Shown here one piece after another: positions 1 to 64,000 of a stretch of 64,000 nucleotides of DNA. Source of the DNA: Thermoprotei archaeon (GTDB lineage Archaea; Thermoproteota; Thermoprotei; Thermoproteales; B15-G16); assembly GCA_003649205.1 (NCBI GenBank), contig QMRC01000008.1, positions 20,245 to 84,244 on the forward strand, given 5' to 3'. Numbering within the stretch: position 1 is the stretch's first letter; every line of letters begins with the position of its first letter. A model generated the notes under the pieces. That model did no database searches. It was not told the origin of the DNA and worked only from the letters and a program-made list of their open reading frames with translations. The position numbers and the translations under genes were made by a program.

Positions 1-3000
1 ATTAGACGTGACTACTCTTGGAGGAGGCTTAATCACTTTAACAAGCTCGAAGTCTCTATCTATGTACAGTGTATAATTTACAACTTCATTACCAGCAACT
101 AAGTCTAGTGGATTACTTGCATTGACAAACACATAGAGGTACGGAGTCCAAGGCACCTTAATCGTGTAGTTCAACCAGTAGATACCTCTCTTCGTTATGT
201 TTAGATCAAGCATCTTCTTGAATATACCGATCTTCCTCGGCTTAGGAGCAATACCGTACTTGCTAACCACAATGTCTATCTTGGTTAGGGTTTCTAGCAC
301 TCTCGTAGGTGATACAATACCTACACATACCTTTATTGCGTCTTCTGGTAGTATAGCTCCCTTAACTCTCTGTGATACTGGTTCAATAACTACGAAAACT
401 CTAATGTCTACGAATCCCCTAATCTTCTCAACTTCACTCCACAGCTCATTATTTCTAGGATCTGTATCGTTCATGTACTTAACTATCTTGACGTGTGCTC
501 TAACGTAGCCTCCCTCCGTCATGTTTATGCTGAACCACTTCCAGATTGGGTTCATACCTCTCCACAAGTATATTGTCTCTGTTATGTTTCCTAGTAGGTT
601 GAGTGGTTTGCCCTCTGCAGTGCAGTTCCACAGCTCTAGTACGTACGTTATGTTCTGTGGTGTATTTGTCCAGAAGAGTACTGTAACTAGGTGACTGATG
701 TTGCCGAAGTAGTAGCCTAGACCCATGTGTCTCCAGATGTGGCACTCTAGAACAGCTACCTCTGGTGTGTAGAGTGGCGAGTTCTTAGGTACTACAAATA
801 CTAACCAGTAGCACTTATCCATGTGTAGTGTCCTAGTCCAGTTATACTCTCCAGCCTGTACAAATACTTTGACTGTACTGCAGTTCCTAATGTAGAAGTA
901 TGCAAAGCCTGTTCCATTTGTCCTAGTTACAGTTGATACACCTCTTGTTAGGTCAGTAACGTTAACTAGTGCTCCTTCGTAGGGTGCTGTATCGTTGTAT
1001 ATTACCTGTACTGCTAGTACCCACATGTATGTACAGTTTGCGAAGTGTATTGGGTATGGCGGGTGTGTCCAGTTGCTTCCTGCTGGAGGAGGTACAAACG
1101 TTATTGACTGATTGGCAACTACCTTGGGAACTAGATATATTCTCAAGGTCATTGTCTTGTTGAAGAGGTATATCTGCCAATCAGTTACATTGTAGAATCC
1201 TTGCTTGTACACAGATACATTGTACCAGTAACCACTCCACAGACCAAATGTAGCTACACCACTTGCATCAGTATAGTTCGATACCTTGTATCCTCCACGA
1301 GTCTTCTCAACTATTACGAGAGCACTTGGTACTGGTGAGTAATTCAGTGCATTCACTACTTGTACGATTAACTTTGCTGGCATTACGTAGCTGTACCAAG
1401 GTAGATAGAACTCAAGCCAAATACACCTATCTAGGTATACAGTCCTATTCTCATCAAAGACCTGTGTCGTATTGTGTGGATTAACTGCATGTACATTGAC
1501 TACATATGTTCTATTTGCTTGCAACCAGAATACTACGAATCCAGTACCGTTAGTAATTCCTTGTCTAATCAATGTATTGTCGTGATAGACCTTTACCTCA
1601 GCTCCGTGAAATGGCTTACCATCCTTCCACACAACCTGTATAGCCAATGCGTAGAGTACAGTACCGTTCGGTAGCACTATGGTTGGATATGTTGCATTGC
1701 TCCCTTCTGGAGGAGGTTGTACAGTTACGTTCTCAGGTACTAGGTATACGTAGAGCCAATCAACTGTCTCATTCATGAATATAGCACCGTAGCCTGTTCT
1801 GTAACCACTCTTACTAGCCTCAACATACCAAGTCCTCATGGTCACTACCTGTATTGGAGGTGTCCAACCAGTTTCATTTGTTGTGAACGTCCTTAAGTCA
1901 GCCCTATCAGGTCTAGACCACACCTTAACGGTAGCACCTTCAATACCTGTATTAGTCACAGCATCAACTACTCTCACGTAGAGAGTAGCATTCTCACCTA
2001 CTGGAGGTACTACTGTGAGTAGGAGCGGGAAGGACTTCTTATCGTAGTCATCAGACTTCAAGTAGTTACCGACAGAAGCATCAACTACCCAAGCTTCACA
2101 CAGTAACTCTACAGGTCTCTGAACTACTTGATACATCTGCTGTGCCTCAGCTATGTAGTTACCCATGTCAACTATCACAAAGGTGCTATTCACGACATGT
2201 ACCTTCGTTATGTTACTCCACGACTTCACATCAATCCAATCCATCTTCGTCTCATTGAAGTACCTCAAGCTAACTCTCCACTCCACAGTGACATCCTGCT
2301 CTACATTACTGTAGACGTATATGCTGAAGTGTCTTGGAGCTGTTGCAGTAACTGAGGTACCATTGAAGTATATCTTCAACCCAGCATTGGGAGGTAGTAC
2401 TGTGTAGATGATGAATGTGTAGTTCTTACAGTACTGTAGAGTACCGCCGTTAACTGGATCGAGCCACTTAGTCCTAGTTCTGGATATATAGACATAGTAT
2501 GCGGTTTCATTTATTGTGTAACTACCATTGAATTCAAACATGTTACCATATCTTCTCCACAACTCGTAACCTAGTATGTCCTTGAATAACTTCTCATAAC
2601 CTTCAGCAATGTAGACGAGATGTCTAAATGTACCTTCTTCAAAGCTGTACACTCTCTCTATCCATATAGCTGGCTTCTCTACGTCTAAGATCTTTACACT
2701 TCTTATTCTCATTACAGTATTCTTAAGTGGGAAGTGGAGAGAGCATCTATATCCATAGTCGAATTCCTTGAGTGGTACCTTGATGACAGTATCTGCCTCC
2801 AGCATTATATCTGCTAGGAAACCAGTCATGTTGCCAAATGATATTTCAACATCTTTTAGAAATGGTAAATCAACATCGTAGACAACACCTGTACTTGTTG
2901 CTCTACCAACTACAGTTACTTCATAAGGTATGTTCACTTGCTCAATGACTCCACTAATCTTAATACGTGGAATTATATTAAGTATCTTTACTGGATCCTT

Positions 3001-5505
3001 AATTACTTGCTTTTTCATGGTACCTACAGCGTCAATGCTAACGACATTTATTTGTAGTCCTGTCTTGAATGGTACGCCTCCTCCAAACCACTGTAGTAAC
3101 GTTATCTTTCCTTGAACTATGTGTAGTACAGTTATGTAGACTGAAGTTATCTTCAATCTCTCAGCAGGTATACCACGCTCAGCTACTAGATACTCCATTA
3201 CATCCGTCACTATGTTGTATGGAGGTAGTTTACCAGTTTTCAGAACCTTATAGTATTCAGTCCATGTCTTACACTTTGGAGGGTAGTAGTAGATTACGTT
3301 CTCGATACCTAGTGTCTTAGCTGTCTCCACAACACACTTCTCAAGCATTTCATAGTCCTTAAACTCTTCAGGTACGTAGATCCTCACTACGGTGTACTTG
3401 TCTCCAGTAGCACTATCAACTATGACAGGTATGTACATGATAAATATGTAGTCCTTAAGACCAACTCTGTACGGTTCTGGAATGACCTTTAACTCTGATA
3501 ACACTAGGTAGGATACATCGAATGTAAATACTGCTCCAAGGATTTTCCAGTAGGCTACGGATAGTGTTTTTACGGGTAAGGTCATCATTTGTTCTGCTAG
3601 AACCTCTCCAGCCATTCCAAATACAGTAGCTGAGAAGCTTACGAAATGTGTTTTAGCTAGATTAACAATACCGAGAAGAGCATGGTACGGTATTCCTGTA
3701 CCAAAGGTGAGCATTACTGCTCCCTTTAGTTCTGAAGTCCAAGGATCGTAGGTTAGTAGTAATTCACTTACTGCAACTTTAGGAATCACCGTTATGTTGT
3801 TGTATAGTGCAACTACTGGTGTTCTCAGAGGTACATTGATTACACATGCATACGATGTGAATCCAGTTCCGAAGAAAGGTGTAGTATCGATTCTACCCCA
3901 TGCAGATAGAAGTAAGGTGTTCTTAGTTGGGTACACATACTTAAACTTCTCAATAGCACCTCCTTCACTGTGTACAGCAAACCAACCCTTGTGAATCTTC
4001 TTAACATCTCCCTCAATATAGTACTTACGTAAGTACTCAGGAATTAAGCTAGTTCTCACCTCATGAGTGAATAGCTTTGAAATAGTTAACTTGAACCTAG
4101 TAAAGTAGTAGTAGTTCAAGGGTAGCTTTATGAGAAGTGAGTGTCCTAAATTGACTCCAGAGTAGGAAATGTATAGTGTACCCTCAAATGCTACTCTCGG
4201 TATCTTTGTCTCTGGCTCTGCTTTGATGAACTCTAGCTTGTAAATCTTATAGTCAGTATAGAGAACATTGCTTTCCCAATCATAGTATCGGTACAGTGGC
4301 TTACCTCCGAGTGAAAACTTTACCATAGTAAGATTTTGTGGATCTACTATACCTACCTCACTCTTATTGAATGCTAGAATTAGATTATCATCGTAATCTA
4401 GACATGTTGCTAGGTGAAGTCCCCATACACTACCTCCATACGCAGGTTCTGGTGTTGGATCTACTCTTACACTCAATTCTTTAATGTCTACTGGAGGATA
4501 GTAGAGCCATAATGTTCCATTTACATCATCGACAAAAACTATACCTCTCTTACACAGTGTTACGTAGTTAAGAGGAAGTCCAAGTATGACATCGTTACCT
4601 ATATCCAGTAGTGCATTTATTTCCTTTGTTGTATATAATTTACCTGTCTCTCTATCGTACATGAATACTATTGATTTCTTCGTATAGGTTGACGCTATGA
4701 ACCCTATGACGTGAACACCATCGAAGTAAACTATTTCACACCAACGGAAAGGACTTGCTGGAAACGGTATATAACTTGGCACTGTCTCATTAACTCCAAT
4801 CCAAGTTCCTACCTTTACCTTGTCTAATAAAGTACCTGCTGTGTTGTAAATCTTGAGGTAAACATCGTAGTAGTAAACCTCTACTCCTTTCTGAGTATCA
4901 ATTTCAGTTTTTATATGTGTAAGGTTTAGAAGTGCTATTTTACCATCTATAATTTGACAATAGATATTATATGCTGAACCCTTAGCAATCTCTGGGAGTT
5001 TATGCAGAAGAACTAGTGAACCATTGAAAACTGCTATATAGATATTATACTCTCCTCCAGTACTAGGTGAAATTAGATTTCGTACAAGAAGATGTACAGG
5101 AAGAGATGTCTTCTTTTCGATGGCTAATATGGACGATAAAGCTATTCCCTTGTATGCAATTACTTTATATTCCTTAGTCTTTATATTAATAACATAGAGG
5201 TAATCAGCTACATCCTCTCCAAAGATTAGATCTCCTATAGCATAGGCTCCGCTCCAACCCGAAATTACTAGGTTGACTTTCTTTTTCTCGATATCGACAT
5301 GAACTATTCCCTTTCCCTCTGGAAGATTGTATAAGTATTTGGTGTTGTGTATGATACCTGCGAACTGAAGATCTCGAGATAGTCCTATTGCTTGAGAGAG
5401 AACTGCTATTGGTTTTTTAAACTGTAACTCTAGGCATGATGTTGGTAATATTAGAGCTATCAGTATAAGGCAGAGTACTGTTAGAATGCTTTTTCCATAC
5501 TTCAT
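1..5505 (-). CDS. Giant secreted/surface protein (>1835 aa, 3' end beyond the window), beta-rich with Ig/carboxypeptidase-regulatory-like modules; putative adhesin or spike
   Basis: Missing from the ORF track because it is truncated. ATG at 5505 with RBS AGAGGTG upstream. Starts MKYGKSILTVLCLILIALILPTS (signal peptide). The same frame is open at the window edge (..DRDFELVKVIKPPPRVVTSN). Contains IEGATVKVWSR..TTNETGW-type modules and many N-x-S/T sites. I did not check every codon. Confidence 0.85.
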   Translation of the reverse strand, partial: MKYGKSILTVLCLILIALILPTSCLELQFKKPIAVLSQAIGLSRDLQFAGIIHNTKYLYNLPEGKGIVHVDIEKKKVNLVISGWSGAYAIGDLIFGEDVADYLYVINIKTKEYKVIAYKGIALSSILAIEKKTSLPVHLLVRNLISPSTGGEYNIYIAVFNGSLVLLHKLPEIAKGSAYNIYCQIIDGKIALLNLTHIKTEIDTQKGVEVYYYDVYLKIYNTAGTLLDKVKVGTWIGVNETVPSYIPFPASPFRWCEIVYFDGVHVIGFIASTYTKKSIVFMYDRETGKLYTTKEINALLDIGNDVILGLPLNYVTLCKRGIVFVDDVNGTLWLYYPPVDIKELSVRVDPTPEPAYGGSVWGLHLATCLDYDDNLILAFNKSEVGIVDPQNLTMVKFSLGGKPLYRYYDWESNVLYTDYKIYKLEFIKAEPETKIPRVAFEGTLYISYSGVNLGHSLLIKLPLNYYYFTRFKLTISKLFTHEVRTSLIPEYLRKYYIEGDVKKIHKGWFAVHSEGGAIEKFKYVYPTKNTLLLSAWGRIDTTPFFGTGFTSYACVINVPLRTPVVALYNNITVIPKVAVSELLLTYDPWTSELKGAVMLTFGTGIPYHALLGIVNLAKTHFVSFSATVFGMAGEVLAEQMMTLPVKTLSVAYWKILGAVFTFDVSYLVLSELKVIPEPYRVGLKDYIFIMYIPVIVDSATGDKYTVVRIYVPEEFKDYEMLEKCVVETAKTLGIENVIYYYPPKCKTWTEYYKVLKTGKLPPYNIVTDVMEYLVAERGIPAERLKITSVYITVLHIVQGKITLLQWFGGGVPFKTGLQINVVSIDAVGTMKKQVIKDPVKILNIIPRIKISGVIEQVNIPYEVTVVGRATSTGVVYDVDLPFLKDVEISFGNMTGFLADIMLEADTVIKVPLKEFDYGYRCSLHFPLKNTVMRIRSVKILDVEKPAIWIERVYSFEEGTFRHLVYIAEGYEKLFKDILGYELWRRYGNMFEFNGSYTINETAYYVYISRTRTKWLDPVNGGTLQYCKNYTFIIYTVLPPNAGLKIYFNGTSVTATAPRHFSIYVYSNVEQDVTVEWRVSLRYFNETKMDWIDVKSWSNITKVHVVNSTFVIVDMGNYIAEAQQMYQVVQRPVELLCEAWVVDASVGNYLKSDDYDKKSFPLLLTVVPPVGENATLYVRVVDAVTNTGIEGATVKVWSRPDRADLRTFTTNETGWTPPIQVVTMRTWYVEASKSGYRTGYGAIFMNETVDWLYVYLVPENVTVQPPPEGSNATYPTIVLPNGTVLYALAIQVVWKDGKPFHGAEVKVYHDNTLIRQGITNGTGFVVFWLQANRTYVVNVHAVNPHNTTQVFDENRTVYLDRCIWLEFYLPWYSYVMPAKLIVQVVNALNYSPVPSALVIVEKTRGGYKVSNYTDASGVATFGLWSGYWYNVSVYKQGFYNVTDWQIYLFNKTMTLRIYLVPKVVANQSITFVPPPAGSNWTHPPYPIHFANCTYMWVLAVQVIYNDTAPYEGALVNVTDLTRGVSTVTRTNGTGFAYFYIRNCSTVKVFVQAGEYNWTRTLHMDKCYWLVFVVPKNSPLYTPEVAVLECHIWRHMGLGYYFGNISHLVTVLFWTNTPQNITYVLELWNCTAEGKPLNLLGNITETIYLWRGMNPIWKWFSINMTEGGYVRAHVKIVKYMNDTDPRNNELWSEVEKIRGFVDIRVFVVIEPVSQRVKGAILPEDAIKVCVGIVSPTRVLETLTKIDIVVSKYGIAPKPRKIGIFKKMLDLNITKRGIYWLNYTIKVPWTPYLYVFVNASNPLDLVAGNEVVNYTLYIDRDFELVKVIKPPPRVVTSN

Positions 5506-5515
5506 TTCTACACCT

Positions 5516-5920
5516 CTATGGTTTGGGTATTAGTGGCATTTTGACTAGTTTTTCTCTTAGTTCTCGTGGTAGTAGCTTCTCTAGTTCTTTCTCTACCTCT
5601 TCATCGCTTACTAGGTGACCGTACTTCATGAGTAGTATCCTGTAGTCTCCTACGTACTTCTCGAACTCACTTGCAAGCTCCATCCACTCCTTGTCCTCAA
5701 CAGGTGCGAAGATGAATTCATCTGGTAGGTACTCAGCTCTACCGTAGCAAAGTATCATCAAACCCCTGTACTTCCTCCCCTTCTCCTCTATGGTAAAGGA
5801 TATGTTCCCGTACTTCGTCCTTATCATCGGTAACCCGCCAATTGCTAGACACATCTTAGCAAACTTCACAAGCTCCTTAATCGCTTCTCTAGAATTCTCA
5901 ATAACCAACCTAATACCCAT
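5516..5920 (-). CDS. Hypothetical protein, paralog of 6030-6338
   Basis: Shares F-xx-C-xxx-GG-xxx-IRT-x(1,2)-YG and L-x-C[YW]G with the neighbouring ORF. Confidence 0.75.
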   Translation of the reverse strand: MGIRLVIENSREAIKELVKFAKMCLAIGGLPMIRTKYGNISFTIEEKGRKYRGLMILCYGRAEYLPDEFIFAPVEDKEWMELASEFEKYVGDYRILLMKYGHLVSDEEVEKELEKLLPRELREKLVKMPLIPKP

Positions 5921-6029
5921 AGCTGAAACACCTGAGAAATAGAACCTAAACTATATTTTATGTGTTTAGAATGAGATTGAAGCTGTAAAAAGAAGGGTTT
6001 ATGAAGTAGATTATAGAGGTGCCCTAGCT

Positions 6030-6338
6030 TTACCTAATACCTGCCTTGTGTAGTGCTTCAATTAGGTCAGCTACTCTAATACCCTTCATCTTTATTAATC
6101 CTGCTAGTGACTTAGCTAGATCTGGTGTCACTGGAATGTAGACGTTCTTTACCTTTCCACTAGCTCCCCAACACACTAGCTGAATTACGTTTCTACCAAA
6201 GCCCTCAATACCGTACATCGATGTCCTTATCTGTGTTACACCTCCTGCCTCTCTGCACGTTCTGTCGAACTCAACAATTCTCCTAGCTACTTCATCTGGG
6301 ATCTCTACTGTGAAGCCCTTTACTGTGACTCTGACCAT
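6030..6338 (-). CDS. Hypothetical protein, paralog of 5516-5920
   Basis: FDRTCREAGGVTQIRTSMYG..LVCWG; RBS GGTGAG. Confidence 0.75.
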   Translation of the reverse strand: MVRVTVKGFTVEIPDEVARRIVEFDRTCREAGGVTQIRTSMYGIEGFGRNVIQLVCWGASGKVKNVYIPVTPDLAKSLAGLIKMKGIRVADLIEALHKAGIR

Positions 6339-6424
6339 ATTTACTCACCTAGGTGTACCTTATGTCTGGATATTTATTAAACTTTCATTCGTGTATACAC
6401 TGACGTAGTAGTCTATACACGTCA

Positions 6425-7069
6425 CTACACCTTCTCCCTCATCTCGCTGGTAACTGCTAGGTACATCTTCAGTATCTTGTTTATCGCTTCGTTAAATGAT
6501 GAGAATACTCCCTTACCCACGAGTATGCTCAGCTTCTCAAATGTATCACTGTCTAACCTAACAGGTATGACCTTCTCACCACTGCTGTAGAACATTCTCC
6601 TAATCTTCTCATCAAGTCCCTTCGGCTCAATGTACACAACAAAGAGTAACCCTAGTTCAGGTGCTGATAGACCTAGGAAGTTGTACTTACTACCGTCCTC
6701 TGTAGCAAATACACCAACTGCTTGCTTCACTACCTTCTCACTAAATAGCTTGTTCTCATCTAGGTTGAACTCCTTAATGAGTTCATGCAGTATCTGTGCC
6801 TTATAGCTCAGGTAATCACTATAGCTCCAACCAAGTTCCTGAAGCACCTTATCCCTTACAGGACATCTCTTCTCTGGGCTACAGCAATACGCTAGGGATC
6901 CCCAACACAGATCAGCACTATGCTTACTGAATCTCTCCTTAATCTCCTCGTACTGCTTCGGATCGATACCTAGCTTCTTCAGTGCATAGTCTCTAACTGG
7001 GCATGGTTTCTTTATTGAACAGCAGAAAACTACTGATGCTAAGCAACCTCCAGCACATAGATTGGGCAC
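6425..7069 (-). CDS. Methanogenesis marker domain 9-like Cys-rich domain fused to a C-terminal ribbon-helix-helix domain
   Basis: Duplicated motif C-x-GG/GS-L-xx-[FY]CC-xxxx-CPVRD-x-L-xx-LG. C-terminal VIPVRLDSDTFEKL..SSFNEAINKIL is RHH-like. Confidence 0.7.
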   Translation of the reverse strand: MPNLCAGGCLASVVFCCSIKKPCPVRDYALKKLGIDPKQYEEIKERFSKHSADLCWGSLAYCCSPEKRCPVRDKVLQELGWSYSDYLSYKAQILHELIKEFNLDENKLFSEKVVKQAVGVFATEDGSKYNFLGLSAPELGLLFVVYIEPKGLDEKIRRMFYSSGEKVIPVRLDSDTFEKLSILVGKGVFSSFNEAINKILKMYLAVTSEMREKV

Positions 7070-7111
7070 ACCAACAAGCTTCTCAGTTAGCTTACGTATG
7101 TTTATCTGGCT

Positions 7112-7483
7112 TCACCTCCTTACACGGAGAATTGTCTGGAGTAAAAGTTCAAAATTTCTAAAGGCTTGTTCCTCAAGTCTAAAGCCCATGACTACAAACT
7201 TCATGGTTGACCCATCTGGTCTATACAGCTTGATTAGTACAATTGGTGTAGGTTGTAGCCTCCTCATTAACCTATCAACACCTTTAAAGGGCTCTGGTGA
7301 TATCGTTCTCTTCTCTAGGTCAACTACGTAGAACTCACCTAGTTCACTGTACGGATCTACGTATCTAGTTATGTAGCGTCTAATGTACGGTACACCTAAT
7401 CTAGCACATATCCTCCTCAAGTGCTTATCAACACCCTTACACACTGGGCACCTACCTAGGTACCACAGCTCAACCTCTAGCAC
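7112..7483 (-). CDS. Glutaredoxin/thioredoxin-like protein
   Basis: N-terminal VELWY..CPVC and TP motif. Confidence 0.65.
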   Translation of the reverse strand: MLEVELWYLGRCPVCKGVDKHLRRICARLGVPYIRRYITRYVDPYSELGEFYVVDLEKRTISPEPFKGVDRLMRRLQPTPIVLIKLYRPDGSTMKFVVMGFRLEEQAFRNFELLLQTILRVRR

Positions 7484-7892
7484 GTCTACCTCTCTCCTCA
7501 GTTATTGCTCTCAGGACAGATACTAGGTGTCTAGCGAATTCAGGAGTTGATACAGCAAATTCAGAACCCAACATGACGACTCTACTCCTATAGTTCTCAA
7601 CTCTCTTGAACCTAAATCCCCTAGGTAGCTCCACTGTATTAGGTACTTCAAGAACTATACCATATGCGTGGATGCCCCTAAATCCACTCTTTGTCTCGAA
7701 TAGCGTGTACTCGTCATCTGATAGAGATTCCTCAGCTTCCCTACCTCTCCTCTCCATCTCCTCAGCTCTAGCAATGTACCCACGTTCCCTCATTCTCTTC
7801 AACCTAGCTAAGATACTGTACTTCCTCTCTAGGTAATCTGCCTCAGCCTTCTTATTAATTAAGTTCACTAAGGCAGGAATAACAAATGACAT
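7470..7892 (-). CDS. Hypothetical protein
   Basis: Overlapping ORF within the operon. Confidence 0.7.
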   Translation of the reverse strand: MSFVIPALVNLINKKAEADYLERKYSILARLKRMRERGYIARAEEMERRGREAEESLSDDEYTLFETKSGFRGIHAYGIVLEVPNTVELPRGFRFKRVENYRSRVVMLGSEFAVSTPEFARHLVSVLRAITEERGRRARG

Positions 7893-7896
7893 GTCC

Positions 7897-8571
7897 TCAC
7901 CTCTTCAATCTCAACCTATGTTCTAGAGTTATAGGGTCTGTGTAGTCCTCTGCTAGCTCATGTGCTTTCAACTCTGCAATTACGTCACTAGCTCTCTCAC
8001 CAAACATTATGTAGACATCTCTTATCGGTATATCTACTCTATTCAGTAGTATGGCGTATAGCTTCCTAGCACTTGGAGATAGCTCAGGTACGACAACCTC
8101 CTCAGTGTAGAACATACCTTTTGTCGGTATGACAATTCTCTCCTTTGTTACGAAAGCTGTCGTCACCTTGAGAATCAGATCCCTTATCTTAGCCTCGAAC
8201 TTTGGAAGGAGGTTAATCAACTTGAACTTGTCTCTATGGTATATAGCAGACCTAACCTCTGATAGCAGTGTGTTGTACTCCTTGAAGTCCTCAGTAAGGA
8301 TCTCGAATATCGTGGATGTCGATTTAACACTGGTCGTTCTACACACGTACATGACAATTGTCTCCATGCAGTTAATCACGCTAGTTAGGTAGTCATCAAT
8401 CCTAATCCAGTCTTGCCCACTCATTAGTGACTTTCTAAGTATCTTCTTTATTGCTGTGAACCTATTGTTCAACTCATCTCTAAGCCTCATTATCTCCTTG
8501 CTAATACCCTCCACAACAACTACTTCCCTACTACGTTCACGTCCTCTCCTCTCCTCTACGTCCGAACTCAT
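7897..8571 (-). CDS. Helical protein with C-terminal winged-helix-like domain
   Basis: ELSPSARKLYAILL..IPIRDVY..DVIAELKAHELAE. Confidence 0.6.
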   Translation of the reverse strand: MSSDVEERRGRERSREVVVVEGISKEIMRLRDELNNRFTAIKKILRKSLMSGQDWIRIDDYLTSVINCMETIVMYVCRTTSVKSTSTIFEILTEDFKEYNTLLSEVRSAIYHRDKFKLINLLPKFEAKIRDLILKVTTAFVTKERIVIPTKGMFYTEEVVVPELSPSARKLYAILLNRVDIPIRDVYIMFGERASDVIAELKAHELAEDYTDPITLEHRLRLKR

Positions 8572-9560
8572 ACATACCTCACCTCTGCAGGTTTTTCAGC
8601 TGGTTTCTCAACAGGTTTAGCTAGAGGTTTCATACGTTCCTCAATGGTCTTCAGAGCCTCTGTGAACTCTATACCCATGTACTTCGTAACTACTTCTCTA
8701 AGTGCTCTCACCTGATCAACTAGATCAGATACCAACTTCCTAGTTTCCTGAAGGTTATTTATCACTGATGTGATGATATCTTCTAGAGTTACTGTTGACT
8801 TCTCGTAGTACTCAATTACCTTCATCTGCCTCTCGATTTCGTGCTGTAGCCTCAGTACAGTACCCTCTAGATTGACTAACCTCCTAGAGAGTTCATCTGC
8901 TAAGGTCTTGTACTTCTCTGCTTCATACGTCTTAATCGTTAAGTATGTCCTCAGTCTATTGACTTCGAGATCTAGTGAGTGCACTATCTGTGCATACACC
9001 TGTGCTGTTCTAGTCATCTCGTGGAGCTTAGTAGCTAGGTCATAGGTACCTCTGTGATCTAGCACACCAGATGGGTCTGCCACTATGAGTGGAAACCTCC
9101 CCTCATACACCTCATCTAGGAACAGTATGTTGTCCTTCGGTACGAGAATTCTCTCAATGTTCTCGATACCTATCGGGACGACAACTGCACTAGCTCTAAG
9201 CTCCTCCATTCTCCTTCTAGCAATGAAGGTACCTATCGTAGGGAGTCCATTGATGAAGTATGGGTACCACTCAACTACTCTCCTACCCTCAACACTGTAC
9301 TCAAGCCTAATCCAGTACTCTAGATAGCCAACCTGAATCTCCCAGTACTCCCTACCATCTATGAACACTGGCTTATGAGCTACGTAGTGACCTCTAAACG
9401 CTGGTTTCTCACCAATGACAATTACTGGTCTTCCTCTCAGTGCCTCAACTACCTCAAATGCTCTACCGTAGATAGGTGTTGGTCTAGGTACCTCAGCTAC
9501 ATACCTCGTAGGTGTGAGCAACTGTGTTAGTGCATCGTATATCCTATCAGCTAGACTCAA
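8568..9560 (-). CDS. Protein with N-terminal beta domain and long coiled coil
   Basis: Heptad-rich C-terminal half; ends KPAEKPAEVRYV. Confidence 0.7.
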   Translation of the reverse strand: MSLADRIYDALTQLLTPTRYVAEVPRPTPIYGRAFEVVEALRGRPVIVIGEKPAFRGHYVAHKPVFIDGREYWEIQVGYLEYWIRLEYSVEGRRVVEWYPYFINGLPTIGTFIARRRMEELRASAVVVPIGIENIERILVPKDNILFLDEVYEGRFPLIVADPSGVLDHRGTYDLATKLHEMTRTAQVYAQIVHSLDLEVNRLRTYLTIKTYEAEKYKTLADELSRRLVNLEGTVLRLQHEIERQMKVIEYYEKSTVTLEDIITSVINNLQETRKLVSDLVDQVRALREVVTKYMGIEFTEALKTIEERMKPLAKPVEKPAEKPAEVRYV

Positions 9561-10206
9561 AGCTCACACCTCCAGAAGCAAGCCTCTCAACTTGCTCCCT
9601 CAACCTATCGACTTCACTTCCCAACCTAGTTATCTGAGTCGTCATCTCTCGTAGTGTACCGCTTATAGAGTCCATCCTCTCCTGTAACCTACTCAGCATA
9701 GACTCTAGCCTCGATACGCTTGCATCAACCTTCTCGACAATATCTGATAGGCTAGACACTATTCTAGGGATGTTGCTCATAGCTGTATCACGGGTTAGTG
9801 TGGTGACTAGGTTCTTCATCTCGTTCACATCATTGCTCAGAACTGCAAGTGTCTCAAGTACCTTTCTGAACTCTGCAAAGCTCTCAATACGTTCTCGTAC
9901 CTCCTCAACAACCCTCTCGGCTACCATAGACGACAACCTCTCACCTGCAGTGCTAACTGCCTTCTCCACAGCTACTAACGATACGGACTGTACCGATGAC
10001 GCTACTGCCTTAGCAACTATATCAGATGTACTCGACTCAACTAGGTGAATCCTCCTCTCTAACTCACTTACCTTAGCTCTAAGCTCACTAACCTCACTCC
10101 TTATCTTCTGTATCTCAGGCTCAATAGCTCTAGCAACAGCCTCAGCAATCACCCTAATCGTCTCCTGCACCCTTCTCTGCTCCTCGGGAGTAGGTACCTG
10201 ACTCAT
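9547..10206 (-). CDS. Coiled-coil protein
   Basis: Nearly all heptad repeats. Confidence 0.7.
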   Translation of the reverse strand: MSQVPTPEEQRRVQETIRVIAEAVARAIEPEIQKIRSEVSELRAKVSELERRIHLVESSTSDIVAKAVASSVQSVSLVAVEKAVSTAGERLSSMVAERVVEEVRERIESFAEFRKVLETLAVLSNDVNEMKNLVTTLTRDTAMSNIPRIVSSLSDIVEKVDASVSRLESMLSRLQERMDSISGTLREMTTQITRLGSEVDRLREQVERLASGGVSFESS

Positions 10207-10208
10207 AC

Positions 10209-10574
10209 CTACTCACGCTCCTTCACACTTGGGTAGAAGTACCTAATGACTTCAGATGGTACTGAAGATACGACAACCCTATCAAGTGCATCAACTGGTA
10301 TGTAGCCAAGTGCATAGGACTTCAGTAACTCACTACCAACCTTCTCCTTCTCTAGGTGATTTCTCAGCTTTGCAATCATCTGATCTACAATTCTGTGCTC
10401 TATACCTACACCAATGAGGAACCCTGACACTAGACCGAATATCACTGCTACGAAAGGTGTTGTCAGTATTGCTAGCTCTGGTGCTGATGTGTACAGCACT
10501 GTGATTAAGACGAAGTAGATAAGTAGTACTGCAATACCTAGCAGTATGAAGATAGGTACCCTACCAAACTTCAT
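10209..10574 (-). CDS. Two-TM membrane protein
   Basis: Two hydrophobic N-terminal helices; first gene of the operon. Confidence 0.7.
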   Translation of the reverse strand: MKFGRVPIFILLGIAVLLIYFVLITVLYTSAPELAILTTPFVAVIFGLVSGFLIGVGIEHRIVDQMIAKLRNHLEKEKVGSELLKSYALGYIPVDALDRVVVSSVPSEVIRYFYPSVKERE

Positions 10575-10653
10575 GTATACACCAAAGGTGTTGTCTATAC
10601 ATGAATATTTAAATTCTCTGGTCTATCTCCGTTAAGTACTGGGGTTGAGGAGT

Positions 10654-10764
10654 ATGTCCTCGTGGTTTGAGGAGGTTAAGAAGAAGCTCAAGCAGAAGGA
10701 GAGGGAGAGCGAGCTAGAGGTCATGTTTGGTAGTGAGGAGGGTAAGAAGCTGGATGCGTGTTGA
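10654..10764 (+). CDS. Small 36-aa peptide (MSSWFEEVKKKLKQKERESELEVMFGSEEGKKLDAC)
   Basis: RBS GAGGAG before ATG 10654; stop overlaps the start of the radical SAM gene; below the ORF-track size cutoff. Confidence 0.5.
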   Translation: MSSWFEEVKKKLKQKERESELEVMFGSEEGKKLDAC

Positions 10765-11497
10765 GAAGCTAACTGTAGTATTTGAGGTAACGTACAGGTG
10801 TCCCTTCTCATGCCCACACTGTTTTCAACCTAAGAACCTGTCGAGAGAGGTATCACCTAACGAGTTTCACTTCGTGCTCAATCTCATTAAGAAGGTTACA
10901 GACTTCAAACACGCAACAGTGATACTGTCTGGAGGAGAGCCGTGTACTGCACGACACCTATCCACGTACATAGATATAGCGAAGCACCTAGGGTATGACG
11001 TAGTTCTCGAAACTAGATGGCTACCCCCAATGACAGTACTAGAGCATCTAAAACATGTTGTTGTCTCTATAGATTCGTGGAATCTTGAGCTAGGTAAAGC
11101 TATTGTCAACTACGTACACAAGCTAGGAGGTAGAGTTGCCGTAAGGACAACACTTGTTAGGAATGGTCTAAGTACACTGAGTGAAATACTCAACTTCTGC
11201 ATGAGTAAGAACATCCCACTAGCTGTCGCACCCTACATAGGTACTAACACCGATCTAAGACCTACAAAGTTCGAGGTACAGAAGGCTCTAGACATGCTGT
11301 CAATGTATAGAGAGGTCTACTACATGTCGAACTGCATGGTAGGGAAGTCCATTGTGGTAGACCCGTACCTAAACGCTAGGTCATGTGTCTTCCTCTTCGA
11401 TGATGTCATCTCGATAGTTCACTATAGGGAGAAAGCTATTGAGAAGGTACTTCAGGGTAAAAAGTATAGGTGTATTGAGTATGGATTAGTACCGTAG
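10754..11497 (+). CDS. Radical SAM protein with C-terminal SPASM/twitch-like cysteines
   Basis: CPFSCPHC (CxxxCxxC), LSGGEP, VSIDS, C-terminal C..VDP..SC. Start placed at ATG 10754 (track start 10727). Confidence 0.85.
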   Translation: MRVEKLTVVFEVTYRCPFSCPHCFQPKNLSREVSPNEFHFVLNLIKKVTDFKHATVILSGGEPCTARHLSTYIDIAKHLGYDVVLETRWLPPMTVLEHLKHVVVSIDSWNLELGKAIVNYVHKLGGRVAVRTTLVRNGLSTLSEILNFCMSKNIPLAVAPYIGTNTDLRPTKFEVQKALDMLSMYREVYYMSNCMVGKSIVVDPYLNARSCVFLFDDVISIVHYREKAIEKVLQGKKYRCIEYGLVP

Positions 11498-12025
11498 GAA
11501 TGTTGGTACTGCAATTACCTCGACTAGGTACAGCATTACGTAGCCGAAGAGACCTAGAGCAACACCTAGTACTGCTGAGAGCAGTAGGATGTACCTCGGT
11601 TTGTCGAGTGGTAGAAATGTTAGGTGTTTCAGTACTTCCCTCATTATGTACTTAACAGATATGCCGTACATGAAGCCCCATAGGAAGATCACTGGATTCG
11701 TTACACCTGCAAATACGTATGCCATGATGTACCCTGTAACTAGTGCACACACTATTGCAGATACCTCATCTACTGCAGTACCTACCATACTTCTACTCTC
11801 GACTTGATGTACGTACTTCGGTACTCTAATGGCTACGAGTGACTTACCTAGTGCCTTGGATATCATGTACATGACTACGTAGTTGTAGCTAACGAACATA
11901 GACGCTATGAACTGATTAACCAAGTCATCCCCAGCACAGAGCAACCTTATCGTAAGTATTGCAAATGCAGTAGCTACAGAGTGATAGAGCCCCAGCACCT
12001 TCTCAACAATGTCCTTACTCGACAT
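11486..12025 (-). CDS. Multi-pass membrane protein
   Basis: About five hydrophobic helices. Confidence 0.7.
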   Translation of the reverse strand: MSSKDIVEKVLGLYHSVATAFAILTIRLLCAGDDLVNQFIASMFVSYNYVVMYMISKALGKSLVAIRVPKYVHQVESRSMVGTAVDEVSAIVCALVTGYIMAYVFAGVTNPVIFLWGFMYGISVKYIMREVLKHLTFLPLDKPRYILLLSAVLGVALGLFGYVMLYLVEVIAVPTFLRY

Positions 12026-12046
12026 TACTGTCCCCTACCTCAGTCC

Positions 12047-12343
12047 CTACTTCTTCTCACTACTTACCCCTGCTCTTTCTCGGACTAGAGACTTTAACTC
12101 TCTAAGCGATATGTCGAGACCTTTCGTTATTGTAGCTATTACATCTTGCATGCAGAGGCTGTAGTGGTGCCAGAACTCATCTTCGTTCTTAGCTAGCTTC
12201 GAAGCTACCTTGATGCAGTACATGAACGCTGGTTTCAAGTACTCAACTGGGTGACCTATACCGAACTTGTCTGAGTAGTTCTTTGTTAGGTACTCCTCAA
12301 GTGCTTTCTCAAGTTCAGAAGCTACCTTCTCTACTGTTGACAT
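12047..12343 (-). CDS. Small helical hypothetical protein
   Basis: ORF in the membrane gene cluster. Confidence 0.65.
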   Translation of the reverse strand: MSTVEKVASELEKALEEYLTKNYSDKFGIGHPVEYLKPAFMYCIKVASKLAKNEDEFWHHYSLCMQDVIATITKGLDISLRELKSLVRERAGVSSEKK

Positions 12344-12379
12344 ACATGAGAAAAAGGAGGAGTGGAGAAATTAAATGTT

Positions 12380-13096
12380 TTAGACGTACTTCACTCTTCT
12401 AGTTGATGCTACTGACTTAGCTCCAGCCCTCATCAATATTGCTAGTGCAACTATGAATATTATCGCAATGCCGATAGCTACAAACCAGAAGTACGTCACT
12501 GGTATGACGTAGACTAGCTGGTAGTAGCCCATGACATCGTAGTCTCTATCTACTGTGATTGTGAGTGATGGTTCTGTTAGCTCACTTGTGTCGTATGTTA
12601 GCTTCTTGAAGACTGCCTTCCTCAGTAGCTCTACCTTGTGCTCCTTCGGATATATAATTGTCACCGTCTCAGCCATGTAGATGGTTGCATTGGTGTTTAC
12701 TGTGTAGTTTAGCTTAGTTGCATTGATGCTCACTATCACGGGTATGGAGTACGTTAGGTTTGCTAGAAGCCTCACCTTGTGTAGTGTCGTTAGGTTGTAC
12801 TCAACAGTACCGTTAACTATGTCACTTGGTTTGAAGGTCTTCAGTGCGTACTCACCAGTTGCTAGCGTTATAATCACTGTGAAGTCCTTGCTGGTGTCGA
12901 TATCTACAACTGCCCAACCTGTTGAGTTTGTTGTTGCTTCAGCAACCTTCTTACCGTCCTGATAGACGGCGAGTGGCACACCTGCGACTGCCTCGGTCTT
13001 ATTCACTACGTGGATGTACACCTTATCTGGTTCTGCAAGTGCAATTGGTACTGCGAGCACTAGTGCTATTGCTAGCAGTAGCAGTAGGTACCTCAT
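12380..13096 (-). CDS. Type I membrane (glyco)protein with Ig-like ectodomain
   Basis: Signal peptide, TTNSTGWA module, N-x-T/S sites, C-terminal TM, basic tail ending RRVKYV. Confidence 0.8.
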   Translation of the reverse strand: MRYLLLLLAIALVLAVPIALAEPDKVYIHVVNKTEAVAGVPLAVYQDGKKVAEATTNSTGWAVVDIDTSKDFTVIITLATGEYALKTFKPSDIVNGTVEYNLTTLHKVRLLANLTYSIPVIVSINATKLNYTVNTNATIYMAETVTIIYPKEHKVELLRKAVFKKLTYDTSELTEPSLTITVDRDYDVMGYYQLVYVIPVTYFWFVAIGIAIIFIVALAILMRAGAKSVASTRRVKYV

Positions 13097-13151
13097 ACCT
13101 CTTCACCACTCCTGATAGGAGTACTAAACCTACTTTTTAATAAGTTTCTTA

Positions 13152-14657
13152 TCAACTCCTTATCTTCTCCCTAGGTACTCCGTAACCCATCCAGATGTCC
13201 TTCATCTTCAGCTCGATAGCACCGAAGAGAGCGTACTTCTCACACCAGCTCATCAAGGTCTTCCTCACATCCTCTGGAGTTGGCTCCCTCCCAATAACCT
13301 CCCTATACAGCTGAACTACCTTAGCACACATCCCAGCTACACACGGAGTAGCCATCGAGGTACCCGACATCATGACGTAGTACTCACCTATCTTGAGGGG
13401 TAGGTTGTACTCATCGATTAACTGCTCGTAAAGTGAGTACACCGTAACTGGTAGGCAGGAGACAACCCACACACCTGCACCACAGCAATCAGGCTTAATC
13501 CTACCATCTATTGTCGGACCTGCAGAGCTGAAGCTAGCTACTTGATCTAGGTATGGATCCATTGCTCCTACGCTAATTACCTTGTGTGCACATGCAGGTA
13601 TGTTTATCGTGTATGGGAAGATGTAGTTGTTACCCATCGCAACACACACCACGATACCTTTCTCAACCAACTTATCGCATGCTAGCGATATTGGGTCACT
13701 ACCATCACTAGCCTTCGGTATACCCCACGAGAACGAGCACACCTTTATCTTGAACCTCTCAGCATTTCTGTAGATCCACTCAAGTGCATCAAGTATGATG
13801 TCACTAGATGAGTAACCCTCCCTACTAAATGCCTTAACCACAACAAGCTCACTAGCAGGAGCAAGACCCATGTACCTACCATTACTAGCAACACCCCTAG
13901 ATGCTACAATACCAGCACAGTGCGTACCATGTCCGTTGCAGTCTATCCAAGGGTACTCGGTTAGGTTGTAGGTCTCTACTAGTTGTCTCTCGAATTCCCA
14001 TGCCTCTTCAAGAGTTCCGTTAACACCCTTAATCCATGTGAGTGGTGTTCCTTCTTTAGTTCTTACAAGCATTGAGACGAGTACTTTAACTGCATCTCTC
14101 AGATCTGGATGTAGGTAATCTACACCGCTATCAACTATACACACTACTACACCTCTACCAGTTAGGTACCTCGATCTGTGGTAATCTCGCTTTATGTCAC
14201 CACTGTATGCTATCGCTATGGGTAGTGTCTCCGTTAGCTCTGACCTAGTCATTATCATACCAATCCACTTACTGATAGGTTCTGGGAATGTTGGCTTCAT
14301 CGAGCCGAAGACCGATATTGAGAATTGAGCTATTGACTTAACCTCATCTAGACTTCTCGCACAGTACTTCACAATTACTAAATCACCGAACCTCCAAGTC
14401 TTCACTATTCGACTTCTATCGAGTTTACTGAGGTTCTCAGCATTTAGGGATATGTAGACTGTGCATGGGTATGCTGTTGAGTTCATCAGCTCTGGATCAA
14501 TGTGTGTCAGTAGGTAGCTTATAGATGCTGAGTACCAGAACGCACTTGAGAAACCTAGGAGTGTACCCACTACAGTAAGCACTGTCACTACTGCTATGTA
14601 GAGCCTTCTCCTAGCTCTTACACGTACCTTCCTGTACTCAGCACCTAGGTAGCTCAT
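13152..14657 (-). CDS. Membrane-anchored subtilisin-like S8 serine protease
   Basis: Catalytic triad motifs VDSGVD, HGTHCAG, GTSMATP; N-terminal TM and prodomain. Confidence 0.95.
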   Translation of the reverse strand: MSYLGAEYRKVRVRARRRLYIAVVTVLTVVGTLLGFSSAFWYSASISYLLTHIDPELMNSTAYPCTVYISLNAENLSKLDRSRIVKTWRFGDLVIVKYCARSLDEVKSIAQFSISVFGSMKPTFPEPISKWIGMIMTRSELTETLPIAIAYSGDIKRDYHRSRYLTGRGVVVCIVDSGVDYLHPDLRDAVKVLVSMLVRTKEGTPLTWIKGVNGTLEEAWEFERQLVETYNLTEYPWIDCNGHGTHCAGIVASRGVASNGRYMGLAPASELVVVKAFSREGYSSSDIILDALEWIYRNAERFKIKVCSFSWGIPKASDGSDPISLACDKLVEKGIVVCVAMGNNYIFPYTINIPACAHKVISVGAMDPYLDQVASFSSAGPTIDGRIKPDCCGAGVWVVSCLPVTVYSLYEQLIDEYNLPLKIGEYYVMMSGTSMATPCVAGMCAKVVQLYREVIGREPTPEDVRKTLMSWCEKYALFGAIELKMKDIWMGYGVPREKIRS

Positions 14658-15082
14658 AGGTACTTCACCGCTCTAACACTCACTACCTTCCTACCGTATC
14701 TGAGCTTGAACATGTCGTAGATTGCCGTTACTACCATCATAGTACCTGCTAGTATTACACCGAACCAGAACGGTATTGTGAAGTAGTGTATGTAGAGCAT
14801 TCCGTAGAGTACCATTGCCATACCTACAATACCTGAAATAGACTCAAATACGTAGTTAGCTAGTCTGTAGATGCTCTTCTCCACTGGTATAAGTGATCTA
14901 CCTGTTACTGATCTAGCGACATCATCTAGAGCATCTACACTAGACAGTAGCACTAACACAGCAAGTAGTGGTGCTTCAGGACTTGTCATGGTTGCGAAGA
15001 ACATCGCAACTATGAGAAGGAACACAAAGGTGAAACCATTCAGAGCAGTAACGAGTACCCTAGTTAGCAAGTTGATCACCAT
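14654..15082 (-). CDS. Four-TM membrane protein
   Basis: Hydrophobic helices; tail RAVKYL. Confidence 0.7.
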   Translation of the reverse strand: MVINLLTRVLVTALNGFTFVFLLIVAMFFATMTSPEAPLLAVLVLLSSVDALDDVARSVTGRSLIPVEKSIYRLANYVFESISGIVGMAMVLYGMLYIHYFTIPFWFGVILAGTMMVVTAIYDMFKLRYGRKVVSVRAVKYL

Positions 15083-15115
15083 AAATAAAAAGGGAAGAGA
15101 GAAGGATTTAGGTGT

Positions 15116-15577
15116 TTACTCCTTGGTACCGAGCTTAGGTTTTGGTAGCTTTCCGAGGAAGAACAGTACTGCTAGTACTACGGCACCAGCTATGATTCCA
15201 GCTATGATGAGCGACTGCACGAATGTCATTAGGAGGAACTCTGTGTAGCTAGGTGTTGCATAGTGTAGTGCTAGTGGGAGGTAGCCCTTAACTGATGCAC
15301 CCCACAGTATCAGTGCTAGACCGAGACCGAGCATGTAGTAGAACGGCTTAATCCTCTCGTACTTTGCTGGTAGGAACTCACCTATCATGAACCACACTGC
15401 AACTGCAAACACTGTCAACCCTGCTAGCAGTGGAGAGACCTTGAGCATTGTAACGACTGTCAGTATGATCACTAGTACAACCATGAAGGCAATGAAGCTT
15501 AAGTACCTCCTCACTTCCGCTCTTCCTCTCCCTGCCTGCTTCGGCACTACGTAGACTAGCTTAGCCATACTCCACAC
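15116..15577 (-). CDS. Four-TM membrane protein
   Basis: Four hydrophobic helices, basic termini. Confidence 0.7.
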   Translation of the reverse strand: MWSMAKLVYVVPKQAGRGRAEVRRYLSFIAFMVVLVIILTVVTMLKVSPLLAGLTVFAVAVWFMIGEFLPAKYERIKPFYYMLGLGLALILWGASVKGYLPLALHYATPSYTEFLLMTFVQSLIIAGIIAGAVVLAVLFFLGKLPKPKLGTKE

Positions 15578-15621
15578 CTAAGTTAAACAGCGACTACAAA
15601 CATTTAAAGGTTCCACTTCCC

Positions 15622-16197
15622 TTAGAGGTACCTCTCTAAGTAACCGCAGAAACGTCTTAATCTAGCTCTCTTCACCTTCTTCTCAGTACGTATCTCGTTA
15701 ATTGTTGCAACTAAGTTGTTGATGATGTGACCAAGCACTGATGCGAGTCCGTAACCTCTACTCCACATGTACCACGATACTAGAGCAAGGCTTCCGAAGT
15801 GAATTAAACCAACGAGAACTACCTTAAGTACTTCCCTTCTCCTACCTCTACTGCTCGGTACTAGCTCAAGTACACTATCTACCCAACCCCCAATGTGTAG
15901 AATAGCCCACAGCACTGCAGTTAACAAGCTGAGCCAAGGGCTCACGAGTAGTGGTAGTGCAAAGAAGACAATCTCCTCCAGTATAGGTATTGTGAATCCT
16001 GACTGAAGTGTAGTTAGTACAGGTGACTCAATTGGTACGTACCACATGTAGGTGAACCAGTGCCTAACATCTGACCTCCTAGGTACGTACCCTATCCTCA
16101 CGAATTTAATTGGGATTTGAGTCAGTACGTTAACTAACCAGTACACTATGAACCACTTACACAGCTCAACAGCATTGAGAGAGAACACTAGAGTCAT
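15622..16197 (-). CDS. CPBP (CAAX/Abi-type) intramembrane metalloprotease
   Basis: EEIVFF, WAILH and H-xxx-N (GHIINN) motifs. Confidence 0.8.
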   Translation of the reverse strand: MTLVFSLNAVELCKWFIVYWLVNVLTQIPIKFVRIGYVPRRSDVRHWFTYMWYVPIESPVLTTLQSGFTIPILEEIVFFALPLLVSPWLSLLTAVLWAILHIGGWVDSVLELVPSSRGRRREVLKVVLVGLIHFGSLALVSWYMWSRGYGLASVLGHIINNLVATINEIRTEKKVKRARLRRFCGYLERYL

Positions 16198-16751
16198 GCT
16201 TCAAGTCCCTCACTTCTTGCGAATTCCTTTAGGTCTCGAATCTTTGTCTCGTAGTGTGGTATGAATACTACACGTAATATCAGCTGTATAAATGCTAAGA
16301 TCATGAAGGCTAGGTACGTGTAAATACCTGTGTAGGTTAGAGCAACTGTACCACAGAATAGGTGAATTAGGAAGTCTACAAAGTAGAGAGGTAATGGAAT
16401 TCTGATCTCAACCTCTTCACTCGGTATTCTAACTCCGTAGATTGCAAATATTATTATAAATGTGATGAGTATGTAGCAGTCGTAGAAGATCTTGATGTAT
16501 GGTGTGATGGCACGTATGTATGCTGGTAATCTAACAAATACACCTCTAAGTGCCTCGAAGACAATCACTGGTGGGATACCTAGTACAGTGAATGTATGGG
16601 TTACTACGAGTAGAAAGTACGCCACAAATGAGAGATTCGCAATTCTCCTGAACCTTCTCTCAAAGGCTTCAGCTTCTATAGGTGTGAACGTTAATCTAGC
16701 TAGTTCCTCAAGCTCTCTCGAAACGTCACCTCTCTCACGTTCTTCAGCCAC
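16194..16751 (-). CDS. Multi-pass membrane protein
   Basis: Four hydrophobic segments. Confidence 0.7.
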   Translation of the reverse strand: MAEERERGDVSRELEELARLTFTPIEAEAFERRFRRIANLSFVAYFLLVVTHTFTVLGIPPVIVFEALRGVFVRLPAYIRAITPYIKIFYDCYILITFIIIFAIYGVRIPSEEVEIRIPLPLYFVDFLIHLFCGTVALTYTGIYTYLAFMILAFIQLILRVVFIPHYETKIRDLKEFARSEGLEA

Positions 16752-17137
16752 TAGATGCTCACCTCCTCACAGCCTGTAGGTAGTGTAACTGGATCTAGTA
16801 CGAGATCTCCATTTTCATCAGCGTCGGTGACGTCTATGTACCTCCAACCGCTCGATCCCTTGAAGTAGCAAGCTACTACACACCTAGTTCTCAAACCTAC
16901 CTTTCTGAGAACTCTAGCAAATTCGTGCAGTTGCTTAAGCTGGTGTAGAGGTAACCTAACTACACTTCCTCTACTCGTCTTAACCTCAACTAGGTACACC
17001 GTACCTTGCTTAAACACTATGAAGTCAGGTGTACCAAAGCGACACAGCGGTACATACGGTAGTCCCCTACTCCTCAATTTCATCTCAAATTTCTTCTCAC
17101 CCTCTCTACCAATGATCCTCCTAAGTACTCTCTGCAT
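16751..17137 (-). CDS. hjc: Archaeal Holliday junction resolvase (Hjc-like PD-(D/E)xK nuclease)
   Basis: GREGE..L..RG, TPDFIV, LVEVKT, QLKQL. Confidence 0.8.
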   Translation of the reverse strand: MQRVLRRIIGREGEKKFEMKLRSRGLPYVPLCRFGTPDFIVFKQGTVYLVEVKTSRGSVVRLPLHQLKQLHEFARVLRKVGLRTRCVVACYFKGSSGWRYIDVTDADENGDLVLDPVTLPTGCEEVSI

Positions 17138-17188
17138 CTAGTACCTATACCTCATACTTTAATATATGTTCTATGTGATGTACTCAAT

Positions 17189-17449
17189 ATGGGCTATCGA
17201 GCAGTTCTGAGAATTGTCTCTGCGGGAATGTCATTACTTGCAGATACTCTAGACCTAATCCCTGCTCTGTGGATTCCAGTTCTCGGTGATGTACTCGACC
17301 TAGTTACTGTAGTACTGAATCTACTAGCTATAGGCAATTGGGGATTACTCGGCTTACTTGAGCTAATCCCAGTACCACTCTTCGATGTTGCACCATTCCA
17401 CACCCTAGCACACATACTTAGGTCTTTCTTCTCTTCGAAAGAACGTTAG
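17189..17449 (+). CDS. Small hydrophobic membrane protein
   Basis: Internal repeat LDLIP/LELIP; hydrophobic. Confidence 0.6.
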   Translation: MGYRAVLRIVSAGMSLLADTLDLIPALWIPVLGDVLDLVTVVLNLLAIGNWGLLGLLELIPVPLFDVAPFHTLAHILRSFFSSKER

Positions 17450-18014
17450 TCCAAGGATTGTCACGGATGAAGTCAGGTAGATCGCTTAGGTCAGTGCTCT
17501 TGCTCTCCTCAGCTAGCTTACCGATATCTCTCCTAATCTCTTCACTAGATAGCTTATGTACTCTAGGCTCTACTGAGTAGAGCATTGTCTTCTCTATGAA
17601 CGATAGCTTACTACGTAACTCATACAGAATCTTCTTAGCCTCAGCCACATCGTAACCCATTGACAGCAACTTATCTAACTTCATATTTATCTCATCTAAC
17701 CTAGCCTTAATCTCCTCCAAATCAAAACCTAGGTAATCCCTCATAGCCTCAATAAGGACAACAGTCTTGAACTTACCCTCATCATACATCCTCCTCAACC
17801 TATACCAATCATTGAGTATTCTATGCATGAGTTCATAGAGTATATCTGTTCTAAACACTTGAGTTGCATATCTCAAGATCCTCATATTTGCTGGATTAGA
17901 AACAAAGGTGAAGTAGTATATTGGTCTTTGCCTCAATGATGCAACAGTTCTCTCAGTTGGCATACTGTGAATTAATACGCAGATTCTCTTTTTAACTAAA
18001 ACGCTCCATAACAA
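17418..18014 (-). CDS. Hypothetical protein with coiled coil and LPDFIRDNPW C-terminal motif
   Basis: ORF; true start probably the internal MPTE. Confidence 0.65.
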   Translation of the reverse strand: MLWSVLVKKRICVLIHSMPTERTVASLRQRPIYYFTFVSNPANMRILRYATQVFRTDILYELMHRILNDWYRLRRMYDEGKFKTVVLIEAMRDYLGFDLEEIKARLDEINMKLDKLLSMGYDVAEAKKILYELRSKLSFIEKTMLYSVEPRVHKLSSEEIRRDIGKLAEESKSTDLSDLPDFIRDNPWTNVLSKRRKT

Positions 18015-18069
18015 ACTAAAATGCTGTAATGCAGGTAAAGACTTTTAAGCTTGACTCTACTACGTATCT

Positions 18070-18408
18070 ATGGGAACTACCATGTCTTTCGATGTTGTTA
18101 TCTACTCGGTTGCTGGGAGTTTAGTTGCTGGTATCTGTACTGGTATGTTCTTGAGGTACCTCACAAAGTTCATTCTACTGCTAGCTGGTTTCGTATCCTT
18201 TGTCCTTGCTGTACTTGCTTCACTAGGAATTGTTGTCGTTAGATGGGAAGCACTCTCAACACTAATCGAGAAGATTATCACAGCTCTAGGAGGTTACGCA
18301 CCAGCCGTACTAACTCTAGGTGTACCATTTGCAGTTGGGTGTATTCTAGGGTACTTCATCAAGCTACCACTAACTGTAGAAAAAAGAAGGAGAATTAGAT
18401 ACCTTTAA
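18070..18408 (+). CDS. FUN14-family membrane protein
   Basis: GSLVAGICTGMFLRYLTKFILLLAG..LASLGIVVVRWEAL pattern; tail RRRIRYL. Confidence 0.75.
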   Translation: MGTTMSFDVVIYSVAGSLVAGICTGMFLRYLTKFILLLAGFVSFVLAVLASLGIVVVRWEALSTLIEKIITALGGYAPAVLTLGVPFAVGCILGYFIKLPLTVEKRRRIRYL

Positions 18409-18437
18409 GGAATTGAGCACGTACCTCCTCTAATCAC

Positions 18438-18845
18438 TTAATCAATGACTACTAGGTACGATGCCTTGAACCCTGTCTCAGTAACTACTTCAACAATGTA
18501 GCTTCCCTCTGGTAGGTGCTTACATATCTTCACTAGAGCTACTTCATTCGGTTTCACTACTACGTCAATATCCTTGATGAACTGTACTTCCTTGCCTTCT
18601 TTATACACGATGACTTGTACTAGGTGTGCACTTACCTTTCCTATGTTTCTCACGTAGATGTACAGTGTTGAGTCCTTGTAGCACACTGCCTCAATTCTCA
18701 CGAATTGATTGAATACCTTTGGTATTGCTGATAGCTGTGTCTGTACGAAGCTGGAGACAAATGCGAACACCGTCAGCACTAGTATCACTGCTACTAGGCA
18801 GTACAGCACCACGCTTAGTGTGTATGAAACTCCTTTAGACCTCAT
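18438..18845 (-). CDS. Archaeal type IV pilin-like protein (class III signal peptide)
   Basis: MRSKG|VSYTLSVVL hydrophobic N-terminus; IYVRNIG..VKPNEV..YIVEVVTETG pilin-like globular domain. Confidence 0.75.
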   Translation of the reverse strand: MRSKGVSYTLSVVLYCLVAVILVLTVFAFVSSFVQTQLSAIPKVFNQFVRIEAVCYKDSTLYIYVRNIGKVSAHLVQVIVYKEGKEVQFIKDIDVVVKPNEVALVKICKHLPEGSYIVEVVTETGFKASYLVVID

Positions 18846-18913
18846 ACTACATTCCCTACACCTCTAGTATCTTACAGAATTTTTAAGTAGTTACACATAC
18901 TGAGAAGTTATGT

Positions 18914-19315
18914 ATGAAGATTAGGAATATCTTACTAACTGTAGTAGCTATACTAGTTGCTATAGACTACACACTAACCTACATCATAGTTAAGTCTGGT
19001 CTAGGTGTTGAGGCTAATCCCTTCACTGCTAGGTTCTTCACACGTGATGTAGACATCAGTACTGTCGTCACTCTCTACGTAATGTCTATATCTACTGCCT
19101 ACACCATGTTGAAGGTACTTGAGCTAGTGTACACGTACCTCGTGAGGCTCCTCAAGGTTAAGTCGAGCAAGTTCATCGAGTACGTTAGGTTGTTCATGTA
19201 CATTCAGTTCCTAGGCACAATATCAGTTCTAGAAGCCATCACAGTAGTGAACAACCTCATGGTGTACCTAGGACTAGGACAACTACACTTTTTAATACAT
19301 TTGATTAGTGGTTAG
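18914..19315 (+). CDS. DUF5658-like membrane protein
   Basis: D-xx-LT...G-x-EANP motif with TM helices. Confidence 0.6.
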   Translation: MKIRNILLTVVAILVAIDYTLTYIIVKSGLGVEANPFTARFFTRDVDISTVVTLYVMSISTAYTMLKVLELVYTYLVRLLKVKSSKFIEYVRLFMYIQFLGTISVLEAITVVNNLMVYLGLGQLHFLIHLISG

Positions 19316-19330
19316 TGTCGGTGAGTATGT

Positions 19331-19600
19331 ATGAGGCATAGGGAACTACTGACTTCTCTACTTGCTGTAGGGAATGAGCTTAAGGTAGAGATACCTAGAG
19401 CTTGGTTGGAGGAGTACGTGGAGTCGTATGGACTTGGGAGAGACTTCGTAGAGAAGGTGCTTAAGTGTAGACCAAGTGAGACACCTGACTACTACGTATG
19501 TACGCTAGCTGAGAAAAAGGGAGAGAGTATTGTTCTAAACGTGGTGATGTTGAAGGTACTTGATGAGTTTCTGAGAGATCTACAGAAGATGCTTGGTTAG
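19331..19600 (+). CDS. Hypothetical protein
   Basis: RBS GGTGAG; ORF. Confidence 0.6.
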   Translation: MRHRELLTSLLAVGNELKVEIPRAWLEEYVESYGLGRDFVEKVLKCRPSETPDYYVCTLAEKKGESIVLNVVMLKVLDEFLRDLQKMLG

Positions 19601-19881
19601 TGCTCAACATCTACGTCAGGTATTTTTGTATCTACAATCGCTACTCTAATACCTAGATCATCATCGAGGTAGACCTGTAACCTAATTCTCTTTCTATCTG
19701 CACGGAAGTAATCTAGTGCTCTAATCACCTTCACTAGCTGTCTAGAAAGAATGTAGAGAGGGCAGAAGTTACATTTCCGCTGTTTGCAGTACTGCAAGAC
19801 ATCTTCAGCTAACTCATCCTCCATGTAGTACTCTATGCCTTCCCTAGTACAGACGAACTGCCTCAAGGCTTGCTTGCTCAA
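19597..19881 (-). CDS. Small Cys-containing hypothetical protein
   Basis: C-xxxx-CNFCP; overlaps upstream stop. Confidence 0.6.
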   Translation of the reverse strand: MSKQALRQFVCTREGIEYYMEDELAEDVLQYCKQRKCNFCPLYILSRQLVKVIRALDYFRADRKRIRLQVYLDDDLGIRVAIVDTKIPDVDVEH

Positions 19882-20324
19882 GGTCTAGCGAACCTCACGT
19901 GAACTTTCCTAACCTCGATGTACGGCTTTCTCCTCTTCAACCTACTGATGAAGAACCCTAGCTTATCTAGGAACTCCCTTATCTCACCAGCTTTCAAGCT
20001 CTTCGTTATTATTAGCTCGTCGTCGTGGTATAGGAGTGGGATATCTATTTCCTCCATTCCGTAGAATCTCCTAATTACGTTCAGTAACTTGCTGTACTCC
20101 TCACTAGATAGCTCTGCAACCCATCTAGTACCTCTCGGTACTGAGACATTGATGTTAACTCCAGTTGGTGACTTCACTAACTCAATCTCTATATTACCAA
20201 GTCTTCTATCGGGAACAATGCACAGTGCTAGATCTCCTCTGACATCGCACCCAACCTCTATGCCGTACTTCGAGAATATTTCCTTAAGCTCAGACGCTAC
20301 CTTAGATATCTCAACCTCAGCCAT
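19878..20324 (-). CDS. Hypothetical protein
   Basis: Operonic ORF. Confidence 0.65.
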   Translation of the reverse strand: MAEVEISKVASELKEIFSKYGIEVGCDVRGDLALCIVPDRRLGNIEIELVKSPTGVNINVSVPRGTRWVAELSSEEYSKLLNVIRRFYGMEEIDIPLLYHDDELIITKSLKAGEIREFLDKLGFFISRLKRRKPYIEVRKVHVRFARP

Positions 20325-20326
20325 AC

Positions 20327-21112
20327 CTACTCACCACAACTCACACTCACTCCATCTAACCTATAAGTAGTTACATATATTGGTTTTCTACGCTCAACTA
20401 CCTTGGAGTAGTACATCTTTACCGCTACTAGACTTACAGCAACCACAAGTGCAATACCTATAATCGCTAGAACTAGCACGGGTAGTTCAAACTTCTTCTC
20501 CTCCGTAGCTTTGGTAACTTTCTCAGCCTTAGGATATGTAGTCAGCAAGATATCTCCTATTGCTTTCGTTCTTCCAAGTACTGATACAACAATGTTACCG
20601 TGTACGAATCTAGTGATATTACCGTAGTATGTGTAGAACTTCTCTAGTGATGGAGTGTTATCGAATACGTCTAGTCCGTAGTAGGTGTAGTTTGTAACTC
20701 TCGTGAAGTCTAGTTTAGAGAGTGGAAGTAATGTGATGTAGATACCTTCTAGTGTCTTCGGTACAAGCATTATCTCGGTACTGATAGTCACTGCATATGT
20801 TGTATTTGTTGCAAATCCATGCTCTATACTAGTTACTGCATTGACCTCAACTCCATAGTACCTATAGGCATCTACAAAGCACCTAGTAATGTTCTCGACT
20901 AAGCTACTGTAGATACTTGTGTCATTCAGCCACCTCTCAATCTTTGTACCTGTCTCCTCATCGAGACTTGCAGATACCAGTACTGAGATAACTCCATTCT
21001 GTGGATTGACTGTGATCACAGCATATCTCTCATACACTACACCTAGTGTAGGTACTGTCGAGCATAGTAGGAATAGTGCTAGGAGAATGCTAACTATACA
21101 CAACCTCGACAT
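20327..21112 (-). CDS. Type I membrane glycoprotein
   Basis: Signal peptide, many N-x-T sites, C-terminal TM plus basic tail. Confidence 0.75.
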   Translation of the reverse strand: MSRLCIVSILLALFLLCSTVPTLGVVYERYAVITVNPQNGVISVLVSASLDEETGTKIERWLNDTSIYSSLVENITRCFVDAYRYYGVEVNAVTSIEHGFATNTTYAVTISTEIMLVPKTLEGIYITLLPLSKLDFTRVTNYTYYGLDVFDNTPSLEKFYTYYGNITRFVHGNIVVSVLGRTKAIGDILLTTYPKAEKVTKATEEKKFELPVLVLAIIGIALVVAVSLVAVKMYYSKVVERRKPIYVTTYRLDGVSVSCGE

Positions 21113-23114
21113 GAATTGAGTTCACCTCCTCTATATCTATGCTAGATAGAGCTTCTAATAGGTCTAGAGTAGGTTTCCTAACAGTTAACGTCTTCTCACC
21201 GTGTGATGTAAATACGTGTACTATGAACTTCATGAATTCGAGCTTGTGATTAGTTACTATGACTGGCGTGTACGCTGTAACCACAGGTACAACACATGGT
21301 AACCACGTAGAGTTGATGACTTCTCCTCTGTACCTAAGTATCTCCCTAACGTAGAATACTGTTGCTTCTCCATTAGTAGTAATTACCTTACTTCCACTTG
21401 GTAGAGCTACATCAATTCTCGGACTTATCAGAAACCTCATCTCGACATCACCTAGCTCAATCTCAACATACTCCTCCCTAATTGCACTCGCTAGCTCTAG
21501 TCTCCTACTGAAGTTCATGAATAGAGCAACTGCTGTATCCTCTGGCAAGATATTTACATAGGCAACTACTGTGAATTTGAGCCCCTCTTCCTTTGGTAGC
21601 TTCTCTTCTAGTACTGAGACATTGCACTCTCTCACGTGTGGTGTTATGTAGATAACGCAGTTGTGGTATCTAGGTCTTGAGATTGAATCGAAATAGCACT
21701 CAGGAGCACCAGATGTCAAGAGCAACCTTGCGTAAACTGGGTACTCAGTCTCATTACTGTACAGTAGCTCTGAAGGAAGTTCACCTCTTGAGTGATATTG
21801 CTCCAATCTCGCTATCGTTCCCTCAATAGTGATCTTCCTAATGACAACATTACTGAAGTTATACTCCAGCTCGTGATATACAGCTAGGTACTCAGGCTTC
21901 ATTATTGTCGAGTCAACTAGCCTATACTGAATATAACAGGTATCCGTCTTAAGCAACCAGAAGCTCATAGCGTTACCGTGCCCAAATACAAACATTGGCT
22001 TTAGCACCACTTCCCTACTGAAGTCTATAGAGGTGGATACTGGTGAAATGCGTAGTGGTATTGCCTTAATTTCGTAATCTACCTCAACATCCTCAATACC
22101 GTGCCACTCATCAGGATCCTTCAAGAACACTATCTCTACTGATAGATCCTCGTAATCTGGTACCCTCTTCCAGAACTCATACCACTCCTTGCTGTACTCA
22201 TAGATTATCCTTATGACAATTCTACGAAGTGCATACTCAGGGTGTTTTGACAGTACTTCATTGATTTTACGCACTTCCTCAGATGTTGGAGGTCTGTAGT
22301 TGAGCCCTATACTCCTCAGTAATCTCAGTGCAAGTGTTATGTGATGCCACGTGAGTTTAGTACCTAGTACCTTTCTCGATAGAAAGACACCTCCGTAAGG
22401 TGCTCCCAAAACAGTTAGTTCCTTAATTGTTAAACCTGAACCAGCAGTGATTTCCCAGCTCCAGTACATCATTCCAGCTTGCCTCATGATTGCATATGCC
22501 GTAGCGACACCTGTGCCAACAGTCATTGTCGCTAGTGTACCTAGTACGCCCCCCGCTAGTCCTGATGCCATACAGAGTGCAATTAGCGACACAATCAACC
22601 TATCGTATGGTTGCATCAGCTTATGCACTAAGTAGCTGTAGAGTATAGGGGGTAGACTCTCGATCTCTATTCTCCACGATCCATAGCACGGTGCTGAACT
22701 CGCTAAGATAGCTACTGGTAGAGCATTGTCGAAGATACCTCCAGTTATGTTGATTTCCGTAACAACTCTGACCTTAACTGACGAGAATGCCCTAAGGTAC
22801 CAAGGAATCATACACCTCCACTTGACGTACTTCACAAAAGCCCACAGCGGATACTGAATCTTCTTCCCACGGAATTCCGTAAGTTCCTTAATCTCGAAGA
22901 TCTTGGCTGTAGCATAGCTAACGTGCTCAACTCTAGCATTCACAACATCTATCTTCTTAGTTCGTGCATGAGAAAGTAGGTCTGAGGCAGTTGCTCTATC
23001 CATACTCACCCAAATACCCTTCTCAGCACTGAGCACAGGTCTCACACCTATAGCTACGGTAAGTATTGACGATAGTACGAGCAGTATTAGGACTGTAGCC
23101 CTAATCCACATCAA
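21090..23114 (-). CDS. Large secreted/membrane protein with an internal Gly/Ala-rich hydrophobic segment
   Basis: Signal peptide; LIVSLIALCMASGLAGGVLGTLATMTVGTGVATAYAIM. Confidence 0.7.
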   Translation of the reverse strand: MMWIRATVLILLVLSSILTVAIGVRPVLSAEKGIWVSMDRATASDLLSHARTKKIDVVNARVEHVSYATAKIFEIKELTEFRGKKIQYPLWAFVKYVKWRCMIPWYLRAFSSVKVRVVTEINITGGIFDNALPVAILASSAPCYGSWRIEIESLPPILYSYLVHKLMQPYDRLIVSLIALCMASGLAGGVLGTLATMTVGTGVATAYAIMRQAGMMYWSWEITAGSGLTIKELTVLGAPYGGVFLSRKVLGTKLTWHHITLALRLLRSIGLNYRPPTSEEVRKINEVLSKHPEYALRRIVIRIIYEYSKEWYEFWKRVPDYEDLSVEIVFLKDPDEWHGIEDVEVDYEIKAIPLRISPVSTSIDFSREVVLKPMFVFGHGNAMSFWLLKTDTCYIQYRLVDSTIMKPEYLAVYHELEYNFSNVVIRKITIEGTIARLEQYHSRGELPSELLYSNETEYPVYARLLLTSGAPECYFDSISRPRYHNCVIYITPHVRECNVSVLEEKLPKEEGLKFTVVAYVNILPEDTAVALFMNFSRRLELASAIREEYVEIELGDVEMRFLISPRIDVALPSGSKVITTNGEATVFYVREILRYRGEVINSTWLPCVVPVVTAYTPVIVTNHKLEFMKFIVHVFTSHGEKTLTVRKPTLDLLEALSSIDIEEVNSIHVEVVYS

Positions 23115-23157
23115 GTAAGTAGATGTGTAAAAAAGGAAAAATAAGTTTCAGTCACAG

Positions 23158-23265
23158 CTAGAGTACAAGTACCTTGATCACAGTCTTACCGTTAATCTTC
23201 TCGACATCGTAGCAGAGAAATGTCCAAGTAATTGGTGTATGTACCTTTCCTCGTTTCTCCATCAT
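23158..23265 (-). CDS. Possible 35-aa ORF coupled to the polB stop
   Basis: ATGA overlap with the polB stop; MMEKRGKVHTPITWTFLCYDVEKINGKTVIKVLVL. Confidence 0.3.
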   Translation of the reverse strand: MMEKRGKVHTPITWTFLCYDVEKINGKTVIKVLVL

Positions 23266-25721
23266 AAGATACCTATCTCCCTGAGCTTTATCTTTGTGTA
23301 CTCGTGTACGCAGTTTCTAAGTATGTCTTCATCGATTCTCAGCTTATCTACCTTCATCTTAGACTCAACAGCGAATACAACTAGGCTCTCTCCGTATATC
23401 CTACCTGTCTCCGATGGTCTTACCTTGAGCACTCTACCTTCTCTCGTCGATAGGTAGTACAGTATGTCTTCTAGCGTAATTGCGTAGATATTTCCATCAT
23501 CTCCATACATCAACATGTCTGCTCTAGTGAGTTTGTTGAGTGGTCTAGCTCTCTTACAGGGTAGGCACCTAGCTTCGAGCACTACATAGCCCTCGTAGTC
23601 TGCTAGGTTTATTCTCGGTACCTTAGGTGCCTTACGCAGAAGCTCTATCAGTGGTGCGTGCTGTGGTGTAGCGAATTGATGTACATTAGCCTTCTTCAGG
23701 TAGATAGATCTAGGTTCCTCCCATGGTGTGAAGACTCTCAGGTAGTACTTACCACGTACCTTAATCTCCCTCTTAACTGACTGCAAGTCCTTACCTATCA
23801 ACCTATAGAGCTGATTTGCAGGGTACGTGAACAAGTCCTCAATATCTGCACTATCGATGAGTTCTCTAATGAGCTTAATCCTCTCCTCGTAGCTACTCGA
23901 CACTATCTTCACGAAGTTATCTGTGATTACCTTCGGCAACCTAAATCGCAGGAGGCTCTTGATGGGGCTTCCCTTGAGCACTACCTTCTTGCCCTGTAGT
24001 ATGTATGACTTCCTGCTGTAGATGTACATTACGTTCCACACATCCTCTAGATCTGCCTCTAGTCCAAATCTCGACAGGTAGTCCGCTATGTCCTTTGCTA
24101 GCTTCTGAATATCTTCTCCGCTGTTCACTACCACGAATATGCTATCTGTATCGCTGTAAATTACCTTCCAACCTCTAGACCTCAAGTACTGAATCCATCC
24201 CATCTGTATCTTGTACGTGCCGTAGAAGATCTTGGTTGGGCAAGCTAGGTTCCCTAGTGGTGCAGGTGATGCTTGCTTACCTTGTACACCGTATGCTAGT
24301 GCATTCAGTACTGCCTTAATAGAGTGGTCAACTGGTTCGTACATTGGTGACTTCTTCTTGAGCTTCTTAGTTAGCTCACGTATCTTCTTCAGCTTGAGAA
24401 CAGTTGCGTACAGTATACCTAGACCACTTCTCCTATCGAACTCAATTCTCTCAACCATATCCTCAACAACACTACCGATATCTTGCATCGTTGCTTCAGG
24501 TTCCTTTACGAGCAGTGTAGGGTCTACGAAGTTTGCTAGTACGAAGCTTGGGTACATCATCTTTATGTCGAACTGAGCTACGTTCGTGTACAGTACCTTC
24601 TCACGCTCTAGCCAAACCCTAGACGCACTTGCTCTCCACTTAACAGCTCTGTACTCAGGTACGAATCCCCTCACCTCGCACTCATGTGTGAAGAAGTACT
24701 CTGCAACCATTCCAGCAGGTAGATTCTGCAGTATCGACATCGGTATCTGTGTTAGTGCAGATAGTACTGCGATTAGCGAGAACGGAACTATCATTATCTT
24801 AGCAGTTATGACTACATCATTTATGTTGTACTTAGCTAGCTCATCTAGATTCATGGAGTTTAGTCTCTTCTTACCCTCCTTCTTGATCTTCAACTCCTCA
24901 TCAGTTATACCTACCTTATCCTTCAGAACCTCAGCAACATCGTGTAGTGCCCTTGCTGAACCTATTGCAAGTGACTGACCCCACGTAGCGAGCGTCTGCG
25001 ATGTATCGAATATAGCTATCTGCTCTACAGGAATTACGACACCACTTCTACGTAGTATAGGTATGTCGAAGCCAACTATGTTATGTCCCGCAAGTAACCT
25101 ATACCTATTGATCTCCTTCTCAAGTTCATCAAATTGCTTAGGTAGTTCATAGCACTGAACATCATCAGGTCTAATCTCCTCAAATGGAGTCCACACGTAA
25201 GTTGACGCTAGAATAGGCTTCTCCTCTCTAGCCTCGACATCTAGGATAAGTACCTTGAGCTTTCTGAGGTTCTGTATCGTAGATACATCAAGTACGTAGT
25301 AAAGTGGCTTAGTGTCGAAGAACTGTAGACCTAGATCCCACGAGCACCTAGCTAGGTACCTCACATTGAACATAGATGCCCTAACATCTACACCAGCTCT
25401 CTGCAGTGCGAGGACATCCCTAGCGACATCTGGTACCTGAGTTGGTAGCTGACACTTGACCTTAGCTACACCGTAATCGCTCTTAACCTCGTACCTAGAA
25501 CCATGAACCTTAATTATAGGCTTCATGTCAACTTCTTCAACCTCAACAACACCACTGAACTTCTCAATCTCCTTCAGTATCTTCTTGTTCTTGTATATGA
25601 CGTAGAAGTACGGTCTTATTGCTCGTACTGACGTGACATCACTATCCCTTATCAGTATCAGTTGCTCTATCTCCTTCCTACCCTTCAATCTAGGTAGCTT
25701 GAGGTCGATATACACTCTCAA
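23262..25721 (-). CDS. polB: Family B DNA polymerase with 3'-5' exonuclease
   Basis: ExoI LDVE, ExoII GHNIVGFDIP, ExoIII YNINDV; Pol motifs FDIKMMYPS, KAVLNALAYG, YSDTDS. Confidence 0.95.
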   Translation of the reverse strand: MRVYIDLKLPRLKGRKEIEQLILIRDSDVTSVRAIRPYFYVIYKNKKILKEIEKFSGVVEVEEVDMKPIIKVHGSRYEVKSDYGVAKVKCQLPTQVPDVARDVLALQRAGVDVRASMFNVRYLARCSWDLGLQFFDTKPLYYVLDVSTIQNLRKLKVLILDVEAREEKPILASTYVWTPFEEIRPDDVQCYELPKQFDELEKEINRYRLLAGHNIVGFDIPILRRSGVVIPVEQIAIFDTSQTLATWGQSLAIGSARALHDVAEVLKDKVGITDEELKIKKEGKKRLNSMNLDELAKYNINDVVITAKIMIVPFSLIAVLSALTQIPMSILQNLPAGMVAEYFFTHECEVRGFVPEYRAVKWRASASRVWLEREKVLYTNVAQFDIKMMYPSFVLANFVDPTLLVKEPEATMQDIGSVVEDMVERIEFDRRSGLGILYATVLKLKKIRELTKKLKKKSPMYEPVDHSIKAVLNALAYGVQGKQASPAPLGNLACPTKIFYGTYKIQMGWIQYLRSRGWKVIYSDTDSIFVVVNSGEDIQKLAKDIADYLSRFGLEADLEDVWNVMYIYSRKSYILQGKKVVLKGSPIKSLLRFRLPKVITDNFVKIVSSSYEERIKLIRELIDSADIEDLFTYPANQLYRLIGKDLQSVKREIKVRGKYYLRVFTPWEEPRSIYLKKANVHQFATPQHAPLIELLRKAPKVPRINLADYEGYVVLEARCLPCKRARPLNKLTRADMLMYGDDGNIYAITLEDILYYLSTREGRVLKVRPSETGRIYGESLVVFAVESKMKVDKLRIDEDILRNCVHEYTKIKLREIGIL

Positions 25722-27096
25722 TCACCTCAGCAACAATCTTGAAAAGTGGCTTACCTGCCTCAATACCTCTCACATAGAGATTGTACATGTAGCATACGTC
25801 ACGGTACATGCACTCCTCATCACACCTCACGTACTGTCTAACCATCTCAAAGACGTCCTTAGGCACTTTAACTGCTGATAGAGATCTAACTCCAAGTTCC
25901 TTATCCTCAGCAGTGAAGTACTTCCAGTAATAGTCCCTAGGTTTTCTAAAGCCATACCTCTCAGCAAAGTCCACAATCATCTTCTCAAGATTCTGCTCAT
26001 CTAGGTACACAAGTGCAGGTGCTACTACGCACGCTAGCCTACACATTGCGTATCTGTAACCCTCCTCAACCTCACCTAGAAAGCACTTCACAATGCATGG
26101 AGGTAGCACGTGCTTAGCCTTTGAGAGAAGCTCCTTGAACTCATCATATGTGAGAGTACCTACGAAACCTAGATTAACCTCATCTTCTCTAGGCTTAACA
26201 TCACTAAGTGCTATTCCCTGTATCTTCTCGTACTCTTCATCACTCTCCACTCTCCTAATAGATAGTGTTGTTTTGATTTGTTTTGCAACACCTTCATCTC
26301 CTATTACCCTAGCTATATTGCAGAGAAATTCATGAATGTAGTCTACGTCCTTAACCGCAATCTCTGTTAAGTCACCCACATCCACTACGTGCTGAAACTC
26401 CTTCGATAGAACTCTATAGCACTTGACACTAACGGTATTATTGCTGAAGACTAGGTACCTAGACTGTGGAGGGTATGAACCTAAGTACCTATACCCTGAC
26501 ATTACCTCGATCTTGATTCCTAGCAAATTCCTGTAATCTAGTACCTTCTTTGTTGTCCAGCTCTCTCCCTTAGGTGTTCTCTGTCCTACAGCTATGCTCA
26601 CTGCATCAGGTAGGTAGAAGTACTTGTGGAATCCACGTCTAGTCTCAACATCGAAGAGTCCACTTGCTCTGAGCTTACTACGAACATTCTCATCATAGCA
26701 CTCAACATCTATCAACACGAAGTTCCTAAGTACGAAACCTACATTGATTAAGCAACCTAGTTTAGAGCATCTGTACTTCACATCAACTACTTCAGAATCT
26801 GTAACCGACTTCCTCTGTAGATTCCTCCACTCAATCATTGGTACCTTCGTGAATATGTACCTAGGAACAACAACAAGCTCAATAGGGTACACTACATCTC
26901 TTCTTCTTGAGAGGAGTCTCCTAGCTATGATGTAGAGAGCTTGCTCTGGTATGTCGGGAATATCCTTCTCTCTTTCTCTCAAGATTTCAAGACTCTTCTT
27001 CAGATATTCTACGTAGGAAGATACACTTTGTATCTTCTCTAACATGCTCTGGAACATAGAGTTTCCTCCCACACCTCGGGCACGTACCATCCTCAT
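25690..27096 (-). CDS. Archaeo-eukaryotic primase-polymerase with PriL/PriCT-like C-terminal domain
   Basis: VLIDVE, ETRRGFHKYF, YPPQS; C-terminal LPPCI and Cys cluster; next to polB. Confidence 0.75.
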   Translation of the reverse strand: MRMVRARGVGGNSMFQSMLEKIQSVSSYVEYLKKSLEILREREKDIPDIPEQALYIIARRLLSRRRDVVYPIELVVVPRYIFTKVPMIEWRNLQRKSVTDSEVVDVKYRCSKLGCLINVGFVLRNFVLIDVECYDENVRSKLRASGLFDVETRRGFHKYFYLPDAVSIAVGQRTPKGESWTTKKVLDYRNLLGIKIEVMSGYRYLGSYPPQSRYLVFSNNTVSVKCYRVLSKEFQHVVDVGDLTEIAVKDVDYIHEFLCNIARVIGDEGVAKQIKTTLSIRRVESDEEYEKIQGIALSDVKPREDEVNLGFVGTLTYDEFKELLSKAKHVLPPCIVKCFLGEVEEGYRYAMCRLACVVAPALVYLDEQNLEKMIVDFAERYGFRKPRDYYWKYFTAEDKELGVRSLSAVKVPKDVFEMVRQYVRCDEECMYRDVCYMYNLYVRGIEAGKPLFKIVAEVIESVYRPQAT

Positions 27097-27493
27097 ACAC
27101 TGTAGTTAAGCAAAATGGACACTGAACGTCATAAAGTGTTGCACAGGTGTATCCTCCTCCAATACCTTCAGGAAATATCACGACATCTACAATCCTAGGT
27201 ATCACCCTATTTCGTCTCCTATACTCTTCAAGAAGTGCATCACTCTCTCTCAGATATATGTGGAATTCAGGGTAGTCAACAACTATTTTCTCGACTCTAT
27301 TCACAAACTCTCTATAACTCATGCTGTGTCTGTAGAAGAACCAGTGTGCTAGCTTCAGTGCTACGACTATGTTTTTCCTAACAGAACTCAGTGTCCTAAA
27401 TACGTATGCTCTACAAATAATGGGGATTGGAGTTCTTCGACGAGGTACCCTTACTTGAACTACTCTCAGTGTGTCCTCTGTGTTACTCGACAT
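26987..27493 (-). CDS. Zinc-ribbon protein
   Basis: CPFC..CPRC. Confidence 0.6.
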   Translation of the reverse strand: MSSNTEDTLRVVQVRVPRRRTPIPIICRAYVFRTLSSVRKNIVVALKLAHWFFYRHSMSYREFVNRVEKIVVDYPEFHIYLRESDALLEEYRRRNRVIPRIVDVVIFPEGIGGGYTCATLYDVQCPFCLTTVYEDGTCPRCGRKLYVPEHVREDTKCIFLRRISEEES

Positions 27494-28226
27494 CGCCTAC
27501 CTTAATCCCTCCAGTCTCTTCTCCTGTCTTCTCCTCCTCTACCTTCTCTCTTGTTGTTGTCTCTTCCTTCTCTGCTGTCTCTCCTCTCTCTAGCTCTAGT
27601 GTTTCTAGGTCTAGTCTCGATAGTAAGAGTGTGTCGTAGATGCTTCTTAGGTCTGTCTGTAGTGCGAATAGGTCTGCTATGTTTTCTCTTCTTGGTTCGT
27701 AGTGGTTTACTCTATCGCATACGAGGAGTATCTGCCTTCCTAGGAGTGCTATCTCTCTTAGGTTGATGATCTTGTGTGTGTAGAGAACTCTCGTGAGTGT
27801 TTCGATGTTCTCAGCGTACACTAGCCACTGATCTGGTTTCGATATGATTGCTCTCTCTACTCCTGCTCTCAGTACTCTCTTGACGATTTCTCTCACTAGT
27901 GTTTTGTAGTCTTCTTTTCTGTACGTTACTGGATTGTCTAACCTATGCACTGTCTCTCTCATGTCTATGACGTTCCTTATGGGGTATCTGGTTGGTTTTC
28001 CTAGTGGTTCTACTGCTGTCTTAACTGGTCTTCCCTCTACGTCCATGCTTATTGTCTTCGTTACGTACTTCTCCCATGCTAGTGTTGTCTTCTCGATCTT
28101 GTACGTTGCCATTCCGCACCCTGTCAGTATTCTCTCCTCTCTCTCATCTGTATCGAAGCACATCGGTATTCTCTTTGTCAGTATTCTCGCCTCTATCTTT
28201 AGGTTTGCTGGGAAGAGGAGGATCAT
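27483..28226 (-). CDS. Hypothetical protein with acidic C-terminal tail, first gene of the replication operon
   Basis: RBS GGTGTGAGG; promoter motif at 28261; tail EKEETTTREKVEEEKTGEE. Confidence 0.7.
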   Translation of the reverse strand: MILLFPANLKIEARILTKRIPMCFDTDEREERILTGCGMATYKIEKTTLAWEKYVTKTISMDVEGRPVKTAVEPLGKPTRYPIRNVIDMRETVHRLDNPVTYRKEDYKTLVREIVKRVLRAGVERAIISKPDQWLVYAENIETLTRVLYTHKIINLREIALLGRQILLVCDRVNHYEPRRENIADLFALQTDLRSIYDTLLLSRLDLETLELERGETAEKEETTTREKVEEEKTGEETGGIKVGDVE

Positions 28227-28260
28227 ACCTCACACCTACTGTATCTCTATCTCGTATGTT

Positions 28261-28273
28261 TTATTAGGGGTTA
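28261..28273 (-). promoter_or_regulatory. Conserved promoter motif TAACCCCTAATAA (replication operon)
   Basis: Same motif lies shortly upstream of the starts at 28831, 32182, 36177 and 46339. Confidence 0.65.
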
Positions 28274-28427
28274 GTTAATCACCTTCTGGTCTCTCTGTGC
28301 TTCGTGTCTTTGGTGTTCTTTGCGTCGTCTCCTCTACGTTGCATTGCTCAGTTGCTCTCGGCTCTGTACGTAGCTCTGCTCACCCCTTCTCTTGCTGTCG
28401 TAATTCCTGTCATTGATGGTTTGCTAC

Positions 28428-28732
28428 CTTAAATAGGGGTTTATAAGTTTTCTCATGTGTCTCACTTCAGGTGTTTTAGGGTCGCAGAAACAGGAAATAT
28501 AGGGATTAGTTAGTAGTTTTTGCGTAAGTAAGACGGAGGTTGGTTTGTTGATTGATTGAGCTTCAGTTTTATGGAGGTGACTCTACTCATGGCTTCATTT
28601 CGGTAGAGTTTGCTACCATCCCACACCTGCTCCATGTCACGTCAGCACGTAATATATAATAATTTTTACACAGTCGATTCTTGTACCCCTGATGTAGCAT
28701 TCATGAGCAATTTTTATTAACCCCTATTTAAG
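28428..28732. repeat. 14-bp perfect inverted repeat (CTTAAATAGGGGTT 28428-28441 / AACCCCTATTTAAG 28719-28732) in the divergent intergenic region; candidate origin or divergent promoters
   Basis: Exact reverse complements; located between divergent replication operons; AT-rich patch at 28650-28670. Confidence 0.6.
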
Positions 28733-28793
28733 CTCGTTTGCTGATGAATATCACATGGACAGTTCGCTCGACGGTAATGATGTGCTCTCTTTC

Positions 28794-28808
28794 TAACTCC
28801 TAATAAAT
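28794..28808 (+). promoter_or_regulatory. Promoter motif TAACTCCTAATAAAT
   Basis: Upstream of the 28831/helicase operon. Confidence 0.6.
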
Positions 28809-28830
28809 TACGTAGGATTTAGCTACTTAG

Positions 28831-29349
28831 GTGATGAGGGTGTGGGTCATAGCCTTTCTGAGGGTTGAGAACTTTCCAGTTAAGACACTGGTCTACAGTG
28901 TATCGCACCTCGTATCTGTGCTCTCTAGGTGTGGTGTTAGGTGTAGTAACTACGTGTCCTTCAACGACGATGAGATCTACCTTGCGAGAAATGTAGCTTA
29001 TAGAAACGGTATTTACTACGCTCAACGTGGCACTAAGTACGTGAAGTTTCCTGCAAAGTTCCTTAGAGATTACCTTGTTGATTTGCTGAACTTTGTAACT
29101 AAATTCGATAGGGTTAAGACAATTCCTGAAGCAATGTCTGATCAACTGTGTGGTCGTGGTGCTGTACCTATCTACGTTGATGTTGATTACATAACATCAA
29201 ATATGTACGATGTCAAGAATAGGAAAGTTGCTGGCTTTCTCCACTTTTCAATATCTCTACCCTTTCGTGGATGTAAGGATCTGGTAATGCTATTCTCTTG
29301 GAGGTTCCTAAAATATGGTAGAGAAGTACATAAGAATAAAAACAGATGA
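28831..29349 (+). CDS. Hypothetical protein
   Basis: Follows the promoter motif; overlaps the helicase start. Confidence 0.6.
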   Translation: MMRVWVIAFLRVENFPVKTLVYSVSHLVSVLSRCGVRCSNYVSFNDDEIYLARNVAYRNGIYYAQRGTKYVKFPAKFLRDYLVDLLNFVTKFDRVKTIPEAMSDQLCGRGAVPIYVDVDYITSNMYDVKNRKVAGFLHFSISLPFRGCKDLVMLFSWRFLKYGREVHKNKNR

Positions 29350-31222
29350 TATTCTCCTAAATGACTTGCTGGTACTCACTGCACCAAATGGCTTCGGGAA
29401 GACTTATGCTGTTGCTGGTGCTGTAGCTAAGTTATCCAGTATGAAGATCTTCGATAGAATATACTTCCTAGCTAATTCACAAGATGCTTGTGGATCTATT
29501 GTACAGAAGTTGAGACATCACAATGCTAAGTTAGTTATCTGGTATGAAGGTATTGAACGTAGCTGTATGAATAAGGAACTTCTTGAAGTGGTAGAGCATT
29601 TAACTGGAGACCCATCTCTTGCATGTCTAGTATGTCCATACAGTATACTGCAACAGAGTAAGAATAGAGAAATAACTCCAGAGACCTTGGTTCGAAGGGT
29701 GTTGAAGTTCTTTGAGGAGCGTGATGTAGCTGTTATTAGGGCTAGAGATGTGAAGATGTACTTACTACCAAATCAAGAAATCTGTGGTCACAGTGTAATT
29801 AGAGCACTTACACTAAGACCTTCTCTAGACTTTAAGATTTATCTAGAGCGACTGAATGTAACACCGATTTTTGTGGCACCTTTCCAGCTCTTTCTAACGT
29901 ACAGTACAGCACAAGTCTTCATGAAGAGTGCTGAGAGATTGAGAAAAGAGCGTAGGTACCTATTCGTATTTGATGAGGCTGATAACTTACTTCTAATGGG
30001 TAAGGTCTACACGATAGAGAAGCCAGATTTTACAGACTTTGACTACGAGATCTTGAATAAGCTATCTCCGTCTACCTATCGTCTTAGTGCTTTCATAGAT
30101 ATCTATACTAAGTTATTTAACATAATTGCGGAGGGTAGGAAGGAGCTTTCTAGGTACGATTCTAGGATTGGTGTTAGTGATATTAAGAGGCAAGTACATG
30201 AGTTACTTAGCTCAAGGACTGTTGAGCGTGTTGTTGCTGGTGTCTGTAAGCGTCTACGTACGATACTTCTTGAGGCTTTGAAGCAGATGAAGAGGACATT
30301 TCTCTTTAGGGCTGTTGAGTCTCTAAATCCCTTCACGCTAAGATTACTTAAGAGCTATGGTGTTCAAGAGTTTGTTAAGTACATTGACTGTGATGTTGTT
30401 CGTAGGAGAAAGGGTAGTCAGGTTGAGGAGGAGGTTACTGCTATTCGTCTTCAGAACTTCTCAATAGTTTCCGACATGGTGTTCAGCAATGAGAAACCTA
30501 TTCGTAAGAGTCAGAAGGTAGTTGTAACTGCTACGTGGTGTGATGACTTAATGCGTAGATTATTCAAGGTAGGTGCAGAGTGTGTGAGGGTTGTCCGTGC
30601 TGTACCTGATAACGTGTACTTTGGTAGATTTGTAATCTATGAAACTGGTAGTAGGGCTCTAGAATCTACAGTATATGGTAAGGGTCAGTTCACATATCGA
30701 GTACTTTACCTAATTAAGAAGGTAATAGATGTCTATGCTGAGAAGTTCGGTATGAAGCCTAGTGGTGTTCTCGTGTGGTTTATGTCTAAGAGGCAATTTA
30801 GAGCATTTCTATCAGTACTTCGAGAGAAGAGGGCTAAGATCTCGATTGAGAGCGATGATTTAGCGAGCATTACAGTTGCTAAGGTTAAGGTGTTACTCAC
30901 ATACCTTGGTTCTAGGATTACCAGAGGTGTTGACCTACCTGACTACGATATCTCCATAGTGTTAGCACCGTTTCTAAGACCTCCTAGATCCTTCGGTGCT
31001 AGATGGCTTGACTGCGACTATGCTAGAGCAATATTCGAGAGCATACAAGCAGTCATGAGAATTGTCAGATCACCATCACCTTCTAGACCAAAGGTTGTAA
31101 TGCTTGAGGATTCACTATTTAAGAGCCCATACAAGGACTATGCACCAGCATGGTTCGTAGACTTCATCAAGAGTGGAAGGAAGTTTATTGAGCTAGATCT
31201 CGTAACTGCTGTATCAATCTAG
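29315..31222 (+). CDS. SF2 helicase (XPD/DinG-like, Cys cluster)
   Basis: APNGFGKT, FDEADN, VTAT, RGVDLP, QAVMRIVR; Cys-rich insert after Walker A. Confidence 0.8.
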   Translation: MVEKYIRIKTDDILLNDLLVLTAPNGFGKTYAVAGAVAKLSSMKIFDRIYFLANSQDACGSIVQKLRHHNAKLVIWYEGIERSCMNKELLEVVEHLTGDPSLACLVCPYSILQQSKNREITPETLVRRVLKFFEERDVAVIRARDVKMYLLPNQEICGHSVIRALTLRPSLDFKIYLERLNVTPIFVAPFQLFLTYSTAQVFMKSAERLRKERRYLFVFDEADNLLLMGKVYTIEKPDFTDFDYEILNKLSPSTYRLSAFIDIYTKLFNIIAEGRKELSRYDSRIGVSDIKRQVHELLSSRTVERVVAGVCKRLRTILLEALKQMKRTFLFRAVESLNPFTLRLLKSYGVQEFVKYIDCDVVRRRKGSQVEEEVTAIRLQNFSIVSDMVFSNEKPIRKSQKVVVTATWCDDLMRRLFKVGAECVRVVRAVPDNVYFGRFVIYETGSRALESTVYGKGQFTYRVLYLIKKVIDVYAEKFGMKPSGVLVWFMSKRQFRAFLSVLREKRAKISIESDDLASITVAKVKVLLTYLGSRITRGVDLPDYDISIVLAPFLRPPRSFGARWLDCDYARAIFESIQAVMRIVRSPSPSRPKVVMLEDSLFKSPYKDYAPAWFVDFIKSGRKFIELDLVTAVSI

Positions 31223-31563
31223 ACGTACTTCATTACCTCTAGCTTTGCTGATGTACTACCTATCTTCGATCCAAGCATCATCAAACCTCCAGTAATGAAG
31301 CCGAAGCTACATACCTCCGCTATATATCTTACTTCGTACATTAGTCCTATTGCTAGTATGATCAACGTGAAGCCTGTTAGTACGTACCCTAGGACGAGAA
31401 TCTTCTTCATTTCCTCTCTAACTACTTTTCTCGCTCCTGTAAGTGCTGACACTATGATCCCTAGCCCGAGGCATGCTAGGAATGGTATAACTGTGTGGAG
31501 TAGTACTGCAAGACCTATACCAAGTACTAGAAATCCTATGAATATGTCTCTATCGAACTTCAC
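31219..31563 (-). CDS. Four-TM membrane protein
   Basis: Hydrophobic; tail EVMKYV. Confidence 0.7.
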   Translation of the reverse strand: MKFDRDIFIGFLVLGIGLAVLLHTVIPFLACLGLGIIVSALTGARKVVREEMKKILVLGYVLTGFTLIILAIGLMYEVRYIAEVCSFGFITGGLMMLGSKIGSTSAKLEVMKYV

Positions 31564-31607
31564 GTAATCACCGTACTTAGCTAGGTGAAGGAACTATTTC
31601 TGTATTT

Positions 31608-32060
31608 CTACGCTGTGAGCATCCTAGCAAATAACTGTGCCCTATCAAGATCGAGGACAATCTCCCTAGCTAGGACAATACATGTGTTATGTTCTAGATC
31701 TACAACACCCTCAATGTCCCTGACCTCTCTGACAACTGTTGAGCATGCTAGCTCTCTATCTGTTAGGTAGAAGATGAACTTTGCACCTATGTGTTTTCTC
31801 TCGATGAATCTCTGTAGATAGCTCTTTATCTTGGGAGGGCTTGTGAATGCTAGACTCCTTGTCTTAACCTTAACGGAGTTCGCTCTTACGAATCTATATT
31901 CCTTGAAGATGGGTACTTCGGTGAATACTGGTGTCTTAGGTATCTTCTTCTTGCAGTACGATGTAGTAAATAGCCTAACTAACCTAGGTTTCTCATTCTC
32001 GTGCAGGAGCACTGCGTAGTACCCTTGCCACTCAAATGTTCTTGGGAGTACGACTATCAT
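31608..32060 (-). CDS. Hypothetical protein
   Basis: RBS AGGAG; ORF. Confidence 0.6.
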   Translation of the reverse strand: MIVVLPRTFEWQGYYAVLLHENEKPRLVRLFTTSYCKKKIPKTPVFTEVPIFKEYRFVRANSVKVKTRSLAFTSPPKIKSYLQRFIERKHIGAKFIFYLTDRELACSTVVREVRDIEGVVDLEHNTCIVLAREIVLDLDRAQLFARMLTA

Positions 32061-32142
32061 TTCTATCTCCTACATTTGCTATCGTTCTTCTAAACTATAA
32101 ACTTCGCTAGATACTGTATATGGAGGTGCTTAGCAACCGATC

Positions 32143-32157
32143 TAAGTCCTAATAAAT
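32143..32157 (+). promoter_or_regulatory. Promoter motif TAAGTCCTAATAAAT
   Basis: Upstream of the RadA-like/Cas4-like operon. Confidence 0.6.
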
Positions 32158-32181
32158 ACTTCTGCAAGTAATCTACTTGAG

Positions 32182-33144
32182 GTGAGTGTGTTGAGTGCGA
32201 GGGGTATTCGTGAGAGGTTGAGGGAGAAGGCTAGGGAGATTGAGGCTGAGGAGATGGAGGAGGAGAGGAGACCAGAGCTAGATCTCTACACCTTAGTCAG
32301 CATGGTGGCACCACACGAGGCATTGATGCTGTTTGGGGGTACGAGGACAGGTAAGACTACGTTCTGTTACGTGGTCGTTAGGGAGGCAGTTGAGAAGTAT
32401 GGTCTAGATGCAGTGTACATAGATACTGAGGGTAATCTACACTGGAAGCTACCTCCAAAGGCACTGTACTACCGTGTATCAGGGCTAGATGACCTAAATG
32501 CAGTGATCAATGAGGTACATAGGAAGTTGATTAGGGAGGAGATTGGGCAGAATGGTCTCGTAGTAGTAGTTGACTCTCTTGAGGCGCCTGTACTGAGGTC
32601 AGCGGGCTCTAGTAGGAGCTTCTATTACAGAGCACAGGCATTTATGACACGTACAGTGCTTGGTGATAGGTTGATCGCTATTGCTAATGAGTACTCTAAG
32701 AAGTACGATAAGCCATTTACAATACTGATAACTGAGCACGCTAGATCTGAGATCGGTCTATCTAGGTTAATTGAGCAGGCAGTGAGCAGTGCTAGGGGTG
32801 AGGAAGGTGAGGGGAGGAGGAGTAGGTTCATTCGTCCTGAGGAGGTACCTCCTGAGATCAGGTTGCTGTACACGAGACCTAAGGGAGGTTCACTGCTGTA
32901 CCTAATAAAGGACATCTGGGTTACTGAGCAACTTGAGGCATATGCTGATGAGAGTGGTTACAAGAGGACGACATGTGGTGTCTATGCATGGGGTTCGAGA
33001 GCGTATGCTAGGATGGAGAGGGTTGCAACATTGAACATAGAGACTATACCTGAGCGAGGTAGGAGGAGAGTTAGGATTACCTACAAGATACATGCAACAC
33101 CAATACCCTTATTTGGTGTTGAGCCAGAGATAGCTCCTGAGTAA
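32182..33144 (+). CDS. RecA/RadA(B)-like recombinase ATPase
   Basis: Walker A GGTRTGKT, YIDTEG, Walker B VVVDSL. Confidence 0.85.
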   Translation: MSVLSARGIRERLREKAREIEAEEMEEERRPELDLYTLVSMVAPHEALMLFGGTRTGKTTFCYVVVREAVEKYGLDAVYIDTEGNLHWKLPPKALYYRVSGLDDLNAVINEVHRKLIREEIGQNGLVVVVDSLEAPVLRSAGSSRSFYYRAQAFMTRTVLGDRLIAIANEYSKKYDKPFTILITEHARSEIGLSRLIEQAVSSARGEEGEGRRSRFIRPEEVPPEIRLLYTRPKGGSLLYLIKDIWVTEQLEAYADESGYKRTTCGVYAWGSRAYARMERVATLNIETIPERGRRRVRITYKIHATPIPLFGVEPEIAPE

Positions 33145-33145
33145 C

Positions 33146-34018
33146 ATGCTCAGTAAGGAGCAACCAAGCCCAATACCCTACAGATTTTTCTTCCCCTTCA
33201 TCCAGTCCGTACTCTATGCAAGTAAGTTGACTCTATCTGAGCTACTTCTCCTATGTAGGAGAGAGCTTAAGATTCGTGAGGTTAGGGGAACAAACCTATA
33301 TGTTGTTAGGTCTAGACTACACAAGCTAGGTTTCATAAACGTCAGCGACATATCAAGCTACGTCTACTGTCCAAGACGGTTCTGGTACATGTACAGGTTG
33401 TTAGGTGATGAGGTTAAGGGAGTGATAATATGTGATAGGTATCAGCTACGTAGACTACTAGTCGGTACATATGCACACCTGTGCTTCAGAAACTTCGTGA
33501 ACTACCTAACCTCAAAGCTCCGTTCACTAGGTGCAGATCCACATCTCTACACAGAAGACGAGCTTTACGACTACGAGTACGGTCTAGCAGGGCACGTAGA
33601 TCTAGTCTACGTAGATCCACACGAGGACTACGCTGTCGTCTACGAGCTTAAGTCGAGCTACAGACGTAGAGTACACGATACCTACATTGCTCAAGTACTT
33701 AGCTACTGCTACCTAGTTGAGAAGGCTAAGGACGTAGTAGTTGATAGAGGTTACATAGTTAACTGCTCTGGAATGTGGAGAATACCCTATGCAGGAGATG
33801 AGAGGTCACTCATAAGAGACCTACTTAAGGAAGTACGTAGATGCATCATCAAGGATGAACCCCCTAGTGAGGAGGAATCTGCTAGAGTGGAGAACATAAA
33901 TAAGTGTAGAGTCTGCGGATTCAGATGCATCTGTCTTCAAGATCTCGAAACCGAGAAGAAGCTAAGGTCTAGACTTGTCGAGGAGTTTCCTGAAATACGT
34001 AGAGTGCTGAGAAGATAG
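33146..34018 (+). CDS. Cas4-like PD-(D/E)xK exonuclease (Fe-S)
   Basis: SYVYCPRRFW, GTYAH, GHVDLV, YELKS, QVLSY, C-terminal CRVCGFRCIC. Confidence 0.85.
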   Translation: MLSKEQPSPIPYRFFFPFIQSVLYASKLTLSELLLLCRRELKIREVRGTNLYVVRSRLHKLGFINVSDISSYVYCPRRFWYMYRLLGDEVKGVIICDRYQLRRLLVGTYAHLCFRNFVNYLTSKLRSLGADPHLYTEDELYDYEYGLAGHVDLVYVDPHEDYAVVYELKSSYRRRVHDTYIAQVLSYCYLVEKAKDVVVDRGYIVNCSGMWRIPYAGDERSLIRDLLKEVRRCIIKDEPPSEEESARVENINKCRVCGFRCICLQDLETEKKLRSRLVEEFPEIRRVLRR

Positions 34019-34189
34019 GTGATCTAGAAACTGCTTCTTAGTCACAAACAACCTACCACAGACTGGACACTTGAAGCAGTAACCATACCTAAACTCATAG
34101 ACCTTAATCGTCCTCTCAGCCAACTTCCTCCTACTAGTCACGAATATACGTAGTACAGTTCTAGATTTAAGGACATCTAGCACAAGCAC
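33962..34189 (-). CDS. C2H2 zinc-finger protein
   Basis: FKCPVCGRLFVTKKQFLDHLSSQH. Confidence 0.7.
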   Translation of the reverse strand: MLVLDVLKSRTVLRIFVTSRRKLAERTIKVYEFRYGYCFKCPVCGRLFVTKKQFLDHLSSQHSTYFRKLLDKSRP

Positions 34190-34275
34190 TCATGCAACTC
34201 AAGAGAGGTACAACTGTACTTCACTAGCAGAAATCTAAATATTTCACCTACAAATATATTTGTTGGTGATTTCGT

Positions 34276-34647
34276 ATGAGTGGTGTAGGTACTAATGGAA
34301 AGGTATTGGAGGTTGATGTAGAGGTAGTGACGTACTTCAGGGCGAAGTTCAGGAGGAGTAGTAAGGGGTTACAGCACTATAGGTGCTTTGTTGAGTACCT
34401 TGAGAATAGACTCTTCGGTGAGCGTGGTAGGGTAGTAACCTTGAGGGCTAGGCAGTTGACGGAGTATGCTAGTCAGAGATTGAGGACGAGTGACTCCAGA
34501 GCTGGTTTCTATGCGTACCACTTCATTAAGCTGATTGGTAAGCTGTTGAAGAGAGATGTTGAGTGCAATGGAAGAGGTACCTTTATTCAAGTGAGTAGAA
34601 GTGAACTTGAGGAGCTGGTACCAGTCTTGAGAAGTCTCGTGAGGTGA
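34276..34647 (+). CDS. Putative DNA-binding (winged-helix-like) protein co-transcribed with the RAMP gene
   Basis: Basic helical ORF; its stop overlaps the RAMP start (GTGA). Confidence 0.55.
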   Translation: MSGVGTNGKVLEVDVEVVTYFRAKFRRSSKGLQHYRCFVEYLENRLFGERGRVVTLRARQLTEYASQRLRTSDSRAGFYAYHFIKLIGKLLKRDVECNGRGTFIQVSRSELEELVPVLRSLVR

Positions 34648-35270
34648 AGTACATGAGTAGGAGTAGTGTAGGTACCACACCTAAACCACAAATTCCACAC
34701 TTGATACAAGGTCAGGAGGGTGAGCTAGCTCTCCTCGTTATCTGGATGAGGACTATTACGCCAGTCATAGCACCAGCAATGTGTAAGTCAGCTATACAGC
34801 TCTATGCTAGGATTAGGGGGCTAGAGAAGAAGTACGGTAGAGAACTCCTAGATCACGTAGATAGGTTGTTCAAGGGATTTAAGTGCCCAATTCACGGTAC
34901 AGTTGAGCCTTGTCTAGATGGTTCGACGCTGAAGTCCGTGATAAATAACTACCTGAGGTTATTCGGTAGAAAGTACATCACATACGGCATATTCTTCAGC
35001 GAGGACTCGTGCTCATGTGAAACTAGGATCATAACGACTATGAAGAAGGTTAAGAGAGGTAATAAGGAGGAGACTGTCTTAGTTAAGAACCCACTAACCT
35101 ACGAATTCATCGCACCTGAGCAAGAACTTCACGGAGTCTTAGCGACAAACGACAGAGAGGTAATCAATAAACTATCGACACTTGTCAACAAGGTAGTCAT
35201 CATTGGAGGAAGAGTATCGAGAGGCTTCGGTAGAGTCCTAGTTGAAAGAGTGGAAGCAGTACAAATATAA
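34644..35270 (+). CDS. Stand-alone RAMP-superfamily protein (Cas7/Csm3-like)
   Basis: Beta1 VIWMRTITPV (TP motif); PCLDGSTLKSVI (cf. P-x-IPGSSLKG); thumb ETRI..YEFIAP; C-terminal glycine loop IGGRVSRGFGRV. All in the canonical order. Confidence 0.8.
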   Translation: MKYMSRSSVGTTPKPQIPHLIQGQEGELALLVIWMRTITPVIAPAMCKSAIQLYARIRGLEKKYGRELLDHVDRLFKGFKCPIHGTVEPCLDGSTLKSVINNYLRLFGRKYITYGIFFSEDSCSCETRIITTMKKVKRGNKEETVLVKNPLTYEFIAPEQELHGVLATNDREVINKLSTLVNKVVIIGGRVSRGFGRVLVERVEAVQI

Positions 35271-35304
35271 AATCACACCTCTCTTTTCCTTTTTAAGAAT
35301 AGAA

Positions 35305-35721
35305 TGAGGGGTGCTTACCTCGATGAAGTATCTGGAGTTGGTGATAACTAGCTATTAGTACATGCTTTACGCTATGTAGTCCTTAACTACTCATTTACCA
35401 TTCTTCCTTGAATATTCATTCTATACAGTACCTTATGTAGCATAATTATATTAGAAGTTGTGTAGTGGGAATTACCTCAGTTGGAGGGGAGGTACTTGCT
35501 CCCTGATGATAAGTAGTATGCGGAGAATCCTTCGTATCAAGTAATGTATAGCGAATCCTTCATATTGGGTATGATGTCTTTGGTACACTGTATAGTGCTC
35601 ACACTTTCAAGTACCTTGCAAAATGAAGTACATTCACCATGCATACTAACATGTTGTAATTCATAAATTAGGCATTCCTAATTCATGCTAGGTTGTCATC
35701 CGTAACACATTGCTACTGTTT
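35305..35721 (+). ncRNA. Putative guide-RNA array 1: two units, each a GAGGGG..CC..GATGA handle followed by 17 or 30 heptamers NNTNNNN
   Basis: Unit 1 (35329-35447): 15 T + 2 C at heptamer position 3 of 17. Unit 2 (35512-35721): 26 T, 3 C, 1 A of 30. Register set by the GATGA of each handle. Starts about 35 nt after the RAMP stop. RNA status and strand are inferred. Confidence 0.8.
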
Positions 35722-35744
35722 ACCTAGTGTCCAGTGTATGTGAG

Positions 35745-36086
35745 CTATATTGTGTATGTTGGTTTCTCTAGTTCTGGTGTTGTGTTTGTGATTGGTTCAA
35801 TGACTGTATCTCCAAGTATTGCATTCACTATGTTTGACGCTATGACGCATAGGTGTGCAGTTGCTGTATTTAGGTACTTAGCGAGGTCTATCAACACATT
35901 TGGGTCACTATACCTTATCTCAATAGTTGATCCACGTAGGTTCACTACAGCTCTACCACTACACACCTTCGCAAATGTACTTAGTACCTCACGAATTATG
36001 TGCTGAATCTCAGGTTCAAGTCTGTGCATTTCGATAATTAACGAGTTCCTATCTACCTCAACTCTAAAACCAACCTTCCTCTTCAT
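35745..36086 (-). CDS. Hypothetical protein
   Basis: ORF between array 1 and nrdD. Confidence 0.6.
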   Translation of the reverse strand: MKRKVGFRVEVDRNSLIIEMHRLEPEIQHIIREVLSTFAKVCSGRAVVNLRGSTIEIRYSDPNVLIDLAKYLNTATAHLCVIASNIVNAILGDTVIEPITNTTPELEKPTYTI

Positions 36087-36147
36087 GGTACCCTGTGCAC
36101 AAAGTCGTGTTAACTAATTTATATTCTCTTACCTCTAGCTAACGTAC

Positions 36148-36162
36148 TAACCCCTAATAAAT
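36148..36162 (+). promoter_or_regulatory. Promoter motif TAACCCCTAATAAAT
   Basis: Upstream of nrdD; same core as the 28261 motif. Confidence 0.65.
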
Positions 36163-36176
36163 TCTTTAGGAAATAT

Positions 36177-38015
36177 ATGTTCGGTGATTCGATGAGCTTA
36201 GTAGAGCAGTACATTAAGGATCTTGACTGGGAAGTGCGGGAGAATGCTAACATGAGGAGAAGCTTCACACACCTAATAACGTACCTAGGTACCAAAGTTC
36301 TGAAGGACTACACACCAAAGGTCTTCGGTGAGAAAGCTTGGAAGTTACATTGTGATGGCTGGATTCACATACATAAGCTTCCGTTCAGCCTATTGATACC
36401 GTACTGCTTTGGCATAAACACTGCTAAGTTACTGCTTCTAGGTCTACCTACGGAGACAGTTGCCTCTAACCCTGCTAAGCACTTGATATCTGCTTGTGAC
36501 CACATAAAATCACTGACGGTTATCATAAGCCAAGAGTTTAGTGGTGCAACTGCTCTCTCAGCAATTGACCTATACCTAGCACCGTTACTCGCAGAAGACA
36601 TGAAGTTCATTGGAGATGGTAGAGTACTTGAGTGGTACGTAAAGCAAGCACTTGAGGAACTTACATGGGACATAAACTACCCGTATCGCTACGGTTATCA
36701 ATCACCATTCGTGAACCTATTCATCAACTACACGTCGAGCAAGAAGATACTGGATGAACCAGCAATTGTAGGAGGTAAAGTACTTGAGAACACTAGGCTA
36801 GGTGACTACCTCGACTACGCAGAGAAGCTAATCAAGGTTTACTGCAGGTTACTTCTACACGGTGATGCATGGGGTAGACCATTCACATTCCCAATACTGT
36901 CAATCTTCCCAACGAAGGAAATAATGGAGAGCCCCATATGGGAGGACATAGCTCTGTTAACAGCTAAGCGAGGAACATTCTATTTCCTAAATCCAAATGT
37001 CGTAAATCCAGATGACATGTTCTCAATGTGTTGTAGGCTGACTATTAACCACGCTAAGGTTGCTGTTAGGTGTAGGGGTATGTGGACTATACCTGATGAG
37101 ACGGGTAGCATTGGTGTAGTCACGATTAACATGGCTAGGATCGGTATGGAGGCTGTTAAGAGAGGTGATGAGAAGTACATCTATGACCTATTGCTTGAGC
37201 TATTGGGTGAGTGTAGGAAGATTCTAACCATCATGAGGAATAGGTACTATGTGACGATGAACGAGCTAGATATGATGCCTCTAGCTAAGAAGCTAGGTGT
37301 TAGGCTAGAGAACTTCTACAGCACTGTAGGTCTAGTAGCACTACCTGAGTTCGTTAGCGTTGTACTGCAGAGACCGAGGCTATGGTATATAGAGGATAGA
37401 GGTGTTGCTAAGGAAGTCGTGAAGATTTACAGAGACGTACTAACGTTTGTGAACAAGGTGCTTGATGAGTGGGAGAGAGAGGACAATGTGCTGTATAATG
37501 TCGAGCAGGTACCAGCAGAGTCTGCATCGTATAGGCTAGCTGTTCTAGACTATGAGAAGTATCCAGAGTTCAGGAGCTATATACCAGTTGAGGTACCTAT
37601 GTACGGTAGTGAGAAGGTACCCTTCTACAGCAGTCAGAATACACCAAGCTACAGTACGTGGGATCTGAGGCTACAGCTAGAGATTGAGTCTGAGGTACAA
37701 CCGCTCTTCACAGGAGGTGTCATGAAGCACATATTCTTAGGTAGAGAGCTAAGTGTAGATGAGGTCACGAAGTTCGTTAGGCACATCACTGAGAACACGA
37801 AGATAGTGTACTTCAGCTTAACACCAGTACAGACAACATGCAATGACTGTGGCTTCTGGACAACAGGCATGTATACTAGATGTCCAAAGTGTGGAAGTGC
37901 TAAGGTAGATATCTGGAGTAGAATAGTGGGATACTACAGACCAGTGAGAATGTGGAACATAGGTAGGAGAGCAGAATTCAGAACCAGACAACACTACATG
38001 AACATACCAATTTAA
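36177..38015 (+). CDS. nrdD: Anaerobic (class III) ribonucleoside-triphosphate reductase, no ATP cone
   Basis: RENAN, IHIHKL..PYC, FTFPI, SMCCRL, GSIGVVTIN, EQVPAES, CNDC..CPKC, glycyl-radical motif SRIVGYYRP. Confidence 0.95.
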   Translation: MFGDSMSLVEQYIKDLDWEVRENANMRRSFTHLITYLGTKVLKDYTPKVFGEKAWKLHCDGWIHIHKLPFSLLIPYCFGINTAKLLLLGLPTETVASNPAKHLISACDHIKSLTVIISQEFSGATALSAIDLYLAPLLAEDMKFIGDGRVLEWYVKQALEELTWDINYPYRYGYQSPFVNLFINYTSSKKILDEPAIVGGKVLENTRLGDYLDYAEKLIKVYCRLLLHGDAWGRPFTFPILSIFPTKEIMESPIWEDIALLTAKRGTFYFLNPNVVNPDDMFSMCCRLTINHAKVAVRCRGMWTIPDETGSIGVVTINMARIGMEAVKRGDEKYIYDLLLELLGECRKILTIMRNRYYVTMNELDMMPLAKKLGVRLENFYSTVGLVALPEFVSVVLQRPRLWYIEDRGVAKEVVKIYRDVLTFVNKVLDEWEREDNVLYNVEQVPAESASYRLAVLDYEKYPEFRSYIPVEVPMYGSEKVPFYSSQNTPSYSTWDLRLQLEIESEVQPLFTGGVMKHIFLGRELSVDEVTKFVRHITENTKIVYFSLTPVQTTCNDCGFWTTGMYTRCPKCGSAKVDIWSRIVGYYRPVRMWNIGRRAEFRTRQHYMNIPI

Positions 38016-38044
38016 CCACCCTCGACACCTATTCTTCAAACAAT

Positions 38045-38425
38045 CAGAGGGGTACATACCTGATGAAGGACAGAGAATTCCTCTTACGCTATCATCATTT
38101 GTTCAGTTTAGTTTCATAATACTCCGTATCAGTATCCTATGGGTTATAACTCATTATCAGTACCTTGTGCATAATACTCATTTAGTAGTTGAACACCTTT
38201 GAAAACTGCAGTAATCTCCAGCATTGTCTCCTAAGCAACCTGAGGGAGTGTATTCCTGATGAGGGATGTATTTTGCACCTTACACCTTGCGAAGTATAAA
38301 GTCCAGTATTTGAGGTATCAGGTACTCACTAGATATTTTATCCTACATTACTCATGCTATAGTGTCTGAAGTTTCCGATGAGGAATGTCCACTGATCTAT
38401 ACGTTGTGAACTCTAGTAGTTGATT
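38045..38425 (+). ncRNA. Putative guide-RNA array 2 (paralog of array 1): handles at 38045-38068 and 38240-38264, possibly a third at 38366-38383, each followed by NNTNNNN heptamers
   Basis: 38069-38200: 16 T of 19 units with one 6-nt slip. 38265-38425: 22 T + 1 C of 23. Handles and the 3' tail of the first unit resemble those of array 1. Confidence 0.8.
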
Positions 38426-38503
38426 TCGTTCTGTGTAGTACAGCTGTTTGTCTGCTCTCGGTGTGAGTCCTTATAGTTTCGGTAACTTGTATTGCTGTTA
38501 GCT

Positions 38504-38809
38504 ATGAGGTGTAGTGGTGAGAGTGCGTATGAGTTGGCTAGGAGGTTGCTGTTGAGATCTCTCCTAGTGTTGAAGCAAGGTACGAGGAGTTCAGGGTTCT
38601 GGATAACACCGCATAAGGTAGCGAAGATCAATAAGGTGAGTGGTAGAGCAATCGGTAGATTCATACACATGTTACTGAGTGAACTTGAGAAGGAAGGACT
38701 AGTTCAAGGAATGAACACTGGTAGTAGAAGGTACTCAAAGAAGTACTACGTCAAGCTAGATAACGTAGATAAGTGCATTGAGTACTTGAGAAGAACTAAG
38801 TACCTCTAA
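38504..38809 (+). CDS. Winged-helix DNA-binding protein
   Basis: ITPHKVAK..GRAIGRFIHMLLSELEKEGLV; ATG at 38504 preferred over the track start 38492. Confidence 0.65.
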   Translation: MRCSGESAYELARRLLLRSLLVLKQGTRSSGFWITPHKVAKINKVSGRAIGRFIHMLLSELEKEGLVQGMNTGSRRYSKKYYVKLDNVDKCIEYLRRTKYL

Positions 38810-38879
38810 TCCTCTTTTTCCTTGCTACCTACCTTACTTTACAATACTTATTTAGTTGTTTCTGTGTTGTTTAGTATTG

Positions 38880-39485
38880 ATGTCGGTCTGCATAATTCTC
38901 GACACATCTACTCTCACTTACATGCATGAGAGTTGGTTACACGGTGTTAGGTCTGCGGTACACCATGCTAGGGAGTCTGTAACTCATCCGAGAACTCAAG
39001 AGGCTCTTGCTAGGAGGAGGGTTGCTGAGTACTTGAGTAGGGTTCTCGGTGACTACTGTCTCTACGGTGCTACTTGCTACGTGACGAAGTCTATCAAGGA
39101 TGAGGTTGAGGCACTTGCTGGTGAGTACAGAGATCTCTACGAGGCAATTAAGGACTTCCTAGATAAGGCTAGGGTAGGTGAGGTGAGTGCTGTTGCTACT
39201 AGAGAATTCGAGTTCGTTAAGTCTGTTGCAGAGAGGAGAGGGTACAGAGTTGTTGAGTCTCCTGAACTTGAGTGGAGGTTGAAGAGGAGAGGTATACGTG
39301 CTCTAACGTACGGTGATATCGAGGCTATTGCAACAGCACTATCACGTGGTTGTACACTCGTAACTGGTGACAAGGATGTGTACCAGCTAGCTAGGGAAGT
39401 AGGTGCTAAGGTACTGTACCTATACGAGGACTACGTACAGGAACCAATCAAGAGAGTAGCTAAGAGAGTACTACCTCGGAGGTAG
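38880..39485 (+). CDS. PIN-domain (VapC-like) ribonuclease
   Basis: IILDTS, KDEV, GDIEAIATA, LVTGDK; no adjacent antitoxin obvious. Confidence 0.8.
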   Translation: MSVCIILDTSTLTYMHESWLHGVRSAVHHARESVTHPRTQEALARRRVAEYLSRVLGDYCLYGATCYVTKSIKDEVEALAGEYRDLYEAIKDFLDKARVGEVSAVATREFEFVKSVAERRGYRVVESPELEWRLKRRGIRALTYGDIEAIATALSRGCTLVTGDKDVYQLAREVGAKVLYLYEDYVQEPIKRVAKRVLPRR

Positions 39486-39494
39486 CACCTAGAA

Positions 39495-40859
39495 ATGAGT
39501 GAAGCAAAGCAAGTCTCTAAGATACTTAGTGAGGAACAGCTAGCAGAACTGAGGTCTCTAGTTGAGAAGCTATTTGAGATTGAGGCTAGAGGTAGAGACA
39601 TAGCATCTAGATCAGACGTACTCGATACAGTGAAGGAAGCGGAGGAGTACTTCGATAGAGCTAATACAGATCTAACAGATCTCTTCTACCTACTATCACT
39701 CATTAGAGCTAGGTTACCTCCTGATATCAGTGAGAAGATTAAGCTAACTATAGTGCTATCTGAGATTGCTAGAAATAGTGAGGAAGCACTAGAGGATCTT
39801 GAGAGAGCTAAAGAAACAATCGCTACTACACTGGCTGAAATTCATAGAGCTAGCTGGAATAAATTTGTTGAGGGGAAGCACGAAGCATCTAAGGTACTTG
39901 ACGAGCTGTACAATAGGCTTAGGGAGATTGCAGATAAGTACATACTGAAGCACAGAGCTAGGGAAGTCACTGAAGAGAGTATTAGGAAGGGTATTGAGGA
40001 GTTGAGTAAGTTATTTAGTGAGTACTGTGAATCAAAGGAGTTCGAGAAATTAGTTGGTTCATCCACTGCTATGAGCATATGTGGTAACTTGTCAATAGCT
40101 CAGCTAGGGTTGTCGTACTCTGTTGAGAGCTTCGATATGGTGAGTAAAGGTCTCGATGTACTGGATGACCTCTGTAAGGAGGTATTCGGTAGTAGATGTA
40201 CGTGGTTGCGAGGTGTGAAGACTCCATACACATTGTCGGCTCTAGTCAATGACTTCTCAGCTAGTGTACACAGATTAGCAGAGTCTCTTCGTGAGGACTT
40301 AATGAAGTTAGGTGAAGTTCGTGGAATGTGGGTAGGTAGAATCTTCGTGATGGAGAACACAGACGAGAGATTAATCGAGTTCGCTAAGGTGTTGTCTAAG
40401 GCTTGGGAGTACGGTGATAAGTCACTGATCTACGCTCCTGAAGATGCTGAAGCTCTTGGAGGTATATGCTACGACAATAAGTGTGAACTCCGTGTTGGCT
40501 CTGCTGAGGGGCATAGAACACATGTAACTCTTCGAGATTCCGAGGTTAAGGTAGAGTACTACGATACTGATGACGATGTGAATCAGGTGATGAAGAAGCT
40601 ACTTGAGGAATTTGGTGCGTGTAGTTGCAGTATAGAGTTTGAAACTGGTGTATTCTGTACATGCCCAGCAGATAGGTTGAGAGATGTAGCACCTGTACTA
40701 TCGCTAGCAACATCGATGGACTACAGAATCTTCGATAAAGCGAAGTGGGGAACATACCTCAACCTTGTGGAGGAGTGTAGAGAGAAGGTGAGGAACGATA
40801 TCGAGTGGGAAGTCTGCATCTCAGAGAAGTACATTGAGGAGCTTAGGAAACACATCTAG
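39495..40859 (+). CDS. Hypothetical protein (helical N-terminus; C-terminal domain shared with 50771-51793)
   Basis: Paralogous segments such as THVTLRDSEVKVEYY / STIRVKDNEVEIEYL. Confidence 0.7.
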   Translation: MSEAKQVSKILSEEQLAELRSLVEKLFEIEARGRDIASRSDVLDTVKEAEEYFDRANTDLTDLFYLLSLIRARLPPDISEKIKLTIVLSEIARNSEEALEDLERAKETIATTLAEIHRASWNKFVEGKHEASKVLDELYNRLREIADKYILKHRAREVTEESIRKGIEELSKLFSEYCESKEFEKLVGSSTAMSICGNLSIAQLGLSYSVESFDMVSKGLDVLDDLCKEVFGSRCTWLRGVKTPYTLSALVNDFSASVHRLAESLREDLMKLGEVRGMWVGRIFVMENTDERLIEFAKVLSKAWEYGDKSLIYAPEDAEALGGICYDNKCELRVGSAEGHRTHVTLRDSEVKVEYYDTDDDVNQVMKKLLEEFGACSCSIEFETGVFCTCPADRLRDVAPVLSLATSMDYRIFDKAKWGTYLNLVEECREKVRNDIEWEVCISEKYIEELRKHI

Positions 40860-41680
40860 CTAATTACCTTGTTTATGTTGTCTATTATCCTATGTATGCT
40901 CTTCGGTGCCTTTGGGAACTTCATGTAGAATCCCTCACGTTCTAAGTACTCTCGAAGCAACTTAGCTATCTGTTTCTTCGGGACATTGACTTCTAGGTAT
41001 GGCTTCACAAATTTCTTCAACCACTCTCTAGCCTTCTCGATATCCTCCTTGGTTAACTGCTTAAAGTCTAGCTTACCACTTAGGTGTAGTGCTAGGTAGT
41101 CGATTAGTGATGGTCTGTGATAGAGCTTACCCTCGCCCCTCAATCTGTCGAGAGCTAGCTTCGTTCTGTACACAACCTCCTCCCTATATGCCTCAGCCTG
41201 AGCACCAGCTAGGCTAAATGCTATTTCTCCTACAACATCTAGGAGTGAGCAGAATATGTCTACTAGTGCCTTGGTCAGTGACTTAGCTACGGGATTGTCT
41301 TCAGGTATCTTAATCTGTTCAAGTAGCTTAGACTTCAGCTCTGCTATGCTGGGTATGGGATTGTTCACAAACACTACATCAAAGCCTTCACGAAGAAGCC
41401 ACTTGTAGACTTCCTTCAAGTGCTCATACCTTCTAGAAAGTCTAGCTACATCGAGCATCACTATCTTCCTTATCTTGTTCATTCTACAGAACTCAATCAT
41501 TTGCTTGAAGACAGGTCTCTCGAGAGGATTCTCAGCACCAGTTATGGTCTCAGTGAAGAAGAGTGGCATGAATCCTCTCTCCCTACACCACTTCTCCAGA
41601 ACAATTCTCTGATTTTCTGGATTTTCATCTGGTTGAGATATCCTTATGTAGCACGCTACGATTTCACTCATGTAGCTCAC
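40856..41680 (-). CDS. Serine recombinase (resolvase/invertase family)
   Basis: YIRIS catalytic motif, ENQ, ITGA..RPVF, DVARLSR, E-x-V-xx-RTK. Confidence 0.9.
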   Translation of the reverse strand: MSYMSEIVACYIRISQPDENPENQRIVLEKWCRERGFMPLFFTETITGAENPLERPVFKQMIEFCRMNKIRKIVMLDVARLSRRYEHLKEVYKWLLREGFDVVFVNNPIPSIAELKSKLLEQIKIPEDNPVAKSLTKALVDIFCSLLDVVGEIAFSLAGAQAEAYREEVVYRTKLALDRLRGEGKLYHRPSLIDYLALHLSGKLDFKQLTKEDIEKAREWLKKFVKPYLEVNVPKKQIAKLLREYLEREGFYMKFPKAPKSIHRIIDNINKVIS

Positions 41681-41700
41681 CTCTACATGAATGAAAACTA

Positions 41701-41808
41701 GCGAAAGGGGGAGTAAAACGTTACCCCTCTACCACGTTTCACGAAAGGGGTTACGGAACGAAAAACAGCCACGAATCACGACACCATTCCGAAAGCCCCC
41801 CCTTTCGC
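41701..41808. repeat. Putative res/recombination site: inverted GCGAAAGGGGG / CCCCCTTTCGC with internal CGAAAG copies
   Basis: 11-bp perfect IR (41701-41711, 41798-41808); direct copy CGAAAGGGG at 41742; directly upstream of the recombinase. Confidence 0.55.
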
Positions 41809-41906
41809 AACATGTGTGGGGGTGTTTTGTGAGAATACGGTTGTACTAGGTAAGTGCTTATAAATCCTAGCAGTATAAATAACTAATCCGTAGGGGTGAT
41901 CACTTA

Positions 41907-42110
41907 ATGAGTAAGTCTGAGGAAATCGACATTAACAAAATCAGAACATTAATGCTTAAAGCGGGCTTTATCTTTGCTGGTAGGATGACAGTTATTAGAG
42001 GTTCTGGAGGTAGATACTTCGTTTACCTACCTAGAAAGCTTGAACCTATACTAGAGCTTCTAGTGGGGAGAAAAGTTGAGGTATGGATTAGACCAATCGA
42101 GAAGAGCTAG
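41907..42110 (+). CDS. AbrB/SpoVT-like swapped-hairpin regulator
   Basis: MTVIRGSGGRYFVYLPRKL..GRKVEVWI. Confidence 0.65.
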   Translation: MSKSEEIDINKIRTLMLKAGFIFAGRMTVIRGSGGRYFVYLPRKLEPILELLVGRKVEVWIRPIEKS

Positions 42111-42324
42111 TTAACTCTCAATACTATTTCATGAAGTAGGGGGCGGAGCGAGGTGGGGGGTAGGAGGTGAGAGTAGGTGTCTATAGAAGATGATTACTAC
42201 AGAGTTTATAAGGAGTTACATCATACCTGTCAAAGTAGGGCTTTCTGAAGGTATTAAAAACAAAGGTTTTTCTAATATCTAATGAAGAGTAGTATATGAG
42301 GACATGTAATTATGTGGTGTCTAC

Positions 42325-42525
42325 ATGAGTGAGGTACCTATTCCAAAGAAGAGGTTTTACTGTACTAACTGTGGTAGAGTAATTGAGGTGCCATTTGGTG
42401 CACCTAAACCACATCAATGTCCTTACTGCGGTGCTCACCACACAATGATACATAGATTAGATAGAGGAGGATTTGGAAGAGGCTGGAGAGGAGGTAGAAA
42501 CATTAACTTACAAAAAACAACGTAG
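42325..42525 (+). CDS. Zinc-ribbon protein with Gly/Arg-rich tail
   Basis: CTNCG..CPYCG, RGGFGRGWRGGR. Confidence 0.65.
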   Translation: MSEVPIPKKRFYCTNCGRVIEVPFGAPKPHQCPYCGAHHTMIHRLDRGGFGRGWRGGRNINLQKTT

Positions 42526-42534
42526 ATTAGAAGG

Positions 42535-42804
42535 TTATACTCTCCTGAGCTTAATTATGTAGTCTACTCCTAGTTCTTTTCCTGATGCAATATCTTCAAT
42601 AATTAAGTTTTTGAATTCTTTCTCAAGTTCCTTAAGTAGTTTATTCATATCTATATCTTTCGTAGCTACAAGTATAACTATGTCATACCTCTTGAACATT
42701 TTCTTTAATTCCGTGTAGCATGCGTCAGTATTCTCACTACAGTACACCAGATTAAACCACGATTCAGCCATTCGATCACCAAGTGCTATAGTGTGGGGAT
42801 TCAT
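42535..42804 (-). CDS. Small hypothetical protein
   Basis: RBS GGTGA before the internal ATG (MAESW). Confidence 0.55.
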   Translation of the reverse strand: MNPHTIALGDRMAESWFNLVYCSENTDACYTELKKMFKRYDIVILVATKDIDMNKLLKELEKEFKNLIIEDIASGKELGVDYIIKLRRV

Positions 42805-42894
42805 TTATACGAGTTCTCTAATTATATGAGACACTACTTAACATGGAGATAATGTAACTACTTATAAACTTGTTCTTCACTTACATTAATGTAG

Positions 42895-43779
42895 GTGATG
42901 TGTATGGGCACTAGAGTATATGTGGAATGTATTGAAGGAGAAGAAGGAAGAGAACTAGAACTCAAGTACATACCAGTGAGGTATCTGTGTAAAGCTAGGA
43001 AGTACTATCTAAAACTACCGTTTGAAGAAGTAAAAGAGGTTTTGAAGGTAGATGAGTCGTTAGCTGTGTTAAATAAGTCATTAGGTGGATTAAGTGAGGA
43101 GCAATATGATGTGCTAAATGTGATAAAGTACAGAAGCTATGTAGAGCCTGTTTTTCTAGGGATTAGAGCTAGTAAGTTAAGTGAGAAAGAAAACTATGTT
43201 GAAGTTGAAGAGCCATTGAAGATTGTATATAAGGGTCAAGTACGTAAAGCACCTACAGGATGGTATGGTTTACTTCATGTAGCCGAAGACTTCTATGTAG
43301 TAACTACATTACCTGTTGATATAGCTTTAAAACATGCATGTATATCAATTCTAGAAGCAACAGGATTTTGGAGTAGGGAAAGAGAAGAGATGATACTTGA
43401 AGCAGTTTCACCAATACCTCTCATTCTAGAGCTTTTAGATCTAGGTATTAGTAGAATTACTATTAAAAGATATGTAGAATGGTATCCTCTCAACGTTATG
43501 TTTCTTAAGTACAAGAAAACATATAGGAGGTATGTTGTAACGAATGATTCTGACTGTAAAGTAGCTACGGAATTGAGACGGAATATAGTTGATTTCTTTG
43601 ATGAGGCAGTCGTAGTAAAGAGAAGACATGACGTAGCTTCAGCTCATGTAGTTGATATGTACCTTGAACAACCTTGTACATTGTTGAGAACAGCAGACAG
43701 CGTTAAGGTAGAGATTCTTGAAGGTATTGATCTTGGAACTTCAATCCTCATTGAGGTACTACATAGAGCAGTGAGTTAA
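42895..43779 (+). CDS. Hypothetical protein
   Basis: 294-aa ORF, AT-rich. Confidence 0.65.
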   Translation: MMCMGTRVYVECIEGEEGRELELKYIPVRYLCKARKYYLKLPFEEVKEVLKVDESLAVLNKSLGGLSEEQYDVLNVIKYRSYVEPVFLGIRASKLSEKENYVEVEEPLKIVYKGQVRKAPTGWYGLLHVAEDFYVVTTLPVDIALKHACISILEATGFWSREREEMILEAVSPIPLILELLDLGISRITIKRYVEWYPLNVMFLKYKKTYRRYVVTNDSDCKVATELRRNIVDFFDEAVVVKRRHDVASAHVVDMYLEQPCTLLRTADSVKVEILEGIDLGTSILIEVLHRAVS

Positions 43780-43795
43780 ATGAGTTGAATAGTTA

Positions 43796-43915
43796 ATGTA
43801 TGAAAAACATCCTTACACATCTATCGATGCAATAGGTATGGCACTTGCAAAGGGCATTGATGTACATACTGCATCAGCTTACCTCATTGCCTTAAGAGGA
43901 CTTAAATTACCTTAA
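43796..43915 (+). pseudogene. C-terminal remnant of an IS200/IS605-type TnpB-like gene
   Basis: Translates MYEKHPYTSIDAIGMALAKGIDVHTASAYLIALRGLKLP, resembling the P-x-YTS..D-x-HTASAYLIALRG end of crenarchaeal TnpB-like proteins (by recollection). Confidence 0.55.
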
Positions 43916-44023
43916 ACTATCCTCACAAATGTTTCAACCAATCAAATACCCAATGCTTGTGAATTTTGGTAAGTGCATATAAGGTCTTCTCTACTTTACT
44001 ATGTTTGAGATGGTGAGGTGTAG

Positions 44024-45190
44024 ATGTGTGCTCGCTATGTTACTGCTATGGAGGTTTCTAGCTTCTACACATCAGTAGGTTACTTTCTCTCTAAGTCTGC
44101 TCACGAGGTTATGGAGGTTGATGTGCCTTGTCTAGATGTCTGTGTTAGGACGATGCTCCTAACTACGTACCACGTATGTAGGTTTAGGTGTGTTAGAGGT
44201 AGGAGGAGGTTTCTACTAACTACGTTACTGGGTGCAGTTGCACCACTGTACGCATATGTGCATGGTAGTAGACGTGAAGTCCGTAGGTTAGTTCGTAGGT
44301 CTATAGCTGGTATTGTTGAGAGTGGTTGTGTAGACGAGTTCACTACATTGCTTAGAGATGTTGCACTACACACATCACAGTATTTACTTCATCGCTGGAG
44401 TGAGGTATGTGTTGAAGATCTTGATCCAGTTCACGTAGCTAAGAAGCTCGCTACGGAGCATAGGTCAAGTGATGAAGTACCTGACTACGTGCATGAACTT
44501 GAGAGACTTGATGAGAAGTGTAACTTCTTTAGAACAGCACTTGAGAAATCTAAGCTATGTAGTGACTCAGTAGTTTGCTCAGGATTTCACGACTACATTA
44601 CTCACCTACACATATACCTCAAGCTACCTCACGTAATTGTGATCCCAGCATTTACCTCATCCAATGTCTGTGCAGTTATGACTGACTTCCTACGTCACTA
44701 CATAGACATGCTGTACAGAACCTGTGTACTCACGAACATGGTGCTTACTCCATACGTGTGCTACCTATGTAGTGTCTTCACACCGAAGCAACATGGATTC
44801 AAGAACCCACTAGCAATTAGACGCCTAGTTACATCGTCTAAGGATGGCGGTAGAGTACACGTGTACTGCTATGTACACCTAGCTAAATGCCTCGTATTTG
44901 CTGACTACCTCACATCACTACTAATTGACGTTACTCTAGGTGATAGAGACCTATCTAGTGAAGTTCTCAGCTGTAATGAGTGTAAGCACCTCAATCCATC
45001 ACCATTCATACATCCTAGAAACTTACTTAGAATCAGCAACCTACTTTACAGAAGTGAGATAGATAATGTAGTTGAGGTACTTAATAATGTAGCACAAGCT
45101 ACACTATGCAGTAGACACTACAAGGTATTTAGAAACGAAGTAGTACCTAAACTCGTAGAGATCTGGAGAGGAGATGAAACAAAGCAATAA
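44024..45190 (+). CDS. Cys/His-rich hypothetical protein
   Basis: 388-aa ORF with RBS GGTGAGGTG. Confidence 0.65.
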   Translation: MCARYVTAMEVSSFYTSVGYFLSKSAHEVMEVDVPCLDVCVRTMLLTTYHVCRFRCVRGRRRFLLTTLLGAVAPLYAYVHGSRREVRRLVRRSIAGIVESGCVDEFTTLLRDVALHTSQYLLHRWSEVCVEDLDPVHVAKKLATEHRSSDEVPDYVHELERLDEKCNFFRTALEKSKLCSDSVVCSGFHDYITHLHIYLKLPHVIVIPAFTSSNVCAVMTDFLRHYIDMLYRTCVLTNMVLTPYVCYLCSVFTPKQHGFKNPLAIRRLVTSSKDGGRVHVYCYVHLAKCLVFADYLTSLLIDVTLGDRDLSSEVLSCNECKHLNPSPFIHPRNLLRISNLLYRSEIDNVVEVLNNVAQATLCSRHYKVFRNEVVPKLVEIWRGDETKQ

Positions 45191-45265
45191 GCTTGGAGAA
45201 GTACCTAGCAAGTACGTAACTAATAATACTAAGTTTATTACTCAGTTGTTCTGAGGCTGTGAGCT

Positions 45266-46099
45266 ATGTCTTCTGTTGCTGAAATTGTTGAGGAAGTTAG
45301 AAGATATGAGAAAGCAGAAATTCGTGCTCCTCCTGATGATAAACTGGTTAAAGCTTGTAACGAGCTTGGAGGTACTATTACTAGTAGAGGTTACTGGGAT
45401 TTCAAGAGAGATGTCTATGTTATTGAAGGGAAAGAGGATTGGGTTTGTGTCGTTAAGAGAGAAGGACAGAAGCATCACGAGGTAATTGATGAGGTTGCTG
45501 ATGTAATTGAAAAGTATAGACCAACAGGGAGATTCGAGTTTGATCTAGCTAGTGGTGAGATGGAGTTCAAGGTCAAGGAGGGCATCATAGATGATTTCAG
45601 AGCATGGTATAGCGATTTAGGTAATGCAAATGAGTTTATTGAAGAATATGATCCTTCTGAAGATGATTTTTGGGAGTGGCTTGAAGATGTTATTTTAGGT
45701 GTTAAATTATCTCCAGAGGAGAGAAGGAGAATTCTTGAAGAAGCTTCCTTAATTGTTTCGGGAAGAAAGTTTGAAGAGTACTTAAATGAGGAATTTATGA
45801 GAACTGAAGAGTGGGAGAACTACAGTATACTCAGCAAACTTGGGCTCAATATGAGACTTGGCTATACTGCTTATGGGGGAGTGTACCCAATTATTGAGGG
45901 TAGAGATGTCAAGATTGCCCCAGATGATTTGAGGAGGTTAAAGAAGGTATTTGAGGACTTTGAGGACGTTAAGGAGGGAGGTAATGGTAGTGGATTAATA
46001 TACGATATACACCAAGCATGTAATAGAGCAGAACAAGATACTTGGATAGATGCTATTAAAGAGGCAATGAAGAGACTAGGTTACAAGATCGAGAAGTAA
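45266..46099 (+). CDS. Acidic hypothetical protein with C-xx-LGG motif
   Basis: KACNELGG. Confidence 0.7.
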   Translation: MSSVAEIVEEVRRYEKAEIRAPPDDKLVKACNELGGTITSRGYWDFKRDVYVIEGKEDWVCVVKREGQKHHEVIDEVADVIEKYRPTGRFEFDLASGEMEFKVKEGIIDDFRAWYSDLGNANEFIEEYDPSEDDFWEWLEDVILGVKLSPEERRRILEEASLIVSGRKFEEYLNEEFMRTEEWENYSILSKLGLNMRLGYTAYGGVYPIIEGRDVKIAPDDLRRLKKVFEDFEDVKEGGNGSGLIYDIHQACNRAEQDTWIDAIKEAMKRLGYKIEK

Positions 46100-46102
46100 T
46101 CT

Positions 46103-46300
46103 TTAACCTATAATCATCTTACATTCAAGTTCTTCTAGTCCTTTTTCTCTAATCCATTCTCTTAGGAATTTGTACCTTATTGCGTGAAGTATGAACTCTG
46201 TCCTCGTTCTGAACCTCTTGCTTTTCCTAATGTAGTTGTCCATCTCTTCAACTAGTTCCTCAGGTAGCTTAATTGATATTGGAATTTCTCTGCTTCTCAT
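46103..46300 (-). CDS. CopG/ribbon-helix-helix transcriptional regulator
   Basis: ISIKLPEELVEEMD..TRTEFILHAIR. Confidence 0.85.
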   Translation of the reverse strand: MRSREIPISIKLPEELVEEMDNYIRKSKRFRTRTEFILHAIRYKFLREWIREKGLEELECKMIIG

Positions 46301-46338
46301 ACAAGTCCTAATATATTGCGTGAGTTTTTATTCTAACG

Positions 46339-47922
46339 GTGAGGTGTTGGTGTGTGGGTGTTGTGAAGTGTGAGGTTTCTGACAAGTGGACTGTAGAGTC
46401 TGGTGATTACTACCTAGGTAATAAGTATCATCCTGTTGCTGTAGTTGTCCCTGCTAAGGACGATGTTGGTAGGAGGCTTATTAAGACTGCTATTGACGAG
46501 GGTGTTGCAATAGCTGGTTTCTGTCAGACAGCTAACATTGGTATTGAGAAGGTAGTTATCAATGTGCTGGCTAATCCAAACATTAGGTACGTAGTCATTG
46601 CAGGTCACGAGTCTAAGGGTCATAGAAGTGGTGAAGCACTGTACTGTCTATGGAAATACGGTGTAGATCTTGTGACTAAGAGAATACTGAGGTGTGGTGC
46701 ACCAACAAGCTACCTACCAAATCTACCGATTGAGGTAATTGAGAGGTTTAGGAAGCAGGTAACTGTCATACCGCTGTTCACAGACGATAAGGGGTACGTA
46801 CCTAGCTCAGTCACTAGGATCAGAGTAGGGTCTAGGGAATTCAAGGTACCTATCCACGCTGGTATGAGTAAGCAATTTGGCTTTACTGTTGTTGATGTGT
46901 GTACTAGTGAGGAGTTGCTGAGGTTCATCATACACTGCTGTATTCAGGAACTTGAGAACAAGGTAACTGTAGGTATTAGCAATAGGTACCTAGATGTCTT
47001 CGAGGTCTACGAACTCTACGATAAAGGAGCATTCGATACTAAACCACTCATATACAAGGTAGTACATGAGGAGTACGTACCTGAGGTAAGGGTTGTAGCT
47101 AATTCACCAATTGGTGTATTTGTCGAGGCACCTGACCTAAAGCACGGCTACAGAGCCGTCATGCACTTAATCGATGAGTTGGGTATTGAGGTACCTACGA
47201 GACATGGCTTAACTAAGGAGCTTCAGTACGTAACCATAGTCTACCGTAGCATACCTAGGTTCGACTTCAGTGAGGAGAATGGTAGAGTTAAGGTAACGTA
47301 CATGGATGAGAGCCACATACCAGACGACTATCCACTGAAGAGCCCTCACGACATTAGGCGGTACTGTGAGGCTTTGCTCAATGGTGAGGCACAGATCGAG
47401 TTTCACTATACCTACGGTGAGAGGATGAGGCACTTCTTCAACTACGAGATCACGAGGTTTAGACCTAAGCTAGGAGATGAGCTGTGGAGTGAGCTAACTA
47501 AGAAAATCCTCATTCAGAGTATGTTCATTAGAGAGCCCCCTCACGAGGTCTTACAGAGAGCAGTTGTGAGGTTATGTGAGGTAGATCAGCTTAGAGCAGT
47601 CATAGAGAACATCGCTAAGGCACCGAACGAGAGATTCCACGTGATTGCGTACTGGAATCCAGTGACTGACCACAGAGCTGATGTGCATCACCCATGCTTC
47701 GTAATGACGCAGTTCATGATTAGGAACAGTAGGTTGGTGACGTGTCACTACATTAGGTCACACGACTTCGAGAATGCACACATACACAATACATACGGAG
47801 TATCAGCAATAGCTAACTACGTAGTGTGGAAGCTCAAGAGATTAAACCCACAGCAATTCAGTAACCTAGACGTAGGTGAGTTAGTGTACGTAGTAGGTAG
47901 CTGTCATAAATACGTGAGGTGA
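46339..47922 (+). CDS. thyA: Fusion: MtrA-like corrinoid-binding domain + archaeal-type thymidylate synthase
   Basis: N-terminal GDYYLGN, AIAGFCQTANIGIEKVVINVLANPNIRY, GHESKGHRSG, YLPNLP..IERFRKQV (MtrA). C-terminal YTYGERM, HPC, RSHDF..HN (ThyA). Confidence 0.85.
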   Translation: MRCWCVGVVKCEVSDKWTVESGDYYLGNKYHPVAVVVPAKDDVGRRLIKTAIDEGVAIAGFCQTANIGIEKVVINVLANPNIRYVVIAGHESKGHRSGEALYCLWKYGVDLVTKRILRCGAPTSYLPNLPIEVIERFRKQVTVIPLFTDDKGYVPSSVTRIRVGSREFKVPIHAGMSKQFGFTVVDVCTSEELLRFIIHCCIQELENKVTVGISNRYLDVFEVYELYDKGAFDTKPLIYKVVHEEYVPEVRVVANSPIGVFVEAPDLKHGYRAVMHLIDELGIEVPTRHGLTKELQYVTIVYRSIPRFDFSEENGRVKVTYMDESHIPDDYPLKSPHDIRRYCEALLNGEAQIEFHYTYGERMRHFFNYEITRFRPKLGDELWSELTKKILIQSMFIREPPHEVLQRAVVRLCEVDQLRAVIENIAKAPNERFHVIAYWNPVTDHRADVHHPCFVMTQFMIRNSRLVTCHYIRSHDFENAHIHNTYGVSAIANYVVWKLKRLNPQQFSNLDVGELVYVVGSCHKYVR

Positions 47923-48314
47923 TCTTCTTGAGTGACTTAGTTCAGAGATTAGAGAGGACTTGGGCTGAGTACGAGAAGTATATGGAGGATACTGAGAAGT
48001 TTGTTGAAGATCTATTGAGAGAACGTGGTAGGGATAAGCTAAGTCTAGCAACTCTCTTTCTCGTAGAATACCCTCAGTTTAGTATTCGTGAGCTGTATAT
48101 GAAGTATGTCCTCGCACCACTAATAGCGAGCTTTGTACTGATGGTAATCTATGTACTTGGTCTCTTGCCAGTAGATATTGTGGTGCCTACAGTATTTGCA
48201 CTACACTTACTTACATCGTGGGTAATGTACTTCGTACTAGCTAAGTGCTGGAATCTAGGAGTTAGATTTGGTTTCTTGTTTATGACTGTACTGAAGAAGG
48301 TGAAGCAGAGGTGA
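47919..48314 (+). CDS. Membrane protein, tandem paralog of 48311-48709
   Basis: ELYMKYV..VLAKCWNLG. Confidence 0.7.
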   Translation: MIFLSDLVQRLERTWAEYEKYMEDTEKFVEDLLRERGRDKLSLATLFLVEYPQFSIRELYMKYVLAPLIASFVLMVIYVLGLLPVDIVVPTVFALHLLTSWVMYFVLAKCWNLGVRFGFLFMTVLKKVKQR

Positions 48315-48709
48315 TGTATATGGGTGCTGAGTGGACTTATCGTGAATTAATCTCGTACTTGAGGAAAGTAGTTCAGGAGGTTGAGTCTGATGTTGAGAAT
48401 ATGCTGGAGAGCAAGGAGAGAGACAAGTGTATTGAATCAATTGTTCTATCGACACTATCTATCCCGACTAGGATTGTACTTGAGCTGTACTTCAAGTACC
48501 TTTTTATACCGATTTCTCTCTTCATAGCTATACCACTTCTAAGTAATCACCTAGGCATATTGTACACGTACTTACTTGCTACATTGATATGTCTAGGACT
48601 CATAACGGGAATTCTAATTCGTGCAGTATTGGAAAAGTGCTGGAAGCTAGGTATCACTATGGGGTTTATGGTTATGTCACTCGTGAAGAAGTTGAGTGAG
48701 GAGAAGTAG
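48311..48709 (+). CDS. Membrane protein, tandem paralog of 47919-48314
   Basis: ELYFKYL..VLEKCWKLG. Confidence 0.7.
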   Translation: MMYMGAEWTYRELISYLRKVVQEVESDVENMLESKERDKCIESIVLSTLSIPTRIVLELYFKYLFIPISLFIAIPLLSNHLGILYTYLLATLICLGLITGILIRAVLEKCWKLGITMGFMVMSLVKKLSEEK

Positions 48710-48711
48710 CT

Positions 48712-49338
48712 ATGGAGTTCACTCCATCTCTCCTATTTTCTGCACTGCGGAGGTTTCTCATTGATCAGCTTAGACCTTACGAGGACTACAACCACATTCA
48801 CGTTACTGAAGTATGTCAGTGTCTTCGTAAAGCTTGGTTCAATAGGAAGAGAGGTGATGCCAAGACTCTGAAGCACTTGAGTGATAGTAAGTGTGTTGTG
48901 CTTTCTTACGGTCTAGCACTACACCACGTACTTGCTGAGTACCTATCCCGTGACAGTAAGTTCAGAGCTGAGGAACCTATTGAGTACAAGATATCTGATG
49001 AGTTGATTCTATGCGGTAGAGCGGATTTGATTGGTGATAGCTCTGTTGTGGAGTTTAAGACTTGTAGGAAGGTACCTGAGAGACCTTATGAGCATCACCT
49101 AATGCAGATCAATGCATACCTACACATGTACGGTAAGTCAACGGGTTACCTAGTCTACATATCTGCCTACGGTGATGTCAAGGTATTTGATGTGTGTAGG
49201 AGTGAGGAATTGTGGAGAGCAGTTGTACTTAGAGCAGAGAAGCTCAGAAAGTACTTGATAAGCGATGAATTACCTCCTCCTGAGAGGAGTAAGCTATGTG
49301 AGTACTGCGAGTGGAAGTTTCACTGTGCTCAAGAATAA
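48712..49338 (+). CDS. Second Cas4-like PD-(D/E)xK nuclease
   Basis: HVTEVCQCLRKAW, GRADLI, VEFKT, QINAY, CEYCEWKFHC. Confidence 0.85.
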   Translation: MEFTPSLLFSALRRFLIDQLRPYEDYNHIHVTEVCQCLRKAWFNRKRGDAKTLKHLSDSKCVVLSYGLALHHVLAEYLSRDSKFRAEEPIEYKISDELILCGRADLIGDSSVVEFKTCRKVPERPYEHHLMQINAYLHMYGKSTGYLVYISAYGDVKVFDVCRSEELWRAVVLRAEKLRKYLISDELPPPERSKLCEYCEWKFHCAQE

Positions 49339-49382
49339 CGTACAAAACTTACTTATGCAACTTACGTGTACTCCTACCATAG

Positions 49383-49811
49383 GTGCCGTGTATGGCTAAG
49401 AAGAAATACTTGTATGCGTATAAAGACCTCATTGAGGATCTGAAGGATATGGCTAATGAGGTGCTGAAGAAGGGAGGAGTTGTTGAGAGGGAGCTTTGGG
49501 AGACACTGTTTGAAGATGTTGAGATTAGGAATTGGGAAGAGTGGAAGGAGTACTTCCACGAAGAAGTACCATCTCTCCTAAAGGATGTGCTTAGGGAAGC
49601 TGGGCTCTATTGCTCGATCTACCACAGGAAGGATGATGTCCCACTTCCAGAGTACATAGCTAACTGCGAGACAGAGGATGGTAGGGAGATCTCGTTTAGC
49701 TTCGATGTTGAGTACGATGATGTTGTAGGAAAGATAACACTTCTCTTAGCGGAAGCAAGTAGAGGGAAGACACCAGATAGCATACTAGTGTACTACCACA
49801 AAGTAGCATGA
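49383..49811 (+). CDS. Acidic hypothetical protein
   Basis: ORF; likely start at MAKKK. Confidence 0.65.
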   Translation: MPCMAKKKYLYAYKDLIEDLKDMANEVLKKGGVVERELWETLFEDVEIRNWEEWKEYFHEEVPSLLKDVLREAGLYCSIYHRKDDVPLPEYIANCETEDGREISFSFDVEYDDVVGKITLLLAEASRGKTPDSILVYYHKVA

Positions 49812-50389
49812 GGTGTCCGATAATGAAGAGTAGGAGCACTATTAAGGAGAAGTTAGCAGAGTTTTGTCTTAGCTTAGGTGGAAAAGTTGAGAGAATGAGG
49901 CTTCCAGATGAGTTTGGGTGTAATGTTGATCCGAGTAAGGTCATTGAGCACTTTGACGAGTTCAAGGAGCTTTATAGGGAGGCTAAGGGAAGTGGTATCG
50001 AGAGGATATACTTCGGCAAGCATGATAAGTACTTCTTTGCTTATCCAGAGCTGGGTGAGGTAGGGTTTGTTCTAACGTACGAGATCGAGCCTCCATTCCC
50101 AGAGACGGAAGAAGGTGAGAAGCAAGCAGTAAAACTTCTAGAGGAAGTTCAGTCTGAATTCTACGAATTCATGAGTAGTAGGGGTTTGGCACCAGAATTC
50201 AAGTTCATACCAAGAATTGAGTCGGAGTTTGAGTGGCTAGATATTGAGGCTAGAGTACTAGCAGACATACCTGAAGAACTTGAACGTCTACCAGACATAG
50301 TAAAGGCAATGCTAGAATTCGATAAGAAGGTACGAGAGATACTCAACACATTTGGTAGAAAGGTTGAGACACCTCCGAAATTCTTGTGA
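49808..50389 (+). CDS. Acidic hypothetical protein with C-xx-LGG motif
   Basis: EFCLSLGGKV. Confidence 0.65.
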   Translation: MRCPIMKSRSTIKEKLAEFCLSLGGKVERMRLPDEFGCNVDPSKVIEHFDEFKELYREAKGSGIERIYFGKHDKYFFAYPELGEVGFVLTYEIEPPFPETEEGEKQAVKLLEEVQSEFYEFMSSRGLAPEFKFIPRIESEFEWLDIEARVLADIPEELERLPDIVKAMLEFDKKVREILNTFGRKVETPPKFL

Positions 50390-50433
50390 GAAGCTGAGTA
50401 GCTTAAGAGAAGGATAAGATATCGTGATAGTAG

Positions 50434-50766
50434 GTGAATTCTATGTCTACAGTTCTTGATGTTTTTGAGGAAGCTACAAAGAAGGTTTGTGGAGAAGGTG
50501 CTATCTGGTTAAGACCAAGTCCACAGAACTTCACTGATGCACTGTGCTTCGAGAAGATAGATGGTAGAATTGAGAGTTATGTAGTAAAGAATGGATATGT
50601 TAAGTTTTGGTTAGAAGTAGCTAAATTACTTGAGGCGAGAGGATTGACAGATTCTGATTACTACAAGATTGCTCTATCTGAGCTTAAGTTACTTAAGGAG
50701 AGACTTACTAGAGAAATTGAAGAGGAGCAAGAGTTGGTTAGGCTGATTGAGGGGTATGTGAGGTGA
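50434..50766 (+). CDS. Hypothetical protein
   Basis: Operonic ORF. Confidence 0.65.
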   Translation: MNSMSTVLDVFEEATKKVCGEGAIWLRPSPQNFTDALCFEKIDGRIESYVVKNGYVKFWLEVAKLLEARGLTDSDYYKIALSELKLLKERLTREIEEEQELVRLIEGYVR

Positions 50767-50770
50767 TTTC

Positions 50771-51793
50771 ATGAGTATTGACTATAGACATTGTGGTGAT
50801 ATACTACTGAGTTTCAGAGATAGGCTACACGATCTGTGGAGTTATGTACAGCAGAGTAAGAGGGAGGTTGGTGATAGGGCTTACTTACCTAAGGGTATTG
50901 TAGATGAGTACAAGAGGACTGTTCAGGAGGCACTGAAGGTAGCAAATGAGTGTATAAACGATGTGATAAATAGGCATGATGACATAATGTCTGAGTACGG
51001 GATAAATACTCATGAGGACTTCATGCATAGTGTACTGAAGGAATTAACGAGGTTGTTTGGTGCTTTTGAGTCGTGGGCAAAGCACACATTGAGGAGGATT
51101 GACAGTGGTGAGGAAACTAAGTTCATGGGTATGTGGCACTATGAGTATCCGAAGGAAGAGGCTAGGGAGCTACTTCTCACGTACATGAATGCTACGGCAT
51201 TCAACATTCATCAACTAGCACTACAGTTCTCATTCATGGGTGAGAGAACAGATTTCTACGGTTGTGTAGCACCTGAGCCTCTGATTAGAGCTGGAGTTAG
51301 TAAGTTAATTGAGGCATACTGTAAGGGTGCACAGAGAGATACTTCCCCTCCTCTAGTCCTTAAGCAGGACACGATTCAGCATAGACTAGGTGTACATGCC
51401 TCAACTATTCGAGTAAAGGATAACGAAGTCGAGATTGAGTACCTTGAGAGTATTGTTGGTGGCAATGCTGGGAGGAGTTGGAGGGAGAGAATGGAGTTCG
51501 TTAAGTCGTATCTAGAGAGTGAGGTTGGGTTGAGGTGTGAAGAGAGGGATCAGGGTAAGCTGTACTGTAGGGGTAAGGTTAGTGAGGACGATATGGTGAA
51601 GATAGCTCTACTCTTCTCAAACATAAGAGATCTAGATCTACTACCTCCCCACGTATTCGAGAAGGCTGTTGAGAAGCTGAGGAAGTACCTAGAAGAGACG
51701 TTTAACGCATATAAGAGAGGAGAACAGATTTGGCTTAGAAGCCCAGTAGCGTCATCAGAGGGAGATTGGTACGATCTAGTTGAGAGCGAGTAG
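50771..51793 (+). CDS. Hypothetical protein, paralog of 39495-40859
   Basis: Shared C-terminal domain. Confidence 0.7.
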   Translation: MSIDYRHCGDILLSFRDRLHDLWSYVQQSKREVGDRAYLPKGIVDEYKRTVQEALKVANECINDVINRHDDIMSEYGINTHEDFMHSVLKELTRLFGAFESWAKHTLRRIDSGEETKFMGMWHYEYPKEEARELLLTYMNATAFNIHQLALQFSFMGERTDFYGCVAPEPLIRAGVSKLIEAYCKGAQRDTSPPLVLKQDTIQHRLGVHASTIRVKDNEVEIEYLESIVGGNAGRSWRERMEFVKSYLESEVGLRCEERDQGKLYCRGKVSEDDMVKIALLFSNIRDLDLLPPHVFEKAVEKLRKYLEETFNAYKRGEQIWLRSPVASSEGDWYDLVESE

Positions 51794-51808
51794 AGGAGGA
51801 AGCAATCC

Positions 51809-52405
51809 ATGTGTGCTGAGTGGGAGGAACTGTATGAGCTAGAGCTTGAGGGTGAGGAGAAGGAGAAGAAACCTCCAGTTGCACATAGGGGATATGTCGA
51901 GGGTAAGGTCTTAACCATCGACCTAGATGATACGTTCTGGACTGTACTAGTCAAGGAACCTGATGGTACGTACAGTAGGACTATAGCTAGCTCGTGTGAC
52001 ACTAATGTGAGGAGGCTTACCGATGGAATATACGAGACGGATATGTGCTTAATAATCGTGAATAAGAAGGTTGAGAACCTAGTTAAGGAAGCTAAGAGAA
52101 GGGGCTTCAAGGTTGCGGTTGTATCTCAGAACTCACCATACGTGATGGAGTTAGCGGAAAGAGTGTTCTCTCTTGAGGGTATTGATGTAGATGCGATTGC
52201 TGTAGGTAATCTCGATAAGTCGAGTATGTTCAAGATGATTGCAGATCCGAAGAGAATTGAGAAGATGGTCTATGTAGATGACAGTGAGTCAAATCTCGAA
52301 GATGTGGGAAAGCTATTTAATGCAGTAGGTGTGTACCTCGGGAAGAAGTACCTAGGTGTAACACCGAAAGACCTAAGGCTAGCTGAGGACTGGTTACGGG
52401 AGTAA
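51809..52405 (+). CDS. HAD-superfamily phosphatase (MDP-1-like)
   Basis: Motif I TIDLDDTFW, motif II VVSQN, K, motif IV YVDD. Confidence 0.8.
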   Translation: MCAEWEELYELELEGEEKEKKPPVAHRGYVEGKVLTIDLDDTFWTVLVKEPDGTYSRTIASSCDTNVRRLTDGIYETDMCLIIVNKKVENLVKEAKRRGFKVAVVSQNSPYVMELAERVFSLEGIDVDAIAVGNLDKSSMFKMIADPKRIEKMVYVDDSESNLEDVGKLFNAVGVYLGKKYLGVTPKDLRLAEDWLRE

Positions 52406-52458
52406 TCACCTAGCGTACTTATTTAAGCTAGTTACTCCCTACTTTTTCTCGATGTCTT

Positions 52459-53457
52459 ATGTCTCTGAGGAAGATTTTGCGTGGGTTTTTGAGTATTGTT
52501 AGGAGGCATCATGGTCGTTCTCATACTGCTGTCTACACTCCTAGACCGTACTATAGACGTGTTGAGGTTAGGAGGATTGAGGACATTGATGATCCTCTCA
52601 AGAAGGATCACTGGCTCATTGAGAGTGAGTACTTGAGGAATGTTGCTAGGGAACTCGCTGTCTATAGGGGGAATAAGCTAGATTTTGTAGCTACTATCAG
52701 GAATGTGTATGATTGGGTTCGTAGAGGTATTCTGTACGATAATGTTCATGCTGAAGCTAGTAGGAAGTGGAGGAAGAGATTCAATGTAACTTACCTAACT
52801 GCAGATGAGTGTGCTAGGTTGAGGAGAGGTATCTGTGGTGAGATGGCTCTAGTCATGCTCAAGATACTTCGTGAACTAGGTATACCTGCCGTACTTGTTA
52901 GACCTTCCGTAAGTCACCTAGCTGTACTAGTCAAGCACCCTGAGAAGGAAGAGTACTGGTTGCTAGATCCAGTTACTGGTCACTTCGGTAAGGTGCCTAA
53001 GTACGAGGCAGTTGCTAGGTACGAGTCACCTACAGGTAAGTACGCTGTAGGTATAGTGTCTCTCGATGAGTTTGCTGAGCAAACAATAAAGAAGAGGAGG
53101 AGACTAGCTGAAAAGCTTGGTCTAAGTCCTGAGGAGGCTATTGATCTAGAGTACGCAATTCAGTGCATGGAGGATCTACCCTACCAGACGGACTTCGGTA
53201 CAAAGGTACTCAACTACTTGAAGGAAGTCGGTTACTGTGCAAGGACTTTCAGAAGCTACGTAACGGAGGATGTGTACTTAGCGAGTAGCTTCTTCGAAGA
53301 AGTTGCTGAGAGGTGTGGTAAGGTACCTGTTGAGAGGATAGCTAAATTTGACATACCTGAGAAGTACCTAATGTGTGTTAGGAGAGCTTGGGAGGAGGTG
53401 TATCTACAACTGTACAATGAGTTTAAGGAAGAGTTGGAGAAGTTGCTTGGGAGGTAG
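52459..53457 (+). CDS. Transglutaminase-like (papain-fold) protein
   Basis: Catalytic triad GICGEMA / SHLAV / LLDP; YDWVRRGILYD. Confidence 0.8.
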   Translation: MSLRKILRGFLSIVRRHHGRSHTAVYTPRPYYRRVEVRRIEDIDDPLKKDHWLIESEYLRNVARELAVYRGNKLDFVATIRNVYDWVRRGILYDNVHAEASRKWRKRFNVTYLTADECARLRRGICGEMALVMLKILRELGIPAVLVRPSVSHLAVLVKHPEKEEYWLLDPVTGHFGKVPKYEAVARYESPTGKYAVGIVSLDEFAEQTIKKRRRLAEKLGLSPEEAIDLEYAIQCMEDLPYQTDFGTKVLNYLKEVGYCARTFRSYVTEDVYLASSFFEEVAERCGKVPVERIAKFDIPEKYLMCVRRAWEEVYLQLYNEFKEELEKLLGR

Positions 53458-53462
53458 TTCCT

Positions 53463-53780
53463 ATGGTTGCTAGGTTGAGGTACGTGTTAGTACCTAGGAT
53501 GAGGACAGCTATAAGGAATGTCTTAGTAACGAGAGACTACGTGTATGTCGATGTTGAGCTACCTAGACCATACCTACTAACTCCAAAGACCTTGAGGAGG
53601 CTTGAGGAGAAGTTCTACCTCTACGGTGCTGTGATTAGGCATGGTAACGAGGTTAGGTCGTTTAGAGTAGCAATCCCGAAGCAAGTACTTGAGGCACATA
53701 GGGTAGATCTAGATATGGCTAAGTACTACGCATGTAAGCTAGTTGAGGAGGTACTGGTAGAGGTGATATCTAGTGAGTGA
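53463..53780 (+). CDS. Hypothetical protein
   Basis: Operonic ORF. Confidence 0.65.
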   Translation: MVARLRYVLVPRMRTAIRNVLVTRDYVYVDVELPRPYLLTPKTLRRLEEKFYLYGAVIRHGNEVRSFRVAIPKQVLEAHRVDLDMAKYYACKLVEEVLVEVISSE

Positions 53781-54408
53781 GCTACCAATGATAGGGATAG
53801 AGATCGAGTACATACTAAAGAGGAAGGAGGGATCTATAGTAAGTAGTTGGCTTGAAATTGATGATATTGCTTCTCATTTAGAGAAGGCATTTGAAGACTA
53901 TGACCTTGTGTGCTTTTCGAGTGAATTAGCTTACGGATCTCTACCTCCAAGACTTGAGGTAAAGGCATGTAGACCTATTAGGCTTGATGAAGTTGATAAA
54001 TTCATTGCGGAGCTGAGAGAGGTCTTGAACTACATGAGGGAGAAGCTAGGTGTTGAACCTGTGATAAAGCCGAATGAGTGGAGTGGCTCAATTCACATAA
54101 CTATTGATAGAGGTGAGAACGTAGATGAGGAGCTGTACTCCGAACTAGTTAAGTCCTTAGAAGCTGTGTTAATTGCTGTGACAGGTAATCCAAAGGATTG
54201 GGCTTACGGTAGTAAGAGACCTCTAGTTTTCGATACGCTTGAACCCCTAAAAGCAACTACTGTTGGTGAGTTCGCTTCATCAACTGTAATTCAGGACTTG
54301 GGTAGTGCTAAAAAGTTAAACATGATTGCTAAGGTTAGGGAGGAAATTGAAAGACATGGTAAAGATTTTACTTCCCTAGTTAGGTATATTGCTAAGAGAT
54401 GGGAGTAA
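53773..54408 (+). CDS. Amidoligase / glutamate-cysteine ligase-like protein, N-terminal half
   Basis: IGIEIEY, LEV, GSIHITI motifs of COOH-NH2 ligases. Confidence 0.6.
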   Translation: MSELPMIGIEIEYILKRKEGSIVSSWLEIDDIASHLEKAFEDYDLVCFSSELAYGSLPPRLEVKACRPIRLDEVDKFIAELREVLNYMREKLGVEPVIKPNEWSGSIHITIDRGENVDEELYSELVKSLEAVLIAVTGNPKDWAYGSKRPLVFDTLEPLKATTVGEFASSTVIQDLGSAKKLNMIAKVREEIERHGKDFTSLVRYIAKRWE

Positions 54409-55133
54409 TGGAGATAGATATTGAGAGGCTAGCTAGTAAGTTTACATCGCTGTACTTTGCATACTTCCCAAGTATTGAATATAATGTTCGTGGTGACTAT
54501 AGATTTCGTTACGACGATCTTGAGCAAACTTGGTACCCTGAAGAATATGTTTCAGTAACTGACTTAGTTAAGAAGACTGATAGGAAGTATGTAAGTAAGC
54601 TATATGGTTTGCTTGCATGTTCCATACTGTCTGGAACATATAGGACTAAAGAGAAGAGGAGAGAGTTCCTAGATGTTTGTTTCTCAAGAGCAAAGGAACT
54701 TGGAGAGTTAATAATTGAAGGACTTCACAAGCCATCCTCTATTGAATGTGCTGGTACTGTAGCTGTTGAGTACCGTGTCTTCGATAATGTCCCTGACCCA
54801 TCTATGATTAAGGACTTAGTGAAGCTAGTCTACAATCTCCACATGAAGTTATGCTCGTTCATTGCTGAAAAAGGTAACGAGATTGAGCTTAAGGAGGAAC
54901 TACTTGATGCAATAGATGAGATGTACGGTAGAGCATGTGTTGAGGGTTATAGAGCTAAACCAAGTGAGAAGTTCATTGAATTACTTGAGAGGATCCTAGG
55001 TATAGAGCTTAGGAGAGACTACGAGAACATGGAAGAACTAGCTAAGGACATAGTTGACAAACTGAGAATAGACATAAACAAAGAACTACTTGAACTAAAT
55101 AAACAGAGACAAAAGATACTTGAACTAACCTAA
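54399..55133 (+). CDS. Amidoligase / glutamate-cysteine ligase-like protein, C-terminal half
   Basis: TVAVEYRVFD (cf. T-x-E-x-R-xx-D); overlaps the previous stop. Confidence 0.5.
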   Translation: MGVMEIDIERLASKFTSLYFAYFPSIEYNVRGDYRFRYDDLEQTWYPEEYVSVTDLVKKTDRKYVSKLYGLLACSILSGTYRTKEKRREFLDVCFSRAKELGELIIEGLHKPSSIECAGTVAVEYRVFDNVPDPSMIKDLVKLVYNLHMKLCSFIAEKGNEIELKEELLDAIDEMYGRACVEGYRAKPSEKFIELLERILGIELRRDYENMEELAKDIVDKLRIDINKELLELNKQRQKILELT

Positions 55134-55142
55134 CCGATTTAT

Positions 55143-55622
55143 TTCCTACTTGATTCTACTGTCTTGAGGGTTGCACTATAAGATGTATTCTTAAGTTTAA
55201 GTTCTTCGGGAAGAGATCTAGTTAATTTATTGTTAATAATGTTTTATTTCTAGTTGCTTCTCCTCATTCTACTGCGAGAGGTTTTATGGGAGAACTTTTA
55301 TATTTCGCAACTTCATTAATATTATTGGGATTGTGTAGAACAACTGCTCTTCTAAATAATTCTACTTCTGCTAGTAATTGAACCTACTTCATAGATCTAC
55401 TCCTACTTGTGCACCCCCAGACCCACAGGGTCTGGGGGGAAGAACCTGACCCAAATGGGGATGATGGGAAACCCCCTCCCCTTCTTTCAAGGTTAAGGGG
55501 GAGGGGGTATAGGTCGGGAAATCTCCTTTCCTCTCTTTCTTTTTCTCTACTGCCCCTGAGGGGATGCTCGGGAGATGATGAATAGATCCTGAGCACCGAT
55601 GAGTTGGGGCAAATCTCTACTT
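55143..55622 (+). repeat. Cluster of about nine YCTACT motifs
   Basis: CTACT near 55146, 55156, 55269, 55362, 55384, 55397, 55403, 55547, 55617. Confidence 0.6.
55414..55611 (+). ncRNA. GC-rich structured RNA (three stem-loops, C/D-box/K-turn-like motifs)
   Basis: CCCCCAGACCC/GGGTCTGGGGG 11-bp stem; ACCCCCTCCCCTT/AAGGGGGAGGGGGT stem; TGCCCC/GGGGCA enclosing CTGAGGGG..ATGATGA..CTGA..CCGATGA. Confidence 0.6.
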
Positions 55623-57581
55623 ATGACTTCTTCTTATTCTAATCCCAATTCTTCAAGAGACTTCGTAACACTAAATATTAACGATGTCCTAAGAAGCAAC
55701 ATAGTGATTAGTGCACCAACAGGAAGTGGGAAAACAACAGCAGTTATTTCATTAATTCCACAGCTTACGAGATACTTTAACAAAGTAATTGTTCTAGTAC
55801 CTACAAGAGCACTGGCAAATGAGGTGTTTGAGAGAATAAGAAGAATCTTCAATGATGTTTCTATTGATACCAGTGATGCAAGGTTAGAAAAGAACTACAA
55901 CTTCTTCAAGTGTTGGTCAAGCAAGGTAATTGTTACAACATATGAGAGATTTGACAGCATTCAAATGAGTTTACCATTACCAGACAAGAAGCTGATTATT
56001 ATTGATGAAGTTCATAGTTACAAGGATCCAGAGCGGGCGATACCAATAATAAGCACATTGATTTCAGCGAAAGAGAAGAATGATAGAGTAATTTGCTTAA
56101 GTGCTACGATTCCACAGCTAGAGAACCTCGTTCAGTGGCTTAACGCTAGGTTGATTAGGAAAGACGATAGAGTTACTGAGCTTAAAGTAGAGACAATTTC
56201 AATTGGAACAAGACCAAGAGGAAGAGGAGCTAGCTTCAGATACTTCAGTGCTGTTCTTGAGAAAGTCAAAGAGATCATTAAGAGAATTCTAAGAGAAGAT
56301 AAAAATCCACAAATTATCATCTTTAGGGCTAATAAGAAGCAGTTGTATCAGATGAAGGAAGTGCTTGAGAGGGAGTTTCCACAGTTGAGAATTGCTGTTC
56401 ACCATGCTTCATTGCCTCCAGCAGAGAGGAAGAGAGTTGAAGCTGAGTTCAGAGCTAGAAGAATTAACATTATTCTAGCAACACATACACTGGCTTATGG
56501 AGTGAATCTACCAGCAAAGTACGTAATCATTGCAGGGCTCAGCAACTACCTACCTGATAGGGTTGTTGAACTCAGCGATGTTGATGTTGTTCAGATGATT
56601 GGTAGAGCTGGTAGACCAGAGTTCGATGTTGTTGGCTATGCCTACATTATTTACGCTGAGGAAGAGCGACCAATAGTTGATAGAGCATTGAATAAGGAGT
56701 ACACTGTTAATGACATTACTTCAGAGCTACCAGCATTTGTACTGAGGCTCATCTACACAGGAAGAATCAGAAACCTAGATGATCTAGCTAAGTGGAGTGA
56801 GGCATTACCAAGCTTCTTCAATGTAACAGCATACACCTTTGAGAGAGCTTACAGAGAACTTGAGGAGTTAGGTCTCGTTAAGGAGTTTAAGTGTACAGAG
56901 CTTGGTGAAGTGCTTGCAAAGAACTACGTTACGACAAAGATGATGGTTGCTGTCACAATGATGTTCAAGCTTCTACCGACAACAGTTAGAGAAGATCCAG
57001 TACAGACAGTACTCACAACATACCACTTAATGAGGCTCGTTGGTACGAGGACAACACTTGTAGCTAATGGAGATAAGTTCACTACAGAAGTTCTCGAAGC
57101 AATGCACTGGTGTAGCAGAAACCTAAGAACACTATACATTGACGTAGCTTATACACCGTTTGAGAGGTACGTCAAAGCTAACGTAGATTACTACGGTATG
57201 GAGATTAATCCAGATGATGTAAGTGATGTAGTTGCTTGTCTGCTGTATCCAAGCAAATTCAATGTAGATAATGTCGCTGAGTGCCTCAGGAAGATAGCAC
57301 AGATATGGGAAGAGATTGCAGTTGTCGTCATTAAGGACAAGGAGCTAGCTAAGAAGTACAGAGCACTTAAGCATGTCTTCAGAGTTGTTAGGAAGTACAG
57401 AGTTGACAAGATGTTTGAAGTACTTATCATTAAGTTAGATGACTTCACTAAAGTCCTAGAAACTACGAGGAATGAGGACATTGCACTAGCACAAGTGTAC
57501 GGAGTAAAGTTAGGGCTACAGCAAGCAAGACATGTAAATGGCTTCAGGAGAAACAACAGAGGTATGAGGTACCTGAGGTGA
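55623..57581 (+). CDS. Ski2/Hel308-like SF2 helicase
   Basis: APTGSGKT, PTRALA, TTYERFD, DEVH, LSATI, HHASL, TLAYGVNLPA, QMIGRAGRP; start placed after the CTACT motif (track start 55599). Confidence 0.9.
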   Translation: MTSSYSNPNSSRDFVTLNINDVLRSNIVISAPTGSGKTTAVISLIPQLTRYFNKVIVLVPTRALANEVFERIRRIFNDVSIDTSDARLEKNYNFFKCWSSKVIVTTYERFDSIQMSLPLPDKKLIIIDEVHSYKDPERAIPIISTLISAKEKNDRVICLSATIPQLENLVQWLNARLIRKDDRVTELKVETISIGTRPRGRGASFRYFSAVLEKVKEIIKRILREDKNPQIIIFRANKKQLYQMKEVLEREFPQLRIAVHHASLPPAERKRVEAEFRARRINIILATHTLAYGVNLPAKYVIIAGLSNYLPDRVVELSDVDVVQMIGRAGRPEFDVVGYAYIIYAEEERPIVDRALNKEYTVNDITSELPAFVLRLIYTGRIRNLDDLAKWSEALPSFFNVTAYTFERAYRELEELGLVKEFKCTELGEVLAKNYVTTKMMVAVTMMFKLLPTTVREDPVQTVLTTYHLMRLVGTRTTLVANGDKFTTEVLEAMHWCSRNLRTLYIDVAYTPFERYVKANVDYYGMEINPDDVSDVVACLLYPSKFNVDNVAECLRKIAQIWEEIAVVVIKDKELAKKYRALKHVFRVVRKYRVDKMFEVLIIKLDDFTKVLETTRNEDIALAQVYGVKLGLQQARHVNGFRRNNRGMRYLR

Positions 57582-57585
57582 CCAA

Positions 57586-58044
57586 ATGCCTAGAGGGAGA
57601 AGAAAAGTTACTCTTGAAGACATTATTGCTTCAGCAGACTTCAAGACTATTAATGATTTATGCGACAACGTTCTAAAATTAACTGATGAACTTTGTAATG
57701 AGCACTTTGTTGATCTGCTACCGTATATGTGGATTAATCATGCTAAAAAACTTGCAGTAGAGATCAAGGAAAAGAAAATTGTTCCTCTTGAAAGACTTAT
57801 CATTACTAGTGAAGAGCTGTTTTACCTTGCTTGGTTAAGTAAGGAGGGAAAGTTAGGAGTTGTTGAGGAGCTTAGTGATAAAAAGAAAGTACATGAAAAG
57901 CTGTGGAATTTGTACCACGTATTCTTAATCCTCGTGGAGGCACTGCTTGAGAAGTACATTGAGGTAGCGATCAAGATTGGTGATCTCTGTTCAATGGATG
58001 AGGGAGAGAGATTAATCAGATTGCTTAAGGGTCTTAAGACCTAA
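57586..58044 (+). CDS. Helical hypothetical protein
   Basis: RBS GAGGTGA. Confidence 0.65.
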   Translation: MPRGRRKVTLEDIIASADFKTINDLCDNVLKLTDELCNEHFVDLLPYMWINHAKKLAVEIKEKKIVPLERLIITSEELFYLAWLSKEGKLGVVEELSDKKKVHEKLWNLYHVFLILVEALLEKYIEVAIKIGDLCSMDEGERLIRLLKGLKT

Positions 58045-58068
58045 ATCTACCTTCTCTTCCTTTCTACT

Positions 58069-58425
58069 ATGTCTTGGTATAGGTATTGCTTTACTGTAAG
58101 AGACAATCAGTGCTTCAAAGGAACTCAAGGAGATGTAGTGATTACAGGACTTGGAAAGAAATTAGTGCTTAAGTGTGATTTCAGTAAATTCAAGGAATTA
58201 ATTGCTAATGTAGGGAGTTTCAAGGTCTTTCTAAGGGAGAATGACTTCTACGAGAATGACAGGGTTATCATTGCTTTTAGTTGTGTAATTAGTTTTGTTA
58301 GAGAGCAAGTGATTGAGGAGAACAATACAAGGATTCACAGCACAAGACTTGTCAGAGCTGAGCTAATGGATAGAAGGCTCAAAGTTGATGAAGTCGAGGT
58401 ATTCAGAGAAGTTCTGAGAAGATAA
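58069..58425 (+). CDS. Hypothetical protein
   Basis: Preceded by pyrimidine tract + CTACT-ATG. Confidence 0.7.
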   Translation: MSWYRYCFTVRDNQCFKGTQGDVVITGLGKKLVLKCDFSKFKELIANVGSFKVFLRENDFYENDRVIIAFSCVISFVREQVIEENNTRIHSTRLVRAELMDRRLKVDEVEVFREVLRR

Positions 58426-58449
58426 TGAAACTCAAACCTTTCTTCTACT

Positions 58450-58692
58450 ATGTCCTCGGTAAATATTCTCGGGGAGAAAATTACCAGAACAATAATTGAA
58501 AAAGAGATTCTCATTGAGTGCTATGGACGTTCTGAAGCTGAAGAGTTTGCAAGGAAGCTAAAAGTAGCAAGAGTTTACAGCATGAATGTTCCAGTGCCTA
58601 AGAGAATTCAGAAGATGAGTATTGAACAGAGGAAGAAGCTCGGAATAAGGTTAAGATATAAGGTAATAGTGAGAGAGATTGTAGCAAGTTAA
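58450..58692 (+). CDS. Small basic hypothetical protein
   Basis: Preceded by CTACT-ATG. Confidence 0.65.
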   Translation: MSSVNILGEKITRTIIEKEILIECYGRSEAEEFARKLKVARVYSMNVPVPKRIQKMSIEQRKKLGIRLRYKVIVREIVAS

Positions 58693-58719
58693 ATTTTCCT
58701 TCTTCTTTTCTCTCCTACT

Positions 58720-59673
58720 ATGTCGTCTGGATTTGATTTTAGGGTTTGGACTTCCAGAGTACAGAGAATAACCGCTGACGGAGACTTTGACGGAGTAACT
58801 GCAACATTGATTCTATTGGCTGAGGTACCAGAGCTTAGAGAAAGAGAGGTTGAGTTCCCAGCACCGTTTGACACAAAGAAGCGTGACAATGCTTTAGTAA
58901 TTGAGAGACCAGAGAGAGCTGGTGTTGAAGCAGTAGCTGTTGATCACCACGATCCAAGTGCAAAAGGTTACGTAACCATCAATGGTCAGAGGATTTGGGA
59001 GACTGTAGAACCAATGAAATCAGTAGCTAGAGTTGTTGCGAGGCTTCTAGGCGTCGAGGAGAAGTACGCTGATGTCCTAGAGATCGTTGATGTTGTTGAC
59101 AGTGAGCCGAAGAAGGTTGAGAAGGAGTTGTTCTACATTGGTTACAGAGCAGTAATCACAGACCAGACATGGAGGAAGAAAGTTGTTGAGATTGTTAAGG
59201 CTACGGGAGACTTCAGGGAGGCTTGGAACTGGATGATAAGTACCTTCACTGCTATTGGTAAGGTTGTTGCAGAGAGACTAGAGGCTAAGGTAAGTGAGTT
59301 AGTACAGAGAGCAGTAATTGATGGTGATGTTGCTGTGATACCAGTGTTTGTCGGTAAGGACGTAGTAACTGTCGAAGGTATTAGGGTTGATCTAGAGCAG
59401 ATGGCTTCGAAGCCCGCTATGATGAGGTTAGAGCACGACAAGGATCCAGTAATTGCGATGAACATCGATGTTAGGAAGAACATTGTTGGTCTCAGCATTG
59501 CTTCCCCAAGGAAGAACATTGCCGATAAGATTGCAAAGAAGTTAGTTGAGCTAGGGCTTGCTGAGAGTGGAGGCGGTAGACCACAGATTGCTGGTGCACA
59601 GAAGGTCAAGGTAACAGAACCAACAGAGCTAATCAAGGTACTCAAGGAGAGAATTCTTCCACAGCTCCAGTAA
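58720..59673 (+). CDS. DHH/DHHA1-family phosphoesterase (NrnA/RecJ-like)
   Basis: DGDFDG, AVDHH, VVD, C-terminal GGGRPQIAGA. Confidence 0.85.
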   Translation: MSSGFDFRVWTSRVQRITADGDFDGVTATLILLAEVPELREREVEFPAPFDTKKRDNALVIERPERAGVEAVAVDHHDPSAKGYVTINGQRIWETVEPMKSVARVVARLLGVEEKYADVLEIVDVVDSEPKKVEKELFYIGYRAVITDQTWRKKVVEIVKATGDFREAWNWMISTFTAIGKVVAERLEAKVSELVQRAVIDGDVAVIPVFVGKDVVTVEGIRVDLEQMASKPAMMRLEHDKDPVIAMNIDVRKNIVGLSIASPRKNIADKIAKKLVELGLAESGGGRPQIAGAQKVKVTEPTELIKVLKERILPQLQ

Positions 59674-59711
59674 TCTAATTTCTTCTCCCACTTTCATTTT
59701 TTCCCTCTACT

Positions 59712-60611
59712 ATGGAACTGATTAAGTTTCCTTCTCTTTTAGATGTGGATGCCTTCAACAGCAACATCATGGGGATGATAAGGAGTGTCAGAAAGCGATA
59801 CAAGATTGATCTGAGGCTGAAGTTATACGTTGAACCAAAGTACGATGGTAGCAATGTCAGGATCTGGCAAGGTAAAGCACACACAAGAAGTGGATTGCCG
59901 ATAACAGAGGAAGATGTAAGGACTAGGTACTTTGCTCTAGGACTCAAGAAGTCCATGACACTGAGCGAGTGGAGAGCTATCAAGGAGCTGTCTAGAAGAT
60001 ACATTGTTGTCATTGAGCTTGGAGGATGGGCTAACAGCCCTGCAGGATATCCAAAGCCTTGGACTGGAGAATGGGACTACGTAGTCATTGCAATCATTGA
60101 CCCGACAAAGAAGAGGTTCCTACCATCGCCAGAGGTTAGAGAGCTAGCATTACAGCACGGTCTCAAGGTAGTTGACTACAGGACATATGATGCAGAGTAC
60201 GTGGTAAAGAACTGGAAGGAGATACTGACTACACAGTACAAGGACTTCGAGGGCTTCGTAGCTAAGCTGTTTCTAACCGAGGAGGAGTACAGGTATGTTG
60301 CTCATGTCAAGACATGTAGAACCCTCCACGAGTACAGAATCGTGTTTGGGAAGTACAAGCATGAATATCTAGAGATTAAACCAGATGAGCTACCGCCATC
60401 AGAGATCCTCGGAGCAATCAACAAGGCACACATGGAGTACGGTGATATTATCATAAGGAACTTCGAGAGAGCCCTAGAGATAGTCACTACCTACGTAATG
60501 AGAGAAGCAATCAAGCACAACAAGAAGGCACCTGACATGAACACGATAACGAACTACCTAAAGAAGTACATTGTACAGCACGGTGGAAGACTACCATGGT
60601 GGAAGAGGTAA
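59712..60611 (+). CDS. ATP-dependent RNA ligase-like nucleotidyltransferase
   Basis: Motif I EPKYDGSN, motif IV EGFVAK, motif V FGKYK; no OB domain evident. Confidence 0.75.
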   Translation: MELIKFPSLLDVDAFNSNIMGMIRSVRKRYKIDLRLKLYVEPKYDGSNVRIWQGKAHTRSGLPITEEDVRTRYFALGLKKSMTLSEWRAIKELSRRYIVVIELGGWANSPAGYPKPWTGEWDYVVIAIIDPTKKRFLPSPEVRELALQHGLKVVDYRTYDAEYVVKNWKEILTTQYKDFEGFVAKLFLTEEEYRYVAHVKTCRTLHEYRIVFGKYKHEYLEIKPDELPPSEILGAINKAHMEYGDIIIRNFERALEIVTTYVMREAIKHNKKAPDMNTITNYLKKYIVQHGGRLPWWKR

Positions 60612-60916
60612 CCGAGGTGCAACTGATGTACTTCGTACCTATTTCTGAGTTAAGGAAAGTTGAAGGAATCATTGACGTAGAGAAACTACGTGAGAGAGCT
60701 GTATTAGTGTTCAAGGACTGGGCTAAGTGTCATGAGTGTGATGAGTATGACAGACTCGAAGTGTTTGCAGTGTATGAAAACACTGATGAAGGCGAGACAA
60801 AGCTGTGTATCTACATTGTATGGTACCACACTTCTTCAGTATACGTAGTAGAGTATCCACTGAACACAGACCCTCTCGAAGCAGTGAAAGACGTACTAGA
60901 TAAGTTTTATGATTAA
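60596..60916 (+). CDS. Hypothetical protein
   Basis: Overlapping operonic ORF. Confidence 0.6.
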   Translation: MVEEVTEVQLMYFVPISELRKVEGIIDVEKLRERAVLVFKDWAKCHECDEYDRLEVFAVYENTDEGETKLCIYIVWYHTSSVYVVEYPLNTDPLEAVKDVLDKFYD

Positions 60917-61058
60917 CCCTATCTTCCCCAGCTCTCGAAAGAATTAGTAAGGAATACTGTGAAGAATAAGGAGCTTAATGAGGGGTTACCTCACGAAAAT
61001 CATGAGGTTGTGGAAGATCCTAACCTGAACTTAGTATTCTTCTTTCTCATCTACTACT

Positions 61059-61646
61059 ATGAGGTCTCTAAACTCGTATCCAGTTCTTGAGATCAATGGT
61101 TACAGAGTAAAAGTAATACCGAAGTACTCTGCTGTTCAAATAATAATTGATGAAGATCATGTATATGGCTTCAAGATAGAGAACAATGATCTTGACTTCA
61201 GTGCACAGATGTATGTTCTAGTGAAGGAAGTTTTAGGGAAGTGGGAAGGAATAGTATCAGAGCTTCTTCACGTCACGAGTAAGCTTAGGGAATTAGATAG
61301 GCAGGTAGCTCAAGTGGTTAGGTTGATGGTTAGAGCTGGTCATGATGTTGAGAGGATAATTGAGGTTGCTAGGAGGGTTGCTAGTAGAAAGGGAATTCAG
61401 CTAGATGAGGAGCTAGTTAGGAGAGCAGTCGAGCTTCTGTACATAGTGAGAAGTGAAGAGTTCAAGAAGCTACATGCCGAGGTTAGGAGAGTTAAGAAAG
61501 CTCTATGGCTATACAATGTACTTAGAAGAAAGTACAAGGACTTAATCCTTGATGCTTTGAGAAATCCACAGAAGTACATAACTCCAAAGTACGATGTTTA
61601 CAACGACCTAGTATCGGCAAGAACGGTAGATCTCGTAATGAGTTGA
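61059..61646 (+). CDS. Hypothetical protein
   Basis: Preceded by CTACTACT-ATG. Confidence 0.7.
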   Translation: MRSLNSYPVLEINGYRVKVIPKYSAVQIIIDEDHVYGFKIENNDLDFSAQMYVLVKEVLGKWEGIVSELLHVTSKLRELDRQVAQVVRLMVRAGHDVERIIEVARRVASRKGIQLDEELVRRAVELLYIVRSEEFKKLHAEVRRVKKALWLYNVLRRKYKDLILDALRNPQKYITPKYDVYNDLVSARTVDLVMS

Positions 61647-61691
61647 ACCTCTTACCTTCTTTTCCTCTACTCAGCAATCTACTGGGGTGAT

Positions 61692-62258
61692 GTGATGAGT
61701 ATGGGTATAATTATGGAATATACCAAGTTGCATAAGTGGTTACCAAGGATTGTAAGAGGGAGTGTAGATGATGTCTTTTACTTCAGAGATAGAGTGTTGC
61801 TACCGTACATTGAAATCACAGCTAATGACAGTGAAGAAGAAATTGTTACAGCACTACGGAGAGAAAGATACGTTGTTCTTGGTCTCTATGGCTTGAGGGG
61901 ACTTCTCCCTGAATGTGAGTGCAAGTACTGTAACCCGCCTGAGCACCTGTGCTACAGACACCGTACTCTGTATGAATGGGATCTAAAGTGGACAAGTGCT
62001 GTCACTAGCAGGCTTGAAATCTCGTGGAGTTCACTGTGTGACTGGTGTGTGTTTGCAAGAGTACCAAGTCACATCGGCGGTTGTTGGGAACTAGAGTTCA
62101 CACCGAAGGAAGTGACGATCACAAGACCGTGCGGTGTTGCTTTCAAGTACAGAATAACTAGTAGAAGTAAGGTGAGGAGTTACTTCATTGCCCTAGTAAG
62201 GTTGTTCATGGAATTGCAATGGCTTGAAGAAATTCTCAAATCAGAAGACGATTGCTAG
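61692..62258 (+). CDS. Cys-rich hypothetical protein
   Basis: CECKYC..HLC; RBS GGGGTGA. Confidence 0.65.
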   Translation: MMSMGIIMEYTKLHKWLPRIVRGSVDDVFYFRDRVLLPYIEITANDSEEEIVTALRRERYVVLGLYGLRGLLPECECKYCNPPEHLCYRHRTLYEWDLKWTSAVTSRLEISWSSLCDWCVFARVPSHIGGCWELEFTPKEVTITRPCGVAFKYRITSRSKVRSYFIALVRLFMELQWLEEILKSEDDC

Positions 62259-62318
62259 GTTTATGTCTTGAAGAGAACTCCCTCTTTTTCCTCTCTACTT
62301 AATGCTTAGTAACCTACT

Positions 62319-63584
62319 ATGTCGTCTAATTCTTATTCTGGTAAGTTCATTGAGAAGCTGATCAGCGATCTAGAGAAGCTAGAGCAGATAGAGAATTACT
62401 GGTACATTAGCAAAGGCAAGAAGGGTAATGCTGTCTTCGTTTTCAGAGGTAAGCCAGTGATAATAGCTGTTAATCTACCGTATGATATTGTTAATGAGTT
62501 TCATTACTTCGCTATTGCTAGAGTAATTAAGAGAGATAGCAAGTTTACTCTAGCACACGTGATTGCCTACGATATTAGGTACGAAGGCAGTAGCATGACA
62601 GAGACAGTATACAGGGATGATCTTGTTGAGGTTACTGCTCATTACTGGGTCACTAAGGCTAGGGTGAAGATCTATGATGTAGATAAGAGAGAGTTCGAGG
62701 GCATCATCAAAAAGGAGCCAGAACCAGTAATGCCATACAAAGTGAATGTAAGTGATAGAGGTATAGCTGTTCTCAAAGATATGCTGTACAGGAGAGTTAA
62801 GGAGCTGAAGATAGGTAATGTAGCTTTTAGAATTCGTGAATGTACTTTCGACTTCGAGAAAGCTATTGTTCGCTTTGATGTAGTTCTTCCAGATGGTAGG
62901 ATCTTCAGTGATTCAACTAGGTTCGAAGTCGATTACAGCAAGCTGTTGACTGATGATATTAAGGCTCTTGCTGAGGACTTAATTAGACTCTACAATGAGT
63001 ATGAGGAACTATTCAAGCTAGAGCTAAAGAAGGAGAGTGAAGCGTTCGACTACATATACGAGTGGAAGATTAGGTGTAGAGGGTGCCATGCTGAGTTTAC
63101 TTTTGCGGGTAAGACCTTCTGTGAGGCAGTACCGAGTAAGTGTCCTAGGTGTGGTGCTGAGAAGGTCAAGGAAACTCGTGTAGATGTTATATGGCATGAT
63201 GGCTATAGATCTAGAGAGGAAAGTTTCAGCGTTGAGACGTATGAAGTGTCTTGGTATGCTGTCATAACTAGTCGCATTAAGGAGAAGGTTGTTGTTAATA
63301 GGGAATCTGCTACAGCCCTCGAAGACATAAGAGCAAGAAGGTTAGCCGTTCTGGAATACATGAAGAGGGTATGTGAGAGAGCTAGAGTAAAGCTCGAAGA
63401 ACATGATGTTGGAAGCGATAGTGAGACCTTTGTACTCACTGACTTCACAGGTAGAAGTACTGTGTATTTCTGTCAAGGAGCTTGCTTCTTGGAGGGAAGC
63501 CTCCTATTCGGTTACATAGCTTCGGTACTTAAGGAGAAGTTCAACGACTTCATCTACCTGTTAGTAGAGAATGTGTTAAGATAA
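62319..63584 (+). CDS. Hypothetical protein with zinc ribbon
   Basis: CRGC..CPRCG; preceded by CCTACT-ATG. Confidence 0.7.
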   Translation: MSSNSYSGKFIEKLISDLEKLEQIENYWYISKGKKGNAVFVFRGKPVIIAVNLPYDIVNEFHYFAIARVIKRDSKFTLAHVIAYDIRYEGSSMTETVYRDDLVEVTAHYWVTKARVKIYDVDKREFEGIIKKEPEPVMPYKVNVSDRGIAVLKDMLYRRVKELKIGNVAFRIRECTFDFEKAIVRFDVVLPDGRIFSDSTRFEVDYSKLLTDDIKALAEDLIRLYNEYEELFKLELKKESEAFDYIYEWKIRCRGCHAEFTFAGKTFCEAVPSKCPRCGAEKVKETRVDVIWHDGYRSREESFSVETYEVSWYAVITSRIKEKVVVNRESATALEDIRARRLAVLEYMKRVCERARVKLEEHDVGSDSETFVLTDFTGRSTVYFCQGACFLEGSLLFGYIASVLKEKFNDFIYLLVENVLR

Positions 63585-63608
63585 CTCTCCTCTTTTCTAA
63601 CCTCTACT

Positions 63609-64000
63609 ATGTGTACGTATAATGACATTAGGCTAGATGACATAACAGCACTCTTCATAGACTATCTAACAGATAAAACATACCTATTCTACAAGAAAGA
63701 TAGTATTACAATTGATGTAAGGGCATTACCTAGACTTGTTATTGATGTTGTTCTGAAGGATGGTGTACATGCTGTTTGCTGGATCATACCGAAGAGTAAC
63801 GGTGCTTCTCTGGTGATTTCGGTTGATGATGTAGTCTATAGGTTTGATTTCTTTGATGTTTGGTCTCTCAACATGGACATCGCTAGGGTTGTTTGTCCAA
63901 GAATTGTAAAGATTGATGTTAATGGTAGAAAGCTCACTATTGCTGGAGATAACGTGATTGTCATTCCACTGAGCAAGATAGCTGGTTATCTATTTACAAA
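63609..64000 (+). CDS. Hypothetical beta-rich protein (runs off the window end)
   Basis: CTCTACT-ATG at 63609; MCTYNDIRLDDITALFIDYLTDK.. open to the edge. Confidence 0.6.
   Translation, partial: MCTYNDIRLDDITALFIDYLTDKTYLFYKKDSITIDVRALPRLVIDVVLKDGVHAVCWIIPKSNGASLVISVDDVVYRFDFFDVWSLNMDIARVVCPRIVKIDVNGRKLTIAGDNVIVIPLSKIAGYLFT

Follow-up and report, generated by a model that had tools for sequence, protein, structure and literature searches.

The locus described here is best read as a VIPR-like RAMP-RNA module that is borne on a mobile genetic element and written in a new grammar. VIPR, as far as the available text of the reports describes it, combines a solo viral RAMP (Vipr) with short-period vrRNAs (10.64898/2026.04.26.720920; 10.64898/2026.04.26.720927). 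The locus comes from a Thermoprotei archaeon (GCA_003649205.1, contig QMRC01000008.1, positions 20,245-84,244 of the forward strand). All coordinates below are positions in this 64,000-nt stretch, the window, whose first base is position 1. The contig bearing the locus is called C8, and the window's own genome (G000) was scanned over 31 contigs, or 2,066,741 bases. The comparison set consists of 120 genomes of the class, among which G440, belonging to another genus, has two homologous loci, G440:C1 and G440:C24.

The model that is proposed tentatively, with somewhat less than even confidence, is a two-part module of mobile elements of hyperthermophilic archaea. It would consist of a minimal Cas7-like RAMP and an array of ~60-230-nt non-CRISPR RNAs, transcribed from the same strand just downstream. 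Each RNA would start with a kink-turn handle, made up of an outer stem of 3 bp, tandem G.A pairs, a bulge (GAU) and a short hairpin, and would continue as an unstructured tract. The handle would nucleate assembly by binding either the RAMP itself or the host kink-turn protein L7Ae, and the RAMP subunits would align along the tract as a filament, each with a 7-nt footprint. The third base of the footprint would be fixed as U in this element and the other six shown as a gapped guide. The ribonucleoprotein might then bind a nucleic acid, either the host's or that of a competing element, and silence, perhaps cut, this target. VIPR silences or cuts with a 5-nt code, according to the available part of its description (10.64898/2026.04.26.720920).

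Genomic context

The tetranucleotide correlation of C8 with the core genome is 0.968, whereas chromosomal contigs of comparable length give 0.988-0.996. The contig carries a set of replication and repair genes, and a Cas4-like nuclease is encoded at 33146-34018. C8 is matched by two of the host's 52 CRISPR spacers, which places the element under CRISPR pressure. Searches of C8 for a second RAMP, Cas1, Cas2 and Cas10 (TIGR02577, TIGR02578) found none of them; Cas6_C was found nowhere in the genome, and TRF detected no CRISPR-like repeat in the window. Unlike type III systems, the element is without cas10, cas11, cas6 and a CRISPR array. These data are in accord with the first-pass annotation, which described a solo RAMP and no CRISPR repeats in the window, and they support the view that the RAMP stands alone on a mobile element targeted by the host's own CRISPR spacers.

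The host has a type III-B system on contig C11, with Cas10/Cmr2 and two RAMPs. It is conceivable, although unlikely, that the Cas7-like viral protein, together with its RNAs, joins the Cmr complex of this system or imitates it, either blocking it as a protein plus decoy-RNA anti-CRISPR or redirecting it against rival elements. The host spacers against C8 and the kinship of the viral protein with type III backbone subunits, which are its nearest relatives, are consistent with such a hijack. However, the handles are unlike the host CRISPR repeat, and the window gene is the sole match of the family profile in G000 at E<=0.001, the host's own RAMPs being unmatched. Moreover, the module is found in unrelated gene neighbourhoods of another genus.

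The RAMP protein

The gene of the self-standing RAMP module occupies positions 34644-35270 of the + strand and encodes 208 residues if read from the GTG at 34644. Judging from the sequence, the ATG at 34653 is the likelier start; GGTGA is situated 5 nt upstream of it, and the 205-residue product is the form found in the database. The stop codon of an upstream ORF of 123 residues (34276-34647, + strand) overlaps the start of the RAMP ORF. This upstream ORF has no detected family and is not conserved at the related G440 loci.

The original assignment of the protein as a Csm3/Cas7-like RAMP is borne out by several searches. Pfam RAMPs (PF03787) matches it with 26.2 bits (cut-off 22.1), and phmmer collects a family of 24 proteins at E<=0.001. 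Almost all PDB matches of the family profile are type III RAMPs, the E-values being 5.9e-4 for Cas7-2x and 1.1e-3 for III-D Cas7, with Cmr4, Csm3, Csm5 and Cmr6 also present. The profile touches 27 cellular ORFs in the phylum, of which 25 are of the Csx7/Csm3/Cmr4 type and one is Csx10. In hhalign comparisons, the family profile matches these type III Cas7 ORFs with 97.6% (E 4.5e-12) and a 215-residue RAMP within a type III locus with 95.5% (E 1.4e-8, 111 columns). Membership in the Cas7 (type III) group of RAMPs is therefore supported at the sequence level. The protein is similar in size to Csm3, Cmr4 and Csx7 (~200 residues), and the significant profile homology begins at the end of the thumb and extends across the G-loop. 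A GS..KGA motif aligns with PGSSLKGA, and the D-R-V-F-x-R of the family consensus parallels D-x-A-V-x-R in the Cas7 set.

The significant alignment with Cas7 is confined to 60-111 C-terminal columns, and none of the NCBIfam equivalog cut-offs is reached (the best is Csx10, 24.6 bits versus 177.3), so these data do not settle whether the protein behaves like Cas7, Cas5 or Cas6. The RAMP could, for instance, be a Cas6-like or Cas5-like protein that binds or processes the handles, cutting or capping the array there, while the unit RNAs act without a RAMP filament, e.g. as antisense RNAs or bound to other proteins. The best-aligned part, the G-loop region, is common to Cas5, Cas6 and Cas7; Csx10 is a Cas5-group protein; and what the three loci conserve is the handle rather than the periodicity. 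This possibility is nevertheless rather improbable, given the predominance of Cas7-group proteins among the cellular ORFs and the lack of a match to any Cas6 family. In addition, handles and heptamers keep strict register over as many as 32 units, which would be difficult to account for unless something measures the tract.

The handles

Downstream of the gene of the putative filament-forming RAMP, five handle copies are found in two arrays, all on the + strand, the first starting ~32 nt after the RAMP stop codon. Their layout is GA, hairpin, GAU bulge, GA, of which GA and GATGA are invariant. Handle A (35302-35330, 35.8 bits) has the form aat-GA-GGGGT-loop-ACCTC-GAT-GA-agt and shows the kink-turn anatomy. 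Handle B (35480-35513, 15.3 bits) has a longer hairpin, with 6 bp and a 7-nt loop, and all three of its flanking pairs are standard. Handle C (38043-38070) scores 39 bits. Handle D (38238-38266, 37.8 bits) reads cct-GA-GGGAG-loop-TTCCT-GAT-GA-ggg, and its minimum-energy fold comprises an outer stem, a 2/5 asymmetric loop and a hairpin. Handle E (38364-38385, 13.2 bits) is degenerate, CTGA..GATGA, without a clear hairpin. The two arrays are separated by an ORF of 113 residues with no detected family (35745-36086, - strand) and by nrdD (36177-38015, + strand; Pfam NRDD 1.1e-119), the anaerobic ribonucleotide reductase gene, which is probably not a part of the module.

The proposal that the handle resembles a kink-turn has gained support from covariation. 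Of 24 flanking-pair cells, three per handle, 21 have a standard pair, compared to 610 of 1479 (41%) at look-alike sites elsewhere in the genome (P 6e-7), and the hairpin letters are exchanged between loci, being GGGG/CCTC here and CCC/GGG in G440. The handle thus fits an RNA element with kink-turn anatomy, encoded on the strand of the RAMP gene. Like the kink-turn and box C/D sites of L7Ae, the handles have tandem G.A pairs, a bulge of 3 nt with U as its last base, a C-stem rich in G+C and a non-canonical stem that covaries, with kink-turns defined as in the available part of PMC5435971.

Another structured element with a kink-turn is present on C8 and on contig C26, with no RAMP nearby. The arrays might accordingly be L7Ae-dependent kink-turn RNAs of the element, either box C/D-like or regulatory, that merely adjoin the RAMP gene, and the D'-loop-C' arrangement (CUGA ... 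UGAUGA) does fit three of the five handles. This is a very unlikely explanation, however, because the units of 95-230 nt contain no C'/D' box pair and no 12-nt guide geometry, and Rfam gives no match even at E up to 10. Unlike in box C/D RNAs, the motif leads long periodic tracts in tandem arrays beside a RAMP gene. Gene and array are adjacent in all three full-length loci, which have no other gene in common.

The period-7 tracts

Each handle of the candidate guide RNAs is followed on the + strand by a tract of heptamers: tract A (35329-35470) has ~20, tract B (35512-35735) ~32, tract C (38071-38235) ~23, tract D (38265-38362) 14 and tract E (38384-38440, its end not defined) ~8. The initial observation of a T at every seventh base stands up well. 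At the best period-7 phase, the T fraction is 0.61 in the intergenic stretch 35271-35740 and 0.68 in 38016-38430, compared to at most 0.51 at the other periods from 2 to 12. When the 31 contigs are scanned by log-odds, the two best period-7 T segments of the genome both fall in the locus: 35493-35717 (T in 29 of 33 units, score 24.2), which belongs to tract B, and 38253-38421 (24 of 25, score 24.1). Tract A scores 13.7 (16 of 18). The best period-7 score outside the locus is 17.4, for an A segment, and 16.3 for T; the genome maxima for control periods 4, 5, 8, 10, 11 and 13 lie between 16.4 and 18.5 for T and between 16.3 and 22.7 for A. In a G-test of base by phase, with 500 shuffles as reference, period 7 is the only peak, with z of 8.9 for B, 5.6 for D, 3.7 for A, and 1.0 for both C and E; a known SUSP1 vrRNA tract, used as a positive control, gives 8.6 at period 5.

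When the heptamer register is set in advance from the GATGA of each handle, T occupies position 3 in 15 of 20 units of tract A, 26 of 32 of B, 13 of 14 of D and 6 of 8 of E. Tract C has 11 of 23 at position 3 and 14 of 23 at position 2, indicating a register slip of one base. The tracts are therefore in register with the handle, as was originally noted, and the counts given at that time (15/17, 26/30, 16/19 and 22/23) are near these values, if slightly generous. Over 100 units, T is found 79 times at position 3, 42 times at position 7 and only 9 times at position 2, where 71 units have a purine. Compared to shuffled sequence, the tracts show no excess of structure (z -0.91 and +0.27), and no nucleic-acid target of the tracts was found.

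It is highly improbable that the period-7 T is a property of the DNA itself, such as protein-binding or replication repeats, or an accident of composition. The tracts do have a high T content (0.34-0.35), and the ~20 weak period-7 segments across the genome are no more than control periods give, but the top two segments exceed every control, the register is tied to a one-strand element with RNA-type covariation, and 7 bp corresponds neither to the helical repeat of DNA nor to the codon.

The Cas7 backbone has a periodicity of 6, as opposed to 7 in the tracts.

Conservation and divergence

The RAMP family of the proposed module is present in two of the 120 genomes, G000 and G440. Each of the two full-length G440 copies is followed immediately, on its own strand, by three or four hairpin handles with a GA motif. 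In G440 the patterns of these handles are almost confined to the two sites, which account for 3 of 3 hits of one pattern and 3 of 4 of the other, and the RAMP is the only protein common to the three neighbourhoods. The handle types of the three loci differ, that of G440:C1 being a CCGATANATGAGG hairpin, not GA-hairpin-GATGA. The periodicity is weak at G440:C1 (24 of 47, P 0.005) and absent from G440:C24 (19 of 42 at position 3, background 0.42, P 0.37). Period 7 is not a family trait.

The arrays diverge faster between strains than the flanking genes. They differ by 40 substitutions and 17 gap letters in 553 nt and by 22 substitutions in 515 nt, compared to 2 in 497, 5 in 578 and 2 in 1021 for the genes. 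Among the differences listed (40 of 315), 2 of 15 variants are at the periodic position, where 2.1 are expected. Both this figure and the G440 data count against the earlier suggestion that the protein reads an invariant U.

Comparison with other viral RNA systems

The vrRNA grammars in the available text of the VIPR reports have a 5-nt period with GGY or the variants NNNGG, YNNNG and NNNNG (10.64898/2026.04.26.720920; 10.64898/2026.04.26.720927; 10.64898/2026.10.15.759431). As far as these texts go, in both systems a single RAMP, with no other cas genes, is carried by a virus or mobile element and flanked by ORF-free arrays. The units of ~100-200 nt repeat a short period in tandem, some positions being fixed and others variable, and have one conserved structured end; in both, the arrays outpace the genes in variation. 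The period here is 7 instead of 5, a single U is fixed instead of GGY, and the kink-turn handle is at the 5' end, whereas in VIPR the conserved structure is a tail or pseudoknot at the 3' end. The loci here share no accessory (vap) gene. The relation to VIPR that had been suggested at the outset, with a different grammar, holds for the concept and for the 7-nt code, but not for the sequence: the match to SUSP1-type Vipr on the hhalign scale is an insignificant 10.9%, and the protein is far nearer to type III Cas7. One of the seven VIPR types may nonetheless be archaeal and include this family.

Virus-borne mini-CRISPR arrays and RNA anti-CRISPRs are short repeat-bearing viral RNAs that interact with Cas proteins and copy the host repeat. 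The handles, in contrast, are unlike that repeat, and the 'spacers' between them are 60-230 nt long and periodic.

Genomic setting

The RAMP gene is carried by C8, an 84-kb contig of an archaeal genome (G000; 2.07 Mb in 31 contigs, 93.8% complete); the window corresponds to C8:20245-84244. C8 behaves as a mobile element. Its tetranucleotide correlation with the core genome is 0.968, against 0.988-0.996 for chromosomal contigs of similar size. Two of the 52 spacers read from a CRISPR array on contig C1 (C1:269683-282746) match it, one at 41 of 44 positions (C8:82285-82328, window 62041-62084) and the other at 34 of 35 (C8:68036-68070, window 47792-47826). The annotated ORFs of C8 constitute a replication, repair and nucleotide-metabolism set: a family B polymerase, helicases, an Hjc resolvase, thymidylate synthase, NrdD with its radical-SAM partner, an RNA ligase, two Cas4-like PD-(D/E)XK nucleases and a serine recombinase. 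The majority of the 69 C8 ORFs scanned belong to no family. Because neither a capsid gene was recognised nor a terminal repeat found on C8, it is termed a virus or plasmid-like element and not a proven virus. Near-identical DNA is present in metagenome contigs from runs labelled sediment, seawater and hydrothermal vent. At least half of the sampled words were found in five runs from five studies, one of which may be the source; the runs listed for this stretch include no RNA run.

The RAMP was described in the first-pass annotation as standing alone, and profile searches of C8 for a second RAMP, Cas1, Cas2 and Cas10 likewise found none. Cas6_C has no match anywhere in the genome, and TRF detected no CRISPR-like repeat in the window. 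The host possesses a type III-B-like locus (G000:C11:29021-36241), with Cmr2/Cas10 in a 1190-aa frame and two RAMPs above the Pfam cut-off; its Cas1 and Cas2 are on C1, C4 and C11. Thus the solo RAMP of the element coexists with a full type III system of the host.

The RAMP protein

The RAMP ORF occupies 34644-35270 on the plus strand. Translation probably starts at the ATG at 34653, which follows GGTGA; the product is then the 205-aa form found in the database. The RAMP identity proposed in the first reading is supported by profile searches. The protein matches the Pfam family RAMPs (PF03787) with 26.2 bits against a gathering cut-off of 22.1 (residues 133-198; 26.5 bits in a six-frame search), and its glycine-rich loop, IGGRVSRGFGRV, aligns with IGGFKSRGFG of type III Cas7. 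A phmmer search of 1.84 billion cluster representatives produced 24 proteins at E<=0.001, mostly of 160-250 aa; PF03787 is passed individually by just 2 of 22 family members. The motifs common to the family alignment are xxPIxAP, KYG, H-L-D-R-V-F-x-R, GS..+GALN, G.FF.E, TL...E.I.P and the glycine-rich loop, where G194 is nearly invariant. D73 and F76 are invariant. D73 is part of H-L-D-R-V-F-x-R, 20 residues before the G of GS, and lies outside the region aligned by hhalign; the D-x-A-V-x-R of the Cas7 set is 18 residues before it. Type III Cas7 has its catalytic Asp in the loop that precedes the PGSS motif.

When the PDB was searched with the family profile, the matches were almost exclusively type III RAMPs. 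In a phylum sample of 401 genomes the profile touches 27 cellular ORFs, 25 of them of Csx7/Csm3/Cmr4 type by NCBIfam. The comparison with Csm3/Cas7 that had been proposed as a check was run by hhalign against these ORFs and gave 97.6% (E 4.5e-12), covering the C-terminal 60 columns only; for a 215-aa RAMP of a type III locus the value was 95.5%, the 111 aligned columns spanning the GS motif through the glycine-rich loop. All family members fall short of the NCBIfam equivalog cut-offs. The best NCBIfam match is Csx10 (24.6 bits against 177.3) and, for the relatives, Csx7 (12.9 against 108.05). An ESM Atlas feature search returned clusters of RAMPs at 0.90, no more than a lead. The protein is homologous in sequence to the type III Cas7 group (Csm3/Cmr4/Csx7), yet there is no cas10 or CRISPR array beside its gene.

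The other possible affiliation is with Vipr, the viral solo RAMP of VIPR, whose vrRNA is made of 5-nt repeats. The locus of the characterised type, SUSP1, was located at 27500-29511 on the minus strand of KT454805, where a 195-aa gene has YNNGG tracts to either side. A Vipr profile of 33 sequences built from this locus finds PDB chain 36pp, annotated as 'SUSP1 Vipr protein', whereas the profile of the present family does not. Aligned by hhalign, the RAMP family and the SUSP1-type Vipr, which is one of seven types, are collinear over 167 columns at a value that is not significant (10.9%, E 0.0028). The homology to Cas7-group profiles, together with the 10.9% to the Vipr profile, places the protein, as judged by sequence, among the Cas7-group RAMPs; it is not demonstrably a Vipr of the SUSP1 type. 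The SUSP1 locus is itself readily recognisable from sequence; YNNGG tracts flank the 195-aa gene and a 146-aa gene, neither of which has a Pfam family.

The period-7 tracts

Two intergenic stretches contain ORF-free tracts, A and B on the 5' side of nrdD and C, D and E on its 3' side. At period 7 the best-phase T frequency over these stretches is 0.61 and 0.68, and the other periods from 2 to 12 give at most 0.51. In a whole-genome log-odds scan the top two period-7 T segments are both at this locus, at 35493-35717 (29/33, score 24.2) and 38253-38421 (24/25, score 24.1); the best period-7 segment of any base elsewhere scores 17.4, and control periods peak at 16.3-22.7. The periodicity is thus confirmed as real and extreme. 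A weak segment at 55177-55268 (13/14, score 12.2) has no handle and a noise-level score, and was rejected. A base-by-phase G-test picks out period 7, with z values of 8.9 for tract B, 5.6 for D, 3.7 for A and 1.0 for C and E. A genuine SUSP1 vrRNA tract gave z 8.6 at period 5 in the same test, which therefore performs as expected on a known case.

Each tract is headed by a conserved element, the handle, and the heptamer register was set in advance from the GATGA of the handle. In this register T is found at position 3 in 15/20 heptamers of tract A, 26/32 of B, 13/14 of D and 6/8 of E. The earlier statement that the handles start the tracts in register holds for these and fails for tract C, which is offset by one base (T in 11/23 at position 3 and in 14/23 at position 2). 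Position 2 is T in 9 and a purine in 71 of 100 heptamers, and position 7 is T in 42 of 100. The tracts fold no better than shuffled sequence (z -0.91 and +0.27), a result that fits single-stranded guides and not structured RNAs. No sequence is common to the 3' ends of the tracts; the conserved element lies at the 5' end.

The kink-turn-type handles

The handle ahead of each tract has the plan xxx-GA-(3-6-bp hairpin)-GAT-GA-xxx, with handle E lacking the hairpin. This is the anatomy of a kink-turn, in which the hairpin is the canonical stem and is followed by a bulge of 3 nt whose last base is U, then by tandem G.A pairs and a non-canonical stem. A K-turn-like handle had been suggested at first sight, and the pairing agrees with it. 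GA, a 3-6-bp hairpin, GAT and GA are present in 8 of 9 GA-hairpin-GATGA handles, comprising 4/5 in the window and 4/4 in an array on contig C24 of a second genome with the RAMP family, G440. At the three positions flanking the G.A pairs, 21 of the 24 cells in eight handles (four from the window and four from G440:C24) are standard pairs, each position showing several pair types, compared to 610/1479 (41%) at 493 look-alike sites elsewhere in the genome (binomial P 6e-7). The pair count comes from a script that used GA and GATGA as its anchors. The hairpin reads GGGG/CCTC in the window and CCC/GGG in G440, a swap of sequence that preserves the pairing. The minimum-energy fold calculated by RNAfold has the hairpin in 11 of 12 handles, and a 2/5 asymmetric loop is drawn in several. 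The generic handle pattern has 43 matches genome-wide and is clustered at this locus only. These features assign function to the strand of the RAMP gene and favour an RNA element.

A handle model (R1) built from three handles recovers handles B and E, together with three of the four from G440:C24, at only 11-15 bits, among about 24 chance matches. For this reason the R1 alignment was left out of the pair counts. The only R1 match in another genome, G160, is in a coding region and has no GATGA. Rfam has no match in 34000-39000 at E up to 10 and none in the whole window at gathering scores.

The arrays do not resemble CRISPR arrays, which normally consist of near-identical 24-37-nt repeats and 30-50-nt spacers. 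The handles are about 120-230 nt apart and alike only in part, and the real CRISPR array of the host looks very different.

Related loci

Among 120 genomes of the class, the RAMP family is present only in G000 and G440, which belong to the same order and to different families. G440 has two full RAMP copies and one truncated copy. Directly downstream of both full copies, on the same strand, is an ORF-free array. The G440:C24 array contains four GACCC-loop-GGGGATGA handles about 90-100 nt apart, and the G440:C1 array contains three CCGATANATGAGG hairpins, which have tandem GA and a topology unlike that of the other handles. Sites of these patterns in G440 are within the arrays in 3/3 and 3/4 cases. 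BLASTP among the three neighbourhoods identified the RAMP as the sole common protein; thus gene and array travel as a unit with no conserved accessory gene. The conserved part, common to the relatives, is the RAMP with an array of GA-motif hairpin handles of kink-turn type.

The periodicity is less well preserved. T is at position 3 in 24/47 heptamers of the G440:C1 array (P 0.005), where units 2 and 3 have their top G-test z at period 7 (2.6 and 2.5), and in 19/42 of the G440:C24 array (P 0.37), which has no other period either. The flanks of homologues, where period-7 tracts had been anticipated, therefore contain handle arrays at both full copies, with period 7 faint in C1 and absent in C24.

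The truncated copy (G440:C120:3403-3642) corresponds to the first ~80 residues of the G440:C1 RAMP gene and is then disrupted. A lone CCGATACATGAGG handle at G440:C189:82977-82989 is far from any RAMP gene and is possibly a solo unit. No related loci were found in viral contigs searched with the window protein and with query proteins P0002, P0003, P0004, P0005 and P0006, or in genome contigs searched with P0011 and P0002. One metagenome match proved false, being MurC in a bacterial cell-wall cluster. A tblastn search of 50,697 phage records gave no match, and two largely overlapping phylum samples of 401 and 391 genomes gave no strong match besides G000.

Strain variation and target searches

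In contigs of two runs, diverged copies of the RAMP gene differ at 2 of 497 nt and at 5 of 578 nt, and strain copies of the 5' part of nrdD differ at 2 of 1021, 1 of 329 and 0 of 460. The arrays of such copies have 40 substitutions and 17 gap letters in 553 nt, 22 differences in 515 nt and 9 in 298 nt. Change in the arrays thus proceeds at roughly 5-20 times the rate seen in the flanking genes, and one array cluster has 8 changes in 13 nt. Of 315 differences, 40 are listed, and 15 of those are inside tracts; 2 of these 15 are at the periodic position, which equals the chance expectation, one gaining and the other losing a T. The code of one U in seven is strong at this locus, but only faintly visible in one relative and missing from a second, so its role as a signal read by the protein is putative.

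The search for targets that the first reading called for found nothing above controls or chance. In the genome itself, with skip rules of 0, 1 and 2, the best match was 26/36, against 25-27/36 for reversed-guide controls. BLAST of the arrays against the 120 class genomes gave chance-level matches only (best per-genome E 0.0025), and a search of phage records gave no match.

Comparison with VIPR

The 2026 VIPR preprints describe a lone viral RAMP that reads a gapped 5-nt RNA code and is proposed as the root of CRISPR effectors. The discovery preprint (bioRxiv 10.64898/2026.04.26.720920) reports 5-nt YNNGG repeats with variants NNNGG, YNNNG and NNNNG, a 3' tail, vap genes and seven types including those of archaeal viruses. 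The structure preprint (10.64898/2026.04.26.720927) and the satellite preprint (10.64898/2026.10.15.759431) likewise concern 5-nt repeats. The present locus is similar to VIPR in being minimal, carried by a virus or mobile element and flanked by long ORF-free arrays. However, vrRNA consists of 5-nt YNNGG-type repeats, whereas the window tracts have period 7 with one fixed U and no period-5 signal in any of the five (z at most 1.2). Furthermore, VIPR has a conserved tail 3' of the repeats, and the window arrays have their conserved element at the 5' end. The grammar thus differs, as had been anticipated, from that in the VIPR texts consulted.

In a language-model survey (bioRxiv 10.64898/2026.10.21.760802), the periodic clusters have periods of nearly always 60-79, 18 or 5 nt. 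Its single period-7 cluster, from Patescibacteriota, consists of fixed tetramers with a reverse-complement copy, is palindromic and has no protein partner, and was rejected as a relative. The rarity of the present family (24 proteins) may explain its absence from cluster-based surveys, which need at least 20 members. No publication linking kink-turn, L7Ae, Cas7 and archaeal virus together was found. Within these searches, which for VIPR covered passages of the preprints and not supplementary tables that may list archaeal types, no 7-nt array linked to a RAMP and headed by a kink-turn was found in print.

Proposed function

The observation made in the first-pass annotation is confirmed, and its interpretation has partial support. 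The reading that suits the locus best is a VIPR-like RAMP-RNA module, borne by the element, with a Cas7-type protein and a new RNA grammar. That it is a functional RAMP-RNA guide system is a tentative proposition, falling a little short of an even chance. A detailed mechanism, considered rather unlikely as a whole, is that of a minimal type III-like Cas7, devoid of Cas10 and Cas5, which would form a filament on long virus-encoded guides in a 7-nt register, with six bases read and one U pocketed. The kink-turn, perhaps with host L7Ae, would serve as the cap in place of Cas5/Cas6, which provide it in CRISPR complexes. The invariant Asp of D-R-V-F-x-R may be responsible for putative target-RNA cutting at 7-nt intervals.

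If true, this would be a third RAMP-guided recognition grammar beside CRISPR (6) and VIPR (5), in a lineage intermediate between type III effectors and the solo RAMPs of viruses. The present RAMP is measurably closer to type III Cas7 than to Vipr, and the period of 7, the one-base fixed position and the kink-turn handle all differ from VIPR. Confirmation would mean that RAMP-RNA codes are plural and tunable, that an archaeal lineage links type III backbones to the viral solo RAMPs, and that a universal archaeal RNA motif (K-turn/L7Ae) is tied to guide-RNA assembly. It would also provide a programmable binder that is compact, at ~200 aa, and reads six bases out of each seven.

Other features of the element and the bin

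A Cas4-like PD-(D/E)XK nuclease (33146-34018; Pfam Cas_Cas4, 2.6e-10) is encoded one gene upstream of the RAMP operon and is preceded by a KaiC/RecA-like ATPase (32182-33144); a second PD-(D/E)XK protein is encoded elsewhere in the window. Directly 3' of the second array (38492-39485) are an ORF of 105 aa and a PIN-domain protein of 209 aa, whose Pfam PIN match (8.2e-5) is exactly at the cut-off and which has no counterpart at related loci. It is possible that this protein is an RNase neighbour of the arrays. A stretch of about 5 kb (508-5516) has no ORF longer than 83 aa, while the rest of the element is densely coded; it contains no tandem repeats, handle cluster or periodic segment.

Further spacers of the C1 array have matches in C17 (48/50) and C27 (44/44), contigs that probably represent other mobile elements in the bin. 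A conserved structured element with three G+C-rich hairpins is present in two copies in the genome, at window 55420-55600 and at G000:C26:150-260, with no RAMP nearby. It matches no Rfam family, a Moco match near this second K-turn element being due to chance. Its middle hairpin, CTGACCC-loop-GGGGATGA, is a kink-turn of the same type as the G440:C24 handles.

Follow-up and report, generated by a model that had tools for sequence, protein, structure and literature searches.

Hairpin-headed arrays with a seven-nucleotide T rhythm near a stand-alone Cas7-like gene in a virus-like archaeal element

The window, which is the whole 64,000-nucleotide stretch of DNA analyzed here, belongs to a virus-like element (contig C8) of a 2.07-Mb Thermoprotei assembly, and 3 of the 185 extracted host CRISPR spacers match this contig at 93–98% identity. 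Two gaps without ORFs, each of approximately 475 nt, are located at 35271–35744 and 38016–38491 on either side of nrdD. They are without coding capacity, the only ORF of at least 40 aa in either gap being a 40-aa frame at 35544–35666. The element is otherwise densely packed with genes, to which these two stretches are the exception, and most of its small ORFs belong to no family. The two small genes adjoining the gaps were compared for paralogy, and none was found. The gaps contain five units in total, each composed of GA, a G/C hairpin, and (Y)GATGA followed by a T track, and all five handles are co-oriented with the flanking genes on the + strand. The features are as follows.

34276–34647, + strand: gene for a 123-aa protein (P0003), the stop of which overlaps the RAMP start by 4 nt
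34644–35270, + strand: stand-alone Cas7/Csm3-like RAMP gene, 208 aa, directly 5' of array 1
35290–35302, + strand: putative TATA-like T/A-rich stretch TTTTTAAGAATAG, 4–16 nt 5' of handle 1, assigned by eye against the element promoters
35304–35328, + strand: handle 1, GA, hairpin GGGG..CCTC, and GATGAAG; contains GAGGGGTGCTTACCTCGATGAAG at 35306–35328
35329–35440, + strand: unit 1 body, T at coordinate mod 7 = 2; phases 0 and 1 T-free over long stretches
35427–35434, + strand: unit 1 AGTACCTT box, 105 nt 3' of GATGA, with a T in phase with the local T track
35441–35460, + strand: tail 1, CATAAT..TTAGAAGTTG, promoter-like
35482–35513, + strand: handle 2, GA, hairpin GGGAG..CTCCC (present in the MFE fold), and TGATGATAAG
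35511–35700, + strand: unit 2 body, T at coordinate mod 7 = 3 in 26 of 31 heptads including the handle
38045–38068, + strand: handle 3 (first of array 2), GA, hairpin GG..CC, and TGATGAAG; GAGGGGTACATACCTGATGAAG at 38047–38068
38069–38195, + strand: unit 3 body, T phase changing from 5 to 4 at a 1-nt slip near 38100–38110
38240–38265, + strand: handle 4, CTGA, hairpin GGGA..TTCC, and TGATGAGGG; 196 nt (28 × 7) after the GATGA of handle 3
38263–38365, + strand: unit 4 body, T at coordinate mod 7 = 5, with 14 consecutive in-phase T
38366–38383, + strand: minimal handle 5, CTGA, 7 nt, and GATGAGG; in register, 119 nt (17 × 7) after the GATGA of handle 4

When the sequence was re-read, every handle, box, and tail string named in a first-pass annotation was found at its position. 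In all five handles, GA immediately precedes the hairpin and GAUGA follows it after 0–1 nt; the handles are 71–77% alike over 21–22 nt and vary in stem and loop length. The window contains 11 occurrences of the pattern GAGGG-N6-22-GATGA where 1.8 would be expected, a count reached by none of 100 shuffles, and 4 of the 11 occurrences fall within the two gaps. Exact matches to AGTACCTTRYR in the 64 kb are limited to three, which are the boxes at 35427, 35610, and 38159. The annotation had placed AGTACCT at heptamers 15, 15, and 14 of the first three units; the distances from GATGA are 105, 105 (unit 2), and 97 nt, i.e., 15, 15, and approximately 14 heptads, with the correction that unit 3 contains the 1-nt slip. 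Its modular length of about 100 nt is valid as a handle-to-box distance but not from handle to handle, where GATGA recurs after 183, 196, and 119 nt. The minimal handle of the fourth unit is indeed in register, since the step from the GATGA at 38258 to that at 38377 is 119 nt. Landmark distances of 105, 105, 119, and 196 nt are all multiples of 7. The similar unit ends were also recovered as CATAAT..TAGWAGTTG at 35441–35460 and 38170–38191 (the tail of unit 3), and a tail-like TAGTAGTTG lies at 38414–38422, 3' of handle 5. Tail 1 resembles CCTAATAAAT..TTTAGG, which is located upstream of nrdD and other element genes; the common tail looks like the element's own promoter motif rather than an RNA 3' module. 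The TTTTTAAGAATAG stretch 5' of handle 1 could alternatively be a terminator of the RAMP operon.

A T occupies a fixed seventh position, denoted heptad position 4, in 70 of the 81 in-register heptads (15/19 in unit 1 with the handle heptads counted, and 22/25 over 38224–38410 for unit 4), and a purine precedes it at position 3 in 61 of the 81. The information content is 0.88 bits at position 4 and 0.31 bits at position 3, while the other five positions hold at most 0.08. GATGA and AGTACCT each have their T in the local T phase, and no base other than T is periodic on the + strand. Peaks of the T spectrum are located at 3.5 and 2.33 nt, with 17 and 13 times the mean power in gap 1 and 8.5 and 6 times in gap 2; these two periods are harmonics of 7. 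The T spectrum of nrdD exhibits period 3 only. Over 25 heptads, the best in-phase T counts were 22 for gap 1 and 24 for gap 2, against a maximum of 20 among 2000 shuffles of each gap, so that the period-7 T of the first-pass annotation was reached in none of the 2000 shuffles of either gap. When 589,320 windows of the 2.07-Mb assembly were scanned, the two gaps scored 22.4 and 18.1, the 99.99th percentile being 16.5. Five of the other listed high-scoring period-7 windows (contigs C3, C2, C23, C7, and C8:29863) were inspected by eye and looked like 21-nt repeats or coding sequence, and among the high scorers inspected in this way the two gaps are the only ORF-free period-7 regions of the assembly. 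We consider the feature real and probably new.

Global alignment of unit 1 with unit 3 gave z = 6.0 (200 shuffles), while the other unit pairs gave z = 1.7–3.6. This agrees with the proposed paralogy of arrays 1 and 2, whose first units are, on alignment grounds, true paralogs. The scaffolding that had been described as conserved consists of islands, namely the handle, the AGTACCTT box, and the tail, together with the heptad ruler. The statement that the intervening heptamers do not align was upheld, as no alignment was found across units between the landmarks, but the terms "guides" and "payload" are unsupported, the unit bodies having no significant match in the 2.07-Mb assembly. Simple neutral divergence of a duplicate does not match this pattern, because information is held almost only in heptad positions 3 and 4. 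Both arrays contain an internal 28-nt duplication, at 35511–35537/35539–35565 in unit 2 (74%) and at 38121–38148/38149–38176 in unit 3 (71%). Variation between samples was also inspected. A variant in run X4 has 36 listed differing sites and no indels in 35342–35712, followed by 5 indels in 35730–35744, so that 359 nt are free of indels despite approximately 10% divergence. Two non-T phase positions of unit 2 (35521 and 35619) become T in this variant, and phase T is lost at 35570 in unit 2 and at 35443 at the end of unit 1. These phase-position substitutions are few and not significant, with an estimated p of ~0.06 for gains and losses no lower than for other T. Contig pieces over array 2 differ at 12 and 26 sites with no gaps.

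The RAMP protein was matched to the Pfam RAMPs family (PF03787) with an E-value of 1.3e-5 and 26.2 bits (cut-off 22.1), and to Csx10/Csm3 in PADLOC. Its AF2 model has a pLDDT of 90.3, and the top Foldseek matches in the PDB are Csm3, Cmr4, and the type VII Cas7 (E ~1e-5, TM 0.38–0.47, probability 1.00). The C-terminal glycine-rich loop is present as GGRVSRGFG, and G194 is invariant in 17 of 17 aligned relatives; H71, D73, and E154 are invariant as well. The family is rare: a threshold of E ≤ 1e-3 yields 24 proteins from 1.84 billion representatives. Handle 1 begins 33 nt 3' of the RAMP stop, whereas array 2 has no RAMP gene beside it. Among the window proteins scanned, Cas10, Cas5, Cas11, Cas6, Cas1, and Cas2 were not found; the 14 different ORFs scanned between 28831 and 41680 include as CRISPR-related proteins only the stand-alone Cas7-like RAMP and a Cas4-like nuclease, the latter sitting in a replication/repair cluster. 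The coupled 123-aa protein was assigned to no family by Pfam, NCBIfam, PHROGs, or PADLOC, and is possibly winged-helix-like according to weak HTH/CDT1_C-like structure leads from the Atlas. A weak winged-helix lead was also obtained for the gene after array 2.

Homologs of the RAMP were found in a second genome (G030), where they are solitary in the loci inspected, as here. On its contig C24, four copies of GA-CCC-N4-6-GGG-GATGA, spaced by 98, 96, and 90 nt, begin 5 nt past the stop of the homolog. On contig C1, three hairpins with the loop GATANATGA (a word with a background of 81 per 4.13 Mb) follow another homolog within 27 nt, and their stems covary as CCC/GGG, GACC/GGTC, and GCCC/GGGC; this contig is a distant colinear relative of the present element. 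A RAMP gene followed by a handle-like hairpin array is hence observed in all three intact loci, namely the present one and these two; a fourth RAMP copy on contig C120 is a fragment and stands outside this count. The G030 arrays exhibit no period-7 signal, which indicates that the rhythm is not general to RAMP-associated arrays and that the RAMP may not be what reads it. The motif GACCC-N3-7-GGGGATGA occurs in 25 of 120 genomes of the class, and its reversed-pattern control occurs at a similar rate as read from the table rather than summed; single copies are therefore uninformative and clusters alone count. A GAGGG..CCTGATGA motif pair on contig C7 was rejected as a chance occurrence inside a 286-aa ORF. 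No homolog of gap 1 was found in the 120 genomes, IMG/VR contained no relatives of the RAMP, the 454-aa neighbor, three RAMP relatives, or the handle pattern, and the GenBank phage/virus set gave no match to the RAMP or to 35271–38491. In the JGI metagenomes, nrdD has a single relative (L004, 83% identity), and neither of its flanks contains an array.

Searches for known RNAs were likewise negative. Rfam gave nothing at gathering score in the whole window and nothing at E ≤ 10 in 35200–38900, C/D models included, and no tRNA or tmRNA was found. Folding of the whole gaps and of four unit bodies on both strands was neither better nor worse than that of shuffles (z from −1.75 to +1.16), so that selection for a single-stranded body is unsupported by fold energy. 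A pairing between handle loop and AGTACCTT box (9 bp in unit 2) was rejected, as 100, 20, 115, and 176 of 200 shuffled bodies pair equally well. For targets of the unit bodies in the 2.07-Mb assembly, a contiguous search gave a best E of 0.19, which is not significant, and a search with the periodic T masked gave at best 24/30 against 23/30 in a control register.

The arrays share features with several known systems. As in class 1 CRISPR systems with Cas7 (Csm3/Cmr4), a gene of the Cas7-fold RAMP type lies directly 5' of a same-strand array of hairpin plus tag, with a fixed nucleotide ruler and carriage on a mobile element. CRISPR arrays, however, have near-identical direct repeats of ~23–50 nt at a spacing of ~60–75 nt with spacers of ~25–50 nt, and the host's own arrays have periods of 55–75 nt, whereas the present handles are 71–77% alike and their units are 119–196 nt apart. 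A class 1 locus also has an adjacent cas operon or effector set, while here none of Cas10, Cas5, Cas11, Cas6, Cas1, and Cas2 was found among the proteins scanned, nor any target in the assembly. Phage RNA anti-CRISPRs are solitary repeat units that copy the host repeat; these and viral mini-arrays resemble the present feature as repeat-like non-coding elements on a virus targeted by host CRISPR, but the handles are unlike both host repeats, whose cores of 25 and 17 nt end in ATTGAAAG. Periodic RNA tracks are known for HutP (UAG every 7 nt), TRAP (GAG/UAG every 5–6 nt), Hfq ((A-R-N)n), and the TMV assembly origin (G every 3 nt), and a base signature at a fixed step is the mark of a homo-oligomer with one base-specific pocket per subunit. 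These tracks are similar to ours in having one or two bases at a fixed step with the rest free, and the HutP step is also 7 nt; they comprise 3–11 repeats, whereas 15 to ~30 are present per unit here, and no HutP, TRAP, or Sm-like gene was recognized among the neighbors scanned. The handles also recall the archaeal box C/D sRNAs, in which, according to a published account, D' (CUGA) and C' (UGAUGA) boxes form a K-loop bound by L7Ae, and whose consensus is ~50 nt with a 5' C box (RUGAUGA) and a 3' D box (CUGA) (PMC6009581). Each handle reads xUGA, 7–18 nt, and (Y)GAUGA, which follows the D'–C' order and wording of that account (PMC6009581), with a perfect CUGA in two handles (38240 and 38366). 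The differences are that the sRNAs are ~50-nt RNAs with terminal C/D boxes and guides of 10–12 nt, while the present units extend over 119–196 nt, and that the loop is here itself a hairpin without the 3-nt bulge. The combination of hairpin handles, a seven-base T track, and a lone Cas7-like gene matches no described RNA or DNA element.

A rhythm this strict, kept in 70 of 81 heptads and past the reach of alignment, is almost always the footprint of a repeating protein lattice. The reading that we prefer, at a probability of roughly 40%, is that the gaps encode viral non-coding RNAs with a handle recognized by the RAMP and a body coated by a protein with a 7-nt footprint. The two gaps would then be paralogous arrays of virus-encoded RNA units transcribed from the + strand, for which RNA rather than DNA would be the active form. 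The 5' handle (GA, short G/C hairpin, and GAUGA) may serve as a site of protein recognition or nucleation. Its best candidate binder would be the stand-alone RAMP encoded just upstream of array 1, and the host K-turn protein L7Ae would be the second candidate, which is a lead only because the handles are without the canonical 3-nt K-turn bulge. The body would be unstructured and consist of 15 to ~30 heptads with a purine-U at a fixed place in each, forming a track for a protein polymer that would cover 7 nt per subunit and read one U per step. Boundaries between successive units may be marked by the AGTACCTT box together with the promoter-like tail. As to purpose, we would guess not at a guide but at a decoy or scaffold RNP interfering with the CRISPR or RNA machinery of the host. 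Observations that weigh against this reading are the presence of the rhythm at array 2 without a RAMP, the 6-nt step of Cas7, and the fact that reading on duplex DNA is equally open. Cas7 proteins polymerize on RNA with a fixed step, known to be 6 nt, and to our knowledge no Cas7 filament steps by 7; the Cas7 lattices are moreover not base-specific, while the present ruler of 7 nt has a specified U. We consider it quite unlikely that a family of stand-alone, virus-borne Cas7-like proteins forms filaments on dedicated ncRNAs encoded right behind the gene, here with a 7-nt step and one uridine per subunit. Such an RNP, CRISPR-derived but with a new lattice, would serve the virus and not the host, either as a decoy for host Cas or L7Ae proteins or as an RNA-guided tool of its own.

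The most credible competitor, though still an unlikely one, is an element acting as DNA, in which the phased T per 7 bp and the inverted-repeat handles would be duplex sites for a cooperative coating or wrapping protein. Such an element might be a partition site resembling a centromere, an array that silences or regulates the embedded promoters, or a site of assembly or packaging. The register continues through the promoter-like tails and unit borders (the 28 × 7 nt between handles 3 and 4), for which one lattice on DNA is the easier account, and a T on one strand every 7 bp is equally readable on the duplex. The handle hairpins lie between TATA-like stretches and GATGA, where archaeal operators lie, the winged-helix leads for P0003 and the gene after array 2 would fit a DNA-binding protein, and plasmid centromeres of short direct repeats, including 7-bp ones, exist. 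Yet only ~1.2 bits are conserved per heptad, which is very little for sequence-specific duplex recognition, and the rhythm is strictly strand-asymmetric and co-oriented with handles and genes. A plasmid or viral centromere combines a well-conserved tandem motif with a ParA-type ATPase and a binding protein; here the purine-T alone is conserved per heptad, and no ParA/ParB-type gene was found among the 35 different window proteins scanned (the window has ~80 ORFs of at least 100 aa). The GC-skew minimum and the switch of gene orientation are located near 28 kb, not at the arrays, and a replication origin at the arrays was rejected for the same reason. More doubtful again is the proposal that the viral RNAs, with or without the Cas7-like protein, act as decoys mimicking crRNA-like or K-turn RNAs to soak up host Cas proteins or L7Ae. 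Such a decoy is also a possible purpose under the preferred reading, with identical anatomy. The element is under CRISPR attack, as judged from the three matching spacers, its Cas7-like protein is alone, with the partners Cas10, Cas5, and Cas11 not found among the proteins scanned, and xUGA-loop-GAUGA has the box order of the L7Ae-bound K-loop in the account cited above (PMC6009581). The handles are nevertheless unlike the host repeats, and mimicry of a 6-nt Cas7 lattice would leave the 7-nt rhythm unexplained.

It is improbable that the gaps have no function and are the decayed, drifting remains of 7-nt or 28-nt blocks that were duplicated in tandem, with a single copying event to a second site. 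The 28-nt (4-heptad) duplications at 71–74% identity in both arrays indicate that in-register growth occurs, which would spread a T phase without selection, and the non-significant substitution data at phase positions also agree with drift. Neutral decay, however, would erode all seven positions equally, which is at odds with the 0.88 bits kept at position 4 and the ≤0.08 bits at five others; the phase persists across units past alignment, the X4 variant lacks indels over 359 nt at ~10% divergence, and ~475 nt of junk would have to occur twice in a tightly packed element. Slightly less favored even than drift are CRISPR-like guide arrays, in which handles would be processing sites and bodies reprogrammable guides directing the RAMP to nucleic-acid targets. 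This would suit the order of RAMP and repeat-like array in all three intact loci and the paralogous units that keep their scaffolding but differ in their bodies. It is opposed by the lack of a target in the 2.07-Mb assembly, by bodies of 100–190 nt whose fixed U rhythm is unexpected in a free guide, by "repeats" 70–80% alike and unequal in length, and by the absence, among the proteins scanned, of adaptation genes except for the Cas4-like nuclease of the replication/repair cluster. Leader peptides or short leaderless ORFs, starting at the ATG of GATGA behind an SD-like GAGGGG or a TATA box, are scarcely credible. Every handle holds an ATG, and in unit 1 the TATA-like stretch is centered ~29 nt 5' of it, as in the other leaderless genes of the element; but the frames comprise 11, 12, 18, 34, and 5 codons with peptides that have only M-K/R in common, the period is 7 and not 3, and units 2 to 5 are without a convincing TATA at the right distance.

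A 7-nt lattice with hairpin handles and a solitary Cas7-like gene was absent from the Rfam, GenBank virus set, and IMG/VR scans and from the literature searched. If the RAMP reads the rhythm, viruses would have taken over Cas7 proteins that now have RNA partners of their own and another step size, which would bear on the evolution of class 1 effectors and on viral counter-defense in hyperthermophiles. A DNA-binding reader would make the arrays a centromere or silencer of a new kind. Under either reading, a 7-nt periodic footprint is predicted on RNA or DNA of 120–200 nt.

The 84-kb contig C8, whose final 64 kb make up the window, belongs to an archaeal assembly of 31 contigs and 2.07 Mb. Genes are densely packed across the window except in two gaps, listed here with the five handles (short motifs, each opening a unit) found in them. 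All strings quoted in the first-pass annotation were read from the sequence where it had placed them.

35271-35744: gap 1 (array 1), between the gene of a 208-aa stand-alone Cas7/Csm3-like protein (RAMP, +) and a convergent 113-aa ORF (−)
38016-38491: gap 2 (array 2), between nrdD (+) and an ORF of about 100 aa (+)
35304: handle 1
35482: handle 2, same strand
38045: handle 3, same strand
38240: handle 4, same strand
38366: handle 5, same strand

Between them, the gaps contain a single ORF of at least 40 aa, located at 35544-35666 (gap 1) and 40 aa long. A common plan was recognized in 5/5 handles, consisting of GA, a G/C-rich short hairpin or loop of 7-18 nt, (Y)GATGA, and a purine-rich triplet. 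For the related pattern GAGGG-N6-22-GATGA, 11 matches were counted in the window, where 1.8 would be expected; none of 100 shuffles reached 11, and four of the matches fall within the two gaps. A lone copy is uninformative because the loose form of the plan is common, with 177 matches in the assembly; the signal is five handles on one strand within 950 nt of ORF-free DNA.

Following each handle, the unit body carries T at one fixed place per heptad. The T indicator spectrum of both gaps peaked at 3.5 and 2.33 nt, both harmonics of a 7-nt period, and that of the intervening nrdD contained period 3 only. In sliding 8-heptad windows, T occupied 7-8 of 8 places at one register over long stretches and none at the neighboring registers. 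When the bodies were pooled using local registers picked after inspection, T was located at heptad position 4 in 70/81 heptads and a purine at position 3 in 61/81, corresponding to 0.88 and 0.31 bits, with at most 0.08 at the other five positions. As an unbiased test, the highest number of in-phase T in any stretch of 25 heptads was taken; it was 22 for gap 1 and 24 for gap 2, versus at most 20 in 2000 shuffles of each gap. Furthermore, an assembly-wide scan of 589,320 windows of 140 nt with all four bases scored the gaps at 22.4 and 18.1 versus a 99.99th percentile of 16.5; five of the other high scorers listed appeared by eye to be 21-nt repeats or coding sequence.

In both GATGA and the AGTACCT box, the T lies in the local T register. 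Distances from GATGA to AGTACCT are 105, 105, and 97 nt, consistent with the proposed modular length of about 100 nt, but those from GATGA to the next GATGA (183, 196, and 119 nt) are not. Of the six distances, all but two are exact multiples of 7; the exceptions stem from slips of 1 nt, one near 35440-35480 and one near 38100-38110. The proposal that array 2 is a paralog of array 1 was borne out by global alignment of unit 1 (from 35304) with unit 3 (from 38045), which gave z = 6.0 over 200 shuffles; the other pairs gave z = 1.7-3.6. Units 1 and 3 have in common the handle, the TTACGCTAT word, the AGTACCTT box, and the tail CATAAT..TTAG(A/T)AGTTG, and exact matches to AGTACCTTRYR in the 64 kb are the three boxes only. 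In the element itself, nrdD and several further genes carry a promoter motif, CCTAATAAAT..TTTAGG, 11-35 nt upstream of their start codons. The tail is similar to this motif and hence may drive the next unit. Internal duplications of 28 nt (four heptads, 71-74% identity) occur in both arrays, indicating that the arrays grow in register.

Metagenome runs X2-X5, derived from vent, sediment, or seawater in different studies, contain the stretch nearly unchanged (X2 and X3) or as diverged variants (X4 and X5). Among the differences listed for the X4 contig over gap 1, at least 36 lie in 35342-35712, none of them an indel, and five indels lie in 35730-35744; contig pieces of gap 2 gave 12 and 26 differences with 0 gaps. 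The non-T phase positions 35521 and 35619 of unit 2 are T in the X4 variant, which lost the phase T at 35570 (unit 2) and 35443 (end of unit 1). The direction of variation fits constraint on register and T, though with so few sites it does not reach significance.

The RAMP gene ends 33 nt upstream of handle 1. Its product matched Pfam RAMPs above the cut-off, and its confident predicted model (pLDDT 90.3) was structurally closest to Csm3, Cmr4, and type VII Cas7 (E ~1e-5, TM 0.38-0.47); type III Cas7 paralogs were likewise retrieved when PDB sequences were searched with a profile. Cas10, Cas5, Cas11, and Cas6 were not seen among the neighboring proteins scanned. The family is rare, as 24 proteins were obtained at E ≤ 1e-3 from 1.84 billion representatives, and a word-indexed search returned only the query itself. 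Across 120 genomes of the class and an overlapping 401-genome phylum sample, strong profile matches were confined to this assembly and one other genome, G030, which has three copies. On G030:C24 the RAMP stop codon is followed after 5 nt by four same-strand GA-CCC-N4-6-GGG-GATGA copies spaced 98, 96, and 90 nt. On G030:C1, which tblastx shows to be distantly related to C8 and colinear with it, three hairpins with the loop GATANATGA (81 occurrences in a 4.13-Mb background) lie within 27 nt of the gene, and their stems covary (CCC/GGG, GACC/GGTC, GCCC/GGGC). G030 also has a fragmentary third copy, carried by a short contig. A handle-type array thus follows the RAMP gene at 3/3 intact loci, the strongest argument for a protein-array association. 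This link does not extend to the rhythm, because neither of the two G030 arrays has a period-7 signal.

Several identities were examined for the arrays. Rfam gave no match, ruling out a known RNA family, and computed folding ruled out a stable fold. A CRISPR array was excluded by repeats 71-77% alike, a spacing of 119-196 nt, and different host repeats, and a skew or orientation switch by its position near 28 kb, away from the arrays. Box C/D sRNA was likewise rejected for the units; the handles share with archaeal box C/D sRNA the order xUGA-loop-GAUGA, that of the D' and C' boxes making the L7Ae-bound K-loop (PMC6009581). Titles and abstracts from literature searches on viral or stand-alone Cas7-like proteins and 7-nt periodicity describe no such arrays, and the periodicity papers among them concern telomeres and Rho. 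Since the feature does not pass the defining tests of any family considered, it is filed as new in kind, with a putative function only.

A purine-U at a fixed step with the rest free is the signature of a homo-oligomer with a base-specific pocket. Binders with one pocket per subunit have precedents in HutP, TRAP, Hfq, and the TMV assembly origin, and the protein on this track would be of that type. Judged from sequence, the units may be putatively transcribed non-coding RNAs, with the handle recognized by RAMP or L7Ae and the body forming a 7-nt protein track (probability roughly 0.4). The single-strand asymmetry, the shared orientation of handles and genes, and the very small amount of information in each repeat favor RNA over a lattice on duplex DNA, and we therefore regard the duplex lattice as unlikely. 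Smaller weight is given to decoys, junk, guides, and micro-ORFs. The first-pass annotation had taken the bodies as guides, for which no target was found within this assembly; period 7 and tiny, unrelated frames rule out coding and also stand against micro-ORFs. For the RNA units, the Cas7-like protein is a candidate reader of the track. Its adjacency to array 1 and the habit of Cas7 proteins of polymerizing on RNA speak for it, whereas known Cas7 lattices step 6 nt and the G030 arrays are rhythm-free.

A G030-type handle also occurs at window position 55448, within the following element.

55388-55560 of the window and 130-300 of contig C26: three-hairpin element of about 150 nt with covarying stems

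Hairpin 1 is CCCCCAGACCC/GGGTCTGGGGG in the window and CTCGGGAGCC/GGCTCCCGAG on C26, followed by CTGA-CCC-NAAT-GGG-GATGA, hairpin 3, and a T-rich stretch. Rfam gave sub-threshold matches only (H/ACA Pab91, E 0.23; Moco, E 0.06), and the element is probably an undescribed structured RNA common to mobile elements of this host. The start of the 4.4-kb contig C26 (60-95), itself matched by a host spacer, contains one host CRISPR repeat copy that ends in ATTGAAAG; a TATA-like TTTAAATA precedes it by about 10 nt. This copy is either an array end or a lone repeat carried by a mobile element, which would make it a candidate RNA anti-CRISPR.

C8 is a mobile and probably viral element. Of 185 spacers taken from the three CRISPR arrays of the assembly, three match it at 93-98% identity. 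It encodes a family B polymerase, a DinG/XPD-like helicase, a RecA/RadB-like ATPase, a Cas4-like nuclease, NrdD, a thymidylate-synthase fusion, a subtilase, an RNA ligase, and a DHH phosphoesterase, together with many ORFs without any family. Host spacers also match C17, C20, C26, and C27 (88-100% identity over 41-52 nt), so that the bin has several further mobile elements. Contig C3 (291,428 nt) is a perfect palindrome: its reverse complement is the same sequence, which almost certainly reflects an assembly artefact doubling about 146 kb.

Within the window, an open frame of >1835 aa at 1-5505 (−) continues past the window start and contains a carboxypeptidase-regulatory-like domain as its only recognized part; its product probably serves the element as a giant surface or structural protein. 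The 527-aa fusion at 46339-47922 combines an MtrA-like (E 2.6e-35) with a thymidylate-synthase-like domain (E 4.7e-12) and is conserved in G030:C1 (tblastx E 2e-27). At 58720-60611, a DHH/DHHA1 phosphoesterase-like protein (317 aa) adjoins an RNA-ligase-like protein (299 aa), a pair that could bear on RNA end chemistry or cyclic-oligonucleotide signalling. At least six + strand genes in 55599-63609 carry a pyrimidine-rich CTCTTTTCC..CTACT before ATG, and genes at about 28-47 kb carry instead CCTAATAAAT 25-35 nt upstream of the start, which suggests two promoter or leader classes, perhaps early and late. The closest relative of nrdD, on JGI metagenome contig L004 (2468-5311), shares 83% identity over residues 175-612, and encodes 947 aa versus 612 aa in the window. 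The extra DNA of about 1.15 kb (about 380 codons), located between the parts matching window positions 36702 and 36861, looks like an intein, and this long form was found at high depth in runs X4 and X5.
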